Shown: one piece after another, positions 1-64,000 of the stretch
Numbering within the stretch: position 1 is the first letter of the stretch
How the letters are laid out: every line of letters starts with the position of its first letter
IMG/VR virus record: IMGVR_UViG_3300017971_000212
Source of the DNA: an uncultured virus (IMG/VR IMGVR_UViG_3300017971_000212)
Taxonomy: Duplodnaviria; Heunggongvirae; Uroviricota; Caudoviricetes
Reading direction: 5' to 3' (one strand)
Length of the DNA: 64,000 bases
Translations under genes and position numbers: made by a program
Notes under the pieces: generated by a model
Told to the model about the DNA's origin: nothing
Seen by the model: the letters and a program-made list of their open reading frames with translations, nothing else
Databases searched by the model: none

Positions 1-1
1 A

Positions 2-562
2 TCAGCTCTCGGGATCTTCGTCCGGCGCGGAAATCGGAATGTCCTCCGCCAGAGGTTCACTAGGGCCTTCCGGCACCTGGCGCTGGAGTCGTTTGCCGGG
101 ACGGATCCTCGCCTGGATCCGCTCGGCAGCGTGCGTCCAGAGCCCTGAGGGACAGCGGACTCGCTTGCGCCGGCGTCGGACGATCCTGAAGACGCCGAAG
201 GGCGTCCTGACCTGGCCGCCCTCCTCGCACTCCATCACCGCGTCCGGAAACACGTGTAGGACCCTCTTCACCGCCGCGCCGTCTACCCCTTCGTCGTAGA
301 TCTCCCACTCGACGCCCCTCCCCCGCACCTCGAACACGTGGTCGATCTCGATCTCCCCCGCGTGCGTGAGGGCGACCACCCGGTAAGTGCCGGGCGCCGA
401 GGCTCCGAGGAGCCTCAGATAGAAGCCTGACCTCACGTTCCCGGCGAGGTCACAACCCGTGCGGAAGACGGAACCGCCCTGCTCGAACTCGCCCTGAGTC
501 CCCGACTGCACGAGGGTCCGAGACAGCTCGGAGACCCGAGAGACGAGCGTTTCGTACAGCAT
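2..562 (-). CDS. hypothetical protein
   Basis: Complete 186-aa ORF preceded on the - strand by the recurrent late-type motif GGTAATGCCTCTAT (587-600). Confidence 0.6.
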   Translation of the reverse strand: MLYETLVSRVSELSRTLVQSGTQGEFEQGGSVFRTGCDLAGNVRSGFYLRLLGASAPGTYRVVALTHAGEIEIDHVFEVRGRGVEWEIYDEGVDGAAVKRVLHVFPDAVMECEEGGQVRTPFGVFRIVRRRRKRVRCPSGLWTHAAERIQARIRPGKRLQRQVPEGPSEPLAEDIPISAPDEDPES

Positions 563-586
563 TGACCACTTGAGAACGCGCGACCC

Positions 587-619
587 ATAGAGGCATTACC
601 GGCCCGATAGTCCCTCTAT
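587..619. promoter_or_regulatory. back-to-back pair of putative phage late promoters
   Basis: GGTAATGCCTCTAT on - (587-600) and GATAGTCCCTCTAT on + (606-619) lie between divergent genes; the same motif recurs six more times. Confidence 0.6.
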
Positions 620-651
620 GTCCTTCCTTCCGTAGAACACGCGGTCTCGCC

Positions 652-993
652 ATGCAAGTTACCGACGTCACGGGCGCCCTCCTTCGGCTGTGTCGAGAGG
701 ATCAGGAGTTTCAGCGGAGGCTGGCCGCGGAGCTCGGAAGGACGAAGCTCGCGGCCGTCGACCGGGAGTACATGGTCTGGCAGTCGCTCCAGAAGATCAT
801 GGATCTGACACCCAAGGTGCTCGACATGGCCCGGGCGGACCTCGACGGGTTGGAGGACTGGCAGGAATACAAGCTCAACCTCGCCGCCGAGTACCTCGAC
901 GCCGTGCACGACTCGCTGAAGTACAGGCCCGAGGAGATCGAGGTCGAGGGCACGCGCATCGTGACCAACGACACGGCTCCCGCAGGGGGATGA
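652..993 (+). CDS. hypothetical protein, probably virion-associated
   Basis: 113-aa ORF; N-terminal LLRLCREDQEFQRRL resembles the helical tag of neighbouring genes and is followed by KLAA. Confidence 0.65.
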   Translation: MQVTDVTGALLRLCREDQEFQRRLAAELGRTKLAAVDREYMVWQSLQKIMDLTPKVLDMARADLDGLEDWQEYKLNLAAEYLDAVHDSLKYRPEEIEVEGTRIVTNDTAPAGG

Positions 994-994
994 C

Positions 995-2011
995 GTGAGC
1001 GAACGCTTGGCAGAGGCGTTCAAGGAGTTCGCGCTCGGGCGCAGGTTTCGGCATCCTCGGACCGGCAACCAGGTGCTCTTCGCCTCCCTCCCCCCGGAGG
1101 AGCAGCGGCGCCTTTTCCAGCAGTGGATGAGAGGCCGCGAGCAGCTCGAGGGGATCCGCCGGTCGCCGCGGGCTCTGCAGAAGATGAAGGAGCAGCAGGA
1201 GCAGATGCGCCTGGCTCGGGCCGACGTGGAGCCCGTCCGGCAGCGGAGCCAGTACTCGTGCATGAGCGCGAGCATGGCGATGTGCCTGCGCGCTCTCGGC
1301 GTCGACTGCCTCGAGGACGAGGTGAACCGGGTCATGGGATCGCGTCCGATGAAGGGCGCCTCCTGGGAGAACGCCCTCGCGTGTGGTCAACACTACGGCA
1401 TGCGCTGCACGCTCGTCTGTCCGGCTACCACGCCGCAGCTCAGGGAGTGGACGGACCGGGGCGTCCCCGTGATGATCGCGTGGAATCCCGAGAACAGGCC
1501 GTGGTCCCACGCCTCGGTGGTGTTCGACGTGGACGAGGACCTGAACGTCCACGTGGCCGACCCGAACATCCCGGACCCCGACGAGACCGTGCGCGTGGTT
1601 CCGAAGTCGGAGTTCTACCGCAAGTGGTACGAGAAGTGGCCAGACTACCTGGTGAGGAGACCGGCCATGGCGGTGGAGCGCGAGGTCACGACCGACGGGC
1701 GTCAGGTCGTGGCCTTCGACGGCCGCAGGGTCGCGGCGCGCCACGGAACGCAGGCTAGGGAGGCCCTGGAGGACTACGTCCAGGCCGTGACGAACCTCGA
1801 GACGAGCACGGACCTCGTTATGCTCGCGACGAACAGGCTGCGGTTCCTCGGCCTTGAACCGCACGAGGACGAATACCCCTTCGCGGAGCCCATAGATCAC
1901 GTGGCGTCCGACATCTTCCGGTGGCGCGGCGAGGTGGACGCCAAGTACGCCCCGGACGGCACCGTAAAGATCGCCCGCCGCGTGGCCCACAGATACCTGG
2001 AGAGGAAGTGA
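995..2011 (+). CDS. HPxTGN module fused to a C39-like (papain-fold) peptidase
   Basis: RQRSQYSCMSASMAM (Gln/Cys), WSHASVV (His) and VHVADPN (Asp) occur in C39 order; N-terminal RFRHPRTGNQVLFASLP; C-terminal RRVAHRYL. Confidence 0.75.
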   Translation: MSERLAEAFKEFALGRRFRHPRTGNQVLFASLPPEEQRRLFQQWMRGREQLEGIRRSPRALQKMKEQQEQMRLARADVEPVRQRSQYSCMSASMAMCLRALGVDCLEDEVNRVMGSRPMKGASWENALACGQHYGMRCTLVCPATTPQLREWTDRGVPVMIAWNPENRPWSHASVVFDVDEDLNVHVADPNIPDPDETVRVVPKSEFYRKWYEKWPDYLVRRPAMAVEREVTTDGRQVVAFDGRRVAARHGTQAREALEDYVQAVTNLETSTDLVMLATNRLRFLGLEPHEDEYPFAEPIDHVASDIFRWRGEVDAKYAPDGTVKIARRVAHRYLERK

Positions 2012-2012
2012 C

Positions 2013-2924
2013 ATGCCGGCTCAGTACGCACACCTCGATGGCCGCCGCTACGTGAACCAGGACTTCGTCGACGAGGTCCGTCAGGCGTACCCCGCCACGA
2101 CGAAGAAGATCCCGCTAGGCTTCATCACCTACGTCGGGTGGACCGGGAAGGACGAGGTGCTCTTCACCCAGCAGGAGCCCCTGCCGGACGTCGAGATGGA
2201 GGGCCCCGTGTTCCAGGTGAATTTCCAGCCCGACAATCCGCGCGCCTTCACGGACGGCATCCTCGCCAAGGTCAAGCACACGACGAAGTCGGCCAGCTCC
2301 GGGGCCCGCGTCCGCGCGCGGTCTCGGGAGGCGACGCTCGACCGGTGGGGTCCGACCCTCGGCCTCTCGAAGGAGGCCCGGGCCGCGGGAGGCCTGTACG
2401 GCTACACCCGCGCCGTGCAGGCCTCCTGCGAGGCCGCGGTTCGCAGGCTCAACCGTGCCGCCGCGAAACTCGCCAGCGGGGCCGCGGCTCGCGACCGTCG
2501 AGTCGTGGACTTCCTCCAGACCCACGCCGGCAGAGGCCAGAGCCTCCCCGCCCGAGTCCTGCTCGCCGCCTACAAGAACGCGCTTCCGAGGCTCGCCGCC
2601 GACGAGGGAGGCGTCGACAAGGAGGCCGCTCCATCTCGTCGCGGGATGTACGGCTACCCCGTGAAGACCGCCAAGCGCGGCCTGAGCCTCTGCGCGGCTC
2701 TCCGGGAGACCGCCGGCATCATCGGCGCCGAGATGCACGCGCGTCGGGCGGCACTTCACGGGTCGATCACCGGCTTCTTCGGGCAACACGGCGACATCGG
2801 CAAGTGCGCCGCGAGCAGCCTCATCCTGTCCTCGTACCCCGACGCGAGCGTTCGGCTGCGGCGCGCCTCGGAGGAGGCGCCCACGAGCGTCGGCGACTGG
2901 CTCGACTACGACCTCTCGCGCTAG
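2013..2924 (+). CDS. hypothetical protein with internal duplication
   Basis: Two similar segments, KEARAAGGLYGYTRAV and KEAAPSRRGMYGYPVKT. Confidence 0.65.
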   Translation: MPAQYAHLDGRRYVNQDFVDEVRQAYPATTKKIPLGFITYVGWTGKDEVLFTQQEPLPDVEMEGPVFQVNFQPDNPRAFTDGILAKVKHTTKSASSGARVRARSREATLDRWGPTLGLSKEARAAGGLYGYTRAVQASCEAAVRRLNRAAAKLASGAAARDRRVVDFLQTHAGRGQSLPARVLLAAYKNALPRLAADEGGVDKEAAPSRRGMYGYPVKTAKRGLSLCAALRETAGIIGAEMHARRAALHGSITGFFGQHGDIGKCAASSLILSSYPDASVRLRRASEEAPTSVGDWLDYDLSR

Positions 2925-4750
2925 GGAGCCAGGAACTCGTCCAGCTCGCCCTCGTCGCGGGCACGCAGCATCACGTCGCGGACGCGGTTCAGCGCGGCCG
3001 TGATCTTGTTGCGGTCGTGCTCGTAGGAGAGCCCATGCTCCTCCGCGATCTCGCGCAGGGTCATCTCGCGCACGAACTTGTCGTGGACGAGCTGGCGGTG
3101 CCACTCGGGATCCTGCTCCTCATCGATCTCGTCGAGCAGGATCTCCGAGACGCGCTCCAGGACGTGCTCGAAGGCGTCGGAGTTCAGGACTTCGTTCTCG
3201 AGGTCGATGCCGTCGGCGATGCTCTCGATCATGTCCGTGGCGGCGTCGTCATCCTCGCTGTGCTCGGTGCAGCGGTTCGCGCCCAGGTGCTCGTGCTGGT
3301 TGATCGTCCGCGGGACGTGCTCCGTGGTCCAGCGCGACGCGTCGTAGTCGCCGAGCTCGCGCTTCGTGAGGGCCCCGTGAAAGACGCGGCAGACGGGTTC
3401 GCGTCCCTCGTTTCGGATGTCCGTGTAGGCTCCCCTCCGTGCCCAGGCACAGACCCGCGACGGGGCGAGGTTCTGACCCAGTCCGACGTGCTTGCGGAGG
3501 CCGTCCCGGTGGATTACTCGGGTAATCCAGTTCATCGCATGGTCATCGATCTTGTCGAACATCTCCGAGCGACGCATGGTCCGGCGCAGGTGCAGGGTGA
3601 TGCGTCCGTAGAGTTCATCGAAGTTCTCGGCCAGGTACTCCGCGCTGACGTTCGCGCAGGGGGTAAAGGCGAGCTGCCCCGCGACGATCTTCAGGCCCTT
3701 GGCTCTCCTGACGCCCTGTTCCGTCAGCGCCCACTCCCCGCGGGCGCCGCTCGTGGGTTTGGCGCACATCGCCACGCGAGAGCGACAGTACTCGCGACGC
3801 TGGTTTCTCCACGCGAAGTGGACGCGCCGGTAGAGCCCGTCGCGGACCTCGGAGGAGGTATCCTTCAAACGTCCCATGAACTTCGTCAGGTCGACGCCTA
3901 GCATCTGCAGGGCCTCGTCGAGGATCTTCTGTTGCGGCACCGGGACGTACGCCCTGAACTTCGAGTGCTTCCCCAGAAGGTACACGACTGGATCGAAGAG
4001 CTGTCTCGCCGTGATCTTGGTTTTGTAGATCGCGTAGAGGTCGTCGTACACGTCGCAGAGCTCTGATGCCCTCTCCACCCCGGCCTCGGTGAGGCCCCAC
4101 TGCCCCGGGCCCGCGCCCGGTGGCCTCACGCACAGGCCCTCTCCGTTCGGACCGCCGCTCGTCCTCTGTTCCATCCACGCGGACTGGACGCGCCGACGCA
4201 TGAACGCGCGAACGCCCGGAGGCCACTCGGAGAGCCGGGTCACGTCGACGCCCGCGAGGCGCAGCGCGTCCTCGAAGATCTCGTCTTGGGCCACGGCGAC
4301 TCCGACCTGGAAGCCCGCGCGGCGACCGAGGAGGTACACGACCGGATCGAACAGCTGCCTCGCCGTGATCTTGCTGTGGCACAGGTCGTAGGCCCCGTCG
4401 TGCGTCCTCCGCAGCGCCCGAGCCTGCTCGACGCCCGCCTCGGTGAGGGTCCAACCCTCGCCTTTTTCTTTCCCGACGACCCCACACAGGGGCCCTTGAG
4501 GGCCCGGGTTCCGACACATCTCGCGCCATGCCTCTCGAGCCAGCGATCGCCCCTGTTCGGCGGAGCCGCGCCTGCGTCTTTGACAGGCCGCGAGGGCGTC
4601 GGGCCCCACCAGACGCAGGGCGTCGTTCACGACGCGCTCGGGCGAGACAGGAACGTTGGCACGGTAGCCGGAGAGCCTGCCGACGAGATAGAGAACGACG
4701 TCGTGGAAGAGGGAGGCGGTGGGTCGGGGACCCGAGGCGGCTTTTCGCAT
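2921..4750 (-). CDS. sigma70-family-like factor with three N-terminal Mrr_N-like winged-helix repeats
   Basis: Three repeats TA(R/S)xLF..VV(Y/L)..G ... W(T/G/A)LTE(A/Q)GV(E/R)xA; sigma2-like VCAWARRGAYTDIRN; sigma4 HTH MTLREIAEEHGLSYEHDRNKITAALNRVR. Confidence 0.65.
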   Translation of the reverse strand: MRKAASGPRPTASLFHDVVLYLVGRLSGYRANVPVSPERVVNDALRLVGPDALAACQRRRRGSAEQGRSLAREAWREMCRNPGPQGPLCGVVGKEKGEGWTLTEAGVEQARALRRTHDGAYDLCHSKITARQLFDPVVYLLGRRAGFQVGVAVAQDEIFEDALRLAGVDVTRLSEWPPGVRAFMRRRVQSAWMEQRTSGGPNGEGLCVRPPGAGPGQWGLTEAGVERASELCDVYDDLYAIYKTKITARQLFDPVVYLLGKHSKFRAYVPVPQQKILDEALQMLGVDLTKFMGRLKDTSSEVRDGLYRRVHFAWRNQRREYCRSRVAMCAKPTSGARGEWALTEQGVRRAKGLKIVAGQLAFTPCANVSAEYLAENFDELYGRITLHLRRTMRRSEMFDKIDDHAMNWITRVIHRDGLRKHVGLGQNLAPSRVCAWARRGAYTDIRNEGREPVCRVFHGALTKRELGDYDASRWTTEHVPRTINQHEHLGANRCTEHSEDDDAATDMIESIADGIDLENEVLNSDAFEHVLERVSEILLDEIDEEQDPEWHRQLVHDKFVREMTLREIAEEHGLSYEHDRNKITAALNRVRDVMLRARDEGELDEFLAP

Positions 4751-4859
4751 GTGTTCCTCGCTTGGGTGCTCGGCACCTCAGCTAAGCGTTTCAGGCGACG
4801 TGCTCAGGGTCCGGGACGAGCCTTGAACGACCGGTCAAGTGGACGAGAGCACGGAGAGA

Positions 4860-4888
4860 AAAGTAGGAGGTTGCGTGCGGCGTGTCAA
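4860..4888 (-). promoter_or_regulatory. host sigma70-type promoter
   Basis: TTGACA (4888-4883), 17-nt spacer, TACTTT (4865-4860), about 110 nt upstream of the 4750 start. Confidence 0.7.
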
Positions 4889-5030
4889 GAATTTCCCGAA
4901 CGGGGCGCCCGTCTGCGATTTTCTCCGTGAAGTCGGGCGCTTCAGATCCCATAGCTAAACTATTGCTGTCTCGATGCCCTCTGGGGATCTCCTGTGGAAA
5001 ACCGAGGGCGAGATCTCGCCTTCGCATTCC

Positions 5031-5044
5031 ATTTTCCCTTCTAT
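5031..5044 (+). promoter_or_regulatory. putative late promoter
   Basis: ATTTTCCCTTCTAT, a variant of the recurrent motif, upstream of the 5091 start. Confidence 0.45.
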
Positions 5045-5090
5045 CGACCGGCCAAGGTGAGGCCCTGAACGCGCCCCGAGAGCCACCCAC

Positions 5091-6308
5091 ATGCCGCAGC
5101 CGAGCCACGAAGCCCTGACGCACGAGGTGGCGCTTCGCTACCTCCGTGCCGCTGTCCGTCGCAAGGTCGGCGCCTTCACGATGGACATGCTCGCTCGGCT
5201 ATCCGTCCTCGAGGGCGCGGCGGGCAAGGCCCCCGGCACGTGGCTCCGGCTGAAGGAGCGGGGCTTCGGACACGCTCTCGACCACTTCGGCCCGAAGCTC
5301 GCGGCTTCCTGGACGGCGGCGACCGACCAGGGCGTCTACGACAGGGCGCTCGCCGTGGCGTCCCGGACTCTGCGCAACGTGTCGGGCATGGACGCCGACG
5401 AGCTCGTGCAGGAGATGACCACGCACTCGGGCACGTCCGCCGGACCCGACCGCAAGCGGCTGTTCCACTCCGTCGGCAAGGCCCTGCGTCGGTACGAGAA
5501 CGACCTCGGCCAGGGCGCCATCACCCCCGACCACTCCCGGGTCAAGGGGACCATCGACAGGTGGGTGACCAACGCCGCCAGGGACGTCATCGGATCATGG
5601 CGGGAGCGCCACATCAGGACCTTCGGCCCGAGCACGCCCGGAGGCTACGATCCGACCCGGACCGTGGGGCGCGGAGGCCTGGACGCCGAGAAGCGCCAAA
5701 ACCTCCTCCTGCTGGCTCTCCAGAGCCCCGGAGGCCCCGGAACGAAACTCAGGTTGGTCATCGACCACCTGATCCGCAGGAACTTCCCCAAGTCCGAGGT
5801 CCCCATCGTGCGGATGTTCCTGAACAAGATCGCGGAGCCCAAGTACAGGTCTGCCGACCAGATGAGGCAAATGGTCCAGAGGTTCGACCCCAACGCCTGG
5901 TTCACCCAGGCCTACAGCCGGGTCCGTCGGGAGATGATGGACGAGTTGGGCGTGAGTGCGCAGAGGCTCACCAACGTGCTCGGCGGCAACGCCCGGAACG
6001 TGTTCCACTTCATGGCGACGAAGGTCGGAACGCATCCGACGGTCAGGCGTCTCATCAACAACCTCGCCGAAGAGATCGAGCTCCTCGAGCCGGCCGCGTC
6101 GCGCATCGCGGTCGAGCGCGAGGAGGACGACGACAGCCGCGAGGCCGAGGTCAGTTCGGACCCGACCCTGGCGAGCGTCCGCGCCGTGCTCGAGCAATGG
6201 TTCGAGAAGGACGAGTACGACGGGTGGGACCGTCAGGTCGGACCCCACCCCCAGCACGGGCGCGGTCCCGTCCCCCTCCGGGTGGCCCGCGCGTGGATGG
6301 TGTCGTAG
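5091..6308 (+). CDS. hypothetical protein, possibly a divergent ECF-like sigma factor with virion tags
   Basis: ASRTLRNVSGMDADELVQEM and IDRWVTNAARDVI resemble ECF sigma2; RREMMDELGVSAQRLTNVL is HTH-like; terminal tags EVALRYL and LRVARAWM. The ORF is solid, the function tentative. Confidence 0.45.
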   Translation: MPQPSHEALTHEVALRYLRAAVRRKVGAFTMDMLARLSVLEGAAGKAPGTWLRLKERGFGHALDHFGPKLAASWTAATDQGVYDRALAVASRTLRNVSGMDADELVQEMTTHSGTSAGPDRKRLFHSVGKALRRYENDLGQGAITPDHSRVKGTIDRWVTNAARDVIGSWRERHIRTFGPSTPGGYDPTRTVGRGGLDAEKRQNLLLLALQSPGGPGTKLRLVIDHLIRRNFPKSEVPIVRMFLNKIAEPKYRSADQMRQMVQRFDPNAWFTQAYSRVRREMMDELGVSAQRLTNVLGGNARNVFHFMATKVGTHPTVRRLINNLAEEIELLEPAASRIAVEREEDDDSREAEVSSDPTLASVRAVLEQWFEKDEYDGWDRQVGPHPQHGRGPVPLRVARAWMVS

Positions 6309-6311
6309 GCC

Positions 6312-9300
6312 ATGGCGAGTCCTCTCGACCTCCGTCGCCTGGCGACCCGCATCGAGGAGCTGCAGCGCGTGCGCACCCACGGCTGGCATCCGGCGGACGA
6401 GATGCGCTTCAAGAGCCGGCTTCCCGCCGGACGCGACAGGCTCAGGCTCCCCGATCCGGTCGAGCTGCGAGCCCGAGCCGATGAGATCGCCCGCGGGGAC
6501 CGCTCGCGGATGGCGGAGATCGCGAGGAGCTGGCGTGCGTGGATGCAGACGGCGCTCGACATGGAGGGCCTCGTCCACGACAACGATCCCCGCAACCCCG
6601 GGCGCCTGGTCCGCGATCTCCAGCGCGGGAAGTTTCCTCGTCGGTTCGCGCGGCTCCTGGTCAGCCAGGCCCTCTCGAGGACGGCTCGGTTCGTGAGCCG
6701 AGAGTTCCTCCACTGGGTCGACCGGCAAAGGTTCCGGCATCCGCAGACGGGCAACCGCGTGAAGTACAAGTCGCTGCCCGCCCGGGAGCAGAGGCGCATC
6801 CACGAGCAGTGGTCTCGACGGCAGTCCCCGGGAGCCGCCTCCTTCCCGGCCGAAAACGTACAGGAGCCCAAGCCGGGGAAACGACGAGAGGAACCCTGGA
6901 AGTGGGGGGACATCGACGAGACGGCTCACGTGGACCGCGGCTCGATCACGTACAAGCAGTCCGAGGTCTCCGGGAGGGTTAGGGTCGAGGGGAAGAGCCG
7001 GGTGCGGGGACGCGTGGCCGACGAGGCCGTAGTGCGCAACGCGTCATCGGCGACGGAGCCTCCGTGTCGGGCAGCGCGACCGTCGAGGACGCCGTCGTGA
7101 ACGGGCCAGCTCGCGTTGAGGGAAGGGCTCGCGTGGGGCCTGGCGGCCGCGTTCAGGGAAGGGCCACGGTTGGAGGCGACACGGAGGTCAGGCGCGCGAC
7201 CCTTCGGGGCGGCAAGTGGAACGGCCAGAAACTCACCAAGGCCGGAGAGTGGCACGACTCCTACGACCAGGAGACCATCGACGCACTCGAGCGAGAGTTC
7301 GAGGAGCCCGGCAGCCAGGGGGCGGCGGCCGCGGGAGACCTGCCGATCCGGCTCATGAGTCACTACCTGGTCTCGGGAGGGAGCACGAAGGGACTGCTCG
7401 GGGGCGACGCCAGTCGCGAGAGAATGGCGAGGCGGCTGCGGAAGCACGCGATCCGCAACCGGGGCGAGCTCGGGTCCGGGGCGGCACGCGTCGCCGACCG
7501 TTTCGCGGAGATCTCCGACGAGGGGTGGGACGTGGTGATGAGACACGCCAGGCGCGGTGCCGAAGCGAAGAAGAGGAGGGCGTTCATGCTTTACCAGATC
7601 GTGAAACTCGCGCTTGAAGAGCCGGAGCATCGCCCGGTGGTGATGCCCCTGGTTCGGATGGCCCGGGAGAGACGCGTCGCGGCGAATGTTTCCGAGCTGC
7701 GGACCGCGGTGATCCGTGCGGCGTACGACGCGGCGAGCGCCGCGACGCGTGCCGCCCTAGTCCGTGCCGTGAAGGCGGCAGACCATCTCCTGGCGAGCGA
7801 GGCCGCAGATCTCGAGGGGGCCATCACGCTGACCCGCGAGGAGCGCGCCGGACTCGTCAGAATTGCCTTCACGACGCCGGACGCCGGACGCCGCAGGCAG
7901 ATCCTCGGCATTCTGAAGGAGGCCAGGTACAGCAAGGGGTTCCTCAAGTGGGTGCAGAACAAGGAGTTCAAGCATCCCGAGACGGGGAACATGGTCCAGT
8001 TCATCTCGCTGCCTTCCCAGGCCCAGAAGGAGGTCCACAAGCAGTGGAAGGCGGGCAAGAAGGAGTGGGCGCAGCAGCACAAGCCCGAGGGGCTCTCCAA
8101 GAAGACCGAGCTCACGCCCGAGAAGTTCGACGCGCTCAAGGAGGGCGACCTCCTCTGGATTTCCTGGCAGCCGTTCGTGTTCCACAAGGTCACGGGCAAG
8201 AGCAAGACCTCGACCGGAAAGGCGACGGTCAGGCTCTCCCGCGTGGACAAGGAGGACCCCTCTAAGGTGGTGGAGGACGAGGACTTCTGGCTCCACCGCT
8301 CGTCGGCTGGCAGCAAGACCCACGATATCCACGTGGTACCCCCCGACCTCGCGAAGCCGAAGGCGGAGGAGCCGAAGGAGGAGGCGGAGGAGCCGAAGGC
8401 ACCTCCAGCGGGGCCCGAGATTCCCACGCCGGAAACCGAGGCGCCGGAGGAACCACAGAAGCCCGAGCCGCAGGCCGAGAAGCCGGAACCTGAGGAGCCG
8501 AAGGAACCCGACATCGACAGCCCGTCCTCGATCAAGCCGGGGATGTTCCTACAGAACGCCTGGGGCACCGTCGGCAAGGTGACGAGCATGCTGCCCGACG
8601 GCGGCTTCCGCTTCCGTACGTGGGACTCTAAGGCGGGCAAATACAGCGGTACCAAGAAGATAACGCAGCAGGCAGCGCAGGAGTGGTTCGACAAGGGCAA
8701 CAAGTTCACGTCCGTCGAGGATCCCGCGCCCGCGAAGCCAAAGAAGAAAAAGAAGAAGAAGGAGGAGGAGGAGAAGCCCGCGTTCAAACCCACCGGTAAG
8801 CACAAGGACCGCGAGGAGCTCCGCGGCAAGGCGCAGAAGGAGTCGACGCCCGAGACCAAGATCGAGGCACCCAAGTGGCTACACGACCAGATCATAGCGG
8901 TGGGGGCGCCTCCCACCATGGCGCCCGAGATGAAGAAGGAGACGGTGGAGAAGTTCGAGAACATCACCGTCGGTGCCGGGCACAAAATGCTCGGCAACAT
9001 CGAGCAGGCCCTGGCCAGCCCCGGTGGTGAATACCTGGAGGCCCTAGAGACTCTCGGGTACAGCCCCGCGGGCCTCAAGACGCTGCAGAGGAAGCTGCGG
9101 AAGGCCCTGAGACCCTACGCGGGACGCAGGTACAACCAGGCCGTGCTCGGGGTCGCCAACGAGTGGGACCTCGAGGGCGAGGACGCCGACGAGCTGTACG
9201 ACTTCAAGGCCGACAAGCCCGCGTGGGGCAAGAAGCTCACCGACGCCCAGCTCATGCAGAAGTTCCTCTCCAAGGCCAGCCCCGAGACTAGGGAACGGAT

Positions 9301-9382
9301 GCAGGGCATGTCGGTGGCCGACTTCATGATCATGTACAAGTCGATCATGGCCGAGGACGAGGAGGAAGAGGAGGCGACATAG
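6312..9382 (+). CDS. large modular protein with a 1-nt frameshift near 7043 (joins ORFs 6312-7100 and 7064-9382)
   Basis: Hexapeptide-like repeats (VSGRVRV..VADEAVVRNA) continue as VIGDGASVSGSATVEDAVV in the shifted frame from 7043. Two HPxTGN modules and three helical tags; the C-terminal part is paralogous to the next gene. Possible internal start AGGAGG(7574)-ATG(7586). Confidence 0.7.
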
Positions 9383-11572
9383 ATGGCGCTTGAACTCGAC
9401 TCCTCGGGGCGCCGTCTCGTGCGGATGGCCTACCGCGTCACCGATCCCGAGCTGCGACGTCGGATCCTGGAGGATCTCCGCGCTGCTCGACAGCCCTCCC
9501 TCTCGCCGCTGGCTCGGAAACTCGTACGCGTGGCGTTCGCCACGACGGACGAGACGCTGCGGCGCGGCATCCTCGATTCCATCCGCACGGCCGCATACGC
9601 GCCCGAGTTCCTCGAGTGGGCCAGAGCTCGCAAGCATCGCAAGTCGACCACCGGGAACCGGGTCAAGTGGGACTCGCTGACCTCGCAGGAGAAGGCTCAG
9701 GTCCACGCCCAGTGGCAGCAGCAGGCGCAGGGGCAGCCCGCCGAGGGAAAACCTGCGCAGCCCCAGGCGCCCTTCACCGGGGTGTCGGGGGAAGTCTACG
9801 AGAAGCTGAGCGAGTTCTACCCCCGCAGGCCGAAGGACATGGACGAGCTTCGCGAGATGCACGAGAAGGGCGAGGCGTGGCACCTTCCGGCCGTCGCCAT
9901 GACGGCGGGCGGAGGCATGAAGTTCTGGGAGGCGCGGGGGGAGGACGGCAAGATCTCGATTCGGTGGGGACCTGTCGGAGGCTGGCAGCAGAGCAAGCCG
10001 GGCAAGAGCCTTGAGGACGCCATGAAGCGTTTCCAGGCCAAGGCGCACAAGGGCTACATGGTCGCCGGGCCGGGCCTCGCCATGTCCTTCTCCGGCGGCC
10101 CTGTCGGCATGAGCGGAGACACGCTCTGGAAACGTCTCGAGAAGGACTACGGGGACGATCCCGCGAAGATGCGGAAAGTGGTCGAGGCGGCCGTGTCGCA
10201 CCTGGAGAACCTTGACTCCACGGATCCGGGCCAGTGGCCCGACCTCGCGAGCACGGCCAAGGAGCTCCGCGAGAGGTTGAAGGAACAGGCCAAGGAGCCG
10301 GAGAAGCCGGAGAAGCCGAAGAAACCCGAGAAGAAGAAGGTGCAGCCGAAGCAGACCGATCCCCTCACGAAGACGCAGAGGGAGGAGGTGGACGAGCTCG
10401 TCATGACGATGAGCGGCGAGGTCACCGCGGTCGGCGACCTCGTCAAATACGTCGACAAGATCGACGCGATCCTGCCAGAGGGCCTCACGACCGCGCAGCG
10501 CCGCGGGATCTTCGAGGGCGTCGCGAAGGATCTGGCCGACCACCTCGACACGGCGGCGTTCACCGTCGACGATCCTGGCGATTCCCAGCTCTATCACGAC
10601 ACGGCCTACACCATTCGCCAGCACGCGAAGGAGTGGGCCAAGCAACAGTCCGAGAAGAAGCCGGTGAAGAAGGAGCCCGAGAAGGAGCCCGAGAAGCCGA
10701 AGGAGAAACTCGAGATCGGAACCGAAGTGACGAGCACCGATCAGATGGTCCCGGGCATGTTCATCTCGAACAGCGCGGGCATTGTCGGCAAGATTACTAG
10801 CATCCTCCCTGACGGCGGGGTTCGCTTTCGCACTTTCGACACGGGCGCCGGCGAGTACCGGAAGGGTACCAAGACGATGTCGAAGGAAGATGCGGAGGCG
10901 TGGTTCGCGAAGGGCAACTCCTTCACGGTCACCGAGGATCCGGCGCCGAAGAAACCCAAGAAGCCCGAGAAGAAGGAGCCCGGGGCTCCGAAACCGACCG
11001 GCAAGTACAAGGACCGCAAGGAGCTCCGCGGCAAGGGCAAGAAGAAACCGACCGACAAGGTCGAGGCCAAGACGGCGCTGGGCGAGAAGTTGATCCCGCC
11101 GGGGCTCAAAGGACCGCAGCGGGACGCGGCCGAGAAACAGCTCGAGGGCCTCACCTACGAGGGGCTCTCCAAGATCCGTGGTCACCTGGCAGCGGCGCTT
11201 GCCAGCCCCGACAGTCCCTACGCCAAGGGCCTCGCGAAGGCGGGCTACGACACGAGCGAGAAGGCCCTCAAGGGCCTCCAGGCACTTATCGACGAGCGGC
11301 TTGAGGACGTCAAGGGACGTAGGTACCACTCGGACGTGCTGGGAGTCGCCAACAAGCACGACATGGAGGGAGAGGACGCCGACGCGCTTCACGAATTCAA
11401 GGCGAGCAAGCCGAAGCGCGGCAAGAAGCTCACCGACCAGGAGCTCATGCAGAGGTTCCTGTCCAAAGCCAGTCCCGAGACGCGGGAGCGCATGCAGGAC
11501 ATGCCCGTGGCCGACTTCATGGTAGCCTACAAGGCCATCATGGCCGACGAGGAAGAAGAGGAGGCCGCATGA
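9383..11572 (+). CDS. modular protein with a WGR-like domain, tandem paralog of the upstream gene
   Basis: KFWEARGEDGKISIRWGPVG..KAHKGY is WGR-like. Shares PGMF..GK(V/I)TS(M/I)LPDGG and KKLTD..LMQ.FLSKASPETRERMQ with the upstream ORF. Confidence 0.75.
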   Translation: MALELDSSGRRLVRMAYRVTDPELRRRILEDLRAARQPSLSPLARKLVRVAFATTDETLRRGILDSIRTAAYAPEFLEWARARKHRKSTTGNRVKWDSLTSQEKAQVHAQWQQQAQGQPAEGKPAQPQAPFTGVSGEVYEKLSEFYPRRPKDMDELREMHEKGEAWHLPAVAMTAGGGMKFWEARGEDGKISIRWGPVGGWQQSKPGKSLEDAMKRFQAKAHKGYMVAGPGLAMSFSGGPVGMSGDTLWKRLEKDYGDDPAKMRKVVEAAVSHLENLDSTDPGQWPDLASTAKELRERLKEQAKEPEKPEKPKKPEKKKVQPKQTDPLTKTQREEVDELVMTMSGEVTAVGDLVKYVDKIDAILPEGLTTAQRRGIFEGVAKDLADHLDTAAFTVDDPGDSQLYHDTAYTIRQHAKEWAKQQSEKKPVKKEPEKEPEKPKEKLEIGTEVTSTDQMVPGMFISNSAGIVGKITSILPDGGVRFRTFDTGAGEYRKGTKTMSKEDAEAWFAKGNSFTVTEDPAPKKPKKPEKKEPGAPKPTGKYKDRKELRGKGKKKPTDKVEAKTALGEKLIPPGLKGPQRDAAEKQLEGLTYEGLSKIRGHLAAALASPDSPYAKGLAKAGYDTSEKALKGLQALIDERLEDVKGRRYHSDVLGVANKHDMEGEDADALHEFKASKPKRGKKLTDQELMQRFLSKASPETRERMQDMPVADFMVAYKAIMADEEEEEAA

Positions 11573-11985
11573 CTCCCCGCGACCGAAAGCTGATCCGACT
11601 GGCCTTCCACGCTCGGGATCCCGACCTGCGGCGTCGGGCCGTCGGGCACCTGCGCAGCGCGAGGGAGAAGCTTCCGAGGCAGCCGTGGTCGGTGATGCAG
11701 GAGGCCCGGGAGGAGGGGTTGATCGCTGGCGAGGACGAGGATGACCTTGAACTCGAGGCCGTCACCCTGTTCGACTCCCCCGAGGAGGTTGTGGAGGAGG
11801 TCTTGAAGACGGCCGCGTACGCCAAAGAATTCCTTCAGGGGGCGGACGGCACGAAGACCGAGAAGAAGTCGAAAAAGACTTCGTTGAACTCGGAGGATCG
11901 CGCGCTCATCAAGATGGCCCGCGCGACCGGGTGCCCGGAGTTGCGCCGCAGGCTCGTGAGGCTCGTCATCCCGTCCGACGGCTGA
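11569..11985 (+). CDS. small protein made mostly of helical tag motifs
   Basis: KLIRLAFHARDPDLRRR and ALIKMARATGCPELRRR; KTAAYAKEFL matches RTAAYAPEFL in the upstream gene. Confidence 0.65.
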   Translation: MTPRDRKLIRLAFHARDPDLRRRAVGHLRSAREKLPRQPWSVMQEAREEGLIAGEDEDDLELEAVTLFDSPEEVVEEVLKTAAYAKEFLQGADGTKTEKKSKKTSLNSEDRALIKMARATGCPELRRRLVRLVIPSDG

Positions 11986-12044
11986 GCCCGAACCGCTCCG
12001 CGGGTGTACAACCACCGGGACCTCACATCCCAGGTAGGTTTAGC

Positions 12045-12581
12045 GTGCCCGAAACCCTCGAACAGAGGTACGACCGAGTTTCTAGGGAACAGAAACGTAC
12101 CCTGGTCGTCCGCGCCGACGACTTCCGGTGCGACGAAAGGGGCGTCTACGACCACGGGGGCGACATGGGCGTGATCGCGTGGCGCATGGCGGAGCGCGTG
12201 TTCAGGGAGCTGCTGCCGGCCGTGGACGAGGTCAGGGCTCTGGTTGGGGCGCCCGGAGCCGGAAAGACGACCTGGTTAGAGCTTTGCGGCGTTCGTGGCG
12301 TCCTGTACCTCGACACCACGCTGTCTCGCAGGCTGTCGCGTCGCCAGGTGTGCATGGCCGCGCTGGCGGCGGACAGGGTGATCGACTGCGTGTTCATCGA
12401 CACCGAGCTCGAGGTGTGCCTCGCGCGCAACCGGAAGAGATCTCCCTCGCGGCGGGTGCCCGACGACCGGGTGCGAGACGCACACCACAGACTCGTCCTG
12501 TGTCCGCCTGACGTGGACGAGGGCTGGCGCAGGGTCTTGCATGTCTCCGGGGGCCCGGACCTCACCTGGGTGCTCCTGTGA
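12045..12581 (+). CDS. P-loop kinase, AAA_33 / polynucleotide-kinase-like
   Basis: LVGAPGAGKTTW, YLDTT, FIDTELEVCLARNRKR..VP and PPDVDEGW; start taken as GTG 12045. Confidence 0.75.
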   Translation: MPETLEQRYDRVSREQKRTLVVRADDFRCDERGVYDHGGDMGVIAWRMAERVFRELLPAVDEVRALVGAPGAGKTTWLELCGVRGVLYLDTTLSRRLSRRQVCMAALAADRVIDCVFIDTELEVCLARNRKRSPSRRVPDDRVRDAHHRLVLCPPDVDEGWRRVLHVSGGPDLTWVLL

Positions 12582-12599
12582 ACGCAGGTGACTAAGCGC

Positions 12600-12628
12600 T
12601 TGACACGGGCTCGCACGATCTCTAGTGT
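12600..12628 (+). promoter_or_regulatory. host sigma70-type promoter facing a non-coding region
   Basis: TTGACA (12600-12605), 17-nt spacer, TAGTGT (12623-12628). Confidence 0.7.
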
Positions 12629-12633
12629 GCGTC

Positions 12634-13110
12634 GGCCGTCTCCCCTCCGCCTCGTGCGGAGGCGAACCCCCGCGGGTGGAACGAGCTAACGCAAGTAGCG
12701 CGTTCTGGGGGTCGAGCGGAACGCTCGGGCGCGTCTAACGCCAAGCATTCAGGTTCCCCGACGCAATCCTCGACGGGAACTCTTGGTATCGGCGCCCACG
12801 GGTGGGGAAGCTGGGGAAACCCAGGAGGGACGACGAAGCCTCCGAGACGGCCCCTCAGGCCACCTACGCAAGAGGTCACGAACCGGCGAGGGAAAAGGTT
12901 GCACTGGACGGGCTGACCCTCCGAAAGCTGGGTCCTCAGGATGACTCGCCACGACCAAGCCTCCGACCGACGACCTCCTTCGTGCCCAGGGCGCGAAGGA
13001 GACCCATCGATCAGGGCGCGGTCCGCGGGGCACTCCCACCTCGCCTCTCGCCCTCGAGAGCGGGACTCCGTCGACGTCCTCTGGATGGGACCCGACGGTC
13101 GTCCTGCCTC
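12634..13110 (+). ncRNA. putative large structured non-coding RNA, family unassigned
   Basis: GGCCGTCTC (12634-42) pairs with GAGACGGCC (12844-52) and encloses six hairpins with GAAA/GCAA loops; further stems continue to about 13110; no credible ORF. Confidence 0.65.
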
Positions 13111-13118
13111 AGGTTCAA

Positions 13119-13322
13119 TTAGGGTTTGTAGAGAGGTGTCGTCTGTCCGAAGTCATCATCTGACGAACACGAGTCCTGAAAATCCATCCTCACGTTTCAC
13201 GAATCTTCACCATCATCCCCATTCACCTTCTCACGGTAGTCACGACGGGGAAGCGAGCTGGACCACGACCACGGGGAGGAAACTCGAGACCTAGGAGGAG
13301 CGGAAGAGGCTAAAAACCCTGA
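13119..13322. repeat. imperfect inverted repeat enclosing a strand-skewed TCAC-rich tract
   Basis: TTAGGGTTTGTAG (13119-31) and CTAAAAACCCTGA (13310-22); six TCAC within about 13190-13243. Confidence 0.4.
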
Positions 13323-13338
13323 CGGGGGAGGCTAGTCG

Positions 13339-13352
13339 GGTAGCCCGTCTAT
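13339..13352 (+). promoter_or_regulatory. putative late promoter
   Basis: GGTAGCCCGTCTAT upstream of ATG 13371. Confidence 0.5.
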
Positions 13353-13370
13353 GCCCCTCTTTAATGGAAG

Positions 13371-13778
13371 ATGTCCGACAAGCGCAGGGCGCGGCAGGGG
13401 AGCGTCGGGGGGAACCTGACCCCGAAGCAGGCCAAGACCGTGCTGGCAGCTCCCGTCTACGCCATCCTGTCGGGACGTGCGGTTCCCATCTTTCCGGGAA
13501 CCAACCTGGCGAGCTCGTCGGGGTTGGTGGGCATATTCAGGAAACCCGGCAACCACTGGCGCGCCATCTCGGGCCGCGTGGCCGCCGGGTATCCGGTCTG
13601 GGTCAACGGGAGGCAGTGGAACCGCGCCGTGGTTCCGGTGCTGACCGACCCTCGCTGGTCGACCGCGAACCCCGTGTTCGCCCAGACGGCCTCGACCAAC
13701 CTCAATCACGTGATCGACTTGATCGGGGAGGCCCTCGCCCAGAGCTTCCACGAGGCCGGATACGGACCGCTGCCCTGA
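13371..13778 (+). CDS. hypothetical protein
   Basis: 135-aa ORF with genome-typical codons; its stop overlaps the next start (TGATG). Confidence 0.6.
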   Translation: MSDKRRARQGSVGGNLTPKQAKTVLAAPVYAILSGRAVPIFPGTNLASSSGLVGIFRKPGNHWRAISGRVAAGYPVWVNGRQWNRAVVPVLTDPRWSTANPVFAQTASTNLNHVIDLIGEALAQSFHEAGYGPLP

Positions 13779-14008
13779 TGGCCTCGGTATCGTGGCCCGA
13801 CATGGGCGAGAACAAGCCTCCTTCCCAGCTCGCTCCCGGCGCCGTTGAGCGCCCTGAGAACGAGGTCGTGTGGGTCTCCTGCCGCGCCAAGAACTCCTGC
13901 AACGGGCGGCGCGCCAGGGTTCTTTTGAAGAAGAACGACGGGATTCACGGAACGTGGATTCAGTACGTCTGCCTGACGTGCAACACCCCGTTTTCCATCC
14001 GCGTCTAG
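13778..14008 (+). CDS. small zinc-ribbon-like protein
   Basis: CRAKNSC and CLTC cysteine pairs. Confidence 0.6.
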   Translation: MASVSWPDMGENKPPSQLAPGAVERPENEVVWVSCRAKNSCNGRRARVLLKKNDGIHGTWIQYVCLTCNTPFSIRV

Positions 14009-14021
14009 GTGTATAAGGAAG

Positions 14022-14636
14022 GTGGAGACCTACCGCTCTTCCCTCCTTTTCCACGGTCCGACCGCCCGCGCTCAAGCGCTCGCGATGGTGCCGAGTCTGG
14101 GGCGTCTCCTGCATGAGCCGTTCGGCGACGACGGGCTCAAGATCGCCGAGAGCAGGGAGGTCGTCGAGCTAATGAACCATGCGCCCGTCGGCGACCGCCC
14201 GGGGGTGGTCGTGATCGGACCCGTCTGTCGCGCGCCGCCCTTCTCGACGGACGTGCTGCTCAAGAGCATCGAGGAGTTCGACCAGCGGACCGTGCGGCCC
14301 GTGCTGTGGGCGTTCGACGAGGCCGAGGTGAGCGCGACCCTCCGTTCGCGCTGTCTGGCCCGTTGGTGTCCCGGAACCCGCGAGGTCGTGCCCGACGCGG
14401 CAGAGGCCGCGAGACGGGCCGTGGACGCGGTGCTCCTCGGGGACGCCGCGGCCGTCATCGAGGCGCTTCACGAGACCGATGGGCGCCTCGTGCTCGAGGC
14501 GGCCGCGGGCGTGTTGCTCGGGCGCGGATTGGACGACGTCGCGGGACTCCTCTGGGAATCCGTGAGGCTGCCCCTGCGCTATCGCGATCCGACACCGACC
14601 GAGGCCCTGGCCGCGTTCCTGGGGGCGATCCCGTGA
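14022..14636 (+). CDS. holB: DNA polymerase III delta'-like clamp-loader subunit (short, degenerate)
   Basis: DVLLKSIEE and ATLRSRC (SRC motif); no intact Walker A. Confidence 0.6.
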   Translation: METYRSSLLFHGPTARAQALAMVPSLGRLLHEPFGDDGLKIAESREVVELMNHAPVGDRPGVVVIGPVCRAPPFSTDVLLKSIEEFDQRTVRPVLWAFDEAEVSATLRSRCLARWCPGTREVVPDAAEAARRAVDAVLLGDAAAVIEALHETDGRLVLEAAAGVLLGRGLDDVAGLLWESVRLPLRYRDPTPTEALAAFLGAIP

Positions 14637-15637
14637 GTCAGTGGCGCAATCCACCCCCCGTCGTCGTGCTGTCGGGCTCCGAGAACTTCTTGCGCAGGCG
14701 CGAGCTCCGGGAGGCGGTCTCCGTGTCCGAGGCGTGCGGTCGTACCGTCGAGTACGCCCACGGCCGAGACCGGGACGAGATCTCTCGCGTCCTGTCGAGC
14801 ACGGGGGTCTTTTTCGACCAGAAGGTCCTGCTGGTCGTGGAAGAACCCGAGAAGGTCGACGCCGAGCTAGTCCTCCGGCACCATGAGGCGGGCGACTCGT
14901 CCGCGGCCGTCGTCCTTCACCAGGAGGGCGCGATCAAGGCGAAGTCGGGCCTCGGGCGCGTGGCGAAGGAGCTCCCCGAGCGTCTCGTCGCGCGCTTCGA
15001 GAAGCCGAAACCGTGGGAGGAGACGGACAGGGCGATCTCCTTCTGCGTGAAGGAGGCCACGCGCCTAAACGTCAATCTCTCGGAGCAGCTCGCGACGGCC
15101 GTCGTGCGGGCAGTGGGAACCGAGCTGGGGGTGCTCGCGTTCGAGATCGAGAAGATCGCGCTGTTCCTGCGATCGGTGGGCGAGAGGACGGTCACCCTCG
15201 CCCACGTGGGGGGCACCGTGGGCGCCCTCGGGGGGTTGGGCCCGAGGCCGGTGGTCGAGGCGCTCGGGCGCAGGGATCTCGCGGCGACGGGGCGCGCGCT
15301 CACCAGCGTGCGGAGGGCGCACGGCGGTCACGAGGGCGGCGCCGTGCTCCGCGTCTGCGCATTCGTCGGGCCCGCCGCGACGCAGTGGATGCACGTCGCG
15401 TCCCTCCTTCGCGCGGGCCTCTCCGCCGACGCCGTCGCCGAGAGGGTCGGTGTGCACCCCTTTGCGCTCCGCAAGAACCTCCTTCCCGCCGCAAAGCGGT
15501 GGGGCCAGGTACGATTAACCTCCCTACTAAGGTCGCTGGCTCGTGTGCAGCGATCTGTAAGGAGCGGTCACGTCAATCCGTGGGTCGAGCTCGAGTGCGC
15601 GTTGCTTCGCTCGCTATGCGAGGGGTCGTCGGGGTAA
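14633..15637 (+). CDS. holA: DNA polymerase III delta-like subunit
   Basis: PVVVLSGSENFL, LAFEIEKIALF, GVHPF and a C-terminal VRSG..PWVELE follow the HolA pattern; GTG start overlaps the upstream stop. Confidence 0.75.
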   Translation: MSQWRNPPPVVVLSGSENFLRRRELREAVSVSEACGRTVEYAHGRDRDEISRVLSSTGVFFDQKVLLVVEEPEKVDAELVLRHHEAGDSSAAVVLHQEGAIKAKSGLGRVAKELPERLVARFEKPKPWEETDRAISFCVKEATRLNVNLSEQLATAVVRAVGTELGVLAFEIEKIALFLRSVGERTVTLAHVGGTVGALGGLGPRPVVEALGRRDLAATGRALTSVRRAHGGHEGGAVLRVCAFVGPAATQWMHVASLLRAGLSADAVAERVGVHPFALRKNLLPAAKRWGQVRLTSLLRSLARVQRSVRSGHVNPWVELECALLRSLCEGSSG

Positions 15638-15777
15638 GGTGCGGATGGCGCTCGTTATTGACCACGGCGACGTTAGGCACCTTATACACGTGCCTTCTAT
15701 GCGCGCGGTGGTGCGGAGGCGCCTTGGCCTTCGTGTAGAACCGGCAGACCCACTATCGAGAATGGTCGAGGTCAAGG

Positions 15778-18387
15778 ATGTTGCAGCAGGCTGAAAGCAC
15801 TGTCGTCATGAAGGACTCTCCCGACGTTTCCAAGAAGACCGGCGAAGACGGAAGCGGAAACGGGAAGCACGCCACGACGGTGCATGGGACGTACTCTCAC
15901 GAGGAGGTGAGCGCCGCGACCCTGGAGTTCTTCGACGGAGACGAGTTGGCGGCAGACACGTGGGTCTCGAAGTACGCGCTGCGAGACGGCGACGGGCGGT
16001 ACGTCGAGAAGACCCCCCCCGACATGCACTGCAGGCTCGCGCGAGAGTTCGCCAGGATCGAGAAAAGCTACGAGAACCCGATGTCCGAGGAGGAGATCTT
16101 CGGCCTGCTGAGCGACTGGACAGTCGTGGCCCAGGGTTCTCCGATGAGCGGCGTCGGCAACCCGTTCCAGCTCCAGAGCGTCTCCAACTGTTTCGGAATA
16201 TCGCCGCCGTTCGACTCCTATGGTGGGATCCTGCTCACGGACCAGCAGCAGGCGCAGATCATGAAACGTCGCGGGGGCGTCGGAACCGACATCTCGACGT
16301 TGCGTCCCAAGGGGATGCCCACGGCCAACGCGGCCCACACGACGGACGGCCTCGGGATCTTCATGGAGAGGTTCAGCCACACCTGTGGCGAGGTCGGCCA
16401 GGGCGGACGACGCGGGGCCCTCATGCTCACCTGCGACGTGCACCATCCCGAGATTCGACGGTTCATCGGCATCAAGGATGAGCGCTCCTCCTGCCGCGTC
16501 TGCGGCCACGAGGAGCGCACGCGCGTCACGAAGGCGAACGTGAGCGTGCGCCTGAGCGACGAGTTCCTCGAGGCAGTCGAGAAGGGGGAGAAGTACCAGA
16601 TGCGCTGGCCGTGCGACCCGGATCAGAAGCCGGTCCTGGAGGAGTGGACCGACGCGCAAGAGATCTGGGACGACATCAACCAGCACGCGCGAGACAGCGC
16701 CGAGCCCGGGCTCCTGTTCTGGGATCGCATCCTCCGCGAGAGCCCGGCGGACTGCTACGCGGACGTGGGCTTCAGGACGATCACCACGAACCCGTGCTCG
16801 GAGATTCCCCTGAGCGGCGCGGACGCGTGCCGGCTGCTGCTCGTGAACCTCGCGAAGTTCGTGAAGGACCCCTTCACCGACAAGGCGACGTTCGAGTGGG
16901 CGCGCCTGCACGAGGTCACCAAGAAGGCTCAGCGCCTCATGGACGACCTCGTGGACATTGAGCTCGAGCAGGTCGACAAGATCATCGCGAAGATCGAGGC
17001 CGACCCGGAACCCCCCGAGGTCAAGACCGTCGAGCTCGGGCTCTGGCGGAAGATCCGGGCCTCCGGACACAACGGCCGCCGCACGGGCCTCGGCGTCACG
17101 GCGGTCGGGGACACCATCGCGATGCTCGGTCACAAATACGGCAGCGATGAGTCGATAGATCTCGTCGAGAAGATCTACAGGGCGCTGGCCGTGGCCTCCT
17201 ACGAGTCCTCGATCGAGATGGCCGGAGAGCGCGGGTGCTTCCCCGTCTACAACTACAAGAAGGAGGAGGGACATCCCTTCATCGAGCGCGTCCTCGAGGC
17301 GGGGGGCGAGGAGCTGCGCACCAAGTATGAGCGGCACGGACGCAGGAACATCGCGAACCTGACGACGGCGCCCACAGGAAGCGTCAGCCTGCTGACCCAG
17401 ACCTCGAGCGGCATCGAGCCGATCTACAGGGCCATCTACACGCGTCGCAAGAAGATCAACTCCGGGGATCCTGACGCCCGGATCGACTACGTGGACGCGT
17501 CGGGCGAGGCGTGGTCCGAGTACACGGTGCGTCACCACGGACTCGTCAGGTGGGAGCAGGTCACCGGCAAGGGGGACGAGGACTTCGAGGAGAGTCCCTA
17601 CCACGGGGCCGAGGCCCACGACCTGGACTGGAACCAGCGCGTCAGGTTTCAGGCGGCGGCGACCCGGTGGCTCGACCACGCCGTGAGTTCTACGATCAAC
17701 CTACCGGAGGACGTGTCCGTCGACACGGTCAAGCAGATCCACTGGATGGCGTGGAAGTCGGGATGCAAGGGCATCACGACCTACCGCGAAAACTCGCGGG
17801 ACGGCGTGCTCGTCGAGAAGCGCGAGTTCCTCCAGCACAGCGCGCCTAAGCGTCCCGAGCGGCTGCCCTGCGACATTCACCGCAGCCGCGTCAAGCGGGA
17901 GGACGGCGAGTACGAGGACTGGATCATCTTCGTCGGACTGTTCGAGGGCAAGCCGTACGAGGTCTTCGGCGGCACGACCGAGAACATCGAGCTCCCGAAG
18001 AAGGTCACCGAGGGTCACATCGTGAAGCGGGCGCTGAGGTCGGGCGGCAAGTACGATCTTCACTATGGAGAGGCCGACGACCCGCTCAAGATCAAGGATA
18101 TCGTCCGGCAGTTCGACAACGCCGATAGGGGCTGGGCGACCCGCATGATCTCACTGGCCCTCCGACACGGGTCTCCGCCGCAGTACATGGTCGAGCAACT
18201 CCAGCACGATAAGGACAGCGACCTCTACGACTTCGCGAAGGCCGTCGCCCGCGTCCTCAAGAAGTACATCCAGGACGGGACGAAGTCGGGGAAGAAGATC
18301 TGTCCGAAGTGCGAGGCACACGACAGCCTCCGGTATCAAGAGGGGTGCCTGCTCTGCATCTCGTGCGGCTACAGCAAGTGCATGTAG
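15778..18387 (+). CDS. nrdJ: class II (adenosylcobalamin-dependent) ribonucleotide reductase
   Basis: SNCF, GGRRGALM, TNPCSEIPL, TTAPTGS, SSGIEP, GCKGITTYR and C-terminal CPKC..EGCLLCISCGYSKC; no beta subunit nearby. Confidence 0.93.
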   Translation: MLQQAESTVVMKDSPDVSKKTGEDGSGNGKHATTVHGTYSHEEVSAATLEFFDGDELAADTWVSKYALRDGDGRYVEKTPPDMHCRLAREFARIEKSYENPMSEEEIFGLLSDWTVVAQGSPMSGVGNPFQLQSVSNCFGISPPFDSYGGILLTDQQQAQIMKRRGGVGTDISTLRPKGMPTANAAHTTDGLGIFMERFSHTCGEVGQGGRRGALMLTCDVHHPEIRRFIGIKDERSSCRVCGHEERTRVTKANVSVRLSDEFLEAVEKGEKYQMRWPCDPDQKPVLEEWTDAQEIWDDINQHARDSAEPGLLFWDRILRESPADCYADVGFRTITTNPCSEIPLSGADACRLLLVNLAKFVKDPFTDKATFEWARLHEVTKKAQRLMDDLVDIELEQVDKIIAKIEADPEPPEVKTVELGLWRKIRASGHNGRRTGLGVTAVGDTIAMLGHKYGSDESIDLVEKIYRALAVASYESSIEMAGERGCFPVYNYKKEEGHPFIERVLEAGGEELRTKYERHGRRNIANLTTAPTGSVSLLTQTSSGIEPIYRAIYTRRKKINSGDPDARIDYVDASGEAWSEYTVRHHGLVRWEQVTGKGDEDFEESPYHGAEAHDLDWNQRVRFQAAATRWLDHAVSSTINLPEDVSVDTVKQIHWMAWKSGCKGITTYRENSRDGVLVEKREFLQHSAPKRPERLPCDIHRSRVKREDGEYEDWIIFVGLFEGKPYEVFGGTTENIELPKKVTEGHIVKRALRSGGKYDLHYGEADDPLKIKDIVRQFDNADRGWATRMISLALRHGSPPQYMVEQLQHDKDSDLYDFAKAVARVLKKYIQDGTKSGKKICPKCEAHDSLRYQEGCLLCISCGYSKCM

Positions 18388-18393
18388 CGGCCG

Positions 18394-18558
18394 CTAGACG
18401 TAGCAGCTGAAGCTCACGTCGACGCTGAAGTCGACCTTCGGGTCCCGTCTCGGTCGCTCCTCCTCGCGCCTCGTCGCGGGCGCGTCGTCCTCGGGGGGAG
18501 GCGCCGGCGGGGGCGCGCGGGGCTCGTCTTGGGTCGGAATGGGCCGGGTCGGTCTCAC
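18394..18558 (-). CDS. possible 54-aa Pro-rich protein (not in ORF track)
   Basis: GTG..TAG ORF MRPTRPIPTQDEPRAPPPAPPPEDD..DPKVDFSVDVSFSCYV fills the gap, with GC-ending codons. Confidence 0.4.
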   Translation of the reverse strand: MRPTRPIPTQDEPRAPPPAPPPEDDAPATRREEERPRRDPKVDFSVDVSFSCYV

Positions 18559-18642
18559 GCCCTCTGCACGAGGCGTCGGAGTAATTTACAGGAAACGCCG
18601 GTTTTCACGTTCTACGGGATCCTGAGGGGGTAAATTCCGTAG

Positions 18643-19188
18643 ATGACGACCCCGCTCAAGGGACTCAAGGTCGTGGACGCGCTGGGCGCGTTCTACCGCG
18701 ACGGCGACCGCCTCATGGTGGCCGACGAGCTCGAGGGTACGCGCGACGTGGACAAGATTTTGAGCGCGTTCGAGGGTCACGAGGTGAGGCTCCTGGCGCA
18801 CCATCGACCGCCTGACGTCCCGCTGCGAGACAGGTGGGGAGCGGGCTGCTGCCTGCTCGAGAACACGGGCCGCTGCCACTACGGGCACCACGATGATCCC
18901 GGGCTCCTGTTCGCCTTCGACTCCGTCGGCGTCCTGCGACGGGAGAAGGACGACTGGATCGTGGAGAGGTCTGACGGCGAGCGACTGCGGGTTTACGTGA
19001 ACTTCTTGGTGGGGCACAGGTCGCAGGTCGTTGTCACGTCTATTCCCGACCTAGAGAGCATCGACGAAAAGATCAAGTCGTTCGATCCGTCGAACCTGGA
19101 CCCTACCAACCTCGAGGACCTCACCGGGCGCCTTCACGAGATCCGCGAGTTCCTTCAGCAGGTCGAATCCCTCAAGCGAGATCTTTGA
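18643..19188 (+). CDS. hypothetical protein
   Basis: 181-aa ORF; stop overlaps the recD start. Confidence 0.7.
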   Translation: MTTPLKGLKVVDALGAFYRDGDRLMVADELEGTRDVDKILSAFEGHEVRLLAHHRPPDVPLRDRWGAGCCLLENTGRCHYGHHDDPGLLFAFDSVGVLRREKDDWIVERSDGERLRVYVNFLVGHRSQVVVTSIPDLESIDEKIKSFDPSNLDPTNLEDLTGRLHEIREFLQQVESLKRDL

Positions 19189-22100
19189 TGTCCAACTACT
19201 ACGCCGGGCGCGTCCAGACGGTCGTCTTCGAGAACGACGCCCAGAGCTTCTACGTCGTCAAGATGGTCCTCGACGGTCGAAAGGGGAAGAACGCCTCGGT
19301 GACGGTCCGCGGGAACGTCCCCGGACTCGAGGTGAGGGAGGGCAGCTGGTTCGGCTTCGAGGCGAAGTGGCAGAACCATCAGACCTACGGACGCCAGCTC
19401 GTCATCTCGCGCGCTCCGGTCGTCAAGAGTTGGGACGCCCAGACGACCGTGAAGATGCTGCAGGGCCACGGCGTGGGGAGCAGGGTGTGCGAGGCGCTGC
19501 TCGCCCACTTCGGAGAGGGGCTGCCCGACGCGCTCTCGGACAGCGAACGTCTCCAGGAGGTCCCCTCGGTCTCGGAGTTCACGGCGCACTACCTGGTGAG
19601 CAGGTGGCAGGCCGTGCGTTCCATGTTCCAGTCGCTCAAGTTCCTCTCGGACCTGAACCTGCCCAAGCGAAAGATCGAGCGGATCTACACCCGTTTCGGG
19701 GACGAGGCCGAGCAGGTCCTGAGCGAGAACCCGTGGGCGCTGGTCGAGATCGACGGGATCACGTTCGACCAGGCCGACGAGGTCGCGATGCGCCTCGGAC
19801 TCGACCTGAAGTGTGCCGGACGCATCAGGGGCGCGGTCCTCCACACCTGCAAGGTGCGCCGCGGCATGGGGCACCTGTACCTGAACTCCGGCGAGATCGT
19901 GCAGGGCGTGCACCAGTACGCGCCCGACACGGAGCGACAGCGCATCGCGGAGACCCTCAAGGGGCTCCACGACGAGTCCCTGCTCGTGCTCGACAACCAG
20001 ACCCGGCCACAGACCACGGCCATCTACGAGCCCTGGTTCCACGAGGTCGAGAGGGAGAGCGCCCGTCTCCTAGCGGAGAGGATGGAGCACGCGAGCTTCG
20101 AGGACGACGACGACTTCGCGGAGTACCTCGAGAAGCTCTCCTCCGTGGGCCCCGAGACGAAGAAAGTCGCGGAGGCAGGGAGTCGCGGGCTCGGGGACGT
20201 CGCGCAGGCGGCCATCACCGAGTGGTCGAGCCACGGCGAGATCCGACTCTCCGAGGCCCAGCTCGAGGGCGCCGTCAACGCCCTAGTCGAGCCGGTGTCG
20301 ATAGTGACGGGACTTCCCGGGACTGGGAAGTGCGTGGTACCCACCACTTTAGTGAGCGGCCCCTGGGGCGCGCGGCCCATCGGAGACTTCCTACCGACGG
20401 GTCTTGCACCTGACCAAGACCAGACGCTTTCCCTCGACATTGATACGAGCAGGGGAATCGAAAAAACGGCGTACATCTACAATGGAGGCGTAGCTCCCAC
20501 TGTCCGCATCACGACGCAATCGGGGTATACCTTGGAGGGCACTCCAGAACATCCCATCCGCATCGTTCAGGAAGGGGACTTCGTCTGGAAAAAGATGGGC
20601 GACCTGGGCGTCGGTGATGTCCCTGTCATAGTTCGGGGCAGTTTCCACTCCTCAGGGTCCGGCGGCGCGGAGCTGCCCCCGCTGACCGAAGGCGACTATC
20701 GGGAATTTCGATACCGCAGCCCTAGACGGATGTCGGAGGCTCTTGCGCGGGTCTTGGGTTACCTGATCTCAGAGGGCACCGTCACGAGTGCCTCCCACTG
20801 GGCCGTGACCAACCACGATCCTCGCGTCCGCAACGACGTCAGGCGGTGGTGCCAAGATCTGTTCGGCTACGAGGTCCGAGATCATTATGACAAGCGAGTC
20901 GGTGGCCTCGTGGGTGTCCGTCTCAACAGCGTACAGCTTATCAGGTGGTTTCGGGCGTTGGGCGTGGGTGCCGCCACCTCCTTCACTAAAACCGTCCCGC
21001 ATGTCATTTTGGCGGGATCGGAAGGCGAGCGCCGAGGTTTCCTTTCCGCTCTATTTGAAGGAGACGGCACCGTGCACGCTGAGCGGTTTTCGGTTGAATA
21101 TGGAACCCGGTCCGAGAAACTTGCACGCGGTATCCAGTATCTACTTCTGACGCTCGGCATCGTCTGTTCTTTTCGTGAAGAACAGAGAGAGGGCGCCTCG
21201 TGGTACCGGCTCTCCATGTACGGGCAGGACTACGACAGGTTCCGAGAACGTGTGGGGTGCGAGTTCAAGGTCCTCCCTGAGAGAACCACGAAGACCAACA
21301 CGAACCGGCACCTGATTTACAACGCCGAGTCGCTCATCGAGGCACTCATGGCACAGACGCGTCCCAGGAAAGGAACTGATTACGATCGGTTTTACCGATA
21401 TGGGAAGGGGAAAAACGGTAATGAACGGCATCCGTCCCGCGAACATCTGGAGCAGCTGCTGGGTTACGCGAAGAGGTCAACGCCAGTCACCGAGAGACTC
21501 CGGGCTTTGATGCGAGAGGATTTTTTCTACGACCCCATCACGACTATTGAAAGCGGCGTTTCCCAAGTTGTCGATTTCGGTGCGCCAGAAAGTCACGAGT
21601 TTCTCTCAAACGGGTTCATCAGCCACAATACGACCCTGCTGAGGATCGTCGTCAAGGTGCTCCAGGACGCGGGGGTGCCCTTCCTGCTCGTGGCCCCGAC
21701 GGGCATCGCCGCCAAGCGCATCACGGCGGTCACGGGCGCCGAGGCGTCGACCATCCACCGGGCGTTCGGAGCCCGTGGCGCCAGGAGCGAGGACGGTCGA
21801 GAGAGCACCTACGCCGGGATCGTGGGTGACGCGGTGTCCACCGTGGACGCCGACGGCAGCGACGAGTACTGGAGCTTCTCGACGATGCGCCCGCACCCGG
21901 CGCGCGTGGTGGTCGTGGACGAGAGCAGCATGATGGACCAGCACCTCCTCTTTCGGCTCCTGAGTTGCACCGTCTCGAGCTGCCGGCTGGTGTTCGTGGG
22001 CGACGCCGCCCAGCTGCCCTCGGTCGGGCCCGGAAACGTGCTGCGCGACTTGGTGGACAGCGAGCGTTTTCCGGTCGTGAATTTGCGGGAGATCTTCCGT

Positions 22101-22835
22101 CAGGACGAGGCCAGCGACATCGTGATCGCGGCTCACGCCATCAACGGAGGCACCGTCCCGAGTTTCAAGGATGGCTCGAGGGACTTCACCTTCGTGGAGG
22201 TCCGAGACGAGGCGCAGGTGCTCGAGATGGTCGTGGGCACGGTCGAGAAGCTCTACGCTCGCAGAACCAACTTTCAGGTGCTCAGCCCGCGTCACAAGGG
22301 GACCCTGGGCGTCACGAACCTGAACCTGCGCATCCGCGAACTCCTGAACCCCAAAACTCCCGGCCTCCGGGAGATGCGCCTCGGCTCGGAGACGGTTCGC
22401 GAGGGAGACCGCGTGATGGTCTCCAAGAACAACTACCGCTACGAGATCTTCAACGGGGACGTAGGCAAGGTCACCCGGCTGGACGAGAGGTCGAAGTCGG
22501 TCTCCGTGAAGATCCACGGTCCTCCGGTCATGCAGGTGGAGATGCCGTTCAGGGACGCCCCTGAGCACCTTCGGCTGGCCTACTGCGTGACCATCCACAA
22601 GAGCCAGGGCCAGGAGTACGACGTCATCCTTATGCCGTGGGTGGGCGGCTTCCACCACCAGCTCCAGCGCAACCTGATCTACACGGCGATCACGCGAGCG
22701 CGGAAGAAGGTGATTCTCGTCGGACATCCCGAGGCTTTGGAAAAAGCCGTTCGTAACAGCAAGATCGATACGCGAAATACTCTCTTTCCCGACCGTCTGA
22801 GGGCGTTTCTCGGCCGATTCAGCAGGACCCCGTGA
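19188..22835 (+). CDS. recD2: RecD2/TraA-like SF1B helicase with an intein
   Basis: ENPW, GLPGTGK|TT, APTGIAAKR, VVDESSM, VGDAAQLPSVGPG, IFRQ, AYCVTIHKSQGQEY and YTAITRA. Confidence 0.93.
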   Translation: MSNYYAGRVQTVVFENDAQSFYVVKMVLDGRKGKNASVTVRGNVPGLEVREGSWFGFEAKWQNHQTYGRQLVISRAPVVKSWDAQTTVKMLQGHGVGSRVCEALLAHFGEGLPDALSDSERLQEVPSVSEFTAHYLVSRWQAVRSMFQSLKFLSDLNLPKRKIERIYTRFGDEAEQVLSENPWALVEIDGITFDQADEVAMRLGLDLKCAGRIRGAVLHTCKVRRGMGHLYLNSGEIVQGVHQYAPDTERQRIAETLKGLHDESLLVLDNQTRPQTTAIYEPWFHEVERESARLLAERMEHASFEDDDDFAEYLEKLSSVGPETKKVAEAGSRGLGDVAQAAITEWSSHGEIRLSEAQLEGAVNALVEPVSIVTGLPGTGKCVVPTTLVSGPWGARPIGDFLPTGLAPDQDQTLSLDIDTSRGIEKTAYIYNGGVAPTVRITTQSGYTLEGTPEHPIRIVQEGDFVWKKMGDLGVGDVPVIVRGSFHSSGSGGAELPPLTEGDYREFRYRSPRRMSEALARVLGYLISEGTVTSASHWAVTNHDPRVRNDVRRWCQDLFGYEVRDHYDKRVGGLVGVRLNSVQLIRWFRALGVGAATSFTKTVPHVILAGSEGERRGFLSALFEGDGTVHAERFSVEYGTRSEKLARGIQYLLLTLGIVCSFREEQREGASWYRLSMYGQDYDRFRERVGCEFKVLPERTTKTNTNRHLIYNAESLIEALMAQTRPRKGTDYDRFYRYGKGKNGNERHPSREHLEQLLGYAKRSTPVTERLRALMREDFFYDPITTIESGVSQVVDFGAPESHEFLSNGFISHNTTLLRIVVKVLQDAGVPFLLVAPTGIAAKRITAVTGAEASTIHRAFGARGARSEDGRESTYAGIVGDAVSTVDADGSDEYWSFSTMRPHPARVVVVDESSMMDQHLLFRLLSCTVSSCRLVFVGDAAQLPSVGPGNVLRDLVDSERFPVVNLREIFRQDEASDIVIAAHAINGGTVPSFKDGSRDFTFVEVRDEAQVLEMVVGTVEKLYARRTNFQVLSPRHKGTLGVTNLNLRIRELLNPKTPGLREMRLGSETVREGDRVMVSKNNYRYEIFNGDVGKVTRLDERSKSVSVKIHGPPVMQVEMPFRDAPEHLRLAYCVTIHKSQGQEYDVILMPWVGGFHHQLQRNLIYTAITRARKKVILVGHPEALEKAVRNSKIDTRNTLFPDRLRAFLGRFSRTP
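20331..21629 (+). mobile_element. intein (433 aa) with LAGLIDADG endonuclease in the helicase P-loop
   Basis: GK|CVVPTT ... TPEHP ... FISHN|T; LGYLISEG and FLSALFEGDG; more AT-ending codons than the flanks. Confidence 0.93.
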
Positions 22836-22879
22836 GGGGTAAACCCGATGAGGATTTCCACGACGGAGCCCCTGTCGAA

Positions 22880-23317
22880 ATGTCAGAAGCGCACAGCCAG
22901 AACCCTCCCTCCAAGGACGAGGCGCGCCGGTGGCTACGCCGAGTTCGGCGGGGCATCCGCGTCACGAAGATAACGTGCACGCGCTGCGTGAAGGGCCGGA
23001 ACGGAGACAGCTTCGTCGGCTTCTCGGCGGCGTGGCAGTCCGTGCAGGACGACATGGGTGGGTCGGGCGACGTCCACGTGGAGGAGGACGATGCCGAGGA
23101 GCAGGCGGCCCAGGGGCTCAACCTGAAGGACGCCAAGCTGGCGCGGCACATGCTCGCGATGGAGGTGGACCTCGCCGCGCTTGAGTCCGCGGTCGCGAAC
23201 GGCACCATCAGCGCGAGCTACTTCGCGGACGCCACGAAGGGCGTCCGAAACAACTACAACGAACTCATCATGCGAGAGATGGGACTTCTGACCGATGACG
23301 GCGACCAAGGCAAGTAG
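22880..23317 (+). CDS. hypothetical protein
   Basis: ORF in the operon; start may be 22832 or 22880. Confidence 0.65.
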   Translation: MSEAHSQNPPSKDEARRWLRRVRRGIRVTKITCTRCVKGRNGDSFVGFSAAWQSVQDDMGGSGDVHVEEDDAEEQAAQGLNLKDAKLARHMLAMEVDLAALESAVANGTISASYFADATKGVRNNYNELIMREMGLLTDDGDQGK

Positions 23318-24260
23318 CGAGCAGAAGAGGCCCGCGCCCGTCGTCGATCTCGAGCGGATCGGGCGGACGTACGCCGAGCTCAAGGACATGGAGGTCAAGC
23401 TCGACCCTAATCCCATCGAGTACGGCCCCAAGCGGTTCAACAACCGCATCGCCCGCGTCAGGGCCCTCCTGAACCGCGTCGATCAGATCTTCCTCCAGAT
23501 CTCGGAGGATCTCCACTACTTCCAGCGAGACATCAACGCCCGGCGCACCCTCTACGAGCTCGAGAAGCGCGAGCTGCTCGTGAACGATCCGAGGTGTCGG
23601 GTGGGGCGCTCGCAGCAGGAGCGCGAGGCCCTGGCCGACGTGCAGCTCAGGGACCAGATCGAGAAGATTCAGAACCTCGAGGCGCAGGCCCACGACCTGG
23701 AGACGCTCATGATCTCGGTCAAGTCCAAGCGGACGGACCTCAAGAACGTTCAGGGTCGGATGAAGGACCAGATGAAGCTCATCGAGCACGACATCGGGAT
23801 GGGCGCGCGCTGGGGCGGCGATGGCGGCCCTTCGCTCCTCAGCGACGGGGTGAAGGAGATCGACGAGATGCTTGCCAGCGTGGACGAGCGCATGAGCTGG
23901 ACGGACGAGGGCGACGAGGTGGCCCCCACCTCGGGGAAGGACGCGACCGCGGACGAGCCCGACGAGGACGACGAGGAAGTCGAGGCGAGCGACGACCAGG
24001 ATCCGGCCCCGCAGGCGTCCGAGGAGCCCGTGCTCGAGTTCGGGGCGCCCGACGGAGAGGCCGTTCCCGACATCGCCGAGCTGCTGCCCTCGACCGAGGA
24101 GCAGACGCCCCTTCCCGACGACGGCGTCGAGCGGGACGCCGACGACTTCCTGACGAATTTCGATCCAGAGACGGAGGACGGCGAGGAAAGCGCGGAGGGA
24201 GGAGAAGCCCCAACCTCGGACGGGATCGATGACCTGATCGCGAGCTTCGCCGACGACTAG
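23295..24260 (+). CDS. coiled-coil protein with long acidic tail (possible recombination mediator)
   Basis: Helical N-terminal half, D/E-rich C-terminal half; lies between recD2 and the SSB-like, ruvC and recA genes. Confidence 0.6.
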   Translation: MTATKASSEQKRPAPVVDLERIGRTYAELKDMEVKLDPNPIEYGPKRFNNRIARVRALLNRVDQIFLQISEDLHYFQRDINARRTLYELEKRELLVNDPRCRVGRSQQEREALADVQLRDQIEKIQNLEAQAHDLETLMISVKSKRTDLKNVQGRMKDQMKLIEHDIGMGARWGGDGGPSLLSDGVKEIDEMLASVDERMSWTDEGDEVAPTSGKDATADEPDEDDEEVEASDDQDPAPQASEEPVLEFGAPDGEAVPDIAELLPSTEEQTPLPDDGVERDADDFLTNFDPETEDGEESAEGGEAPTSDGIDDLIASFADD

Positions 24261-24343
24261 GCGGTCGCGGTCTCGGGGCCAAACGAATCGGCAAAGTCTG
24301 ACGGACACGCCACCTGAGGAAAGAACAAGGACGAGAGGAAGCA

Positions 24344-25102
24344 ATGACCGACTCACAGGAGACCTTCGGCTTCGGCCAGAACGACGCGGGCGTAGGAGGT
24401 CGCGTCCAGAAGTTCAAGGGCGAGAAGGGGCGGACCTACAGGATAGGGTTCGCTTGGTGGCCCGGCATGGAGGGAGGCCGAGATTTCACGCACAAGGACC
24501 TCTGTCCGAAGGAGGACCAGAACGAGGACGAGCTCACGCCGTTGTTCATCCGGGCGCCCCGGAACTTCATCAACAGCGTTGGCTACGTCATCAACAAGGG
24601 GCCCGAGTTCACTAAGCTCGCCGGGCAAGCTCCGAAGATGATGATCGCGACGATCATCGTCTCGTGGCCACTGGGCAAGCAGGGAACCCCGACGAAGGAG
24701 TCGCTGTTCGGTCAGAAGCCGGACGTGATGCCCTGGATCTTCTCCGGCGACAAGTACGAGAAGCTGAAGAAGATGCACACGTCGGGGTACCCGATGCACG
24801 ACTGGGACGTGCAGCTCGACTGCGAGGACTCGCAGTTCCAGAAGTTCGGGTTCCTGCCCGCGAAACAGTGCGTCCTCAAGGAGATGCTGAAGGCCCAGAA
24901 CCCCGCGGGACAGGAGATCGCCCAGCACGTGCTCGCCCAGGTCCGCGCCCTCGCGCCCACCCTGGGCAACGAGATCGGACAGGATCTCACCATCGACCAG
25001 CTCCGCGAGCGTATGGGCCAGGACGTGGCCAGCCCGGTGGCGAACATCGTGGCCGGGGACCAGGAGGTGGACAGCATGCTCGGCTCGCTGCTCGACGAGT
25101 AG
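24344..25102 (+). CDS. putative single-stranded DNA-binding protein
   Basis: Beta-rich aromatic core and acidic-hydrophobic end (VDSMLGSLLDE); genomic context. Function inferred. Confidence 0.5.
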   Translation: MTDSQETFGFGQNDAGVGGRVQKFKGEKGRTYRIGFAWWPGMEGGRDFTHKDLCPKEDQNEDELTPLFIRAPRNFINSVGYVINKGPEFTKLAGQAPKMMIATIIVSWPLGKQGTPTKESLFGQKPDVMPWIFSGDKYEKLKKMHTSGYPMHDWDVQLDCEDSQFQKFGFLPAKQCVLKEMLKAQNPAGQEIAQHVLAQVRALAPTLGNEIGQDLTIDQLRERMGQDVASPVANIVAGDQEVDSMLGSLLDE

Positions 25103-25119
25103 GGAGCGAGACGTCCCCG

Positions 25120-25764
25120 ATGCTGGTGCTGGGACTTGATCCGTCGTTGACAAATTTCGGATGGGCCCTTCACGACACCGATGCCGAGGGAGCGCCGAGA
25201 TGCGTCGAGAGAGGGCGCTTCAGGACGGGTCCCCGTGACTTCCGCGACGAGATCGACAGGTACGTGCATCTCCGCGAGGCGCTCCGCGACAAGGTCGTGG
25301 AGCTTGAGCCCGATCACATGGGTATCGAGCATCCCGTCTTCAACGAAGACTATTCCGAGGGGATGTACGGCCTGTTCCTGTTCAGCCTGGAGGCCATCAA
25401 GGACTGCGGCCAGGACCTCGTCCTGTTCGCGCCTCCCCAGGTCAAGAAGTTCGCGAAACTCATTCTCGAGCGCCCCCGCGGCTGGTCCATGGCGAAGTCG
25501 GACATGGTGGACGCCGCGCGGGAGGACTCGGGGGGAGGCCCCTGGAACCACAACGAGGCGGACGCCTACCTGGTCGCCGCCTTCGCGGGCCGGTTCTGGA
25601 AATTCTACGAGGGGAGCCTCGTCGAGGACGACCTCACACCCTACGAGAAGAAGACGTTCACGCACATGCGTACCATCACCAAGGGCAAGCGCGCCGGCCA
25701 GCTCGAGATCAAGGGGATCCTGCATCGCGAGTCGGAGAGGTTCTTTCTCTGGTCGATGAAGTAG
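25120..25764 (+). CDS. ruvC: RuvC-like Holliday junction resolvase
   Basis: MLVLGLDPSLTNFGWA, GIEHP, QVKKFA and HNEADAY catalytic acidic motifs. Confidence 0.85.
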   Translation: MLVLGLDPSLTNFGWALHDTDAEGAPRCVERGRFRTGPRDFRDEIDRYVHLREALRDKVVELEPDHMGIEHPVFNEDYSEGMYGLFLFSLEAIKDCGQDLVLFAPPQVKKFAKLILERPRGWSMAKSDMVDAAREDSGGGPWNHNEADAYLVAAFAGRFWKFYEGSLVEDDLTPYEKKTFTHMRTITKGKRAGQLEIKGILHRESERFFLWSMK

Positions 25765-25773
25765 AGGGCAGCG

Positions 25774-27069
25774 ATGGTGAAGAAGAAGGAAACCAAGAAG
25801 ACCTCCAAGAAGACCGCCAAGAAGAAGACCAAGAAGAAGGCCAAGGCGAAGTCTGCGCTCCTCCAGGCGAAGGGTCTGCTGAACCACGCCCTCAAGAGCA
25901 ACGACTGGCAGGCGAACCTAGACCCCAAGACCGCCAACAAGCCGCTGGATATCCTCTCGACGAGCTCGATCATCATCGATCACCTCATCGGCGGCAAGTT
26001 GAACGAACGGGGAATCGCCCCCTGTCCGGGCCTCCCTCGAGGTCGCATCGTGAACGTCTACGGGCGCGAGGGCAGCGGCAAGACCACGCTAGCCCTTGGG
26101 ACATCAGCCCAGACGATCCACGACGGGGGGGTCGTCTGCTACATCGACTGGGAGCACGAGATCGTGCCCGGCTATGCCCTGGCGCTCGGCGTGCCCATCG
26201 GTGACGAGGAGAGGTTCATGCTCTGCCAGCCTGACACTCTCGACGAGGGCATAGCCATCCTCTGGACGATGGTGAACTCCGGCGTGGACCTGGTCGTGCT
26301 CGACTCCGTCGGGGCTGGCGTTCCCAGGGCGTACTTCGAGAAGTCCATCAAGGAGACCGCCGAGCAGGGACGCGTCGGGATGAACGCCGCTGTGTGGTCG
26401 GCTTTCCTGCCGAAGCTGAAGGCCCGCACGAGCAAGACGGGTTCGGCCGTGCTCGGGGTCTCCCAGATCCGAGACGCTATCAACACTGGCGGGGGTTACG
26501 GCGACACCTTCACGGTCCAGGGTGGGAAGGCGTGGAAGTTCTACAGCGCGATCCGCCTGCGTCTTCAGCCGATAGGCGTCGAGAAGGCGTCCGACTACTC
26601 CGCCTTGACGAACAAGGCGCAGGATCGGGTGATCGGGGCGAAGATCCGGGCGAAACTCGACAAGTGCAAGGTCAGTCCGCAGCAGGGGAACGAGGAGATT
26701 TTCTACATCCGGTGGGGCGAGGGCATCGACGATCTACGCTCTCTCATCGAGATCGGCTGCGCCCACAGGCTCGTTCAGAAGAAGGGCTCGTGGCTCTACT
26801 GGGTCGACCCGGACGGCGAGCAGCACGGCAAGCAGGGAATGGAGAACTTCCGCAGGATGTTCGTGGACAACGAGCGTCTGGCCGTGGCCCTGGAGAAGCA
26901 GGTCAAGCCGTTCATGGGCGCCACAGGTAGCTCGAAGGACGAGGATGAGGACGAGGACGAAAACGAGCTGTTCGCCGCCGACGCGTTCCAGGACGACGGC
27001 GAACTCAGGGAGATCCTCTCGAGCATTCAGACGGACGACCCGGAGATTCCTCCCGACGAACCCGCGTGA
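25774..27069 (+). CDS. recA: RecA recombinase
   Basis: GLPRGRIVNVYGREGSGKTTLAL, YIDWEH, VVLDSV and GGKAWKFYSAIRL. Confidence 0.93.
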   Translation: MVKKKETKKTSKKTAKKKTKKKAKAKSALLQAKGLLNHALKSNDWQANLDPKTANKPLDILSTSSIIIDHLIGGKLNERGIAPCPGLPRGRIVNVYGREGSGKTTLALGTSAQTIHDGGVVCYIDWEHEIVPGYALALGVPIGDEERFMLCQPDTLDEGIAILWTMVNSGVDLVVLDSVGAGVPRAYFEKSIKETAEQGRVGMNAAVWSAFLPKLKARTSKTGSAVLGVSQIRDAINTGGGYGDTFTVQGGKAWKFYSAIRLRLQPIGVEKASDYSALTNKAQDRVIGAKIRAKLDKCKVSPQQGNEEIFYIRWGEGIDDLRSLIEIGCAHRLVQKKGSWLYWVDPDGEQHGKQGMENFRRMFVDNERLAVALEKQVKPFMGATGSSKDEDEDEDENELFAADAFQDDGELREILSSIQTDDPEIPPDEPA

Positions 27070-27085
27070 GGCGGTAGAGTAGGTC

Positions 27086-28327
27086 GTGCCCCTGAAGATC
27101 CGCGTGAGGAACTTCCAGAGCGTCGAGGACGCGGAGATCGTGGTGGACGGCCTGACGGTCGTCACGGGCACGAACAACGCGGGCAAGTCGGCGTTCTTCC
27201 GCGCCGTCCGCGGCGCCCTGACGAACGCGCGAGGTTCGGACTTCGTGCGGCACGGGACGAGCTCCTGCACCGTCGACGTCGAGGATCTCGAGTCCGGCCG
27301 CAAGCTCACGTGGGAGAAGGGGGCCAAGGTGAACCGCTACACGGTAGACGGCGAGGTCTTCGACCGCGTGGGACACGGGGTTCCGCCGGAGGCGCGCGTC
27401 TTCGGAGTGGAGTCCGTCGGCGCCGGCAACTCCGAGCTGTGGCCTCAGATCGCGCCCCAGATCACGGGCGTGAGCTTCCTGCTCCACGAGCCCGGCTCCG
27501 TGATCGCCGAGGCCGTGGCCGACGTGGAGCGCGTCAACCAGCTCGGCCGCGCTCTCAAGGCGTGCGAGTCTGACCGGCGCGCGGCCAAGGGCGACCTCAA
27601 GACCCGACGAGCCGACGCCGCGATTCTGAGCCGCCGCCGCGAGGGGTTCGCAGGCCTGGACGAGTTGCTGCAGCGGCTGACGGAGCTGGAGGCGCGCCGG
27701 GTGGCGGCAGATCGCGTGGCGAAGGCCCACGGCAACCTATCGAAGATGGGTCGCAGGTACCACGATGCCGCGGAGGCCGTCGAGAAACTCGCCGGACTGG
27801 AGGACCTGGAGGCCCCCGTCCCTCCGGAGGAGCGGGTCGTCGCCGTGCAGGGTGTCGCGACCGAACTCGCCGCCACGCGTTCTCTGCGGTGTCGTCATGA
27901 CCTCGCGGCGACCGTCGTCCGAAATCTCGAGGGTTCGGACCAGGTGGGAGACCTCTTGCCCTCGGACGAGCGCGTCGCGTATGTCGAGAAGTTTAGGCAC
28001 GCTCTCGGAATGTCCGTGGGCCTGGCCCTCCGGCACGACGAGGCCGTCGAGGAGCGAGACCGGACGCTCGAGGTAGAGGCGGCGCTCGAGGGGATCCTCC
28101 TCGACGACCAGGTCCTCGACCGCGTGGAGAAGCTCCGACGGGCCGTCGTCAACGCGCGTGGTCTCGTGAGGCGGCGCGCGGAGCTGGGTAAGGAGGTGGC
28201 GCAGCTCGAGCGTGAGCTAGCTCGACACGAGGAGGCCCTTGAGCAGACGATGCTGACGGCGGCCCAGCTGCTTGGGACGTACGAGGAGTGCCCCACCTGC
28301 GGCGGCGCGCTAGACCACGTCCACTGA
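27086..28327 (+). CDS. sbcC: SbcC/Rad50-like ATPase, N-terminal half ending at the zinc hook
   Basis: VRNFQS, GTNNAGKSA Walker A, Q-loop, coiled coil and terminal CPTCG; no Walker B. Confidence 0.8.
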   Translation: MPLKIRVRNFQSVEDAEIVVDGLTVVTGTNNAGKSAFFRAVRGALTNARGSDFVRHGTSSCTVDVEDLESGRKLTWEKGAKVNRYTVDGEVFDRVGHGVPPEARVFGVESVGAGNSELWPQIAPQITGVSFLLHEPGSVIAEAVADVERVNQLGRALKACESDRRAAKGDLKTRRADAAILSRRREGFAGLDELLQRLTELEARRVAADRVAKAHGNLSKMGRRYHDAAEAVEKLAGLEDLEAPVPPEERVVAVQGVATELAATRSLRCRHDLAATVVRNLEGSDQVGDLLPSDERVAYVEKFRHALGMSVGLALRHDEAVEERDRTLEVEAALEGILLDDQVLDRVEKLRRAVVNARGLVRRRAELGKEVAQLERELARHEEALEQTMLTAAQLLGTYEECPTCGGALDHVH

Positions 28328-28330
28328 GAA

Positions 28331-28639
28331 CTACGACCCGGTGCCCGTGTCGGTTTCTCCGGTTTCGGTACCGGAGCCGTCGGTGGGGGTCTCGGTCCCT
28401 TCCGTGTCGGAGCCGTCGGTGGGGGTCTCGGTCCCTCCCGTGTCGGAGCCGTCGGTGGGGGTCTCGGTCCCTTCCGTGTCGGAGCCGTCGGTGGGGGTCT
28501 CGGTCCCTTCCGTGCTGGAGGCATCGGCGGAGGTCCCGCTGTCGGTACCCGAACCGGTCCCGTCGGTGTCGTCATCGTCCGACCCACAGCATGGAACCAC
28601 GCTAAGGATCACGGCAAGTACAGCGTGCTCGATCTTCAT
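28331..28639 (-). CDS. small putative lipoprotein with T/G/D/S repeats
   Basis: Signal-like MKIEHAVLAVILSVVPCC, then T(E/G)GTETPTDGSD repeats; late-type motif GCTGATTCCCCTAT at 28671-28658. Confidence 0.6.
   Translation of the reverse strand: MKIEHAVLAVILSVVPCCGSDDDDTDGTGSGTDSGTSADASSTEGTETPTDGSDTEGTETPTDGSDTGGTETPTDGSDTEGTETPTDGSGTETGETDTGTGS
28372..28515. repeat. 4 x 36-bp coding tandem repeat
   Basis: CGGAGCCGTCGGTGGGGGTCTCGGTCCCTTCCGTGT units start at 28372, 28408, 28444 and 28480, with no spacers. Confidence 0.95.
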
Positions 28640-28720
28640 GGCGTAGAAGGCAATCCAATAGGGGAATCAGCGGGTTCTTTGCACCATCTCCGAGTTTCAC
28701 GTAGAAACAGAGGAGGCCAG

Positions 28721-30967
28721 ATGACCACCCTGTTCGACGTGGACCTGTACACCGTCTTCCTCGGGTTGACCGGCTCGCACGCCTACGGGACGGCGCGGCC
28801 GGGCTCCGACGTGGACGTTCGGGGAGCCTGTCTCGTCCCCGGTCGGGTCCGGGAGAGCTTCTACCAGACGTTCGAGCAGTTCCTCTCCGAGAACCAGAAG
28901 GGGCCCTGGGGCGATAACGCGCGTCGTGCGGTCGAGGTCGTCCTCCGGCACCCGACGGCGGGCCCGGCGTACACGGACGGTGGCGAGGTCCTGGACCTCT
29001 GCGTGTACTCGATCCACAAGTACGTGGCGCTCGCCGCCAACGCCAACCCAAACGTGCTCGAGCTCCTGTTCTTGGACGACCGAGACGTGCTCTTCACGAC
29101 GCCGGCGTGGGACCGGCTCCGGGAACACAGAGACCTGTTCCTGTCGAAGAAGTGTCGTCACACGTACACGGGCTACGCGATGTCGCAGCTCAAGCGCATC
29201 AAGGGGCATCGAGCGTGGCTTCTGAACCCGCCGAAGGCCGAGCCCACGCGGGCGGAGTTCGGACTGCCCGAGGAGTCCGTGCTCCCGGCCGACGTACGCA
29301 ACCAGATCGACGAGGCGGTGTCGAAGATCATCCGTGACTGGGGAGTCGAGGACGGTCTCGACGAGCATATCAAGGGTGCTCCACAGGACGTGCTGCGCGA
29401 GCGCATGGCCGATTTCCAGGCGACCGTCCTGAACTGCACGGAGGACATGCTGGACGAGAGGACCTACGAGCTGGCCGGGGCGAGTCTCGGACTCACGAAG
29501 GACGTGCTCTACGCGATCAAGCAGGAGCGGCGGTACCGGGTGGCGCGGAAGCACTGGGAGCAGTTCAAGCGGTGGGAACGTGACCGCAACCCGGCCCGCG
29601 CCGAGCTCGAGGCGAAGCACGGCTACGACTGCTATTCGGCGGACACGCAGTTTCTGACCGACAGCGGGTGGAAGTACTTCGACGAGGTGGGTCAGGAGGA
29701 CATGCTTGCGACCATGTACGTCGGCAGAGACATGCAGCACAGGCGGCTTGGTGCCCTGGAGTATCAAGAGCCTCTTGAGAGGTTCGACGGGACCTTCACA
29801 GGCAACCTGTATGCGTTCAAGGGTTACCACACCGACGTGCTCGTGACCCCCAACCACAGAATGCTTCATCGTCAGGTCTCGCGAAGGAAGGATGAGACCT
29901 ACGGCATCACCATGACAGAAGCCGCGCGGCTGCCGGATGCCTTCGATTTCTTCCGAACGATCCGCCCACGCAAGAAGAGGTACTCCACACAGGACCTTTT
30001 CGCCAACCTTCCAATCAAACCGGAGGCGTTCCTCCGTCTGATGGGCTGGTATCTCTCGGACGGGACCGCGTCAAAGCCGAAGGGTTCGGCGCGCGTGAAG
30101 GATGTCCGCGTCAGCCAGAAAAAGGGAGGCCGTCTTCATCGGGGCCTTTCCCGGTTTCATGGTCAGTACGGAAAGAGCGCGAACGCCACTCTGCATTCCT
30201 ACGACAGAGAGAGTGGAACGGGAGAGCGGATTACGGAGATGGTCCTGGTGGTCCGAAACAAGATTATCCGGGAGAGGCTCGTGTCGGAGTGCGGCAGGAA
30301 GAAGGACAAGCGCATCCCCCGGTGGGTGTTTGGCCTTTCGAAACGCATGATGGAGATCCTTTTCGATGCGATGTGCGGAGGTGACGGCACCGTCCGTCCC
30401 ACTTCCAAGAGAAGTTGGATCTACTACTCGTCCCTGGAGGGACTCGCGGACGACGTCAACGAGCTGGCCGTACACTGCGGCTGGGAGACGTCGCGTTGGG
30501 GGCCGTATCCGAGCCCGACCGACTGGAATCCTGATGCCGTCATGTACCAGGTCCACGTCGATAAGAAGGCGAAGCGGTTTCAGCGGTTCGTCCGGCACGG
30601 GGCCGTTGAGACGGTGCCCGTGAAGAACCATCGAATCGTGTGTTTTACGGTTCCTAACGGAACCTTGATCACCAGGCGCAACGGGCGTGTCGGCATCCAT
30701 GGGAACAGCAAGCACGGGGCTCATCTCATCCGTCTCTTGAGGACGGGACTGGAGATTCTGCGAGACGGGGAGTTGCTCGTGCGGCGTCCTGATGCCGAGG
30801 AACTTGCAAAGATCAGGGACGGTTACTACACGTACGACGACCTGATGGCCGAGGCCGAATCGCTCCAGGAGGCGATGAAGGAGGCTGCCAAGGACTCCGC
30901 GCTGCCGGAGGCTCCCGACAGGGAGCGCATCGACGAGGTTCTTTTCTCGATCCTTGAGACCGCCTAA
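28721..30967 (+). CDS. Pol-beta superfamily nucleotidyltransferase (RlaP/YcgL-like) with an intein
   Basis: GSHAYG..SDVDVRG, NPNVLELL and HGYD|SKHGAHLIRL; AGGAGG RBS before ATG 28721. Confidence 0.85.
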   Translation: MTTLFDVDLYTVFLGLTGSHAYGTARPGSDVDVRGACLVPGRVRESFYQTFEQFLSENQKGPWGDNARRAVEVVLRHPTAGPAYTDGGEVLDLCVYSIHKYVALAANANPNVLELLFLDDRDVLFTTPAWDRLREHRDLFLSKKCRHTYTGYAMSQLKRIKGHRAWLLNPPKAEPTRAEFGLPEESVLPADVRNQIDEAVSKIIRDWGVEDGLDEHIKGAPQDVLRERMADFQATVLNCTEDMLDERTYELAGASLGLTKDVLYAIKQERRYRVARKHWEQFKRWERDRNPARAELEAKHGYDCYSADTQFLTDSGWKYFDEVGQEDMLATMYVGRDMQHRRLGALEYQEPLERFDGTFTGNLYAFKGYHTDVLVTPNHRMLHRQVSRRKDETYGITMTEAARLPDAFDFFRTIRPRKKRYSTQDLFANLPIKPEAFLRLMGWYLSDGTASKPKGSARVKDVRVSQKKGGRLHRGLSRFHGQYGKSANATLHSYDRESGTGERITEMVLVVRNKIIRERLVSECGRKKDKRIPRWVFGLSKRMMEILFDAMCGGDGTVRPTSKRSWIYYSSLEGLADDVNELAVHCGWETSRWGPYPSPTDWNPDAVMYQVHVDKKAKRFQRFVRHGAVETVPVKNHRIVCFTVPNGTLITRRNGRVGIHGNSKHGAHLIRLLRTGLEILRDGELLVRRPDAEELAKIRDGYYTYDDLMAEAESLQEAMKEAAKDSALPEAPDRERIDEVLFSILETA
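29630..30706 (+). mobile_element. intein (359 aa) with LAGLIDADG endonuclease
   Basis: YD|CYSADTQFLT, VTPNHRM, MGWYLSDG, AMCGGDG and GIHGN|S. Confidence 0.9.
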
Positions 30968-31011
30968 ACGGCAGCCGGTTTCGCGCAAATCTGGTGGGTA
31001 CAAGTGAGGAG

Positions 31012-32001
31012 ATGCTTCGTCTCCTCTGGCGCACCGACGTCCACTACTCCGACCAGACGCCTTCCTCCCGGACAGACGACTGGACGGAGACGGTCGCTCA
31101 CAAACTCGCCGAGGTCGGCCGAATCGCGCGCGACCACGAGTGCAGGGCCGTGATCGACGGCGGCGACTTCTTTAACGAGAAGACTCCCGTCCGCACGAGC
31201 CACCGTCTCGTGGGGCGCATCGCCCGCATCCACGCGCACTACCCGTGCCCCGTGTTCTGCAACGTGGGCAACCACGACGTGCGCCTTGCCAGACTCGAGA
31301 ACCTCGCTGAGAGCCCGCTCGGGAGCCTCTTCGACGCGGGCGTGTTCTACCCTCTGCACGACAGCAACGAGATGCTCGTGGACCACGAGGGGGTGAAGGT
31401 CCGGGCCGTCGGCATCCCGTACCACGGGCCGCGCTACGATCTCGACAGGTTCCGCGCGATCAGTCGTCGCGACGAGGACTGGCTCCTGTGTGCGGCCCAC
31501 CTGCTCGCGTCTCCGCATGGCGGAGAGATGTTCAAGAAGGAGGACATCGTCCGCTACTCCGACCTGCCCGAGCTCGCGCCCGACGTGGACATTTTCCTGC
31601 TGAGCCACTGGCATAAGGACCAGGGCATCGAGGAGGTCGCGGACGGCAAGTGGGTGGTGAACGTGGGGAGTTTGACGCGAGGAGCCCTGACGCAGGACAA
31701 CGTGGACCGAGAGCCGGGCGTGGTGGTCATCGGCCTCTGGCCGCGATCTCGGGGGATCCCGCCCCAGCTGGAGTTCGTGAAAATCTCGGTCCGGCCCGCG
31801 AGCGAGGTCTTCGACATGGAGAAGCGCACTCGAGAGGAGGCACGGCTCATGACGGTGGATGCCTTCGTCGAGTCGGTGAGGCGCGAGCTCCAGTCGTCGT
31901 CCGACCGTCCTTTCAGCGAGATCGTCGCCGAGATGGACCTTCCCGACAGGGTGAGGGAACGGGCGATGGCGTACATCGAGGAGGCCGCGAGGCCGCGATG
32001 A
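31012..32001 (+). CDS. sbcD: SbcD/Mre11-like metallophosphoesterase nuclease
   Basis: TDVH, GGDFF, VGNHD, AAH, SHWH and NVGSLTR. Confidence 0.85.
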   Translation: MLRLLWRTDVHYSDQTPSSRTDDWTETVAHKLAEVGRIARDHECRAVIDGGDFFNEKTPVRTSHRLVGRIARIHAHYPCPVFCNVGNHDVRLARLENLAESPLGSLFDAGVFYPLHDSNEMLVDHEGVKVRAVGIPYHGPRYDLDRFRAISRRDEDWLLCAAHLLASPHGGEMFKKEDIVRYSDLPELAPDVDIFLLSHWHKDQGIEEVADGKWVVNVGSLTRGALTQDNVDREPGVVVIGLWPRSRGIPPQLEFVKISVRPASEVFDMEKRTREEARLMTVDAFVESVRRELQSSSDRPFSEIVAEMDLPDRVRERAMAYIEEAARPR

Positions 32002-32987
32002 GCGAGCTAGGACCGCGGGAGGCCTCGGTAGAGTGCCCCCCGATGCCTCCCCCGCGCACCTTGTTCTGGACGCACCTCGACTCGTACGAGAAGTGCCCTC
32101 AGAAGTGCCTCTGGTCGGCGGGTTGGGGCGGCATCGACCTGGGCGCCGGTCCGGGCAAGGCGAAGCCCAAGCCGAACGACAAGTCCCGACACCACGCCGT
32201 CATGGGCATTGTGATCCAGGCCGTGCTGGAGGACCTCTACAATCAGTATCTCTGGAAGCATCGGCAGGGCCTCCAGACGCGGCTCACGCAGCTCACGCGC
32301 GAGAAGCTGTCGGCCACGTGCGCCAGGTCGTACATCGACTGGCACCAGGCCCCCTCCTACGAGGAGATGGAGCAGATCTGCGTCGCGGGCGTGCTCGGCT
32401 ACCTGAAGACGATGAAGGGTCATCGCCTCCTGGGCCAGTACGCGCGCAGCGAGGTGGAGCTATTCGGTCACGCCGCGAGCTGGCTCCCGCTCGGAGGACG
32501 CGCGGACTTCGTGATCCGTCGCGACGACACGGGCATCACCCTGCTCGACGGCAAGAACAGCGAGACGAAGATGAAGTACGTCGATCCGGACCAGCTGCGC
32601 TGGTACGCGCTGTGCTTCGTCCTGAGCTACCACCAACTCCCGCAGCGGCTCGGCTTCGTCTGGTACCGCTACCCGTTCGATGAGCAAACCGGGGAGTCGG
32701 GAGTCGACTGGGTAGAGTTCACGAAGCGCGACCTGGCCGAGCTCGTCGAGCGCGCCAAGAAGGTGCGCCGTGGACAGGAGGCCGAGAAGTTCGACGCGTC
32801 CCCGGCCTACAAGGTCTGCCGGTTCTGCGACTACGAGTCCGTGTGCCCGCAGCGCCAGGAGGCCAAGGCGAAGAACGTGGCGAAGCGCAAACGTGAAAAT
32901 CCCGAATTGTACGTCTCGGGGGACGACCCTCTGGGCATCGTGGAGTTCGGGTTCGGAGGCGATTCAGCGGTCCTCCGCAAGGGGTAA
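31998..32987 (+). CDS. PD-(D/E)XK exonuclease (RecB/Cas4-like, probable Fe-S cluster)
   Basis: YEKCP, GRADF, LLDGK, QLRWY and CRFCDYESVC. Confidence 0.8.
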   Translation: MSELGPREASVECPPMPPPRTLFWTHLDSYEKCPQKCLWSAGWGGIDLGAGPGKAKPKPNDKSRHHAVMGIVIQAVLEDLYNQYLWKHRQGLQTRLTQLTREKLSATCARSYIDWHQAPSYEEMEQICVAGVLGYLKTMKGHRLLGQYARSEVELFGHAASWLPLGGRADFVIRRDDTGITLLDGKNSETKMKYVDPDQLRWYALCFVLSYHQLPQRLGFVWYRYPFDEQTGESGVDWVEFTKRDLAELVERAKKVRRGQEAEKFDASPAYKVCRFCDYESVCPQRQEAKAKNVAKRKRENPELYVSGDDPLGIVEFGFGGDSAVLRKG

Positions 32988-33040
32988 CAGGGACAGGAGC
33001 ATGTCCCGGCACCAATCCAGGGGCCCTCGGGAGGAGCGGC

Positions 33041-33340
33041 GTGACCAACCTCGACCAGGAACTTGAGAACGTCGTCAGGAAGCGAAAGCAGCTCCAGGGG
33101 GAGCTCGAGCGCCTGCGCGGTCGCAAGGAGCAGGCCGAGGCTAATCTCGAGGCCGTCGAGAAGGAGATTCGGTCCAAAGGAATCGAACCCTCCGAGATCG
33201 ACGAGAAGCTCCGCCAGCTCGAGGAGAAGTACCAGACCCTCGTCGAGGAACTCAAGAAAGACACCGAAGCAGCCGAGCGGGCCCTCGCCCCGTTCGTCGG
33301 AGGAAGCGAAAACAATGAAGATCGAAGTAGCCAAGCCTGA
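33041..33340 (+). CDS. small coiled-coil protein
   Basis: 99-aa heptad-rich ORF with GGAGG RBS. Confidence 0.7.
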   Translation: MTNLDQELENVVRKRKQLQGELERLRGRKEQAEANLEAVEKEIRSKGIEPSEIDEKLRQLEEKYQTLVEELKKDTEAAERALAPFVGGSENNEDRSSQA

Positions 33341-34475
33341 TCTCGAGGCGGCGCTCCAGGTCGCATCCATCGGGACCGCGTCGACCGGAAGCGACCTCAC
33401 GACCCACTTCGTATTCTGGCACAGGCCAGACGGCATCGTCGAGGTTCTGTCCAGTAACAACCGTCTCGGCGTCTCGATGCCCATCGCGGGCTGCAAGGCG
33501 GTCCTCCCGGACGGCGACGACACGGGCTCGTTCACCATCGAGTCGTGGCGCCTCAACAAGTGGATCGCGGCGGTCGAGGACGCCGTGCTCGCGCTGGAGC
33601 TGGAGGACGGCGTCGTCAAGGCGACGTGCCCGAAGGGTTCGGTCAAGTTCCAGTCCCTCGATCCCTCGGAGTTCCCTCACTGGGAGGAGGCTCTCGCGGA
33701 GAGCCCGGCCGGGACCGCCATCGCGGCGCGGCGGCTCCACGCGGCCCTGTCCCACGTCAAGCTGTTCATCTCGGACAAGGACACCACCACCCCGAAGCTG
33801 GCGGTGACCGAGATCCTGAACGAGTCCCTCCAGGCGACCGACAAGGGCGCGCTCGGGGTCGTGACTATCGATGAGCTGGCCAAGAGCAACCTCCGCATCC
33901 ACGGCAAGGACCTGGGCCAGGTGCTCTCCTTCCTGGCCGCGTGCGGCGACGACGAGGTGCAGGTTCGGGAGCACGAGAGGTGCCTCTTCCTCGTGCGTCA
34001 GGACGAGGGCGTCATGTCGGTCGGGCGGCCGCACCACGCCTTCCCGGACATCAAACTCGACAAGAAACCGGACGATCCGCATCACTGGACGATCAAGACG
34101 GCGGAACTTCGCATGGCAATCAACGCCCTCGCAGCCTCGGCCGCGAGGGAGGACACGCGGCTCAGCTTCGGGATCGACAGGAACATGGTCGGCCTGACGA
34201 TGACCAGCGCGTCGGGAGACCGCGTCACCCTGCACTTGGAGGCGCAGGACCAGAGTTCGGGCGAGGACGCCGAGGTCCCGCTCCCGGAGAGCGGTTTCGA
34301 CATCGCCTACCCCTACCTCCTCAAGCTGCTCGGCCAGTACCAGGCCGAGACCATCAAGTTCGGCCTCAATCCCCAGGTAGACCAGGCGACCGGAAAACCC
34401 CGTGGCGGCTGGGTGCGCTTCCGTGAGGATCGGGGTGGCGACGACTACCTCACGCTGCTCGTCTGGCTGCTCTAG
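33315..34475 (+). CDS. dnaN: DNA polymerase III beta sliding clamp
   Basis: 386 aa; MKIEVAKPDLEAAL, LDPSEFP, QATD, AFPD and FDIAYPYLL match the three-domain clamp pattern. Confidence 0.75.
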   Translation: MKIEVAKPDLEAALQVASIGTASTGSDLTTHFVFWHRPDGIVEVLSSNNRLGVSMPIAGCKAVLPDGDDTGSFTIESWRLNKWIAAVEDAVLALELEDGVVKATCPKGSVKFQSLDPSEFPHWEEALAESPAGTAIAARRLHAALSHVKLFISDKDTTTPKLAVTEILNESLQATDKGALGVVTIDELAKSNLRIHGKDLGQVLSFLAACGDDEVQVREHERCLFLVRQDEGVMSVGRPHHAFPDIKLDKKPDDPHHWTIKTAELRMAINALAASAAREDTRLSFGIDRNMVGLTMTSASGDRVTLHLEAQDQSSGEDAEVPLPESGFDIAYPYLLKLLGQYQAETIKFGLNPQVDQATGKPRGGWVRFREDRGGDDYLTLLVWLL

Positions 34476-34501
34476 GAGGGGCCCTCGGGCCATCCCGAAC
34501 C

Positions 34502-35173
34502 GTGACGGATCTCGCTGCCCTTCCCGACCTCACGGCCGCGCGTGCGATGGCCAACAAGGCCCTCGGGCTCCGGGACGCGCTCGACCAGCAGATCGAGGAG
34601 AACGACCGACGCATCACCGACCTGGAGAGGGAGGAGGAGCTGCTCGAGCTCGTCGGCAACCTGCTCCGACGCCTCATCGACGCCGAGGTCACGGATGGCG
34701 TCCGGGCCGTCGAGAAGCTTCAGACGGAGGGACTCCAGGAGATCTTCCACGACCAAGAGATGTCCGTGCGCGCCGAGGTAGAGGAGTCGAGGGGCAGGAT
34801 CTCCGTCACTCTCCTGACGCAGCGCAGGCAGAAGGACGGTTCTTTCGTAGAGGGCGTCGTAGATCAGTCGTTCGGCGGCAGCGTGCTCACGATGCAGAGC
34901 ATTCTCATGCGGATCACGGTCATCTTCCGTCGGGGACTGCGGCCGCTCCTCCTCCTGGACGAGACGCTGGGGGCCGTGGCGAACAAGTACGTCGACCGGG
35001 CGGCGCGGTTCCTGTCCACGCTCTGCCGACGCCTAGAACTCGACATTCTCCTGATAACCCACGACGAGGCCCTAGTGGGCGCGGGCCATCGAGCCTACTA
35101 CGTGACCTACGCCAAGGACCGCGCGAGGTTCCGGGAGATCTCCTCCGAGGAGATGCAGGGAATCAGACGATGA
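34502..35173 (+). CDS. sbcC: SbcC/Rad50-like ATPase, C-terminal half
   Basis: Coiled coil, signature-like QSFGGS, Walker B LLLLDE and H-loop LITHD; no Walker A. Confidence 0.8.
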   Translation: MTDLAALPDLTAARAMANKALGLRDALDQQIEENDRRITDLEREEELLELVGNLLRRLIDAEVTDGVRAVEKLQTEGLQEIFHDQEMSVRAEVEESRGRISVTLLTQRRQKDGSFVEGVVDQSFGGSVLTMQSILMRITVIFRRGLRPLLLLDETLGAVANKYVDRAARFLSTLCRRLELDILLITHDEALVGAGHRAYYVTYAKDRARFREISSEEMQGIRR

Positions 35174-35688
35174 AGACGGAGGGTCAGATCAAGCAGAAGG
35201 CCAAGCAGGTGATCTTCCGTCACCGCAAGGAGTACGTCCGTCAGGGACTCGCCCGGCGGCCGCCGAACTGCCTCTACAACGAGGAGGTCACGCTTCCCGT
35301 CCACATGGCGAACCGAGCGACCATCCACGTCTGCGGATACTATCCCGGTGCCGACCGCAACAACGTCGTCTGCGACTCGACCATGGGAGGCGACCGGCAG
35401 GCGGCCGAGTGCCCCTACTTCCGCGTCCGCCGGAGTCCGGAGGCCCTCAAGGACGAGTTTCACGACAGGATAGGTCGAGGGATCGGCTACCTTGCGAAGG
35501 CGTACCCGGACGTGGCCGCGCTCATGTGGGTGATGGGTCCCGGCAAGGAGACGAGTCGGGAGGAGGCCGAGTCCGAACCCGAGCCCGAGAACCAGGGCAA
35601 CATCCTCGCGTTCTTCGGCGAGGAGGAACCCGAGGACCTACCTGAGCGTCCTCTCGTGGAGGAGGGATCCGATGACGAGTCTCCTTGA
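35170..35688 (+). CDS. hypothetical Cys-containing protein
   Basis: ATGA overlap; four spaced Cys; acidic tail. Confidence 0.65.
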   Translation: MKTEGQIKQKAKQVIFRHRKEYVRQGLARRPPNCLYNEEVTLPVHMANRATIHVCGYYPGADRNNVVCDSTMGGDRQAAECPYFRVRRSPEALKDEFHDRIGRGIGYLAKAYPDVAALMWVMGPGKETSREEAESEPEPENQGNILAFFGEEEPEDLPERPLVEEGSDDESP

Positions 35689-36211
35689 GGTGATGGACTT
35701 CGGAGCCACTATCAAGGAGACCCGGCGTGGGCGGGTAGCTCCCGCGATGATGGAGTTCGAGGTGAACCCGGAGCTCGCGCCATACCTCGTCTCGAGCACG
35801 CGCTCGGTCCTGTGGGTTCCCCACGCCTCGCAGGCGCAGACGATCCGGGCAGCTGTCCGCAAGCGCAAGGGACTCGAGGCGGAGCTCGTCGCCGCCATCG
35901 TCAGCATGGGAGAGCAGGCGGAGTGGGGGAACGCCCATCCGCTGACCTCCGAAGGACTCGACGCGTGCATCGAGCACCTGAAGTACTACGGCCTCGAGCA
36001 GCTCGAGATGCTCATCGCGCCCGAGACCGACGTGTCGGGACTGCTCGTTCCCGACATCCCGCTCGTCAGGGCGTCCTGGATGCCCGAGGAGGCGGTCGTG
36101 GTCGTCCCCGCCGACCGGGGGTTCGTGGGCACCCTCGGAGTCATCGGGCAGTACAAGGCGGTCGCGGTGGTCCACAATGCGAGCCGAGGAGTCGCGGTCG
36201 CGTGGAGGTGA
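35672..36211 (+). CDS. hypothetical protein
   Basis: 179-aa ORF with GGAGG RBS, overlapping both neighbours. Confidence 0.65.
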   Translation: MTSLLEVMDFGATIKETRRGRVAPAMMEFEVNPELAPYLVSSTRSVLWVPHASQAQTIRAAVRKRKGLEAELVAAIVSMGEQAEWGNAHPLTSEGLDACIEHLKYYGLEQLEMLIAPETDVSGLLVPDIPLVRASWMPEEAVVVVPADRGFVGTLGVIGQYKAVAVVHNASRGVAVAWR

Positions 36212-36885
36212 GCGAGTGGATCGGTCGTGCGCTAGACGACTCGACCCTGCTGGACGAGCACCGCGACTACCTCATGGGACGCGGCGCGACGCCCGACCTG
36301 ATCGAGAAGTGGGGTATCCGCACCTTCGAGTGCCCCTTCTCGCGCTGTCCCGACCCAGTTCTGGCCAAGCGATACGGTCCGCACCTGGAGACTTTCAGGG
36401 AGCGCATCGTCTACCCGCTCCGGTCGCTGCGCGGACGCCTGCTGGGCTTCGACAGCCGTCATGTGGACCAGAAGGACGACTTGCGGCTGCTCCTCGCCGA
36501 GAGCCGCTGGAACTGCGTCTGGATCGGGGCCCCCCAGGGAATGGACCTGATCTGGGCGGGCTCGGATCTCGTCGTCGTCGAGGGCCGCTACGACGTGTTC
36601 GCCATGCTCCAGATCGTCGGCGACAAGGCGGTCTGGGGTTCGGGACCGGCTCACCTGTCGTGGAAACACGTCGAGTCCGTGCGCCGCTGGGTGCGCGGGA
36701 CCGTGCACGTAGTCTACGACCAGGACGAAGCGGGACGCAGGGGCACCGAGAAGGGGTTAGGAGAGATGCGGCGGCACGAGGTAAGGTGCATCGAGGTTCC
36801 TTACGGCGCGTCCGGGGACGACCCCGGCGCAATCTGGGATCGCGGAGGGAGAGAGGCACTCCGCGAGGCATTCCCGTCCCTCTGA
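36208..36885 (+). CDS. dnaG: DnaG-like primase catalytic (TOPRIM) core
   Basis: YLMGRG, RIVYP, GFDSR, VVEGRYD, YDQDEAG and DDPG; no N-terminal Zn domain. Confidence 0.85.
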   Translation: MSEWIGRALDDSTLLDEHRDYLMGRGATPDLIEKWGIRTFECPFSRCPDPVLAKRYGPHLETFRERIVYPLRSLRGRLLGFDSRHVDQKDDLRLLLAESRWNCVWIGAPQGMDLIWAGSDLVVVEGRYDVFAMLQIVGDKAVWGSGPAHLSWKHVESVRRWVRGTVHVVYDQDEAGRRGTEKGLGEMRRHEVRCIEVPYGASGDDPGAIWDRGGREALREAFPSL

Positions 36886-36898
36886 AGGAGACATCGTC

Positions 36899-37432
36899 AT
36901 GGAGATCTACAAGGCCGGTGCCGAAGTGATGGACCGGGTCAAGAAGCTCGTCGCGGACTATCATCCTCACCTCGCGCTCATCCTGGACGACATCGGGGTG
37001 GTGTTCCGCGAGAAGGCGATCGAGAAGGGCGGGAAGGTGCTCCTCGGCGCCACGAAGAAGGCACCGCCCCTGCTCCCCGTGCTGACCGACAAGAAGTTCA
37101 ACTACAAGTTCATCATCGAGATCGGGGAGGACGTGTGGAAGGAGCTGACCCCCGCGCAGCAGACGGCCCTGCTCGACCACCACCTGTGCGCGATGAGGGT
37201 CGAGGAAGACGCCGAGAGTGGCACGATGAAGTGCTCGATCCGGCCGCCCGACTTCGTCGGCTACCGCGAGGAGGTCGAGCGCCACGGGATGTGGCGCCCC
37301 ATGGATGACGACACCCTGTCGGTCATCGAGGAGATGTTCGGCAAGAAAGCCGAGGAGGTCCAGCAGGCCAGCGCGGCCTCGGAGACGGCGGACGAGGACG
37401 TAGAGGACATCGTCGAGGCGCTGAATGCCTGA
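36899..37432 (+). CDS. phage metallopeptidase-like protein with degenerate HExxH
   Basis: FIIEIGEDVW..ALLDHHLCA..IRPPD..EEVERHGMW pattern. Confidence 0.6.
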   Translation: MEIYKAGAEVMDRVKKLVADYHPHLALILDDIGVVFREKAIEKGGKVLLGATKKAPPLLPVLTDKKFNYKFIIEIGEDVWKELTPAQQTALLDHHLCAMRVEEDAESGTMKCSIRPPDFVGYREEVERHGMWRPMDDDTLSVIEEMFGKKAEEVQQASAASETADEDVEDIVEALNA

Positions 37433-37751
37433 GGCTAGGGTCGCTTCCGAGGCCGAGATCGACAGGATCCTCGGGGACTTTTTCGAGCGGGACCCGTACG
37501 CAGAGCGGCACTATGGGCTGCACCCGGATGGCTCGGTATCGACGCTGAGCCGTGGCACCACCCTGCATTGTCCTCTCTGTCACGAGAAACCGACGGGGCG
37601 CATGCCTATCGTGAAAATCGAGGGGACCGACGGCACGATGCTGTTCGATGGGTGCGTGCGCTGCCTTGACCGGCATGTGCAGGAACCTCTGGCTAGAGCC
37701 TTCGTTCAGATAGCGCTGGCCACGCCCAAGCACACGGGATTTCAAGCCTAG
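37425..37751 (+). CDS. hypothetical Zn-binding protein
   Basis: CPLC and CVRC. Confidence 0.55.
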   Translation: MPEARVASEAEIDRILGDFFERDPYAERHYGLHPDGSVSTLSRGTTLHCPLCHEKPTGRMPIVKIEGTDGTMLFDGCVRCLDRHVQEPLARAFVQIALATPKHTGFQA

Positions 37752-37772
37752 CCTGGGTGTAGAAAGAGGGCG

Positions 37773-39245
37773 GTGAGTCTCGCGACGAAATACCGGCCCC
37801 TGCACTACGCCGACGTGCTCGGTCAGGAGGCGACCATCGCCGTCTGTCGGCAATACGTCAAGGAAGGTAAGGGATTCCAGCAGAGTTACGTGTTTGCCGG
37901 GGCGCACGGGGGCGGCAAGACCACCATCGCGCGCATCCTCGGTCGCGCCCTCCTGTGCGAGAATCCCCGGGACGGCGAACCCTGCGACGAGTGCTCTCAG
38001 TGTGCCGCAATGCTCGCGGACAAGTCGGAAAACCTGATCGAGGTCGACGCGGCGACGAACAGCGGCAAGGAGGACATGAAGCGCATCACCGAGGAGGCGC
38101 AGTTCGGGAGCTTCTCGGGACGCCGGAAGATCTACATACTCGACGAGGCGCACGAGCTCAGTCGGCAGGCGATGGACGCCCTCCTCAAGCCGCTCGAGGA
38201 CAATCGACGAGGGACGAGCGAGAAGCAGATCGTCTGCCTCTTCTGCACGACGGAGCCCGAAAAGATGCGCCCGGCGATCCTGAGCCGCTGCGCCCCCCTG
38301 TTCCGCATCCGGGCCAACACGCCCCAGGAGATCGCCGCGCGCCTGAGGCACATCTGCGAGAAGGAGGGGATCGACCACGACCCCGAGGTGCTGCCGCTGA
38401 TCGCGGAGGTGACCGAGTGTCACGTCCGGGATGCCATCCAGGCCGTCGAGGGCGTCTCCATGCTCGGTCGAATCGACCGGGACAACGTGGCCCGCTACCT
38501 GCACCTGGACGCCAACGCCCTGTACCTCGACGTGCTCGAGAACCTGGGATCGGATCTCCCGGCCCTGCTCGCGACCATCGAGAAACTCGACGAGAAGGTC
38601 TCCCCGGCCGTCCGCTACGAGCGCATGGCCGACGTGTGCATGCTGGCCTACCGGCTCGTCAACCTCGGAGAGGCGTCGATCCCCTCCTACTGGGATCGAC
38701 AGCGACTCGAGGCCGTCGGGAAGTTGCACCGGGAGTTTTTGATCGAGTTCGCCCAGCGGTTCGCCCAGCGCCCCGTTCGCTCGACCTCGGCCATGTTCGC
38801 CTGCGACGTCTCGGCGCTGCACCAGCGACGTGCGGGCATCGTCGTTCGAACCGAGCGGTCCGAGGTCGTCGTGCCCTCGCACGCCTCGGTTCGGGCCTCT
38901 CCTACGCCGACGGATCCTCCGGCGCCGACCGAGGCGACCGCGGCCCCTATCGAACCATCACCGAAGCCCGGGTCCCCCACGTCGCCTGGGACCGAGAACC
39001 TCTCCGCGAGCGTTGGTAGTATGAGCGCTGATCCCTACCTCACCGAGACGGGGATCGGCATCAACCCGCTTGCGCAGAACACCCGTCGCGCCCACGAGGC
39101 GCGGCGGCCAAACCCCGAAGAGACCATGCCGGCGATGCCGGCAGACGAGTTCGTGAAAACGCTGAAGCGCCGGGTCATTGAGCTGTTGGAGGAGCAGTCA
39201 TCCAGTGGCAGACCGGCGCGACGAAACGACCTGGGTAGCCCTTGA
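37773..39245 (+). CDS. dnaX: DNA polymerase III gamma/tau subunit
   Basis: LATKYRP, GAHGGGKTTIARI, PCDECSQC, EVDAA, ILDEAH, LLKPLE and ILSRC. Confidence 0.92.
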   Translation: MSLATKYRPLHYADVLGQEATIAVCRQYVKEGKGFQQSYVFAGAHGGGKTTIARILGRALLCENPRDGEPCDECSQCAAMLADKSENLIEVDAATNSGKEDMKRITEEAQFGSFSGRRKIYILDEAHELSRQAMDALLKPLEDNRRGTSEKQIVCLFCTTEPEKMRPAILSRCAPLFRIRANTPQEIAARLRHICEKEGIDHDPEVLPLIAEVTECHVRDAIQAVEGVSMLGRIDRDNVARYLHLDANALYLDVLENLGSDLPALLATIEKLDEKVSPAVRYERMADVCMLAYRLVNLGEASIPSYWDRQRLEAVGKLHREFLIEFAQRFAQRPVRSTSAMFACDVSALHQRRAGIVVRTERSEVVVPSHASVRASPTPTDPPAPTEATAAPIEPSPKPGSPTSPGTENLSASVGSMSADPYLTETGIGINPLAQNTRRAHEARRPNPEETMPAMPADEFVKTLKRRVIELLEEQSSSGRPARRNDLGSP

Positions 39246-39735
39246 GCTCACGCACCACGGTGAGAAGCTAGTCGACGACGGAGTCCTCGCGGACGAGCTG
39301 CGCGCCGAACTCGACGTCGGGCCCGAGTGGCCGGTCTTCATTCCGGCTCGGGCCTTCGAGAAGAAGGGGCGACGAATCACCGTCCATCTCCTTGAGGGGT
39401 ACGCGTTCGTCGCCACCGGACTGGACGAGGTCTGTTACTTTCGGCTCGAGCAGACCAAGCTCGTCAGCCAGGTCCTGGCCTCGCGCGGGCCGCGCGGCCT
39501 GCGGGTCTTGTCGGTGATCTCGGACGACAAAGTGGCCGAACTTCGGAGGCAGCTGAACGAGGAAGTGGCCTCCGACATCGTCCCCGGCATGGAGGTGCTC
39601 GTGACGGACGGGACATACTGCAAATTGACGGGTACAGTCATGGACACGGAGGGCGATCACGCGGTCGTCCGCTTTGAGCTGCGTTCCCTGAGGATCCTGT
39701 CGAAGATCCCCAAGGTGTTCTTGGACACCGCGTGA
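39205..39735 (+). CDS. nusG: NusG/RfaH-family transcription elongation factor
   Basis: NGN-like LLEGYAFV and KOW PGMEVLVTDGTYCKLTGTV. Confidence 0.75.
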   Translation: MADRRDETTWVALELTHHGEKLVDDGVLADELRAELDVGPEWPVFIPARAFEKKGRRITVHLLEGYAFVATGLDEVCYFRLEQTKLVSQVLASRGPRGLRVLSVISDDKVAELRRQLNEEVASDIVPGMEVLVTDGTYCKLTGTVMDTEGDHAVVRFELRSLRILSKIPKVFLDTA

Positions 39736-39739
39736 CACG

Positions 39740-40351
39740 ATGACATCGAGCTGGGCGGATTGCAGGACGGTCGACCCCTCCGAGCTGGAGAGCCGGGTCA
39801 GCACCGAGGACAACATCGAGTTCCTCGAGCAGATCCTCTCCGAGGAGCCGAGCGAGGAGTCGCAGCGCAACCTCGAGCGCGTGCGGGAGATCATGGAGGA
39901 GCTGCCGCCCCGCGAGGCCGACTTCGTCGACCTCTACTTCTTCTCCCACAAGACGCAGACCGACATCGCGGAGATCTTCAAGGTCTCGCAGCCCACCGTC
40001 TGCTACCGGCTCCAGCGCGCGACGGCCCGGATCCGGTTCGTGCTCGGGCTCCCCGACGTTTCCGAGGAGGAGATGCTCACCGCCCTGCGCGGTTTCCTCT
40101 CCGACAACGAGGACGTTCAGATCATGCGGCTGATGTACGAGACCACGTGTCAGTCGGCCGTCGCCAAGCGCCTCGGCGTGACCCAAGGAAAGGTCCGGCA
40201 TCGTTTCATGCGTTCCACGAAGCGGATGCTCGATCATCCTGGCATGCACAAGCTCGCGAAGATCTTCGCGAGCATCGCGGAAAACCTGAACATCCTGCAC
40301 GAGGTGGACAGGCCCTCCTGGGACGAGAAGATCAGCTACGTCCTGGATTAG
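39740..40351 (+). CDS. protein with two tandem sigma70 region-4 HTH domains
   Basis: LPPREADFVDLYFFSHKTQTDIAEIFKVSQPTV and CQSAVAKRLGVTQGKVRHRF. Confidence 0.75.
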   Translation: MTSSWADCRTVDPSELESRVSTEDNIEFLEQILSEEPSEESQRNLERVREIMEELPPREADFVDLYFFSHKTQTDIAEIFKVSQPTVCYRLQRATARIRFVLGLPDVSEEEMLTALRGFLSDNEDVQIMRLMYETTCQSAVAKRLGVTQGKVRHRFMRSTKRMLDHPGMHKLAKIFASIAENLNILHEVDRPSWDEKISYVLD

Positions 40352-40355
40352 GGCC

Positions 40356-40369
40356 GGTTTTCCTCCTAT
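40356..40369 (+). promoter_or_regulatory. putative late promoter
   Basis: GGTTTTCCTCCTAT at the boundary between the replication and structural clusters. Confidence 0.6.
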
Positions 40370-40396
40370 CCGAGGTCCCCGGTTAGGAGGCCAGCC

Positions 40397-41161
40397 ATGT
40401 CCCGTTTCGGCAAAATCAGCACGGTCGTCATGCTCGCGCTGCCCCTCGTCGTGGGAGGTTGCAGACCCAACAGGAAGACGGCGACTCCCGAGGACTACTA
40501 TCCCCTCATCCAGGTCGCCTTCGAGGCCGGCGCGGTGGGTGCCATGATCGCGCGCAACGAGGCCATCGAGAAGAAGAATTTCGCGGCCTGCGTCGCCGCC
40601 GACGTGCTCGCGGACGCGTTCGACAGCGCCGGAGACGCCCTCCAGGCGCGCATCTCCGACAAGATCGAGATCCCGGCCTTCGAGATGGACCTGACCGACT
40701 GTCTCGCCCTGCGTCCCGCGACCGATGAGGGGGACGAGAGCGCCCGCCTTGCGGGTCCCGTCGTCCTGATGACCATGGGCCCGGCCGAGGAGGAGAAGCC
40801 GACCGAGGAAGCGGCCCCGGCCGAGGAGGAGAAGCCGACCGAGGAAGCGGCCCCGGCCGAGGAGGAGAAGCCGACCGAAGAGGCCGCGGCGGAGACTCCG
40901 GCCGAGGAGGTGGACGCCACGCTCGACAAGGGCAACCCGGACGCCGCCGTGCTCGTCGAGGCGATAGCAGGTATCACCCTGACCGCGGCCCTGTACTACG
41001 CGAACAAGCTCAAGACAGCGAACTGCAAGAAGGGGGTCGCGGCGCTCGCGGCCATCCACTACGTCAACGGCATGATCAAGCCGATCGCGGACGAGATCGC
41101 GGAACCCGACGGAAAGGTGTCGGTCCCGGCGGTCACCATCGACTTCTCGGAGTGCAAGTGA
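40397..41161 (+). CDS. putative lipoprotein
   Basis: Signal peptide with lipobox-like VGGC; AGGAGG RBS; PAEEEKPTEEAA x3. Confidence 0.7.
   Translation: MSRFGKISTVVMLALPLVVGGCRPNRKTATPEDYYPLIQVAFEAGAVGAMIARNEAIEKKNFAACVAADVLADAFDSAGDALQARISDKIEIPAFEMDLTDCLALRPATDEGDESARLAGPVVLMTMGPAEEEKPTEEAAPAEEEKPTEEAAPAEEEKPTEEAAAETPAEEVDATLDKGNPDAAVLVEAIAGITLTAALYYANKLKTANCKKGVAALAAIHYVNGMIKPIADEIAEPDGKVSVPAVTIDFSECK
40781..40888 (+). repeat. 3 x 36-bp coding tandem repeat
   Basis: CCGGCCGAGGAGGAGAAGCCGACCGAGGAAGCGGCC units start at 40781, 40817 and 40853. Confidence 0.9.
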
Positions 41162-41193
41162 GGAGCTGACGCGACGGCCACGCGAGGAGGCAC

Positions 41194-41499
41194 ATGACCG
41201 ATAGACCCTCAGCACGTCGAATCGTGATGTCCAAATCGGTGGCCCGGCAGTGGCTCATCAAGCAGGCCCGCCCCGAGTACCGCATCAAGGTGTTCAACCC
41301 CAACGCCCGAGACTACCCGTCCGTCCTGCGCGCTTTCCGGGACGAGAGGCTGAGGATGGCCGGGGTGTCGCCCCTCCCCGACCTCGGCGTGAGGGAGGAC
41401 TTCGGCGGCTTCTACGTCTGGTCGTCCGACCGAGAGGCCCTCGCCACCCTCCAGGGGTGGTTCGAGAAGCGCGGCCTGGAGACCTCCTGGATCTGGTGA
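41194..41499 (+). CDS. hypothetical protein
   Basis: GAGGAGG RBS; tag-like SVARQWL followed by KQA. Confidence 0.65.
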   Translation: MTDRPSARRIVMSKSVARQWLIKQARPEYRIKVFNPNARDYPSVLRAFRDERLRMAGVSPLPDLGVREDFGGFYVWSSDREALATLQGWFEKRGLETSWIW

Positions 41500-41500
41500 G

Positions 41501-41944
41501 ATGGCCGCCGTTCGCACTCGCCTCCAGAGCTGCTTCGTCTACAACGTGCGGATCGATGATCCGTGCAACCCGTCGTGGCAGTTCACCATCATCGTCAACC
41601 AGGACGGCACGTACGGAGTCGAGAACATCCGCTCACCGAACGGGAGCATCTGCGACCCCAACACCCAGCTCCCGGCGGAGGTCCTCGACGAGATCAACGC
41701 CGCCAAGGGAGACGTGGAGAACATCTTGGCACAGACGAGCGCAGTCAACGGAACCCTGACCTTCACGGCCCAGACCAGTCAGTCGATAGTGTTCGCCACG
41801 CCGTTCGCGAACACGCAGTACAGGGTCTACGTGTCGCTGCCGGACTTCGTCGACTGGAAGATCACCAACAAGACCGTCACCGGCTTCGACCTGGAGATCA
41901 ATACCACCTACACCGGGACGGTCGGCTACGACGTGTTCGTCTAG
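41501..41944 (+). CDS. putative structural (appendage) protein
   Basis: Beta-rich C-terminus (IVFATPFANTQYRV..KTVTGFD) similar to the C-terminus of 42042-43649. Confidence 0.6.
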   Translation: MAAVRTRLQSCFVYNVRIDDPCNPSWQFTIIVNQDGTYGVENIRSPNGSICDPNTQLPAEVLDEINAAKGDVENILAQTSAVNGTLTFTAQTSQSIVFATPFANTQYRVYVSLPDFVDWKITNKTVTGFDLEINTTYTGTVGYDVFV

Positions 41945-41952
41945 GAGGAAGC

Positions 41953-42021
41953 ATGTCTCGTGCCGACGAGAAGGACATGGTGAGCCACGACCCGCCCGAG
42001 GTGCGGCTCTGGTGGGACTAG
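41953..42021 (+). CDS. possible 22-aa peptide
   Basis: AGGAGG RBS and ATG; MSRADEKDMVSHDPPEVRLWWD. Confidence 0.3.
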   Translation: MSRADEKDMVSHDPPEVRLWWD

Positions 42022-42041
42022 AAGCCTGAGAGGAACCTGAT

Positions 42042-43649
42042 ATGGCCGTTCAACCCCCATTCAGAAGCGACGTCTACGAGGTCGAGAACGCCGATGCGCC
42101 GGTCGGTCCACGACTGATCGAGGCCGACGAGAACGACGGCTCGCTCCGTTTCACCGATCCGAGGATCCCCGGGGGCATCGACCTATTCGAGCTCGCCGGA
42201 CTCCAGCAGGCGAACAATACCATTGTCGTCTCGCCCACGGGGGCGGCGGCGAGCAAGGACGCGAACGGCGACTCCATCACCACGGTCCAGGCCGGACTCG
42301 ATGCCGTACCCACCTCGGCCGACGTGAACGACCCTTGGACGGTTCTCCTGGCCCCCGGCATCTACGCCGAGGACGTGCTCTTCATCCGCGACGGGACGGT
42401 TCTGCGAGGACTCGGCAACGTCACGCTCCGATCCGCGGGCGCGTTCAGCACCGTCCGCATCGGCGCGGGACCGGCCAGCGTCCCCCGTCGGATCAGGCTC
42501 CAGGATCTCAGGATCGAGAACTCCGTGGCGTCCGAGGCGTGCGTGGACATCGGCAGCGCGACGTTCGCCACGGGGACTTTCACGGTGGCCTCGGTTCCGA
42601 ACGTGGGCGACCAGGTGACCGTGGACGTGACGACGCTGACGGCCATCGCCAACGGCGGTGTCCCGGCCCCCGGCGAGTTCGAGCTCGGAACGGACGCGGC
42701 CTCGACCGCCACGAACTTGGCCGACGCCATCAACGACCCCGTCAACGGGCTGAACGCCATCGTGGTGGCGACCGTGGTCGGGACCGTCGTCACCGTCCGG
42801 GCCCTGAATCCGGGCGTCGCGGGCAACCTCGTCGCCATCGCCTCGAGCGTCCCCCTGGTCCTCGTGCCCTCCGGCGCCACCCTCGCGGGCGGCGCGGACG
42901 CCAGTGCCGGCTCGACGGTCGGAAACGACCTTATCGAGATCGTCGACTGCGACCTCGTGGCTACCGGCGTCAACGGCTTCCAGATCCGGGCCGTCTCGAT
43001 CAACAACGTCTCCGTGAGGGGCGGCGACTGGAGTGGCGGCGTCACCACGAGCTCGGTGTGGGTCTCCGAGTGCGCCTCCTTCAGCCTGGTAGACCAGCAG
43101 GCCCTGTTCGGCGTCACCACGAACTACAACTCGGCCGCACCTAACATCCCGAGCATCGCGACCTCGGCCTACAGCCTCCAGCGGGTTCGCAGCGGCTACG
43201 CCTTCGCCTCGAACCTGGCCGGAGCGGGCAGCGTCACCATGCAGGACGTGACGTTCCTCGGGGCCGTCGGCTACACTGGAGACGCGGCCCTGCGTACGTT
43301 CGAGGCCACCCGGTGCCGATTCGGTCCCCTGACGCTCGGGGGGACCGGGACCGTCACCCTGAGCAACTCCACCCGCGGAGGTCTGGTCGCGGCCGGGACC
43401 GGCACCCTAGCCGAGACCTCCGCGCAGGGGAGCGCGGCATTCGTCGCCGTCCCGGTGGTCACGGTGCCCTTCGTGGAACCCCAGCCCGACACCGCTTACA
43501 CGGTGGCGCTCGAGTGGGACGGGCCGCCGGCCGCGATCACCGACGTTCCCTCGGTTCCGGCGTCGTCGAAGCTGACGAGCGGCTTCGACATCGCCTTCGG
43601 AGCGGCTCAGACCATGACCGTACACTACGTGATCAGGCGGGACGTCTAG
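42042..43649 (+). CDS. putative tail fibre/spike protein with beta-helix-like region
   Basis: TTVQAGLDA..VLLAPGIYAEDV is a typical beta-helix cap; A/G/V/T-rich. Confidence 0.6.
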   Translation: MAVQPPFRSDVYEVENADAPVGPRLIEADENDGSLRFTDPRIPGGIDLFELAGLQQANNTIVVSPTGAAASKDANGDSITTVQAGLDAVPTSADVNDPWTVLLAPGIYAEDVLFIRDGTVLRGLGNVTLRSAGAFSTVRIGAGPASVPRRIRLQDLRIENSVASEACVDIGSATFATGTFTVASVPNVGDQVTVDVTTLTAIANGGVPAPGEFELGTDAASTATNLADAINDPVNGLNAIVVATVVGTVVTVRALNPGVAGNLVAIASSVPLVLVPSGATLAGGADASAGSTVGNDLIEIVDCDLVATGVNGFQIRAVSINNVSVRGGDWSGGVTTSSVWVSECASFSLVDQQALFGVTTNYNSAAPNIPSIATSAYSLQRVRSGYAFASNLAGAGSVTMQDVTFLGAVGYTGDAALRTFEATRCRFGPLTLGGTGTVTLSNSTRGGLVAAGTGTLAETSAQGSAAFVAVPVVTVPFVEPQPDTAYTVALEWDGPPAAITDVPSVPASSKLTSGFDIAFGAAQTMTVHYVIRRDV

Positions 43650-43659
43650 GAGGAGAGCC

Positions 43660-44226
43660 ATGGCAGACGACGACTTCTGGACCGAGTTGACGCAGGGGCC
43701 TCAGACCCGAACGGCCTCGTCGCTCGACGCCCACCTCCAGGGGCGTGACGCGGGGGACTCGGGACTCCGGGTGCTCACCGACAAGGGACGCGCCGAGGCG
43801 GCCCTCCCGACGCCCGCGGAGGCAGGGACGAGGGTCCAGTTCGTCACCAATATCGGCAGCGTCCTCACCTACCCGAATCCTCCGCTCCCGGAGGCCGAGG
43901 GCACCGTCGTCATGGTGCGGACCGCGGAGGGAGACCAGACCGGCCTGGACGAGATGGTCTTCGTGAAGTTCGACGACGGCAAGTTCCTCGCCGTCCACGC
44001 GGAGCACCTCAGGAGGGCATCGAGCGGCTCCAAGGTCGCGACGAGCTTCGCTCGCCGCGTGGGCTGCCTGGGTGATCTGAGCGGATTCCTGCGATGGGGT
44101 CAGGAGGAGGACAACGAGCTCGTGCACAGGGCCACGAGGGACCTCTGGTCCTACCAGCAGACCGAGGACGGAGACTTCGTGATCGCTCGTCTGTTCGACG
44201 ACACCGGAGAGCCGCTTCGGGTGTGA
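43660..44226 (+). CDS. hypothetical virion-associated protein
   Basis: AGGAG RBS; SH3-like middle; RTAS and KVA junctions. Confidence 0.65.
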   Translation: MADDDFWTELTQGPQTRTASSLDAHLQGRDAGDSGLRVLTDKGRAEAALPTPAEAGTRVQFVTNIGSVLTYPNPPLPEAEGTVVMVRTAEGDQTGLDEMVFVKFDDGKFLAVHAEHLRRASSGSKVATSFARRVGCLGDLSGFLRWGQEEDNELVHRATRDLWSYQQTEDGDFVIARLFDDTGEPLRV

Positions 44227-44278
44227 TGCCATCGTCTCGCGGTCTTTGCGCCACGCCTCGAACGAGCCGTGGATTGGT

Positions 44279-44292
44279 GGTTTTCCCTTTAT
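44279..44292 (+). promoter_or_regulatory. putative late promoter
   Basis: GGTTTTCCCTTTAT upstream of GTG 44320. Confidence 0.55.
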
Positions 44293-44319
44293 AGGCCCCC
44301 GTTGGCAGGAACTTTCGTC

Positions 44320-45261
44320 GTGCCCACTCCCGACCCGAAGAGAGTCGCCGCGGCCTACCGCCAGGACCTCGTGAAGACCGCCGGCGAGGTCATTTTCAAG
44401 AAGGACCGAAGCGGCGACGTGGGCTCGTGGGCCTACACGGACGTCGCGCCGAGTCGTCGCGAGATCCCGGCCGACTTCAACTACTCCCCGAAGAACCGCA
44501 AGTCGCTCGCGAAGATCCTGCGAGGGACGCTCGCGGGCCTCGGGCACGTGCTCGCCGCCTACACGCAGTTCGCGAAGCTGAAGTCCGCTCGCCTGAGCCC
44601 CGACGGGAGCCTCGGCGGCCGCGGCTACATCCAGAACATCGCGGACATGCGCAAGCAGTACATGAACTGCGTCGAGGCCCTGTCGGCCCTGAGCGACACG
44701 GTCTACGACGAGCTCCACGCCCCGCACTGGGCCGTCGTCTCTCGCCAGGAGGACGACGGGGAGAAGGCGGAGGTCTCCGCCATCATCGACGACGCCGAGA
44801 CCATCCGTCGGGACCCGCAGGAGTGGGCCGAGGAGGTGGAGGCCGACGAGGCGATGCAGGGGAAGCGGAGGGGTCCTCGACCGCAGGTGCCGAAGATACG
44901 GGTGCCCGAGATGGAGCCTCACGAGATGCAGGAACGGGGAAGGGGACAGCCACCCGACCTGTTCGATGCCCAGAACCTGGTCCCGGCCACCATGGGCAAG
45001 GTGGCCTCTCTCGAGGAGAGCGTGCGACGAGTCGCCTACGGCTGGATCGCGGGAGAGTACAGGGATCGCATCCCGGGCGGACTGGCCGACGAGAAGCGGC
45101 CGTCCGACTTCGATCCCGTCCAGCTCGAGAAGGGAATCAAGGTCGAGCGCGAACATGCCGGGAAGGACACGGCCCTAGCCCGGGAGATCGCGATGGATCA
45201 TCTCACCGAGGACCCCGACTATTACCGGAAGCTCGAGAAGATAGAGGAGGGAGCTCACTGA
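44320..45261 (+). CDS. modular protein with C-terminal DUF5661-like domain
   Basis: QLEKGIKVEREH..AREIAMDHLTEDPDYYRKL; tags KRVAAAY and RRVAYGW; KTA and KVA junctions. Confidence 0.7.
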   Translation: MPTPDPKRVAAAYRQDLVKTAGEVIFKKDRSGDVGSWAYTDVAPSRREIPADFNYSPKNRKSLAKILRGTLAGLGHVLAAYTQFAKLKSARLSPDGSLGGRGYIQNIADMRKQYMNCVEALSALSDTVYDELHAPHWAVVSRQEDDGEKAEVSAIIDDAETIRRDPQEWAEEVEADEAMQGKRRGPRPQVPKIRVPEMEPHEMQERGRGQPPDLFDAQNLVPATMGKVASLEESVRRVAYGWIAGEYRDRIPGGLADEKRPSDFDPVQLEKGIKVEREHAGKDTALAREIAMDHLTEDPDYYRKLEKIEEGAH

Positions 45262-47507
45262 TGGGTTCCAAGAAGGCCAATTCCACCCTCCCGAGCGAGC
45301 TCAACGAGGACTGGGGCTCGAACTACATGATGGACGGCTTCTGGCACGACATGGAGTACGAGCACGGACTCCGCGAGAACCCGGCGCGTGACCCGGTGCC
45401 GCAACCTTCGACCTCGGGTTTCGCCCAGCTGCCGGGAGCGCTGATCGTGGGCGACGAGGAGACGGAGCCTCCTCAGGAGGTCGAGCAGGAGGCGCTCATC
45501 GACCTCGAGGCCCTGGGCATCGTCGCCTCGGTCGATCCCGACGTCGACCGCAGCGACGTGGGCGTCGTCGACTTCTCGTGGATCGGAGAGGCGCGTCAGG
45601 ACCTCGACCGCCTGCCGAATCAGCCGGTCGACAACGGCATCCCAGAACTGCAGGAGGCGTGGGGGGACCGCACGGACGGCATCCATCGGATCGACCTGTA
45701 CGACCGGGACGAGACTCACTACGAGGACGCGGACCAGCGGAAGGAGGACGACGACCGCCTCAATCGCGAGAAGCTCGCGGGCCTCGTCGGCGCCGCCATG
45801 AGGCGCTCGGCGGCCGGAGATCCGCTGCAATCCATCAAGGCGGACCTCGCGGCCCACGTCGACTCCGAGGACGTGCCGAAGATCGTCCGAGCGGTTCGCG
45901 CCGTCGAGGCAGAGCACGGGCTTGTCGGCAACGTTTACGTCCGGGCCTCGGCGTACCCCGGTCTCCACAAGGGACGGCACCGGGAGGCGATGCAGCGAGC
46001 CGCCAAGGGGGCTCGGTACCTCGTGGCGCACGAGGGCTGCGACTGCACCGACTGTGCCTGTGCCCTGGGCCTGCGCGTCGTGGATCATGCGAATGAGATC
46101 GACTGGAACGACGCCTACGAGCACTACGCGCCTCAGCTCGAGGCGACGGGACGTCTTGATAGGATGGCGACCATCATGGACAAGCGCGAGTCGCTCCGCA
46201 GGGCCTTCTTGGCCCACGAGGTCGCGCCTCGCCTCGCCGTCGAGAGCACCAAGGTGCGGCCCACGATGCCGGCCGACCGCGTGTCCTCCGAGGAGGCTCG
46301 CGCCGCCCTGGCGGCGCTGAAGACTGGCGAGCGCGAGACGTTGACGAACGAGGCGAGGGAGCACGCGGTCGTGATCCGGAACCTCGGGGTCAGGCTCGGA
46401 GCACTCGTCAAGGCCAGCCTCATCACGCAGGAGGAGGCGGACAGGCTGTTCAAGTCGGAGGCTCCCGCAGAGATGCGTCTCCGCATGGCCCACCTGCTCG
46501 CCGCGCGGACGAAGCGGGCGAGTTACTCGGGAGCGAGCCTCCAGGACGCTCGAGTCAGGATCTCCGCCGAGCAGTTCGCCCGGGCGGCGGCGGACGCGTC
46601 GCGACACGAGCACATGGCCCGGACGGCGTCTGCCGCCGAGGGGGCCGAGCGCCTGCGCCTTCTCGAGGGGTTCAGGCGCGTCGAGGCCCGCTACGAGCAG
46701 GCGCGGAGGAAGTTCGCCCAGGTGCTCGAGGCCGTCGAGAAGGGAGACGTCAAGGGCGCGGCCCTGCGGAAGATGGTCGACGGCCTTTTCGACGGGCTAG
46801 AGCGCAGGATGGTCGCATTCGAGCTCGACCCCGTGCTCGCGAGGAACGGCTACTACGAGCAGTCCGAGGCTCCTCGGGACTACCAGGACGCGGCGGTCCG
46901 CGAGGCGGTGCCGGCGAGACACGAGCCCGTAGTCTCCGCTGGGGAGGTCTCGGGGGCGGTGCGCTGGACGCGGCGGCAGATGAGCGAGGGCGCGGCGGGG
47001 CGCGAGCTCGACCGCCTCCTTCGGGCAAGGTTCGAGCCGCGCGTGATGAAGGCCGCGAGCGAGAAGATTGCCGCCGCCAGACGCGAGCACGAGGGGTTGT
47101 CGGGTCACCTCTACGCCGATGCGGGCGCGTACGCGACGAGGAAGACGGCCAAGGGCTGCGAGGAGGGTGGACTGCGCCATCGGGCCAACGGGCTGAAGTA
47201 CGTCCTGGCGATGCCCCGCTGCGAGGGGTGCGTCTTCAAGAACGCCGACGGCGTCTGCCAGAAGTACAACAAGGTCCTGGCCGACGAGTTCTCCGGCGAC
47301 GACGTCGAGCAGCTTCGGCGCCGCACGATCGCGTCGCACGAGATGACCGACCAGGAGCAGACGGCGGCGATGTTCGCGGTCGGGACTCAGGCGGCCGACG
47401 AGGCCACCCGGTTCGGCCTCCACAACGCCATGCTCGACGACGTGGAGACCGAGGAACCCGAGCACGGGCTCCTCGACGGGATCTTCTTCGGAGGCTTCGA
47501 GATATGA
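45261..47507 (+). CDS. large hypothetical (probably head/core) protein
   Basis: 748-aa ORF from ATG 45261; internal duplication (AEHGLVGNVYVRASAY and REHEGLSGHLYADAGAY), each followed by a Cys cluster. Confidence 0.7.
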   Translation: MGSKKANSTLPSELNEDWGSNYMMDGFWHDMEYEHGLRENPARDPVPQPSTSGFAQLPGALIVGDEETEPPQEVEQEALIDLEALGIVASVDPDVDRSDVGVVDFSWIGEARQDLDRLPNQPVDNGIPELQEAWGDRTDGIHRIDLYDRDETHYEDADQRKEDDDRLNREKLAGLVGAAMRRSAAGDPLQSIKADLAAHVDSEDVPKIVRAVRAVEAEHGLVGNVYVRASAYPGLHKGRHREAMQRAAKGARYLVAHEGCDCTDCACALGLRVVDHANEIDWNDAYEHYAPQLEATGRLDRMATIMDKRESLRRAFLAHEVAPRLAVESTKVRPTMPADRVSSEEARAALAALKTGERETLTNEAREHAVVIRNLGVRLGALVKASLITQEEADRLFKSEAPAEMRLRMAHLLAARTKRASYSGASLQDARVRISAEQFARAAADASRHEHMARTASAAEGAERLRLLEGFRRVEARYEQARRKFAQVLEAVEKGDVKGAALRKMVDGLFDGLERRMVAFELDPVLARNGYYEQSEAPRDYQDAAVREAVPARHEPVVSAGEVSGAVRWTRRQMSEGAAGRELDRLLRARFEPRVMKAASEKIAAARREHEGLSGHLYADAGAYATRKTAKGCEEGGLRHRANGLKYVLAMPRCEGCVFKNADGVCQKYNKVLADEFSGDDVEQLRRRTIASHEMTDQEQTAAMFAVGTQAADEATRFGLHNAMLDDVETEEPEHGLLDGIFFGGFEI

Positions 47508-48043
47508 GCACGGAGCGATGGACCTTCATGGGTGGCCGCAACGCGGCCGATGACCGCGCCCAGGCGGTGGAGATCCTGCGGTGGCTCCTCGCGTGCCTGC
47601 GCGGCCAGTACTGGTCGTACCAGCAGTCTCACTGGCAAGCTCAGGGAGCGCCCGCGTACGGCGACCACCTCCTGTTCCAGCGGCTCTACGAGAGCGTCCA
47701 GGACCACGTCGACACGCTCGCGGAGAAGATGGTCGGCCTGTACGGGAACGAGGCGGTGAACACCCTGAGCCTCGCGCCGAAGTTCGACTCCTGGGTCGCC
47801 CGGTGGGCGGAGGTCCAGTGCCTCCACAAGCGCGGGCTGCTCTCCGAGGACGACTTCCAGAAGGCGTGTCGGCAGACCTACGACAAGCTCGGAGACCTGG
47901 GCGAGCTGTCGCTGGGCATGGACGACTACCTGATGGCGACGGCTAGCGACCACGAGACGAACCAGTTCCTGCTGCGCCAGGTCCTCCGGCAGAAGCAGGC
48001 GTCGGCCGACTGGGCCGAGCTCAGGAGGAGCTTGAAGGAGTAG
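47504..48043 (+). CDS. Dps/ferritin-like protein
   Basis: SHWQAQGAPAYGDHLLFQRLYE..HVDTLAEK matches the Dps ferroxidase motif HW-x9-H..D..AE. Confidence 0.8.
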   Translation: MSTERWTFMGGRNAADDRAQAVEILRWLLACLRGQYWSYQQSHWQAQGAPAYGDHLLFQRLYESVQDHVDTLAEKMVGLYGNEAVNTLSLAPKFDSWVARWAEVQCLHKRGLLSEDDFQKACRQTYDKLGDLGELSLGMDDYLMATASDHETNQFLLRQVLRQKQASADWAELRRSLKE

Positions 48044-48047
48044 TCGC

Positions 48048-48677
48048 ATGCCAACCGCCGCCAAAGTCGGGTACGAGATCCTCGTCGCGAACTTCTCGCG
48101 ACCCTTCCCGAGCTCGATCACGGGGGCGGACCCCGTTCACGACGCCCCGACGAAGACGCGCACGGGTTTCGAGTTCACCCACGTGCAGACCCTCGGGTTC
48201 GCCTTGGACCACACGCAGGCAGGCGCCGCGCGGTCGGTCGTGGTCAGCAGCCTGCAGCAGGGGTTCGAGCCCTTTCCGCCGACCGCGCTGCCGCAGGCGA
48301 GCCTCGACGTCGTGGACAACACGTTCGCCGGACTCTCCGCGATCCTGTACCTCGGTCCCTATGAGTTAGTCTCCAACCGCGACTACGTGGTCGGGGCCGG
48401 CGTCAACGCGACGGCGGCGGCGATAGGCGCGGCCATCGACAACCTTCCCGGCTACAGTACCGTGGTCGCGCTCGCGAACGTGGCCGTGAGCGGTCCGCGA
48501 GGCCAGGTCGGGCTGCGTTTCGACGCGACCTACAGGGGAGGCAACGACAACTTCACGTTCAACTATCCGGCAGGCTCCCCGGACGGGGTCCTCGGCTACG
48601 GACCCTCCCCGGGCGACGGGCCGATCAAGCCGCCGCACATCCTGCCGCCGGGCCTGCCGAACGGCGTGGCCCCCTAG
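48048..48677 (+). CDS. putative structural protein
   Basis: AAGGAG RBS; A/G/V-rich; NATAAAIGAAI resembles a segment of 42042-43649. Confidence 0.55.
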   Translation: MPTAAKVGYEILVANFSRPFPSSITGADPVHDAPTKTRTGFEFTHVQTLGFALDHTQAGAARSVVVSSLQQGFEPFPPTALPQASLDVVDNTFAGLSAILYLGPYELVSNRDYVVGAGVNATAAAIGAAIDNLPGYSTVVALANVAVSGPRGQVGLRFDATYRGGNDNFTFNYPAGSPDGVLGYGPSPGDGPIKPPHILPPGLPNGVAP

Positions 48678-48691
48678 CCCGCGGAGGCTGA

Positions 48692-49387
48692 ATGGAAGCA
48701 GAGAGGCAGAGCACCCGCGACGAGATCCTCGCCCTCATTCCCGACGACGCCAAGCGCGTGAAGGTGAAGACGGAGAAGGGCGGCGAGCGCTGGCGCGACA
48801 TCGAGGGAGGCAACCTGAGCGGCATCCTCGAGGGCGACGAGATCGTCGTTCTGAACGGGAAGCCCGTGGTCATGAAGACAAAGCCGGGTCGCAAGGCCAA
48901 ACCCCCGGCCCCGAAGGCACCTCCTCCCGTGACCCAGACGGTCGCGCAGCTCCAGGTCGCGAAGCAGCACTTCTTCGACATGGACCCCCTGCTCCGGCAG
49001 CTCTCGAAGGGAGTCGACTCGGAGGACGTGCTGCACCTCGTCATGCACGGGTTCGCGCAGGAGGCGGCGTCGCTTGAGTTCGAGCGGCAGGAGGCCGAGC
49101 GCACCGGCAAGGAGACGAGCCAACTCTCCATCCGCCGAATCAACGCCCTCAAGGCCCTGGCCGAGACGTGGATCAAGCGGAAGGAGCAGCTCTCCGGGAA
49201 GACCATCGACATGGACAGTCCCGCGTTCCGCGAGCTGTTCAGCTTCATGCTCGACAACTTCCGCGAGGCCATGCACAAGGGCGGCGTTCCACGGGACCAG
49301 GCCGAGACCGTGTTCGTGAGTTTGTCGGAGCGGATGAGCGACGAGTCCTGGGAGCAGGAGGCGCGCAACCGGATGAAGGGAGGATGA
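48692..49387 (+). CDS. putative terminase small subunit
   Basis: Helical 231-aa ORF immediately upstream of the large subunit; positional inference only. Confidence 0.4.
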   Translation: MEAERQSTRDEILALIPDDAKRVKVKTEKGGERWRDIEGGNLSGILEGDEIVVLNGKPVVMKTKPGRKAKPPAPKAPPPVTQTVAQLQVAKQHFFDMDPLLRQLSKGVDSEDVLHLVMHGFAQEAASLEFERQEAERTGKETSQLSIRRINALKALAETWIKRKEQLSGKTIDMDSPAFRELFSFMLDNFREAMHKGGVPRDQAETVFVSLSERMSDESWEQEARNRMKGG

Positions 49388-49391
49388 GGCG

Positions 49392-51293
49392 TTGGCGAAG
49401 GGCACGGCCAACCTGGCTCGGATGGCCCTCAACGCCGGGCGACGGTCGGAGAACGCGGGGCAGCGCGACGTCGTAGACATCATCACGTTCGTCGAGGCCG
49501 AGTGGGGCCTCGACATGCGCCTGTACCCCGTCCAGCGCGTCATCCTGAAGGCCCACTACGGGATCCCGCTCGACGACAACCTGGCGAACAGCTTCGTCAT
49601 CACGGACTGGAGGCGGGAGAATCCCCGGAGGTTCACGGAGGCCGAGTACCTCCGGTACCTCAACGACGAGGGCCGCTGCAACATCCGAGAGGTCGTGCCG
49701 GGACAGGAACGCCGACAGATGATCCTGAGCGTCGGACGCCGGAGTGGCAAGACCTTGATCAGCTCTTGCGTCGCGGCCTACGAGACCTACAAGCTGATCA
49801 ACAAGGGCAACCCGCAGCACTACTACGGCCTGAGCCCGTCGAGCAACATCCAGCTCATCTCGGTCGCGACCGGCAAGGACCAGGCGGGCCTCCTCTACCA
49901 GGAGGTGTCGGGCCACTATGCGAAGTGCTCGTTCTTCAGGCGCTACACGGCGAACCACACGATGTCGTACGCGCGGTTCCAGACCCCCCACGACATCGAA
50001 GAGTTCGGCCCGTACTCCGAGAACCCCCAGGCGCGGGCGAGCATCAAGGCCACTTTCCATGCTTGCAACGCCAAGGGCCTGCGCGGCGCGGGGAACGTGG
50101 TCGTCATCCTCGACGAGGTGGCCCACTTCGTCGAGCAGGGCGGGAGCTCGGCCGAGGACGTCTGGAAGGCTATCGCACCCTCGATAGGTACGTTCACCCC
50201 GAAGGACGAGTACGGCGAGCCGATCGATGGTCCCGGCACCCCCTCGGAGGGTCGCACGATCCTCATCTCCTCCCCGCTCGGCACGCAGGGCCTGTTCTAC
50301 AACAAGTTCCGACAGGGGATGTCGGGCGGCGAGTCGTCCGAGCACATGCTGTGCGTTCAGGCCCCGACCTGGGAGGTCAACCCGACGGTCTCGGCGTCCG
50401 TGTTCAAGGACGCCTACGCCGAGGATCCCCGGATCTTCTTCACCGAGTGGGGGGGCGAGTTCAGGAGCGCCACCCTGGGCTGGCTGGAGGACCCGAAAGA
50501 CCTCTTCGACTGCGTGGATCCGCATCTGCGTCCCCGGTCTCGGGGACAGGCGAGGCGCCCGTACTTCGTGGGATTCGACCTCGGCCTGGCGGGGAACGGG
50601 AGCGCCCTGGCCATCGTCCACATCGACGAGCTCAACCGGATCGTCCTCGACTTCGTCGGCCAGATGAAGGCCGGAGAGGGAGAGCACGCCGACAAGGAGC
50701 GCCTCGACTTCGAGGAGGTCGCGGCCTGGATCTTCTCCCTGTCGCGGCGCTTTCACTTCTACAAGGGCCTCTTCGACCAGTGGGGCGCGATCCCTCTCGA
50801 GCAGGCGCTCGCGAAGAAGGGCCTCAAGCAGTTCGAGGGCAAGCTGTTCTCGCCGCAGGAGAGGTCCCAGATCTGGCAGAACTTCAAGTCGATCCTCTGG
50901 GACCGCGTGAACGGAAAGCCGCGCCTCGTCCTGTACGACATCACTCCGGAGGAGAAGGCGAGGTACGAGGCTCGAGACGAGAAGCCGCCCGAGCACCTCC
51001 TCTACCTCACGCAGCTGACCGAGCTGCAGGCGACCTACAGGAGCAAGTACGTCATCCACGTGGAGGCGCCCCAGGTCGAGGGCAAGCACGACGACATGCC
51101 CGACGCCCTGTCGCGAGCCGTGTGGCTCGCGAGCCAGCATCTCGGCAAGATGAAGCACATCGCGCGGTCGAAGAACGGCATCAACCCAAGCTGGCCGCAA
51201 CCCTCGTCGAAGGTCCGGCGTGCGAACCATCGCAAGAGGCTCCTCGGAGGCTCGGACCCGAAGAGGCAGGTCCCGCGGAGGCGCTACAGGTAG
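49392..51293 (+). CDS. terL: terminase large subunit
   Basis: VGRRSGKT, VILDEVAHF, LISSP, nuclease GFDLG and GKHDDMPDA. Confidence 0.9.
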   Translation: MAKGTANLARMALNAGRRSENAGQRDVVDIITFVEAEWGLDMRLYPVQRVILKAHYGIPLDDNLANSFVITDWRRENPRRFTEAEYLRYLNDEGRCNIREVVPGQERRQMILSVGRRSGKTLISSCVAAYETYKLINKGNPQHYYGLSPSSNIQLISVATGKDQAGLLYQEVSGHYAKCSFFRRYTANHTMSYARFQTPHDIEEFGPYSENPQARASIKATFHACNAKGLRGAGNVVVILDEVAHFVEQGGSSAEDVWKAIAPSIGTFTPKDEYGEPIDGPGTPSEGRTILISSPLGTQGLFYNKFRQGMSGGESSEHMLCVQAPTWEVNPTVSASVFKDAYAEDPRIFFTEWGGEFRSATLGWLEDPKDLFDCVDPHLRPRSRGQARRPYFVGFDLGLAGNGSALAIVHIDELNRIVLDFVGQMKAGEGEHADKERLDFEEVAAWIFSLSRRFHFYKGLFDQWGAIPLEQALAKKGLKQFEGKLFSPQERSQIWQNFKSILWDRVNGKPRLVLYDITPEEKARYEARDEKPPEHLLYLTQLTELQATYRSKYVIHVEAPQVEGKHDDMPDALSRAVWLASQHLGKMKHIARSKNGINPSWPQPSSKVRRANHRKRLLGGSDPKRQVPRRRYR

Positions 51294-51296
51294 ACG

Positions 51297-51557
51297 ATGT
51301 CGAAGGGGATCATGCCGGGAGACCCGTCCAGGGCCGATCACAGGCTCGTGGGTTACGTCCTCAAGACCTTCTTCAAGGACAGGAAGGTCCTGCACGTGCC
51401 CGAAGAGTTCGACCGCGTGGGGCGCGTGTTCGAGCGGGCCGGGGGTTCCTGGGAGCACCTGTTCAAGGGCTCGATCAGGGACATCAACCTCCTCAAGCGG
51501 ATCGTGAAGATCGCGATCAAAGAGGGTTTCATGTCGAAGGCTCCGCGCTTTCGGTAG
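51297..51557 (+). CDS. hypothetical protein
   Basis: 86-aa ORF in the operon. Confidence 0.6.
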   Translation: MSKGIMPGDPSRADHRLVGYVLKTFFKDRKVLHVPEEFDRVGRVFERAGGSWEHLFKGSIRDINLLKRIVKIAIKEGFMSKAPRFR

Positions 51558-51558
51558 G

Positions 51559-52041
51559 ATGACGAGCGACGTGACCGATACGCCCGACAGCACGCCCGAG
51601 ACCGAGCCCAAGCCCCGGACGGAGGACGCCGAGGTCGAGCGCGAGACCATCCGGGAGGCCGTCGTCGCCCAGCAGGAGCTCGAGCGCGAGCAGCGGATCG
51701 CGGTCGAGCGAGCGGAGGCTCGGAGGGCACGGGATCGCCGCGCCGAGCAGCGTCGGGAGGAGCGCGTCGCGCAGGCCAGGGAGGCCCAGGCGCGGCGCGT
51801 AAGGGCCCTCGAGGAGGCCAACGACAGGGTCGCGGCGAACGTCGCGGAAGCCTCACGGGCTCTCAGAGGCGCCCTGAGAGCGGCCTCGGAGGTGCCCCTA
51901 GGGCGCCAGTCGGTCGAGGGACGCGAGCAGCGGCGCCTCGTGCGGAGCATCGAGGACGCCATGGGTGCCCTGCGCCGCATCCGGCGCGGGACTTTTCACG
52001 AAGGAGAGCTCGAGCTCGACCTGGATCTTCACATCGACTGA
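51559..52041 (+). CDS. coiled-coil hypothetical protein
   Basis: R/E/A-rich 160-aa ORF. Confidence 0.6.
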   Translation: MTSDVTDTPDSTPETEPKPRTEDAEVERETIREAVVAQQELEREQRIAVERAEARRARDRRAEQRREERVAQAREAQARRVRALEEANDRVAANVAEASRALRGALRAASEVPLGRQSVEGREQRRLVRSIEDAMGALRRIRRGTFHEGELELDLDLHID

Positions 52042-52087
52042 ACCACCCACAGGAGCACAGAACACAGGACCCCAGGAGTAGCGAGCG

Positions 52088-55000
52088 ATGGCAGCGGAAG
52101 GCAGCAAGAACGCAATCGCGGGATCGGCGTCCCCGTCCTCACAGAGGAAGAACGAGGACGAGCGCGTCGTGGCGGACGTCCCGAACACCCGGCCCGAGCT
52201 GCACATCGGCAAACCCACCCGCGTCGTCGTCGGATCTATGAGATCGAGGGGCGGCCCTACCAGCTTCCGCGCGAGGGTGGCGAGCTGCGGGCCGGGCACC
52301 GGCAGCTACGGCGGCGTCAGTGCCGGAGGCGGCGGCACCGGCTACGGAGGGTACGGAGGCTTCGGAGGGAACTTCGGAGCCGGAGCCGTCATGCAGGCGA
52401 GCTCCGGAAACTTCTACTCCCCCGAGCTGAGCACCGACTTCCTTGAGCTTCCCCAGTCGCTCAACGAGCAGTGGAACTACTACAGGTTCTTCTACGACAA
52501 CGAACCGTTCGTCGGGCAGGCGCTCGACCTGCACACCGAGCTGCCGCTGTCCAAGGTCCGGCTCGGGCGCCCGAAGGCCAACGACAGGCGGATGGCCGAG
52601 GCGTCTCTGCGGTTCTGCGAGAAGTGGGTGAAGCGCATCGGGCTGCTCCAGCGTCTGCTCGAGATCGTCCACGACTACTTCAAGATCGGAGAGGTCTACA
52701 TCTTCTGCGAGGACGCCAACCCGGAGATCCCACAGGACGTCCGGAAGAAGGTCGTGAGGCGCGTCGAGGCGGACGGCACGCTGACGGAGACGTGGGTCGA
52801 CCGCGAGGACGCGAACGAGCGCACCGTCAGGTGGATGAAGCAGCACTACAAGGGGTGGACCAGCATCAGGACCGTCCCGCCCGAGCAGATCCACCTCCAG
52901 ACGTTCCCGTTCACCGACGAGGTGTTGATCGATCTGATCCCCGACTCGAAGAGCAGGCACCTGCTCGACATGGCCGACCAGGGCGACAAGTACGCCGCGC
53001 GCGTCGTCAAGTCCATGGATCCGGTCGTGGTGGAGGCCCTTCGCAGGGGAGAAAACGTCCCGCTCAGCACCGACCCGGACGGCGGCTCCTTCGTCCACTA
53101 CATGGCGAACAAGAAGTCGCAGTACGAGCCGAGGGGCCACAGCATCCTCCAGCGGTGCCTTCTTCCCGGCACGCTCATAACCGTCCAGCGCAACGGGATC
53201 GTGCGGCAGGTCCCCGTGGAGGACGTCGACACGACTACGGATCTCCTGTTGACCCACAAGGGTCGGTTCCGTCGGGCCACGGCAGGTTCTCGCCCGGTGC
53301 GCGAGAGGGTCGCGGTCCTGCGCATCGAAGGCGTCGAAGACCCCTTGGCCCTCACCACTGACCACGAGGTGCTCCTCGTGCGGGAAGACGGCACCGAGGC
53401 GTGGGTGCCCGCGGGCGAAGTGCGCGAGGGCGACATCGTGCGCGAGAGTCACGTTGTCCCGGAGAACGAGCCCGTCCCTGAGATCGACCTCGCGACGTGG
53501 TGGAGTAATCGGAGGCTCAACGTTGCGCGACGTTTCCGTGAAAACGCGAAGGAAGTCGAAATCCGCAACCGTGAGGTTCGCGTCATCGACGTCGAGGATG
53601 GTCCCGATGGGCTCACCGTCACCTTCGAGCACGACAACGACGACGCGGGTCAGATCGAGGCGACTGAGGGGATGCGTCGGTTCGTGGCATGGCTCAAGAA
53701 CCTGGACGCGCCCACGGAGGCCACCTATGACGAGATCGCGGCCGTCACCGGAGTCGACAAGTCGAAACTCAGGAACTACGCGCACCTCCTCCGAAGGGAA
53801 GCGGATCTGCGCACCGAGAGTCGGAGCCTTGGACGGGGTCGAGGTCGTCGCACGACCTGGTGGCCCCTCTCTGGCGACGCGGTCGTCCCGCGAGAGACCC
53901 GCTGCGTCACGATGACGTCCCCCGTCGCCCGGATCGAGGTGGACGAGGGATTCTGTTACCTGCTCGGCACGTGGGTCGGAAACGGCAACATCTGGACCTC
54001 GGACGAGTTGGTCCTCAATTCTCATTCCGTCGCTTGGACCGCGGGCACCGGCGACCTGGAGCAGGAAATCAAGGCAGAGGAGATGAGGCTCGCCAGTGCC
54101 TCCTTCGGCGACCAGTGCTCGGACGGCCACCTGTTTGGAGAGGAGTCCGGCTCCGACGCGTTCAGGATTGAGGATCCGCTCCTGGCGCGGTGGTTTATGG
54201 ATGAGTTCGGGCACTCGGCCCAGAGCAAGCGGATCCCGAGGTGGCTCTTCGACCTCGACGAGGCTCGCGTGTTGGCGTTCCTGCGGGGACTGCTCGACAC
54301 GGACGGGAATCTCCAGGAGAGGACGACACAGACGACCATCAGGTTTGAGATGGATAACCGCGTCCTCCTCGACCAGGTGCATCTCCTCTGCAACAGGCTC
54401 GGGATAAAGACCCAGGTCAGGAACTATGTGAAACCCGCGCGGTCGTGGACGCGGCGCTGGAAGACCAAGAGGGGTTGGAAAGAGAAGAGTTACCATTACG
54501 ATGCCAAGGCGTACGCGACTCTCACGGCGACGCGCCACGCTGACGTGCGTCGTTGGGCCGAGGGGTCCGTCAAGGGATCGAAGGTCGAGTGGCAGGACAA
54601 GACGCACCCGAACGCCCTGCGTACACAGTTCGTGAACGGATGGCTCACGCGGAGGGTCGAAGGCACCGGTTTGGTGCCATACGAAGGACTCGTGTTCTCG
54701 TTCGATGTCGAGGGAGACGAGTCTCACGTAACACATCAAATGGTGACCCATAACTGCTTGAGAACATTAGTATTTTTTGATAAGTTGAGACAGGCCCAGA
54801 CCAGCATCGCCTCCCGGCACATGACGCCGATCCGGCTCGTCTACGCCGAGGACATGGACGAGGAGAACACCGAGGCCCTCCGCGACCAGATCGACCTCGC
54901 CCTCCAGGACCCGGACTACACCATCGTCACCAACTTCCAGGTGACGTGGGAGGAGATGAACTCGAACGGGCGCCTCCTCGAACTCTCGAGCGAGTACGAC

Positions 55001-55537
55001 CTCATCGCGCGGCAGCTCTACGCGGGGCTCGGCGTCACCGAGACCCTCCTGAACGGAGAGTCGAGCTACAGCGGCGACCGCATCAACCTCGAGGTCATCA
55101 ACACGCGCTACATGCTGCTCCGCGAGAACGTCCAGCGCCTCGTCGAGGAGTACTTCTTCAAGCCCATGTGTCGTCGGATGGGCTTCGTCGAGGAGGACGA
55201 GGACGGCCAGCTCGAAGTGATCTACCCGCGCCTGAGCTTCACGCGGCTCGCCCTGCGCGACAACCAGGACACCTTCGACGCGCTGTTCAACCTCTACCAG
55301 AAGGGGAGCCTCGACATAGAGACGATCCTCGACCTGCTCAACATCGACCCGGTGGTCGTCCGTGAGAGGCTCGAGGCCGACTTCGGGACCTTCAACGACT
55401 CGCAGTTCAACGAGGTCCTGCGCTCCGCCTACGGGCGCGTCGGCGACCAGCTCGTCGAGGGGTCCGACATCGTTCAGAAGATCGCCGACGTCCTGGGCGT
55501 GGACTACAAGAAGCCCGAGGAACCCGGACGGTTCTAG
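52088..55537 (+). CDS. portal protein with an intein
   Basis: Follows the terminase; about 616 aa after splicing; portal-like FVGQALDLHTELP, RGHSILQR|CLRTL, GLGVTETLLNG and YFFKPMC. Confidence 0.75.
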   Translation: MAAEGSKNAIAGSASPSSQRKNEDERVVADVPNTRPELHIGKPTRVVVGSMRSRGGPTSFRARVASCGPGTGSYGGVSAGGGGTGYGGYGGFGGNFGAGAVMQASSGNFYSPELSTDFLELPQSLNEQWNYYRFFYDNEPFVGQALDLHTELPLSKVRLGRPKANDRRMAEASLRFCEKWVKRIGLLQRLLEIVHDYFKIGEVYIFCEDANPEIPQDVRKKVVRRVEADGTLTETWVDREDANERTVRWMKQHYKGWTSIRTVPPEQIHLQTFPFTDEVLIDLIPDSKSRHLLDMADQGDKYAARVVKSMDPVVVEALRRGENVPLSTDPDGGSFVHYMANKKSQYEPRGHSILQRCLLPGTLITVQRNGIVRQVPVEDVDTTTDLLLTHKGRFRRATAGSRPVRERVAVLRIEGVEDPLALTTDHEVLLVREDGTEAWVPAGEVREGDIVRESHVVPENEPVPEIDLATWWSNRRLNVARRFRENAKEVEIRNREVRVIDVEDGPDGLTVTFEHDNDDAGQIEATEGMRRFVAWLKNLDAPTEATYDEIAAVTGVDKSKLRNYAHLLRREADLRTESRSLGRGRGRRTTWWPLSGDAVVPRETRCVTMTSPVARIEVDEGFCYLLGTWVGNGNIWTSDELVLNSHSVAWTAGTGDLEQEIKAEEMRLASASFGDQCSDGHLFGEESGSDAFRIEDPLLARWFMDEFGHSAQSKRIPRWLFDLDEARVLAFLRGLLDTDGNLQERTTQTTIRFEMDNRVLLDQVHLLCNRLGIKTQVRNYVKPARSWTRRWKTKRGWKEKSYHYDAKAYATLTATRHADVRRWAEGSVKGSKVEWQDKTHPNALRTQFVNGWLTRRVEGTGLVPYEGLVFSFDVEGDESHVTHQMVTHNCLRTLVFFDKLRQAQTSIASRHMTPIRLVYAEDMDEENTEALRDQIDLALQDPDYTIVTNFQVTWEEMNSNGRLLELSSEYDLIARQLYAGLGVTETLLNGESSYSGDRINLEVINTRYMLLRENVQRLVEEYFFKPMCRRMGFVEEDEDGQLEVIYPRLSFTRLALRDNQDTFDALFNLYQKGSLDIETILDLLNIDPVVVRERLEADFGTFNDSQFNEVLRSAYGRVGDQLVEGSDIVQKIADVLGVDYKKPEEPGRF
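53156..54754 (+). mobile_element. intein (533 aa) with LAGLIDADG endonuclease and HTH-like insert
   Basis: QR|CLLPGT, LTTDHEV, LLGTWVGNG, FLRGLLDTDG and MVTHN|C. Confidence 0.92.
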
Positions 55538-55540
55538 GAC

Positions 55541-55554
55541 GGTTTTCGCCCTAT
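55541..55554 (+). promoter_or_regulatory. putative late promoter
   Basis: GGTTTTCGCCCTAT upstream of GTG 55579. Confidence 0.6.
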
Positions 55555-55578
55555 CGTGCGGCCTCTAGCGGAGGCCCC

Positions 55579-58143
55579 GTGCCCTCGCTCATCCCCGACA
55601 ATTTCACGAAGGAGACGCCTCCCGAGCCGGTGCGTCAGCTCGCGGAGGCGTGGCTTCGCGCGAGGCTTCGGGGTGCCGAGCCCGACTTCCTCGACGTGGC
55701 GGACGGGGCGGTGATCGGCGTCTACCGGCTGCCCTGCGGCCTCGTCAGGCGGGCGAGCCACAGCTTCTCGCGGTGCATGGCGAAGGGCTGCCAGAAGCCG
55801 CCCGAGGTGGAGTGCCTCTGGGCCGAGGGTCGCGGCCGTGCCTGGCACTGTCAGAAGCACCACGACGCCTGGGTGAAGGAGGACGGTCCGGACGGGCGCG
55901 ACATCATCAAGCAGCAGAAGATTCCCGACGGCGTCGTGGGCGAGAAGTACGGCGAGTATCCGGCGAAGAAGACGGCCGGGGACGGCGACGAGTTCAAGAA
56001 GGGCGACAGGATCGTCTACGGCCCGCTCGTGCCGCCCGGCCCCAGGTACCTGCCGGGGATCGTCGTGAAACCGCAGGCCCCCTCGAGCCTCGACAACCCC
56101 GTGACGATCAGGGTGAAGGGAGAGGGCACGTTCGAGACCGACCCCGACAGCGTGACTCCGCTGTCCCGGTGGAAGCGAAACCCGGATCTCGGCAAGACGG
56201 CCAAGGCGACAGGCAAGAAGACCGGCGTCGGCGAGCACGTCGGGCTGTTCATCCCGCTTCCGAAGGATCTAGCCAAGAAGTTCCCGTCGCTCGGCGAGGA
56301 CGACCCGTCCCCGTCCCACGTGACCTTCCTCTACATCGGCGACTGCAAGGGCAAGCGCGACCAGAAGGTCCTGGTCGACACGCTCCGGGACGCCTGTCGG
56401 CGCTGGTGGCCCGGCGCCAAGGCCACGCTCGGGGGCCTCGAGTACTTCACCCACGAAGACAAGGATCGTCGCGTCCCCCACGTCTCCGTGGACTTCGACA
56501 AGGACCTGTCGGGTTTCAAGCACCGCATCAGGCAGGAGCTCGAGGAGAACGGCGTCGAAGTCGAGGACAGCTGGCCCGACTTCAAACCCCACGTGACGCT
56601 CGGATACCTACCGGGTACGGACTCCGAGTGGAAGGGCAAGGTTCCGAAGGGTTCCTGGAGTTTCGACGAGATGGAGGTCTGGGGTCTCCCGAAGGTCCAC
56701 AAGCTCAAGCTCGGTCCCTCCATCTACAAGATCTCCGACACGTGGCTCCGCGGGAGGTTGCACCGCTACGTTGCCGCGCGCTACCTCGTTCGCAAGATCG
56801 CCGGATGGTGGGCCATCAGGCCGGGCAGTCCGGGAATCAACTGCCCGCCCGTGGACAAGGGCGGCCTCATGAATGCCATCCCCGGCACGGACCCGCCGGA
56901 CGCCCGCTACAACGGGGACGGCCCGGCCGACATCATGGACGCCGCGCTCGCGGACGTCGACATGGAGTACCTGATGGAGTGGGGGCGCCCCGCGACCAAG
57001 CAGGAGCTCCAGGCGGTGTTCGACTTCTGCACTGGGGCCCTCCGCGAGGACGGTTCGAGGGACTACGGCAAGCACGAGCACGTGAATCAGTGGTTCGTCG
57101 AGTTCGCGGAATGGCTTGGCAAGAGGCCGAATGAGATCCGGTTCTTTCAGGGCGACAGCGACATCGTGGACGCCCTCCGGCAGAACTGGGACGGTACGGG
57201 CGAGTCCCTGGACGCCTACAAGAAGGAGATCCTGGACCTCGTCGACAAGACCAAGAAGTTCGAGGGCGGTCTCGAGGCCAAGGACCTGGCAGAGCGTCTG
57301 AAGGCCAGAACCCAGGTGATCCACGACGAGACCTTCCGGGGCGAGGACTGCCTGGAGGGGGGAGAAGATCCCGAGATCGTCATAAAGCGGGTAGCATCGA
57401 GGTACATGGCCTCGATCCCGCACGGCAAGAACGTCGCCCTGATGAAGTGGCTCTCGGACGTGACCAGGCGCCTGGGCGTCGCCCGGGACACCTACGTCGT
57501 CGGGGGTGCGGTCAGGAACTTCCTCATCGGTCGGCCCATCAAGGATCTCGACGTGGTGATCGACTCGGTTCGGGCCGGACGCGACTCCGCGTGGCTGGCG
57601 GCTCAGATCTCCCGGCACGTGCCCGCTCCGACGAACGTCACGACGAACCAGTACGGCGTCGCCATCCTGACGATCAAGGGGAGCTGGGTCCTCGACGGCG
57701 AGGACATGCGAGGCGAGGTGATCGAGATCGCCAACGCCCGCAAGGAGAGCTACGCGGAGGGACTCGGGAAGGGGCACAAACCCCATACGGTTGCCCCGGC
57801 CACCATCGAGGAGGACGTCAGGCGTCGAGACTTTACGATGAACGCGCTTCTCTGGCGTCTGATGGACCTGGCGCACGGGCCCGAGAAGGCCGAGGTGATC
57901 GACCTCACCGGCTGCGGCCGGCGCGACCTTGAGCAGGGGGTCCTGCGGTGCCCGCAGCCGCCCGACAAGGTGTTCTCTGACGATCCGACGAGGATGCTGC
58001 GTCTTGTTCGACTCGCCTCCAAGTACAATCTGAAAATCCCACCTGATGTGGCTGCCTCAGTACGCCGGAATGCAAGCAAACTGAAGAGAATGCCTTGGGA
58101 GGCGGTCGCGACGATCCTCATGCAGACACTGGAGGGCAGGTAA
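55579..58143 (+). CDS. polyprotein: Zn module, SH3-like module, 2H phosphoesterase, unknown domain, CCA/poly(A)-polymerase-type nucleotidyltransferase (N-terminal part)
   Basis: HVTF (56317) and HVTL (56590) 2H motifs; YVVGGAVRN..DLDVV, EIANARKESY, EDVRRRDFTMNAL and DDPTRMLR. Confidence 0.85.
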   Translation: MPSLIPDNFTKETPPEPVRQLAEAWLRARLRGAEPDFLDVADGAVIGVYRLPCGLVRRASHSFSRCMAKGCQKPPEVECLWAEGRGRAWHCQKHHDAWVKEDGPDGRDIIKQQKIPDGVVGEKYGEYPAKKTAGDGDEFKKGDRIVYGPLVPPGPRYLPGIVVKPQAPSSLDNPVTIRVKGEGTFETDPDSVTPLSRWKRNPDLGKTAKATGKKTGVGEHVGLFIPLPKDLAKKFPSLGEDDPSPSHVTFLYIGDCKGKRDQKVLVDTLRDACRRWWPGAKATLGGLEYFTHEDKDRRVPHVSVDFDKDLSGFKHRIRQELEENGVEVEDSWPDFKPHVTLGYLPGTDSEWKGKVPKGSWSFDEMEVWGLPKVHKLKLGPSIYKISDTWLRGRLHRYVAARYLVRKIAGWWAIRPGSPGINCPPVDKGGLMNAIPGTDPPDARYNGDGPADIMDAALADVDMEYLMEWGRPATKQELQAVFDFCTGALREDGSRDYGKHEHVNQWFVEFAEWLGKRPNEIRFFQGDSDIVDALRQNWDGTGESLDAYKKEILDLVDKTKKFEGGLEAKDLAERLKARTQVIHDETFRGEDCLEGGEDPEIVIKRVASRYMASIPHGKNVALMKWLSDVTRRLGVARDTYVVGGAVRNFLIGRPIKDLDVVIDSVRAGRDSAWLAAQISRHVPAPTNVTTNQYGVAILTIKGSWVLDGEDMRGEVIEIANARKESYAEGLGKGHKPHTVAPATIEEDVRRRDFTMNALLWRLMDLAHGPEKAEVIDLTGCGRRDLEQGVLRCPQPPDKVFSDDPTRMLRLVRLASKYNLKIPPDVAASVRRNASKLKRMPWEAVATILMQTLEGR

Positions 58144-58145
58144 TC

Positions 58146-58973
58146 GTGGCCGGAAGACCTTGGACGGAAGGAGAGGAGAGGCTTCTTCGCCACTTATGGA
58201 AGTCCGACCTCACGCGGGAGGAGGTCGCGGCACGGTTGCTAGGACGAACGCCGGTCGCCATACAGGTGAGGGCAAAGCGTCTTGGTCTTCGCCATACGGA
58301 TGAGCAGTTCCGCCGGATCCTTTCGAAGAAAAGCAAGGGGGAGAACAATGGGATGTTCGGACGTGAGGGGCCGCGCAGAGGTGTAGTGCTCACTGTTACC
58401 CAGCGAGATCTTCTCAGAAAGAAGGCGCTCAACTCCTACAAGAATGGGCGACCCAAGATGGTCGGTGCTCGAAACCCGATGTTTGGTAAGCCGGGCACGA
58501 TGCGCGGCAAGAAGTTGCCACCGTCGGCCAAGGCCACCCTCTCCGAGAAAGCCAAAGTCCGTTGGTGTCAGGCATCGGACGAGGAAAAGGCCAAGAAAGT
58601 CGCTCAGCTTCGTGAGGGTCGCGAGCGTCTCGGACGTGACAGCCCCTCATCGATCGAGGTGGCGATGAGGGAATGGTTGTCAGACTTGCAAACTGACTTT
58701 GAAGCACAGGTCGTGATTGGGTTCTACACCGTCGATTTCCTTGTATCGGAGAACAAGGTCATCGAGTGTCACGGCGACTATTGGCACGCGCACCCTGAGA
58801 AGTACGCGAGCGGCGACCTTGATGAGACGCAACGGCATAATGTTCACCGAGACCGCCGCAAGGCCACTTTTCTCCGAAATCGGGGTTATGGGCTGCTTGT
58901 GATGTGGGAGAGTGACATCAAGGAGCGTCCTTCGTGGTGCGTCTCGCAAGTGGAGGATTTTCTTCATGGGTGA
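58146..58973 (+). mobile_element. free-standing homing endonuclease gene (NUMOD3-like repeats plus Vsr/DUF559-like nuclease)
   Basis: GENNGMFG and GARNPMFGK; SSIE..VDF..IECHGDYWH..D..K..GY..WESDI; AT-richer codons; GTG 58146 after GGAGG. Confidence 0.85.
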
Positions 58974-59406
58974 TCCCAGGAAGGCTCTTCAGCAGATGAA
59001 GCAGCTCGGGCTGCTCGAGGTGGTCTCCGAGATGATCAGGTCGAGCAAGCCCTTCTCCGCCTACATGGCGAACCAGCTGCGGACGAACAGGAGGGTCCCC
59101 CTCCTCCTCGACCTCATGGACATGGGGGTCCCCGCGACCACGCCCCTCTCGTTCCTCGACCGCGCGGGACAGCAGCGCGTCCGCGAGGTCACGATGCCGA
59201 TGACAGAGCGCGAGGCCGCGGACTTCGTGAACCTCCTGATCAAGCCGCCCGTGGACAACAGGCGGATCATCGAGGAGCTCGGGCTCCCAGGTCCCGAGCG
59301 GCGCCTCATCCTGCCGATGGCGCGCGACCTGATCCTCAAGAACCCCCCTCTCGCGGCCGACGGGCGCAGGCTGACCGAGGAGGTCCTCCGAGCATGGCCG
59401 CGCTAG
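58966..59406 (+). CDS. C-terminal piece of the CCA-type nucleotidyltransferase
   Basis: PRKALQQMKQLGLLEVV is the helix expected next in the CCA-enzyme body; own GGAGG (58952) and ATG; same frame as 55579-58143. Confidence 0.65.
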   Translation: MGDPRKALQQMKQLGLLEVVSEMIRSSKPFSAYMANQLRTNRRVPLLLDLMDMGVPATTPLSFLDRAGQQRVREVTMPMTEREAADFVNLLIKPPVDNRRIIEELGLPGPERRLILPMARDLILKNPPLAADGRRLTEEVLRAWPR

Positions 59407-62400
59407 CACAGCTGGCCCTCCGCGTCGCCGCGAGGCACCTCGCAGCCGACGCCTACTTCGAGGTCGGCGAGGAGGTGCTGTACGGCAAGTTCAAGAACCG
59501 TCGCGGTCGGGTCGTCAGGATCTTCGACGACGAGCGCGGCGTCCCCTCCGTGGAGATTGAGCCGATCCCGAAGGGCCGCAGGCAGAACAGGATGGTGGGC
59601 CTCTACGGGATCTGGAAGCTGCCCGAGGCGCGGAAGACCGCAGCGATGGACCGCGAGGCCTGCATCATCGCGGGCCGCAAGTTCGGGGACGGCCTGTGCC
59701 TCATGAAGACCCGCGACCGGGCCTACGATCCGAAGCTCCAGGTGCTCCACGTCGAGCGGGACGGCACCGAGATGGCCGTGGTGTTCGACAAGACCACGGG
59801 CTACCTGGAGGGCGTCAACGAGCACGGCATCGGCATCGTCAACACGACGCTCATGGTCGTCCGGGACGAGCAGGAGGGCGTCAAGAAGACCAAGGGCGAC
59901 AAGCAGAAGGGGCCCAAGAGGTCCAAGGACGGTCCCAAGATCTTCAAGGCGCTCGAGGCCGAGACCCTCGACGACGCCATCCGCTCCCTCGTCTCCTTCC
60001 GCGGCGGCATCAAGGGTCACACGTTCGTGGCGGACGGCGAGCGCATGGTCTGCATCGAGCGCAGCGGCAGGCATCCGGCCAAGATCCACCGCCTCGACCC
60101 GACGCGCGTGAACACGCGCACCAACCACGGAGTCGCCTACCCCGACGCCGGCTACACCCACGGGGACGACTACGTGTCGTCCATCGTGCGGCGCTGGGAG
60201 GCCCAGAAGCGCCTCCAGAACGTGAACAATCCCGAGGTCGTGGCCCCGGCCCTGGTCCAGGCGATCCACGAGGCCGACAGCCCGTTCAACCCGGTCCGCT
60301 GCACCGACAAGATGCGGACCACGAGCCAGCTCACCATCGACACGACGAACCCGACGCTCTACCTGTACGTCATCCCCGGGCACGCCGACCTCTCCCCCCC
60401 GCGCAACGTCCTCCCCGACGGCCGACGCCCCAAGATCCCCGTGCGGACCTTCCGCTACCGGCAGAGGATGGAGGACCGCACGGAGCAGCCGGGCCGGAAG
60501 ACCGCGCGGGAGGTGCTCGCGCGCTACAAGTCGAAGAAGAAGGTCAGGTCCGAGGACGGCGACGAGACGACCGTCTACGAGTACTCCGAGCGCCAGGTCC
60601 AGCACCGCAACCGCGAGAAGGCCGAGCGCATCGAGAGGCTCCGTGGATCGATAGGCAAACTCCGCGCGCAGCTCGAGAAGGACATCAGATCCGACGACCC
60701 CAAGAAGCGCGACGTCGCGGCCGCCGTGGGCCTCATGGATCACACGTACGAGCGTCCCGGCAACGACGAGTCGGCGTCCGACGGCCACTATGGCGTGACC
60801 AACTGGAAGGTGCGGCACGTCAGGTTCGGCGACGGCCAGGCCAAGATCAGCTACGTCGGCAAGTCGGGCGTCAGGCAGCAGAAGTCCGTCACGGACCGAG
60901 ACCTCGTGAAGGCGCTCAGGGCCGCCTGCGCCGACAAGGGCGCCGAAGCGACCTGCCTGGACGTGAGCGCCGACGAGGTCAACGAGTACCTCAGGCCCTT
61001 CGGCGTCACGGCGAAGGACCTGCGAGGGCTGCACGCCAACGGGGAGATGAAGGACCGGCTCAGGCGCGTGCGCCGGGAGGGCGGCCCGCTGCCCGAGGAC
61101 CCGGAGAAGCGCGAGGAGAAGCTCAGGAAGGAGTTCGACAGGGCCCTGGACGAGGCCGCGGAGACGGTGGGCCACGAGCCTTCGACCCTCAAGAGCCAGT
61201 ACCTCGTGCCCGGCCTGGAGGAAGACTACAAGAGGGACGGCACCGTGAGCGAGAGCCACGCCAAGAAGGCGGCCGAGGCCGTGACCGACACGGCGTCCTT
61301 CTACGTGATCGCGCCCGAGGCGCTCAGGGGCATGCTCGACGACACCGACTGGCTCGAGCTCGCTCACGACCTATGGCCTGGAGAAGGGCGCCCGGGCGGC
61401 GACGCCGAGGTGCTCGTGCCCGAGATGGAACGCCAGGTCCGCGAGAGCGGTGGCGCCGTGCTCGACACCGGATGGGACGGCGGCTTCGACGTCGGCGTGA
61501 GGGGCAAGTACGACGAGCTGGGCCGGATCGAGCCCTTCGACCTGCCCGTTCGCGAGAAGGGCGCGGTGCCTCCCTACGGGTTGCGCAAGAGCGCGTCGCT
61601 GCTGCGCGTCGCCGCCGAGGAGGGGACCTCGGCCGAGCGCAGGATCCTCGCCAACGCCCTGGTGGCCCCCGTGCTCGTGGCCCGGACGCGCGAGTGGTGG
61701 CTCCGCGAGGCGCCCCACCTGTACCGGATTGCTCGCGATCACGAGAAGCCTCGACCTCGCATCGAGGGCCTCGAGTTTCCGTCCAATCTTTTCACGATCC
61801 TATGGTACGAAGACGCGGACGGGAACGACCTGGGAGACGGGGACCTTGAAGGAGAGCCGGGCGCGCCAGAAGGAGCACAGTACCAGCACAGCCAGTTCCC
61901 GCACGTCCTGCACCACAACGTCCTGCGCCTCAACGACGACGGAACCTCCACGGACCTCGGCGGCGGCGAGGCGTCCTACCCGGAAGACCTCGTGAACGCG
62001 ATGGTTCGCAGCGGGGACTGGGACGTGGGCGACGCGATCATGGTCGCCGCCCAGTCGTGCGAGCGGTGCCTGAACGTCCTGTGCCACCATTACGACCTGG
62101 ACGACGGCTACCCGTTCGGGTCCGAGGAGTACTGGAGCGCTGGCACCCGTTGTCCGATGTGCGAGAACGTGCATGCTCCCGCTCGCACGGCCGCGACGCC
62201 GAACTACGAGGCGTACGTCGAGCGCAAGAGGCGGGAGGGAGAACCCCCGCTCGACCGCGAGCGGTGGGAGCGCAGGGTCCTGGGCGTGCGCGACGAAGAG
62301 GGTCCGCGCGACTGGGACGCGCACCGCAGAGACGTGATGCGGCGTCACGAGCTGGACAAGCTGCACGCGCCCTACGATCCCGAGAACAAGCACCTGCGCA

Positions 62401-64000
62401 TCGACCTGATCAGCGTCCGAAGGGACGCGCGCGGAGAGGGTCACGCCCGACGGGCGATGGAGGAGATCCTCGGATGGGCGGACCGGGCCGGAGCGACCGT
62501 CACGCTGACGCCGACCTCCGAGTTCGGCGCGTCCAAGAAGCGCCTGACGCGGTGGTACGAGGGCATGGGGTTCGTCCCGAACAAGGGCAGGAACAAGGAT
62601 TTTCGGTTTCAGGACGCGATGATCCGCGCCCCCCAAGTCAAGACCGCCACGAAGTCCGACGCCGAGCTCGACGAAGAGGCGGTCGAGGAGATGCTCCGCG
62701 AGGAGCCCAAGAAGAAGCCGCCTCGCTACGATCTGCGGGACAACCGACCCTTGGAGGACGACGACGAGGAGGACCTCGAGGGCCTCGGCGGCGGGGACCG
62801 GGGCGACCGGGACCTGAGCCTCAAGTGGAACAAGGTCGGCAGGCGCGTGGCGTTTCGCTGGCTGGCGACTCCCGGAAGGCTCTCGGCGGTCAGGACCGCC
62901 ATGCGTCATCGGGCGAAGGTCACGCCCGACTCCGAGTTCCAGAAGGAGATCGCGGACAAGAAGTTCAGGCACCCGGAGACGGGCAACGAGGTCGCGTTCG
63001 GCTCCCTGCCGACCGAGGAACAGCACCGGATTTTCGAGGAGTGGAAGAAGAAGCACGCGCCGAAGGGGGAACCGGCCGAGGGCAAAGAGAAACCCAAGGA
63101 GGAGCCCGAGGGTCGGTCGCCCGAGGAGATCGACCAGGACATCTCCGAGGCCCGCGAGGCGGCCAAGAAGTTGAAGGGCGAGATCCGCGACCTGAAGGAG
63201 AAGATTGGCGACGCGAAGAAGGCCATCGAGGACTGGACCGAGCTCACGAAGGGAGAGGTCGGCGAGGAGATGAGGAAGAAGGGCGACGCCGTCATCAAGG
63301 AGATGAAGCGCATCGTCCTGGATGCCGAGGACGACATCGAGTACAAGACCCAGGACCTCAAGGACGCGCGCAGACGCGTCCAGGAGCTGAAGGAGGAGCG
63401 CGAGGACCCGACCGGAGCTAAGGCGAAGAAGGAGCAGGAGGAGAGGGAGCAGAAGGAGAAGCGGACGCGGCAGGCCGTCAAGGACACGGTCGCGGCGATG
63501 GAGAAGATGCTCGGCAGGGGGTCGAGGCTGCCGCAGGGGACGAGGCAGGAGATCGAGAGTGCGCTGGGCGACTTCGACTACCCCCAGCTCGAGGCGTTCG
63601 CGCTGGCGTTTCAGGGCGAGCTCAAGGACCTCAGCGGACAGGACCCGACGTCGCCCGACGTGATCTCCATGGCGAACCGGCAGGCGAAGATCGGCTTCGA
63701 CGTGGAGGGTGTCACGGATCCCGAGGAGCTGGCGAGGCGTGCCGCGGAGGTCGGCTACGTGACGAACGTGGTCGCCAACCCGATGGTCGTGGGAGGCAGG
63801 CCCGTCGGGCAGACGGAGATGGACGACGCGGCACGGTCGGCGCGGGCGAGGGAGGCGTTCGCCCAGTTCGAGAATCTCCACCCGAAGCTGCAGCGCATGG
63901 CGGCGGAGCGCATCCGCGAGGAGCTAAGGGGCCTCGACGAGGACACCGACCGCGCCGTGGAGCTCGAGTCGATCCTCAGCGCCGTCGACCTGGCGCACGT
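59394..64000 (+). CDS. polyprotein (partial, >1500 aa; not in ORF track): SH3-like module, Ntn hydrolase, topoisomerase IB, Zn finger, GNAT, HPxTGN module, coiled coil
   Basis: Read from ATG 59394 with no stop seen before the window end. CIIA..KTRDR..EGVNEHGIGIVN (59661); YERPGN, GKSG, TAKDLR and GHEPSTLKSQY (Tyr 61200); CERC..CPMC; ARGEGHARRAM..RLTRWYEGMGF. Confidence 0.85.
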   Translation, partial: MAALAQLALRVAARHLAADAYFEVGEEVLYGKFKNRRGRVVRIFDDERGVPSVEIEPIPKGRRQNRMVGLYGIWKLPEARKTAAMDREACIIAGRKFGDGLCLMKTRDRAYDPKLQVLHVERDGTEMAVVFDKTTGYLEGVNEHGIGIVNTTLMVVRDEQEGVKKTKGDKQKGPKRSKDGPKIFKALEAETLDDAIRSLVSFRGGIKGHTFVADGERMVCIERSGRHPAKIHRLDPTRVNTRTNHGVAYPDAGYTHGDDYVSSIVRRWEAQKRLQNVNNPEVVAPALVQAIHEADSPFNPVRCTDKMRTTSQLTIDTTNPTLYLYVIPGHADLSPPRNVLPDGRRPKIPVRTFRYRQRMEDRTEQPGRKTAREVLARYKSKKKVRSEDGDETTVYEYSERQVQHRNREKAERIERLRGSIGKLRAQLEKDIRSDDPKKRDVAAAVGLMDHTYERPGNDESASDGHYGVTNWKVRHVRFGDGQAKISYVGKSGVRQQKSVTDRDLVKALRAACADKGAEATCLDVSADEVNEYLRPFGVTAKDLRGLHANGEMKDRLRRVRREGGPLPEDPEKREEKLRKEFDRALDEAAETVGHEPSTLKSQYLVPGLEEDYKRDGTVSESHAKKAAEAVTDTASFYVIAPEALRGMLDDTDWLELAHDLWPGEGRPGGDAEVLVPEMERQVRESGGAVLDTGWDGGFDVGVRGKYDELGRIEPFDLPVREKGAVPPYGLRKSASLLRVAAEEGTSAERRILANALVAPVLVARTREWWLREAPHLYRIARDHEKPRPRIEGLEFPSNLFTILWYEDADGNDLGDGDLEGEPGAPEGAQYQHSQFPHVLHHNVLRLNDDGTSTDLGGGEASYPEDLVNAMVRSGDWDVGDAIMVAAQSCERCLNVLCHHYDLDDGYPFGSEEYWSAGTRCPMCENVHAPARTAATPNYEAYVERKRREGEPPLDRERWERRVLGVRDEEGPRDWDAHRRDVMRRHELDKLHAPYDPENKHLRIDLISVRRDARGEGHARRAMEEILGWADRAGATVTLTPTSEFGASKKRLTRWYEGMGFVPNKGRNKDFRFQDAMIRAPQVKTATKSDAELDEEAVEEMLREEPKKKPPRYDLRDNRPLEDDDEEDLEGLGGGDRGDRDLSLKWNKVGRRVAFRWLATPGRLSAVRTAMRHRAKVTPDSEFQKEIADKKFRHPETGNEVAFGSLPTEEQHRIFEEWKKKHAPKGEPAEGKEKPKEEPEGRSPEEIDQDISEAREAAKKLKGEIRDLKEKIGDAKKAIEDWTELTKGEVGEEMRKKGDAVIKEMKRIVLDAEDDIEYKTQDLKDARRRVQELKEEREDPTGAKAKKEQEEREQKEKRTRQAVKDTVAAMEKMLGRGSRLPQGTRQEIESALGDFDYPQLEAFALAFQGELKDLSGQDPTSPDVISMANRQAKIGFDVEGVTDPEELARRAAEVGYVTNVVANPMVVGGRPVGQTEMDDAARSARAREAFAQFENLHPKLQRMAAERIREELRGLDEDTDRAVELESILSAVDLAH

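Follow-up and report, generated by a model that had tools for sequence, protein, structure and literature searches.

The window analysed here, a stretch of 64,000 nt from a ~230-kb high-GC phage record (G001; GC of the window 66%), has one long break in its coding sequence, at about 162.7 kb of the record, and the question is what this break encodes. Between positions 12582 and 13363 there is no GC3 periodicity, and both flanks are strongly periodic. It is the longest non-periodic stretch in the window (~900 nt, the runner-up being 570 nt at 4636–5206), as expected from the initial annotation, which had singled it out as the largest ORF-free gap and had proposed an unassigned structured RNA of ~480 nt, ending at 13110. 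Upstream lies a gene on the + strand (11931–12581) for a P-loop kinase of polynucleotide-kinase type (Pfam AAA_33, E = 3.7e-7), the start of which is probably 3' of 11931 (the database form has 178 aa). Downstream, and co-oriented with the RNA described below, is a conserved block that opens with the gene for a 135-aa protein (13371–13778, + strand), in GC3 phase and kept in 12 of 12 related loci, and continues with clamp-loader-like genes (14022–15637), a ribonucleotide reductase gene (15778–18387) and a RecD2-like helicase gene (19185–22835), all on the + strand and assigned by Pfam. The AlphaFold2 model of the 135-aa protein (pLDDT 80) had no Foldseek match at E ≤ 0.001 (best VIA-align Z score, 3.5), and a search of the ESM Atlas with a 729-aa upstream protein was likewise without a match.

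Homologous DNA was detected by nhmmer (E = 1e-62 to 3e-11) in 12 loci besides the window copies, among 83 loci. All 12 are metagenomic, on contigs of up to 619 kb, and carry the RNA at the equivalent position; the phages with this element range from 230 to 619 kb. The synteny of RNA and replication block is retained in 12 of 12 loci, and a divergent locus (L063) has it too. A covariance model of the 5' domain (R1) scored 155.6–208.7 bits in 12 matches at other loci (L010 and L011 both counted). Length varies from 475 to 522 nt among the relatives, compared with ~517 nt for the window copy, and identity to the window is 66–82% in the 5' domain, the better-conserved part of the RNA, versus 63–75% for the flanking coding DNA.

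The alignment of 12 sequences gave 86 consensus base pairs, 49 of which are changed on both sides. Paired cells make up 92.8% of the 1018 scored, compared with 80.5% in shuffled alignments (none of 500 reached the observed value), but only ~13 metagenomic loci are known, several of them close relatives, and a tally of cells therefore exaggerates how many independent changes there were. When the partner strands were slid, 38.8–54.6% of cells were paired and only 13–20 pairs were changed on both sides. The covariation among homologs that had been suggested as a check is therefore present, and well above both controls. The strand is also clear, as G-U cells number 115 and A-C cells only 15, and the structure pairs 92.8% of cells on the + strand versus 83.0% on the − strand; the RNA is therefore on the + strand. 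Folding energy, which had been proposed as a further check, was marginal: single-sequence folding of 12634–13110 gave z = −2.21 on the + strand (4 of 100 shuffles as good) and −1.83 on the − strand, and for 12634–13150 the value was −1.53 (7 of 100 shuffles as good). On the aligned sequences, then, it is the comparison with relatives, and not thermodynamics, that shows the fold to exceed chance.

These weak z-scores on both strands, together with two open reading frames of 106 and 117 codons that overlap the region (12802–13122 and 12941–13294), are what could be said for the view that there is no functional RNA here at all, and that the region is a spacer with GC-rich stems formed by chance, encodes a small protein, or works at the DNA level, for example as a cruciform or an array of binding sites. 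That view is exceedingly improbable. Besides the covariation, G-U pairs are retained that would read A-C on the opposite strand, and the region is at least as conserved as the flanking genes. Neither reading frame is coding, as GC3 periodicity is lacking, and the start of the second, which lies at a conserved AGGAUGA, is itself not conserved, its ATG being ACG or ACA in L012, L013 and L014.

The whole RNA (12634–13150, + strand, ~517 nt) is delimited by the nhmmer homology, the covariation and the G-U/A-C strand test, and consists of two domains. The 5' domain (12634–12852) is closed by helix P1 (12635–12642 with 12844–12851), which is changed on both sides; the closing stem that was first noted at the predicted transcription start is thus covariation-supported, beginning at about 12634 or 12635. 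It contains the P2 hairpin (~12644–12662) and P3 (12668–12670 with 12708–12710, carrying a variable insertion), both with changes on both sides, and then an invariant junction, CGAGCGGAACG (~12712–12722), that leads into a long arm (12722–12804). The helices of the long arm (12722–12731/12795–12804, 12740–12745/12782–12787 and 12752–12758/12775–12781) have 19 of 27 pairs changed on both sides, its internal loop of CUAAC opposite AUC is conserved, and the closing G-U pair is kept in 11 of the 12 sequences. A near-invariant GGUGGGGAAG precedes a GNRA-tetraloop hairpin (12811–12824), in which two of four pairs covary (the outer pair being UA, AU or CG) and the loop is GAAA in 11 sequences and GAGA in the other. 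The last element within P1 is the hairpin GGAGG/CCUCC (12824–12843), invariant in 12 of 12, with a nearly invariant loop of 10 nt (G-N-C-N-ACGAAG). A pairing of this loop with GGUUG was rejected because its variable position does not covary, and a faint likeness of the hairpin to a segment of cyclic-di-nucleotide riboswitches is supported by no Rfam model.

The two domains are joined by a variable linker hairpin, CCCUC/GAGGG (12852–12892), with all five pairs changed on both sides and a GCAA-loop sub-hairpin in six of 12 members, followed by an invariant single-stranded block, (A)AAAGGUUGCAC (12893–12905), of which AAGGTTGCAC is identical in 12 of 12. Two long-range helices close the 3' domain. 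LR-B (12906–12911 with 13143–13148) has a 6-bp core with pairing in all 72 cells and four positions varying among GC, GU and AU, and the minimum-energy fold of the window closes the domain in the same way; LR-A (13042–13049 with 13131–13138; 8 bp) is paired in 91 of 96 cells, and its positions 3–8 covary (e.g., CG/UA and UA/AU/GC). The core of the domain (12915–13036) comprises a hairpin (12915–12934) and the helices 12939–12941/13034–13036 and 12945–12949/13025–13029, with 8 of 16 helix pairs changed on both sides, the conserved sequences UCAGGAUGA and ACACUCC, and a variable insertion (12950–13024). Beyond the 5' strand of LR-A are a hairpin with the conserved loop CUGGAUGG (13068–13098; five of six pairs changed on both sides) and a small hairpin of variable sequence (13103–13113). 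Between the latter and the 3' strand of LR-A (within 13103–13138) there is a conserved A/U-rich box, which reads UUAAGAGUUAAGA in most relatives and CAAUUAGGGUUUGUA in the window. The 3' strand of LR-B is the last covariation-supported element, and these two additional helices move the 3' end from 13110 to ~13150. The RNA of the initial annotation is confirmed and its length corrected. A search for column-pair covariation on a MAFFT alignment (A3, ending at ~13140, short of the downstream tract) gave no further multi-pair helix or pseudoknot, and no conserved self-complementary loop of a kind that would suggest oligomerisation was found. The A/U-rich box was also considered as a repeated phage promoter and rejected: it occurs once per genome (at most one copy each in G001, G002 and G003, at the RNA locus, plus two unrelated matches with one mismatch in G002), and it partly pairs within the RNA.

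The individual stems drawn in the initial annotation fared unequally. Covariation supports CCTCCGC/GCGGAGG, the base of ACCCCC/GGGGGT, the long arm (GGCGC/GCGCC, CCAAG/CTTGG and GTTCCC/GGGAAC), the hairpin CTGGG-GAAA-CCCAG, and the inner part of CCGTCG/CGACGG. GAGG/CCTC is present and invariant in 12 of 12 and is therefore neither supported nor contradicted. The stems GAACG/CGTTC, GCTA/TAGC and CTCCTTCG/CGAAGGAG, and likewise ACCT/AGGT with its ACGCAAG loops (GCAA tetraloops), belong to variable insertions and are lineage-specific. Three others are displaced by better-supported alternatives: CGAGCG/CGCTCG (CGCTC pairs with 12800–12804), GGCGAG/CTCGCC (GAGGG pairs with 12852–12856, and CTCGC with 13025–13029) and CTCTCG/CGAGAG (13042–13049 pairs with 13131–13138).

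Immediately upstream of the RNA are the hexamers TTGACA (12600–12605) and TAGTGT (12623–12628) on the + strand, separated by a 17-nt spacer and placing the predicted start at ~12634–12636. This candidate promoter had been recognized at the outset and proves to be conserved, with TTGACA in the corresponding position in 11 of 12 family members (L062 is without it) and a −10 element of TAnnnT type in all 12 (TAGTGT, TAGCCT, TAGTTT, TAGATT, TAAGTT or TAATGT). A generic sigma-70 scan called TTGACA-18-TAGATT in L012 and missed the site in the window because TAGTGT agrees with TATAAT at only three of six positions. In L062, an intrinsic terminator lies between the kinase gene and the promoter of the RNA. 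The motif was rejected as a common early promoter, there being only two sites in the window and six in G001 at up to one mismatch. Covariation, the asymmetry of G-U and A-C cells, the absence of GC3 periodicity and the conserved hexamers together bear out a + strand gene for a structured non-coding RNA that has a promoter of its own. Host RNA polymerase with the primary sigma factor would transcribe it and, as the promoter is of host type, the RNA would be expected from the first moments of infection, a timing predicted from the promoter.

Comparison with known RNA families gave no assignment. With Rfam 15 at gathering scores there were no matches in the whole window, and at E values of up to 10 the region 12400–13500 gave only the archaeal snoRNA PyrR209 (E = 6.7), taken to be a chance match. 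Ten homologous loci gave seven weak, non-recurring matches, one of which is in the RNA region and on the wrong strand. The models for ROOL, GOLLD, OLE, HEARO and raiA had no match at E values of up to 10, either in 12400–13500 or in the ten relatives, and the RNase P RNA models and the aptamer and riboswitch classes of Rfam had none in the window or these relatives. No tRNA or tmRNA was predicted at the locus by ARAGORN and no Rfam tmRNA model matched; the 5' end of the RNA pairs with its own position ~210–217 and not, unlike in tmRNA, with the 3' end. For group I and II introns there was no Rfam match in the window, and both flanking genes are complete: the kinase gene runs to a stop codon at 12581, and the downstream gene opens with a conserved start at 13371, which leaves no exons to splice. 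The original impression that tRNA, tmRNA, RNase P RNA and intron cores are missing thus agrees with the Rfam and (for tRNA and tmRNA) ARAGORN results, and the suggestion of a possible new class stands, as no Rfam 15 family matches in the window or the ten relatives. Huge phages do carry tmRNA and other translation-related RNAs, and the size is near that of RNase P RNA and ROOL, which would suit strong divergence from within one of the known large families (RNase P RNA, tmRNA, group I or II intron, ROOL, GOLLD, OLE, HEARO/omega RNA, raiA or a riboswitch). With no Rfam 15 model reaching its gathering score and no tmRNA found by ARAGORN, this is very unlikely. Full-text literature searches turned up no published description of the RNA. 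The portion of the supplements of Fremin et al. 2023 (PMC10690425), a screen of IMG/VR for structured RNAs, that was compared had no match, and that catalogue may list the RNA as an unnamed candidate.

The reading favored here, to which we assign a probability of about one half, is that 12634–~13150 (+ strand) is a conserved two-domain non-coding RNA gene of a small huge-phage lineage, the product of which acts as a free, folded particle. The P1-closed 5' domain and the 3' domain with its two long-range helices would fold compactly, and the invariant GNRA hairpin, the invariant 10-nt-loop hairpin and several invariant junction strands are probable elements of a tertiary fold; as far as sequence features can indicate, the GNRA loop, the invariant junction blocks and the size of 475–522 nt are typical of large tertiary-folded RNAs. 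By analogy with the 'ornate' RNAs ROOL and GOLLD it would most likely act in trans and free, as a stably folded particle with a scaffold, sequestering or catalytic role, and not as an antisense regulator. The antisense possibility was rejected, as the complements of seven conserved segments are only incidental in the 230-kb G001, their own opposite strand aside.

ROOL and GOLLD are described as large phage and prophage RNAs that form RNA-only assemblies, with functions not known, and are often found near tRNA islands (PMC12286853). Like ROOL, the RNA studied here is phage-encoded, non-coding, within or close to ~500–650 nt, and has an elaborate, covariation-supported structure with no known protein partner (PMC12286853). 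It differs in having no Rfam-model match, in being recorded solely on a few metagenomic huge-phage contigs, and in its position, with a kinase gene on one side and a replication module on the other; the sole tRNA that ARAGORN found in the window, tRNA-Ser (23569–23649, − strand), is ~10 kb away. This location away from tRNA islands, unlike that often seen for ROOL and GOLLD, counts against the favored reading. ROOL forms a homo-oligomeric nanocage (PMC12286853). GOLLD is likewise a large, ornate phage or prophage RNA, partly known from environmental metagenomes and expressed during phage lysis (PMC12286853), and both RNAs have one better-conserved and one more variable part. However, GOLLD is often longer than 800 nt, shows universal conservation of its 3' region and is often linked to tRNA genes, while here it is the 5' domain that is better conserved, and there is neither a tRNA link nor an Rfam match. 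OLE, at ~600 nt, is similarly ornate with many invariant nucleotides (PMC9723947, PMC12286853), but is described as a chromosomal, membrane-localised RNA of Gram-positive extremophiles and anaerobes with Oap protein partners, as opposed to a phage-borne RNA without an Rfam match.

In all 12 aligned sequences the RNA is followed by a G-poor, C-rich tract (13151–13260 in the window, + strand, 18% G) that resembles a Rho-loading (rut) site, for which a stretch of ~80 nt or more is expected. The 110 nt after the RNA have 4–19% G and 27–37% C, compared with 28–36% G for whole loci, and GC falls to 38–57% at 13120–13300. No intrinsic terminator 3' of the RNA was found in L062 or L012, and Rho, acting at this tract, would generate the 3' end of a free RNA. 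By its composition, the tract could equally be a Rho-dependent attenuator or a terminator, and it is here that the main rival arises, one that the initial annotation did not raise, namely that the RNA is the 5' part of a ~740-nt, cis-acting leader of the replication operon (13371 onward). This is suggested by the co-orientation with the downstream block, at a distance of ~220 nt and in 12 of 12 loci as well as L063, and by the fact that no conserved sigma-70 promoter was recognized between the RNA and gene 13371; in addition, GC-rich hairpins and a conserved block follow the tract just before the start codon. The fold, perhaps upon binding a metabolite or protein, might set Rho termination in the G-poor tract, or it might modify the polymerase for processive antitermination. 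The put RNAs of phage HK022, which are ~70 nt long with two stem-loops, promote processive antitermination, and are also promoter-proximal, structured, early phage RNAs; a similar role in cis on the host polymerase would suit an RNA placed ahead of a Rho-type tract and a lengthy operon read in the same direction. The present RNA differs from put in its ~517 nt, its two domains and the lack of any sequence or model match, and its size is far above what is usual for known cis-regulatory RNAs. Moreover, no aptamer family was matched, the structured part ends ~220 nt before the start codon, and by eye there is no conserved anti-terminator or anti-sequestor pairing in competition with LR-A or LR-B (L060 has no counterpart of the one 6-bp candidate seen in the window). 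A leader is, on balance, unlikely, though it deserves serious weight.

The kinase gene lies directly 5' of the RNA wherever a related locus extends to it, L063 included, and this raises another explanation, in which the RNA is a ribozyme or an RNA-processing partner of the kinase: it would cleave itself or another RNA, or serve as a substrate, and the kinase would phosphorylate the resulting 5'-OH ends. A profile of 34 kinase homologs matches the kinase domain of PDB 4gp7 (E = 3.7e-6) and also L-seryl-tRNA(Sec) kinase and mammalian PNKP, in other words both RNA- or DNA-end kinases and a tRNA kinase, and the invariant junction nucleotides and size of the RNA are ribozyme-like. Adjacency is nevertheless the sole link between the two, and kinase homologs at 30–38% identity occur in other contexts without the RNA. 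No Rfam self-cleaving ribozyme was matched, and a gene for RtcB ligase is absent from G001 even though G002 has two copies, so that this partnership appears decidedly improbable.

The locus also heads a replication module. ColE1 RNA II and the oriF and oriG transcripts of phage T4 prime DNA synthesis, and the present RNA shares with these a length of ~500 nt, structure, a sigma-70 promoter (here conserved), an easily melted region after it, and adjacent replication functions. Promoter, structured RNA and the low-GC region at 13120–13300 could then form a bipartite origin with the transcript as primer. Yet there is no turning point of cumulative GC skew at ~162.7 kb of G001, the extremes being near 30 and 60 kb, although skew in phages also follows transcription and so is not decisive on an origin. 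The transcript of the low-GC tract would be G-poor, which disfavors a stable R-loop, and the invariant loops and junctions and the GNRA hairpin exceed what a primer needs; what is conserved speaks for a tertiary fold and not for control of hybrid formation. An origin primer is accordingly a very remote prospect.

Very few RNA classes longer than 400 nt with dense, covariation-supported structure are described in bacteria and the viruses that infect them, and these are ribozymes, core ribonucleoproteins or, in the cases of OLE, ROOL and GOLLD, unexpected RNA-only assemblies with unsettled biology (PMC12286853). Building on the free-particle reading, it may be suggested, tentatively and with some doubt, that the RNA represents a new ornate class specific to huge phages, made in the first minutes of infection by host polymerase, that could be a ribozyme or a self-assembling RNA-only particle comparable to the cages of ROOL and GOLLD and may cooperate with the kinase. 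What would be new is the class, with no Rfam match and no paper found, as large ornate phage RNAs have precedents. Its setting is distinct, in phages of 230–619 kb, with a host-type promoter and a fixed context of an RNA-end kinase gene upstream and a replication module downstream. It is accessible by in vitro transcription without a cultured host. It could reveal which part large phage RNAs play as infection begins, and whether huge phages make general use of RNA-only assemblies or new ribozymes.

Relatives were sought in IMG/VR, in one kinase-based pass of JGI contigs and, by a 20-mer, in one genome per species. The 20-mer pattern had 19 matches in 596 Gb of bacterial genomes, estimated to be about chance level, and at these sites nhmmer found no RNA and the covariance model gave only the 20-mer itself and weak matches of at most 22.3 bits. 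There was no match among GenBank phages by blastn of the gap or tblastn of two neighboring proteins, and locus searches with single proteins returned only the window's own contig and one weak match. A search of sequencing runs listed no RNA run that contains the sequence, and the DNA contigs obtained from such runs were all from relatives with the conserved core of the RNA in common. Within IMG/VR, the pattern GGAGGGNCNACGAAGCCTCC from the 10-nt-loop hairpin occurred in family contigs only (three of three), a looser second pattern picked out 119 loci with a single family match, a fragment of 619 nt (L234), and an alignment search with the downstream protein recovered the same four IMG/VR contigs.

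From about position 12634 the window carries a GC-rich sequence full of inverted repeats, lying between the end of a kinase gene (12581) and the start of the next convincing gene (13371). The GC content of the window is 66%, with a third-codon-position GC of 0.85–0.95 in its genes, and this codon periodicity is absent between about 12,580 and 13,360. The initial annotation regarded the gap as the largest ORF-free one, and it is indeed the longest non-periodic stretch in the window (about 900 nt), the runner-up being 570 nt at 4636-5206. Two ORFs overlap the RNA region (12802-13122 and 12941-13294), periodicity is seen in neither, and the ATG of the second, which lies inside a conserved AGGAUGA, is replaced by ACG or ACA in three relatives. 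An intron was ruled out because the flanking genes are intact. ARAGORN bore out the reported absence of tRNA and tmRNA, finding only a tRNA-Ser 10 kb away. That tRNA (anticodon GCT, 23569-23649) stands alone on the minus strand, opposite to the genes around it.

Initial tests, on this one sequence by itself, were weak and would alone leave the claim of a structured RNA undecided. In folding against shuffles, the plus strand of 12634-13110 has a minimum free energy of -228.3 kcal/mol (z = -2.21; 4 of 100 shuffles fold as well), the opposite strand reaches z = -1.83, and the value for the refined 517-nt RNA described below is z = -1.53 (7 of 100 shuffles fold as well). The proposed sigma70 promoter reads as described, with TTGACA at 12600-12605, 17 bases, and TAGTGT at 12623-12628; a generic promoter scan of the window did not list it, because TAGTGT agrees with TATAAT at three positions only.

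Relatives were collected through the kinase, for which 38 homologs in a large protein collection, 34 of them aligned (A2), led to 53 metagenome loci and 25 IMG/VR loci. An nhmmer search of 83 loci with the 782-nt gap matched the window's own sequence in five copies and, beyond these, twelve loci (L006-L014, L020, L060 and L062; E 1e-62 to 3e-11), on contigs of 1.5 kb to 618,736 bp (L060). Each of the twelve matches immediately follows the kinase gene. The order kinase, non-coding region, homolog of the 135-aa gene (13371-13778), next small gene and clamp-loader-like genes is found in every locus long enough. Identity to the window is 66–82% in the 5' domain and 63–75% in flanking coding DNA. 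Covariance model R1, built on the 5' domain, scored 155.6–208.7 bits in the twelve other-locus matches, and 27.9 bits (E 2.6e-6, 24-kb search) at 3491-3634 of a further locus, L063; this site comes immediately behind a kinase homolog with roughly 31% identity and ahead of the same downstream genes. The L063 match has a much shorter centre, around which the closing stem P1, hairpin P2, the GAAA hairpin and a second hairpin of reduced size are retained; it is probably a diverged form of the RNA. Next to kinase homologs in other contexts (e.g., L016/L061, L064, L065) the RNA was not found.

Besides the record holding the window, four IMG/VR contigs carry the family. A 20-mer search of prokaryotes, one genome per species (185,579 species), gave chance matches only, and no GenBank phage resembled the gap or its neighbours. 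Metagenome DNA contigs from sediment, seawater and a lagoon include relatives with a conserved core at 12802-12878 and 12619-12911. Two DNA runs with the window's phage also hold a second contig of 8,664 nt that matches only 12802-12878, 13919-13992 and 14131-14282, which indicates a co-occurring relative with the same RNA core.

The structure was examined in an alignment of 12 sequences (A3), the window and 11 loci, L010 being left out as nearly identical to L011. The RNAalifold consensus has 86 pairs, and standard pairs fill 92.8% of 1018 cells versus 80.5% in shuffles, a level reached by 0 of 500 shuffles; sliding the 3' partners by 1–3 columns leaves 38.8–54.6% of cells paired. Both sides change in 49 of the 86 pairs (13–20 with slid partners), and the covariation check suggested at the outset came out in favor of a structured RNA, pairs being kept above both controls. 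Covariation supports P1, P2, the base of hairpin P3, the whole long arm, the GNRA hairpin, the linker hairpin, three helices of the 3' domain and a hairpin with a CUGGAUGG loop, while a GGAGG/CCUCC hairpin is without any variation. G-U combinations occupy 115 cells and A-C combinations 15, and the opposite-strand reading of the same structure pairs only 83.0% of cells; this excess fixes the plus strand and points to an RNA rather than a DNA element.

Two long-range helices of the 3' domain were first seen in unaligned sequences and then counted per sequence on a further alignment (A5). In LR-A, a pyrimidine block before GCUC (13042-13049) is complementary to a purine block ending the conserved A/U-rich box (13131-13138); 91 of 96 cells are paired, six of eight positions covary, and in L008 four consecutive pairs are changed on both sides relative to the L060 form. 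In LR-B, positions 12906-12911, following AAGGUUGCAC, have their complement at 13143-13148, with all 72 cells of the six-pair core paired and four positions varying among GC, GU and AU. These covarying helices displace the CTCTCG/CGAGAG stem of the initial annotation and a small GUU/AAC helix of RNAalifold. They also place the 'terminator-like' hairpin and the A/U-rich box inside the RNA, which therefore spans about 12634 to about 13150 (517 nt); lengths in relatives are 475–522 nt.

Invariant or near-invariant blocks are CGAGYGGAACG, GGUGGGGAAG, AAGGUUGCAC, UCAGGAUGA, ACACUCC and the loops G-N-C-N-ACGAAG and CUGGAUGG. The GNRA hairpin carries GAAA in 11 members and GAGA in one. A G-U pair conserved in 11 of 12 members adjoins a near-invariant internal loop, CUAAC opposite AUC, which may be akin to the classical GAAA-tetraloop receptor, with each of its strands one base longer. 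Complements of the conserved single-stranded blocks elsewhere in the phage genome were not found beyond chance.

All 12 members have a TAnnnT -10 hexamer, and 11 of them have TTGACA; for L012 the scan tool calls TTGACA-18-TAGATT. In L062, which has a lower GC content, a strong intrinsic terminator (3549-3575, a GC-rich stem then a T run) directly follows the kinase gene and sits just before the -10, between that gene and the RNA promoter. With at most one mismatch, TTGACA-N17-TAGNNT occurs at two sites in the window, the RNA promoter and 4860-4888 (minus strand). The latter lies in the divergent region 4636-5206, where minus-strand genes switch to plus-strand genes, and points to a 609-aa gene (2921-4750, minus strand) with a sigma-70 region 4 match.

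The 110 nt after the RNA contain 4–19% G and 27–37% C in all 12 members, the whole loci having 28–36% G, and no intrinsic terminator was found after the RNA in L062 or L012. This G-poor tract could be a Rho-dependent attenuator or antitermination target if the RNA were the beginning of a long leader of the replication genes. The position and orientation of the RNA fit such a leader, and no promoter was seen between it and the downstream gene; we regard this main rival as possible, but tentative. Between the G-poor tract and the 135-aa gene there is another conserved non-coding block (13261-13370; also in L007, L060, L011, L006 and L009). It has hairpins with GAAAC loops, in several relatives a AAUUUCGCGGGAAU-like segment, and in nearly all members a GGUGnUGnGCCUAUnG block 13–17 nt before the start codon; a cis-regulatory element of its own or a promoter may lie here.

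The locus thus encodes a conserved, non-coding, plus-strand RNA structure of two domains; its host-type promoter and the G-poor tract that follows the RNA are conserved too. How the RNA works beyond these features we infer. Its size, dense invariant junction nucleotides and GNRA hairpin are marks of RNAs that act through a compact tertiary fold, and the closest precedents are ROOL and GOLLD, large ornate phage RNAs that form RNA-only assemblies and have no known function (PMC12286853). On these grounds the favored reading (probability about 0.5) is a free particle: the RNA would be made early and fold compactly, and Rho would set its 3' end. The adjacent kinase is similar to three proteins: the kinase domain of PDB entry 4gp7, a tRNA kinase and PNKP. 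Its adjacency suggests a link that would tie RNA ends to the window's RNA, which we think improbable. An origin-primer role is less likely; at the locus, cumulative GC skew does not change direction. It is also less likely that the RNA belongs to a known family, since Rfam 15 gave nothing credible and no clean match for the window or ten relatives.

With no Rfam match and no description found in the literature, the RNA is rated a new class, within a broader kind, large ornate phage RNAs of no known function, that has precedents. As a caveat to this rating, an IMG/VR-wide screen reported 10,006 unnamed candidates (Fremin et al. 2023, PMC10690425), which may already include the window's RNA; the part of its supplements searched gave no match.

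The window is contained in a 230,069-bp IMG/VR virus record (G001) rated 90% complete, all sampled words being common; the record has one copy of the RNA, and a 63-kb IMG/VR contig carries an identical locus. Upstream of the RNA are paralogous proteins of 772 and 729 aa (7064-9382 and 9383-11572, plus strand) with unassigned function, which have a C-terminal domain of some 200 aa in common and no Pfam, PHROG or Atlas match, then a 138-aa protein and the P-loop kinase (Pfam AAA_33). Two or three tandem copies of that domain precede the kinase gene in L006, L007, L008, L010 and L060. The megaphage relative whose 618,736-bp record includes L060 encodes two RtcB-type RNA ligases (211949-213151 and 582733-583923); G001 has none. 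Downstream are two small genes without known function, clamp-loader-like genes, a class I/II ribonucleotide reductase and a RecD2-like helicase. The GC3 phase shifts at about 13780. The second small gene (13700-14008, plus strand), which is in the frame of ORF 13364-14008 and is conserved in 11 of 12 related loci, overlaps the last part of 13371-13778. L014 (1596-1982) carries a homolog of the 135-aa gene with one in-frame stop codon, which could reflect a sequencing error, a pseudogene or recoding of that codon. The helicase gene (19185-22835, plus strand, 1216 aa; Pfam Intein_splicing, LAGLIDADG_3, AAA_30) contains an intein with a LAGLIDADG homing-endonuclease domain between its N-terminal domains and the P-loop motor.

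Follow-up and report, generated by a model that had tools for sequence, protein, structure and literature searches.

A few phage enzymes of DNA metabolism are known to have their gene fractured by an endonuclease without splicing; the example studied in most detail needs tails that are borne by the invader. In phage Aeh1 (nrdA-a/mobE/nrdA-b), a free-standing endonuclease splits an enzyme gene that is then expressed as two polypeptides without splicing; the activity of the two-polypeptide NrdA was demonstrated, and the insertion-derived tails are described as essential (PMC3045599). The inserted endonuclease, MobE, is of the HNH type (PMC3045599, PMC2988022). In another reported case, an SbcD-like gene is split by a Vsr-like endonuclease without an intein, the 3' end of the endonuclease gene overlaps the downstream half, and the model given is that the element brings a stop and a start (PMC2677866). 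The host in that account is a DNA-repair nuclease at one locus, with inserted tails of 25 and 9 residues (PMC2677866). The Vsr-like I-Bth0305I, the prototype of the EDxHD family, is intron-encoded and cuts beside its own insertion site in recA (PMC3239194).

The window (the whole analyzed stretch of 64,000 nucleotides from an uncultured virus within Caudoviricetes) contained a class II tRNA nucleotidyltransferase gene (cca) that was interrupted by an endonuclease gene. We consider it likely, with a probability of roughly 0.78, that the endonuclease split the gene, that the halves reassemble non-covalently without splicing, that the endonuclease spreads by intronless homing, and that the split is kept after the nuclease decays. 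As in Aeh1, a free-standing endonuclease lies between separately initiated halves, and no splicing element was found. The preliminary description had drawn this analogy, which holds for these features but not for the endonuclease type (EDxHD instead of HNH) or for the insertion-derived tails; in addition, the loop broken in the window belongs to the body domain and lies apart from the catalytic motifs, and the two halves are predicted to assemble. The SbcD-like case shares the endonuclease family and the absence of a splicing element with the window, which differs in that its host is a tRNA nucleotidyltransferase, tails are absent, and a scar is known in addition to at least five alleles.

All features of the locus are on the plus strand. 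The gene does not begin at 57410, as was previously proposed: the ATG is at 57406, and the frame is open from 55579, forming an 854-aa ORF. Its N-terminal part (55579..57405) contains a 2H phosphoesterase domain (residues 244-349; Pfam PF13563, E=7.9e-8) and other modules in frame with the nucleotidyltransferase, and also matched TIGR02258 (E=4.7e-8, below the model cut-off). The N piece (57406..58143; head, neck, and body start) ends with the TAA at 58141-58143, and a non-coding spacer of 2 nt (58144-58145) separates it from the endonuclease gene (58146..58973; GTG start, 275 aa). The ATG of the C piece (58966..59406; body remainder and tail, 146 aa) overlaps the endonuclease stop by 8 nt and lies 9 nt behind a Shine-Dalgarno-like GGAGG (58952..58956) within the endonuclease 3' end. 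These junctions were read correctly in the preliminary description, which overlooked a second Shine-Dalgarno-like GGAGG (58131..58135) that precedes the endonuclease GTG by 10 nt and lies in the N piece's final codons. The C piece also overlaps the next ORF at 59394. Neither a sigma-70-type promoter nor a plus-strand terminator was found in 57300-59600. Using tblastn, the C piece aligned to the C-terminus of intact homologs (63% identity to L002 and L003, 49% to L004 and L005, and 30% to L009), on which the earlier interpretation had been made to depend. This alignment, four further split contigs, the lack of an intron match, and the conservation of both halves all bear out the proposed gene-in-pieces in a tRNA-processing enzyme. 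Resumption in the original frame was also observed in the window; however, it occurred in only two of the five split alleles and is a coincidence.

The N piece matched Pfam PolyA_pol (E=1.3e-18) and phrog_2244 (E=2.9e-34), and all NCBIfam PcnB and CCA model matches were far below cut-off. Alignments identified the DxD, RRD, and (E/D)DxxR motifs required of class II tRNA nucleotidyltransferases (D47/D49, R140-R141-D142, and D192-D193-x-x-R196). A full-length flexible loop lies between E114 and D137. DDxxR is described for both A- and CCA-adding enzymes, and a full-length flexible loop argues against a CC-adding enzyme (PMC11784652). The fold was assessed on a model of an intact relative (L035); the complex prediction was the sole modeling of the pieces from the window itself. 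The L035 model showed a head-neck-body-tail arrangement, and its first Foldseek matches were CCA-adding enzymes. The whole-length fold was shared with the enzymes of T. maritima (5hc9/3h37), P. halocryophilus (6qy6), and G. stearothermophilus (1miv) (Foldseek E ~1e-13, TM ~0.52-0.56), as were the core motifs. In contrast to these single-chain enzymes, the window enzyme would consist of two chains and is part of a multi-domain phage protein that adjoins the portal gene. Its most likely role is CCA- or A-adding tRNA 3'-end repair in combination with the fused 2H phosphoesterase.

The free-standing endonuclease contained an N-terminal HTH, NUMOD3-like repeats, and a C-terminal nuclease domain. 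Its Pfam matches were DUF559, GcrA, and a weak NUMOD3; TIGR00632 (vsr) matched below cut-off (E=6.3e-7), and profile matches included Vsr (1cw0) and I-Bth0305I (3r3p, E=4.5e-7). D197, E207, D211, H214, and D236 were invariant across four relatives and may correspond to the EDxHD letters. The Vsr-like nuclease domain, the conserved acidic and histidine residues, and the N-terminal DNA-binding modules place the protein among EDxHD endonucleases. I-Bth0305I likewise combines an N-terminal NUMOD/HTH-type DNA-binding region with a C-terminal Vsr-like nuclease (PMC3239194), although the window endonuclease is free-standing, resides inside cca, and would cut ~130 nt away from its insertion site. Relatives of the endonuclease flank or split other phage cca genes, and the genome collection contained four distant matches. 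More distant relatives (L122, L123, L126, and L128) were located between ORF halves of a GMP reductase/IMPDH-like gene, and the ends of these halves appeared intein-like when read by eye.

The same inter-helix loop was broken in five of 80 viral loci, namely the window contig and four diverged contigs from other assemblies with the same architecture, and 5 of 103 database proteins ended at the break residue. Stop codons varied across the five split alleles and all three frame phases were represented, whereas both ribosome-binding-like tracts (G-rich at the endonuclease position in the other four) and the start/stop overlaps were kept. The C piece had its own start codon in every allele; it was a stand-alone 146-aa ORF in the window and L034, and was fused to further domains in L049, L050, and L053. 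The break changed the length by a net -2 to +3 residues, and the flanking anchors were separated by 26-31 residues in the split alleles vs. 27-30 in 62 intact sequences, a spacing that speaks against insertion-derived interaction tails. A recurring Glu-Gly at the N-piece end was rejected as a protein clasp because it coincides with the G-rich ribosome-binding tract of the endonuclease and is missing in L050. No additional split was found among at least 80 metagenome loci; among the matches listed, L194-L217 were intact clade members, L219 was ended by the contig edge, and the others were distant ordinary enzymes. No cultured-phage record covered 80% of the intact enzyme or of the endonuclease. 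In two records, those of Bacillus phage G and Vibrio phage vB_VmeM-32, the match covered two genes, but the genes turned out to be intact.

L034 kept the split with the endonuclease reduced to a 51-nt remnant spacer, an 18-codon mini-ORF that retains both junctions and matches the window endonuclease at 14 of 15 nt (4/2000 shuffles). Since both cassette ends and an internal piece are present, the order can be read directly as insertion followed by decay. The best explanation is that the gene, once split, stays split even after the nuclease has decayed. Phage 44RR gene 43, the Firehammervirus topoisomerase, and gp41-7, which have lost or lack the endonuclease, likewise remain split with no nuclease gene separating their halves; unlike these, L034 keeps a coupled mini-ORF.

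On the model of the intact enzyme (pLDDT 93.9), helices 231-243 and 248-257 are connected by the loop that holds the break. The predicted complex of the N and C pieces scored 0.81 (best of three controls, 0.02), although this score may reflect memory of the intact fold because the pieces are halves of one gene. Among 157 solved complexes, 116 attained the mark set for such scores, as did 2 of 215 mismatched pairs. Contact agreement was at least 98% and partner pLDDT at least 91. The first helices of the C piece were predicted to be buried against the N piece, with an N-side interface (residues 197-245) wholly within 57979..58143. The halves probably assemble unaided, without a splicing element or linker. 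Both halves are under purifying selection: dN/dS between the window and L034, with dS near saturation, was 0.12 for the head, 0.06 for the 57979..58143 tract (pS 0.74, pN 0.17), and 0.21 for the C piece. The last value was slightly above those of two intact pairs (0.18 and 0.06), and the C pieces of the window and L034 may have diverged before the gene was split. C pieces retained 20-22 of 22 conserved columns, with 21 in the window.

The segment at 57979..58143 is a putative co-converted tract, as suggested by low GC3, split-specific residues, a tract tree, and the interface residues. GC3 was 0.66 in the tract and the endonuclease and 0.89 in the head, a dip that was clear in only three of the five split alleles. 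At the DNA level, split alleles diverged most from the intact consensus at 57997..58014, a candidate endonuclease target region that comprises the codons after motif D, including Arg202, and would be present here in an immune version. Arg replaced Lys at position 202 in 10/10 split vs. 2/149 intact sequences, although the split alleles share ancestry. On the C-piece tree the split alleles were scattered and the split label required four changes, at least three of which were forced by starred branches; on the tract tree it required two (0/500 shuffles as low), with only 59 columns and one split clade in 6% of bootstrap trees. The shared tract with Lys202Arg suggests a cut site ~130 nt upstream, and cleavage may occur in the 18-bp candidate region near motif D. 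As a rule, free-standing endonucleases are described as having separate cut and insertion sites (PMC2988022). Arg at 202 also occurs in distant class II enzymes and might thus reflect the lineage of the donor instead of immunity.

An assembly artefact or chance juxtaposition has next to no probability. The window is a metagenomic assembly, and the three runs whose Logan contigs cover 57725 to at least 59678 without difference are possibly its source sample; however, the re-assembled contigs cross the insert unchanged, the architecture recurs in four diverged contigs of other assemblies, and these independent alleles already largely refute it. A single polypeptide could also be produced if the insert were removed at the RNA level by a cryptic group I or other intron under the ORF, or skipped by ribosomes as in T4 gene 60. 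In the gene 60 bypass, take-off and landing codons match across a gap of ~50 nt and a stem-loop is present, and the gap in L034 (51 nt, same frame) is close to this size; nevertheless, its pre-stop and pre-restart codons differ and no significant fold was found (z +0.6), and the window gap is 822 nt. A 51-nt spacer is also too short for a group I core. An ORF can overlap such a core, so the earlier argument that there was no room for one is weak alone, although its conclusion is upheld by the stronger comparative data and the lack of an intron model match. No Rfam intron family reached gathering score in the window, and neither three split loci searched at E up to 5 nor the insert alone at E up to 10 gave an intron match. 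One in-frame, length-neutral join with U and G boundaries was available in three of the five alleles; however, no join was common to all five, and the one available in three falls within the G-rich ribosome-binding tracts. Neither a conserved catalytic core nor fixed U/G splice boundaries were found, the junctions folded no better than shuffles (z -1.1 to +0.9), and every allele has a separate C-piece start codon. As noted previously, intein motifs were absent: no intein model matched either piece, there were no extra residues at the break, and no N- and C-intein halves surrounded the endonuclease. Group I introns are known to harbor EDxHD endonucleases (PMC2677866, PMC3239194), but the probability of RNA-level removal or bypass here is very small.

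It is quite improbable that the N piece is a shortened nucleotidyltransferase that needs no partner, or is maintained because of its 2H domain, and that the C piece owes its retention to something else, for example coupling with the following gene or a cargo domain fused to it. All catalytic motifs lie within the N piece, L116 encodes a naturally short phage enzyme (245 aa) that lacks a long body and tail, and the overlap at 59394 and the C-piece fusions in L049, L050, and L053 fit such a reason. However, L116 still contains two helices that are found here in the C piece, the predicted interface buries the first helices of the C piece against the N piece, and the stand-alone C piece of the window and L034 has a dN/dS of 0.21 and 20-21 of 22 conserved columns. 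The body and tail of class II enzymes are also reported to bind the top half of tRNA (PMC3925840). A dead gene, in which a parasite disrupted a dispensable enzyme and left only remnants, would be consistent with the accessory, non-core nature of cca and with frameshifts in L071, L098, and L109/L110, which are possibly assembly errors. This is very improbable: the tract that travels with the stop codon has a dN/dS of 0.06 with pS 0.74 and pN 0.17, the catalytic residues are intact in all aligned split N pieces, and no further stop or frameshift occurs in either piece of any split allele.

For an endonuclease-split cca gene, the proposed course is that an EDxHD homing endonuclease gene was inserted where a short loop joins two helices of the body domain. 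The 5' end of the cassette would bring a stop and a ribosome-binding site, and its 3' end a ribosome-binding site and a start, so that one mRNA would yield three coupled proteins. The catalytic half (head, neck, and first body helices) and the tRNA-binding half (body remainder and tail) would rejoin non-covalently through native helix packing, without added tails, to form a working CCA- or A-adding enzyme. In intronless homing, the nuclease would act on alleles that lack the endonuclease, cutting them close to motif D (~130 nt upstream), and the ensuing repair would copy the tract through the endonuclease into the recipient. A further reading, which is doubtful, is that an EDxHD lineage specialized on phage cca and that the halves form a two-part clasp with portable cargo docking and swappable halves that benefit the phage. 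Since shuffled multi-domain phage proteins contain this enzyme as one of their modules, tail-less halves would dock separately made cargo chains, one bearing the 2H phosphoesterase and the other bearing pyrophosphatase-like, zinc-ribbon, or 2H domains; homing could also swap catalytic and tRNA-binding halves between phage lineages.

The free-standing EDxHD nuclease with its predicted 18-bp target region provides material for biochemistry, and a natural two-chain class II nucleotidyltransferase may serve as a probe for the role of body and tail in tRNA binding and C-C-A counting. The alleles form a series that shows the fixation of gene fission: the gene occurs intact, split with the nuclease present, split with a scar, intact with a nuclease alongside, and split at a second site. 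These results suggest a simpler route to fission, which may require only a loop between self-packing helices and translation signals.

Both halves of the class II tRNA nucleotidyltransferase gene (cca) in the window belong to a real, recurrent gene-in-pieces. The N piece spans 57406..58143. As the preliminary description had claimed, it ended in a stop codon at 58141-58143, a free-standing endonuclease ORF occupied 58146-58973, and the enzyme restarted at ATG 58966 with its own GGAGG (58952-58956), the frame ending at 59406. The stretch 58966-59406 aligned to the C-terminal part of intact homologs (63%, 49%, and 30% identity), and this alignment identifies the C piece as the end that the N piece lacks. 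All nucleotidyltransferase core motifs lay within the N piece, and the DDxxR motif and full loop are consistent with either CCA or A addition (PMC11784652). The predicted structure of the intact relative L035 (pLDDT 93.9) had class II CCA-adding enzymes as its top structural matches, and the break mapped to a four-residue loop between its helices 231-243 and 248-257. The flanking anchors were separated by 29, 29, 31, 26, and 30 residues in split alleles vs. 27-30 in 62 intact ones, indicating that nothing was appended at the break.

ORF reading and domain search placed a 2H phosphoesterase domain and the nucleotidyltransferase head in one ORF, open from 55579. This fusion (phosphoesterase part 55579-57405) directly followed the portal gene, and the next ORF (59394 onward) encoded a topoisomerase IB core. 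The terminase and portal genes just upstream, together with a 100% match to a viral contig, identify the window as phage DNA; related contigs reached about 500 kb. The cca frame was open for >100 aa upstream in 30 of 67 relatives and downstream in 31, and the enzyme is thus a module of shuffled multi-domain proteins. A short R-V-A-x-R-aromatic motif was observed at module boundaries (window 56764, 57388, 59421, 1727, 1979, 7487, and 62844), with seven plus-strand matches and one minus-strand match in the window and none in its C piece. A looser form preceded the enzyme by at most 60 aa in 13/67 loci, lay downstream in 13/67, and fell inside it in 0/67; this motif is possibly a cleavage or packaging signal. 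LAGLIDADG intein-like inserts were present in the portal gene (52088-55537) and in a RecD2-like helicase gene (19185-22835). A tRNA-Ser called by ARAGORN at 23569-23649 (minus strand) looked spurious, since it lay within a plus-strand ORF (23295-24260) and had no Rfam match.

Assembled contigs from three public runs, which may be the source sample of the window, crossed the insert with zero differences. In run X2, one low-depth contig joined the two sides of the insert to each other (window 57953-59003) and perhaps came from a relative in that sample that lacks the insert. Splicing of the insert was argued against by several sequence searches. No Rfam intron was found in the window at gathering score, in three split loci at E up to 5, or on 57950-59150 at E up to 10, and the split junctions folded no better than shuffles. 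No U/G in-frame join was common to all five split alleles; one was common to three, and it sat within G-rich tracts. Intein residues were sought and none were found, in agreement with the absence reported earlier.

Both halves look alive from their sequences. Between the window and L034, a related split allele, dN/dS was 0.12 for the head, 0.06 for the tract ahead of the break (57979..58143), and 0.21 for the C piece, vs. 0.18 and 0.06 over the C part of two intact pairs (Nei-Gojobori; dS near saturation). C pieces kept 20-22 of the 22 conserved columns, where intact sequences have a median of 20, and N pieces kept 104-117 of 125, where the intact median is 115 and the lower quartile is 105; this places the window and L034 N pieces at the low end. 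Predicted binding of the two window pieces scored 0.81, vs. 0.02 for the best of three controls, on a scale whose mark was passed by 116/157 solved complexes and 2/215 mismatched pairs. The predicted interface joined N residues 197-245 with C residues 1-50; at least 98% of contacts agreed between runs, and partner pLDDT was at least 91. Being halves of one fold, the pieces may score well because they resemble structures already solved, and the score shows that the modeled pieces are structurally compatible rather than that they bind. Taken from sequence and model, the gene-in-pieces is probably functional.

Among the best 80 of 120 viral relatives, five loci were split at the site of the window: its own contig, L049, L050, L053, and L034. 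L049, L050, and L053 carried an endonuclease 44-46% identical to that of the window, whereas L034 carried none. Five of 103 database proteins stopped exactly 54 residues past the DDP motif, as the N piece does, and three of these were circumstantially linked to close endonuclease relatives; P0003 was another stand-alone C piece with a start identical in position. A metagenome scan revealed no further split among the 80 matching loci listed. The N-piece stop codon and frame phase differed among the five DNA alleles, whereas all five had a G-rich tract ahead of the endonuclease start and a C-piece start codon overlapping the endonuclease stop, with a purine-rich tract ahead of the C-piece start (weak in L034). 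This pattern is what translational coupling would predict, in line with the scheme proposed by Dassa et al. (PMC2677866).

A helix-turn-helix and NUMOD3-like repeats were recognized in the 275-aa endonuclease, along with a Vsr-like domain whose D197, E207, D211, H214, and D236 are invariant; the endonuclease profile matched Vsr and I-Bth0305I, the EDxHD prototype (PMC3239194). The endonucleases of L049 (3775-4809) and L050 (3720-4772) had a duplicated N-terminal helix-turn-helix and about 345-350 aa. On a C-piece tree (5 split and 62 intact rows; midpoint root, one search; rows with inteins, truncated rows, and one near duplicate excluded), the split label required four changes, at least three of them forced. 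On a residue-188-to-break tree it required two, a number as low as which was reached in 0/500 shuffles, although split alleles formed one clade in just 6% of bootstraps. GC3 of the tract relative to the head was 0.16-0.23 lower in three split alleles and unchanged in two (intact mean +0.04, minimum -0.10). Arg occupied residue 202 in 10/10 split vs. 2/149 intact sequences (8 rows without the motif pattern dropped); since Arg is also the usual residue at this position among more distant members of class II, it may mark nothing more than the donor tract. DNA divergence of split alleles from the intact consensus peaked at 57997-58014, from which we infer that the endonuclease may cut at or just upstream of this stretch, about 130 nt from the insertion. 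Such separation is usual for free-standing endonucleases (PMC2988022).

L034 was the sister of the window on the C-piece tree (support 100/95), with identical N-piece end and C-piece start positions. Its 51-nt spacer held an 18-codon mini-ORF with the endonuclease start and the 8-nt stop overlap, and matched the interior of the window endonuclease at 14/15 nt (4/2000 shuffles scored equally well); none of the other three endonucleases gave a significant match. The mini-ORF ends and interior match indicate that the nuclease decayed while the split stayed. Splits persisting without a nuclease are already known (PMC2677866, PMC2988022).

A cca gene lay within 2.5 kb in 11 of 78 loci with an endonuclease relative, all among the 16 best endonuclease matches, and these relatives appear to include a cca-associated nuclease lineage. 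Four were body splits, four had an intact cca gene immediately downstream of the nuclease, and one had the nuclease downstream of a short 245-aa cca gene. The remaining two, the near-identical contigs L119 (1821-3933) and L120, carried a distant AT-rich cca in which a related endonuclease splits the gene at a different, second position, directly after motif D; the halves match L127, which is intact, over residues 3-190 and 195-369. An in-frame insert of ~430 aa with intein-like ends lay just after motif B in L007 (4429-5714; = L096), L097, L105-L107, and L109/L110, by sequence a second mobile element targeting cca. By eye, distant endonuclease relatives lay between halves of a GMP reductase/IMPDH-like gene in L122, L123, L126, and L128; with intein-like ends present, this is the arrangement of Dassa 2009.

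The literature search, with most subscription journals outside its coverage, found no endonuclease-split CCA enzyme. The closest published case is an intein-less SbcD-like gene split by a Vsr-like ORF, with tails of 25 and 9 residues (PMC2677866). Tails are essential in Aeh1 NrdA (PMC3045599), whereas the break in the window is tail-less. Phage CCA enzymes and 2H phosphoesterases have been proposed to act in tRNA repair (PMC7824862). Although genes-in-pieces as a kind were known before, the host enzyme, the tail-less break, the EDxHD nuclease, and the readable life cycle are new here.
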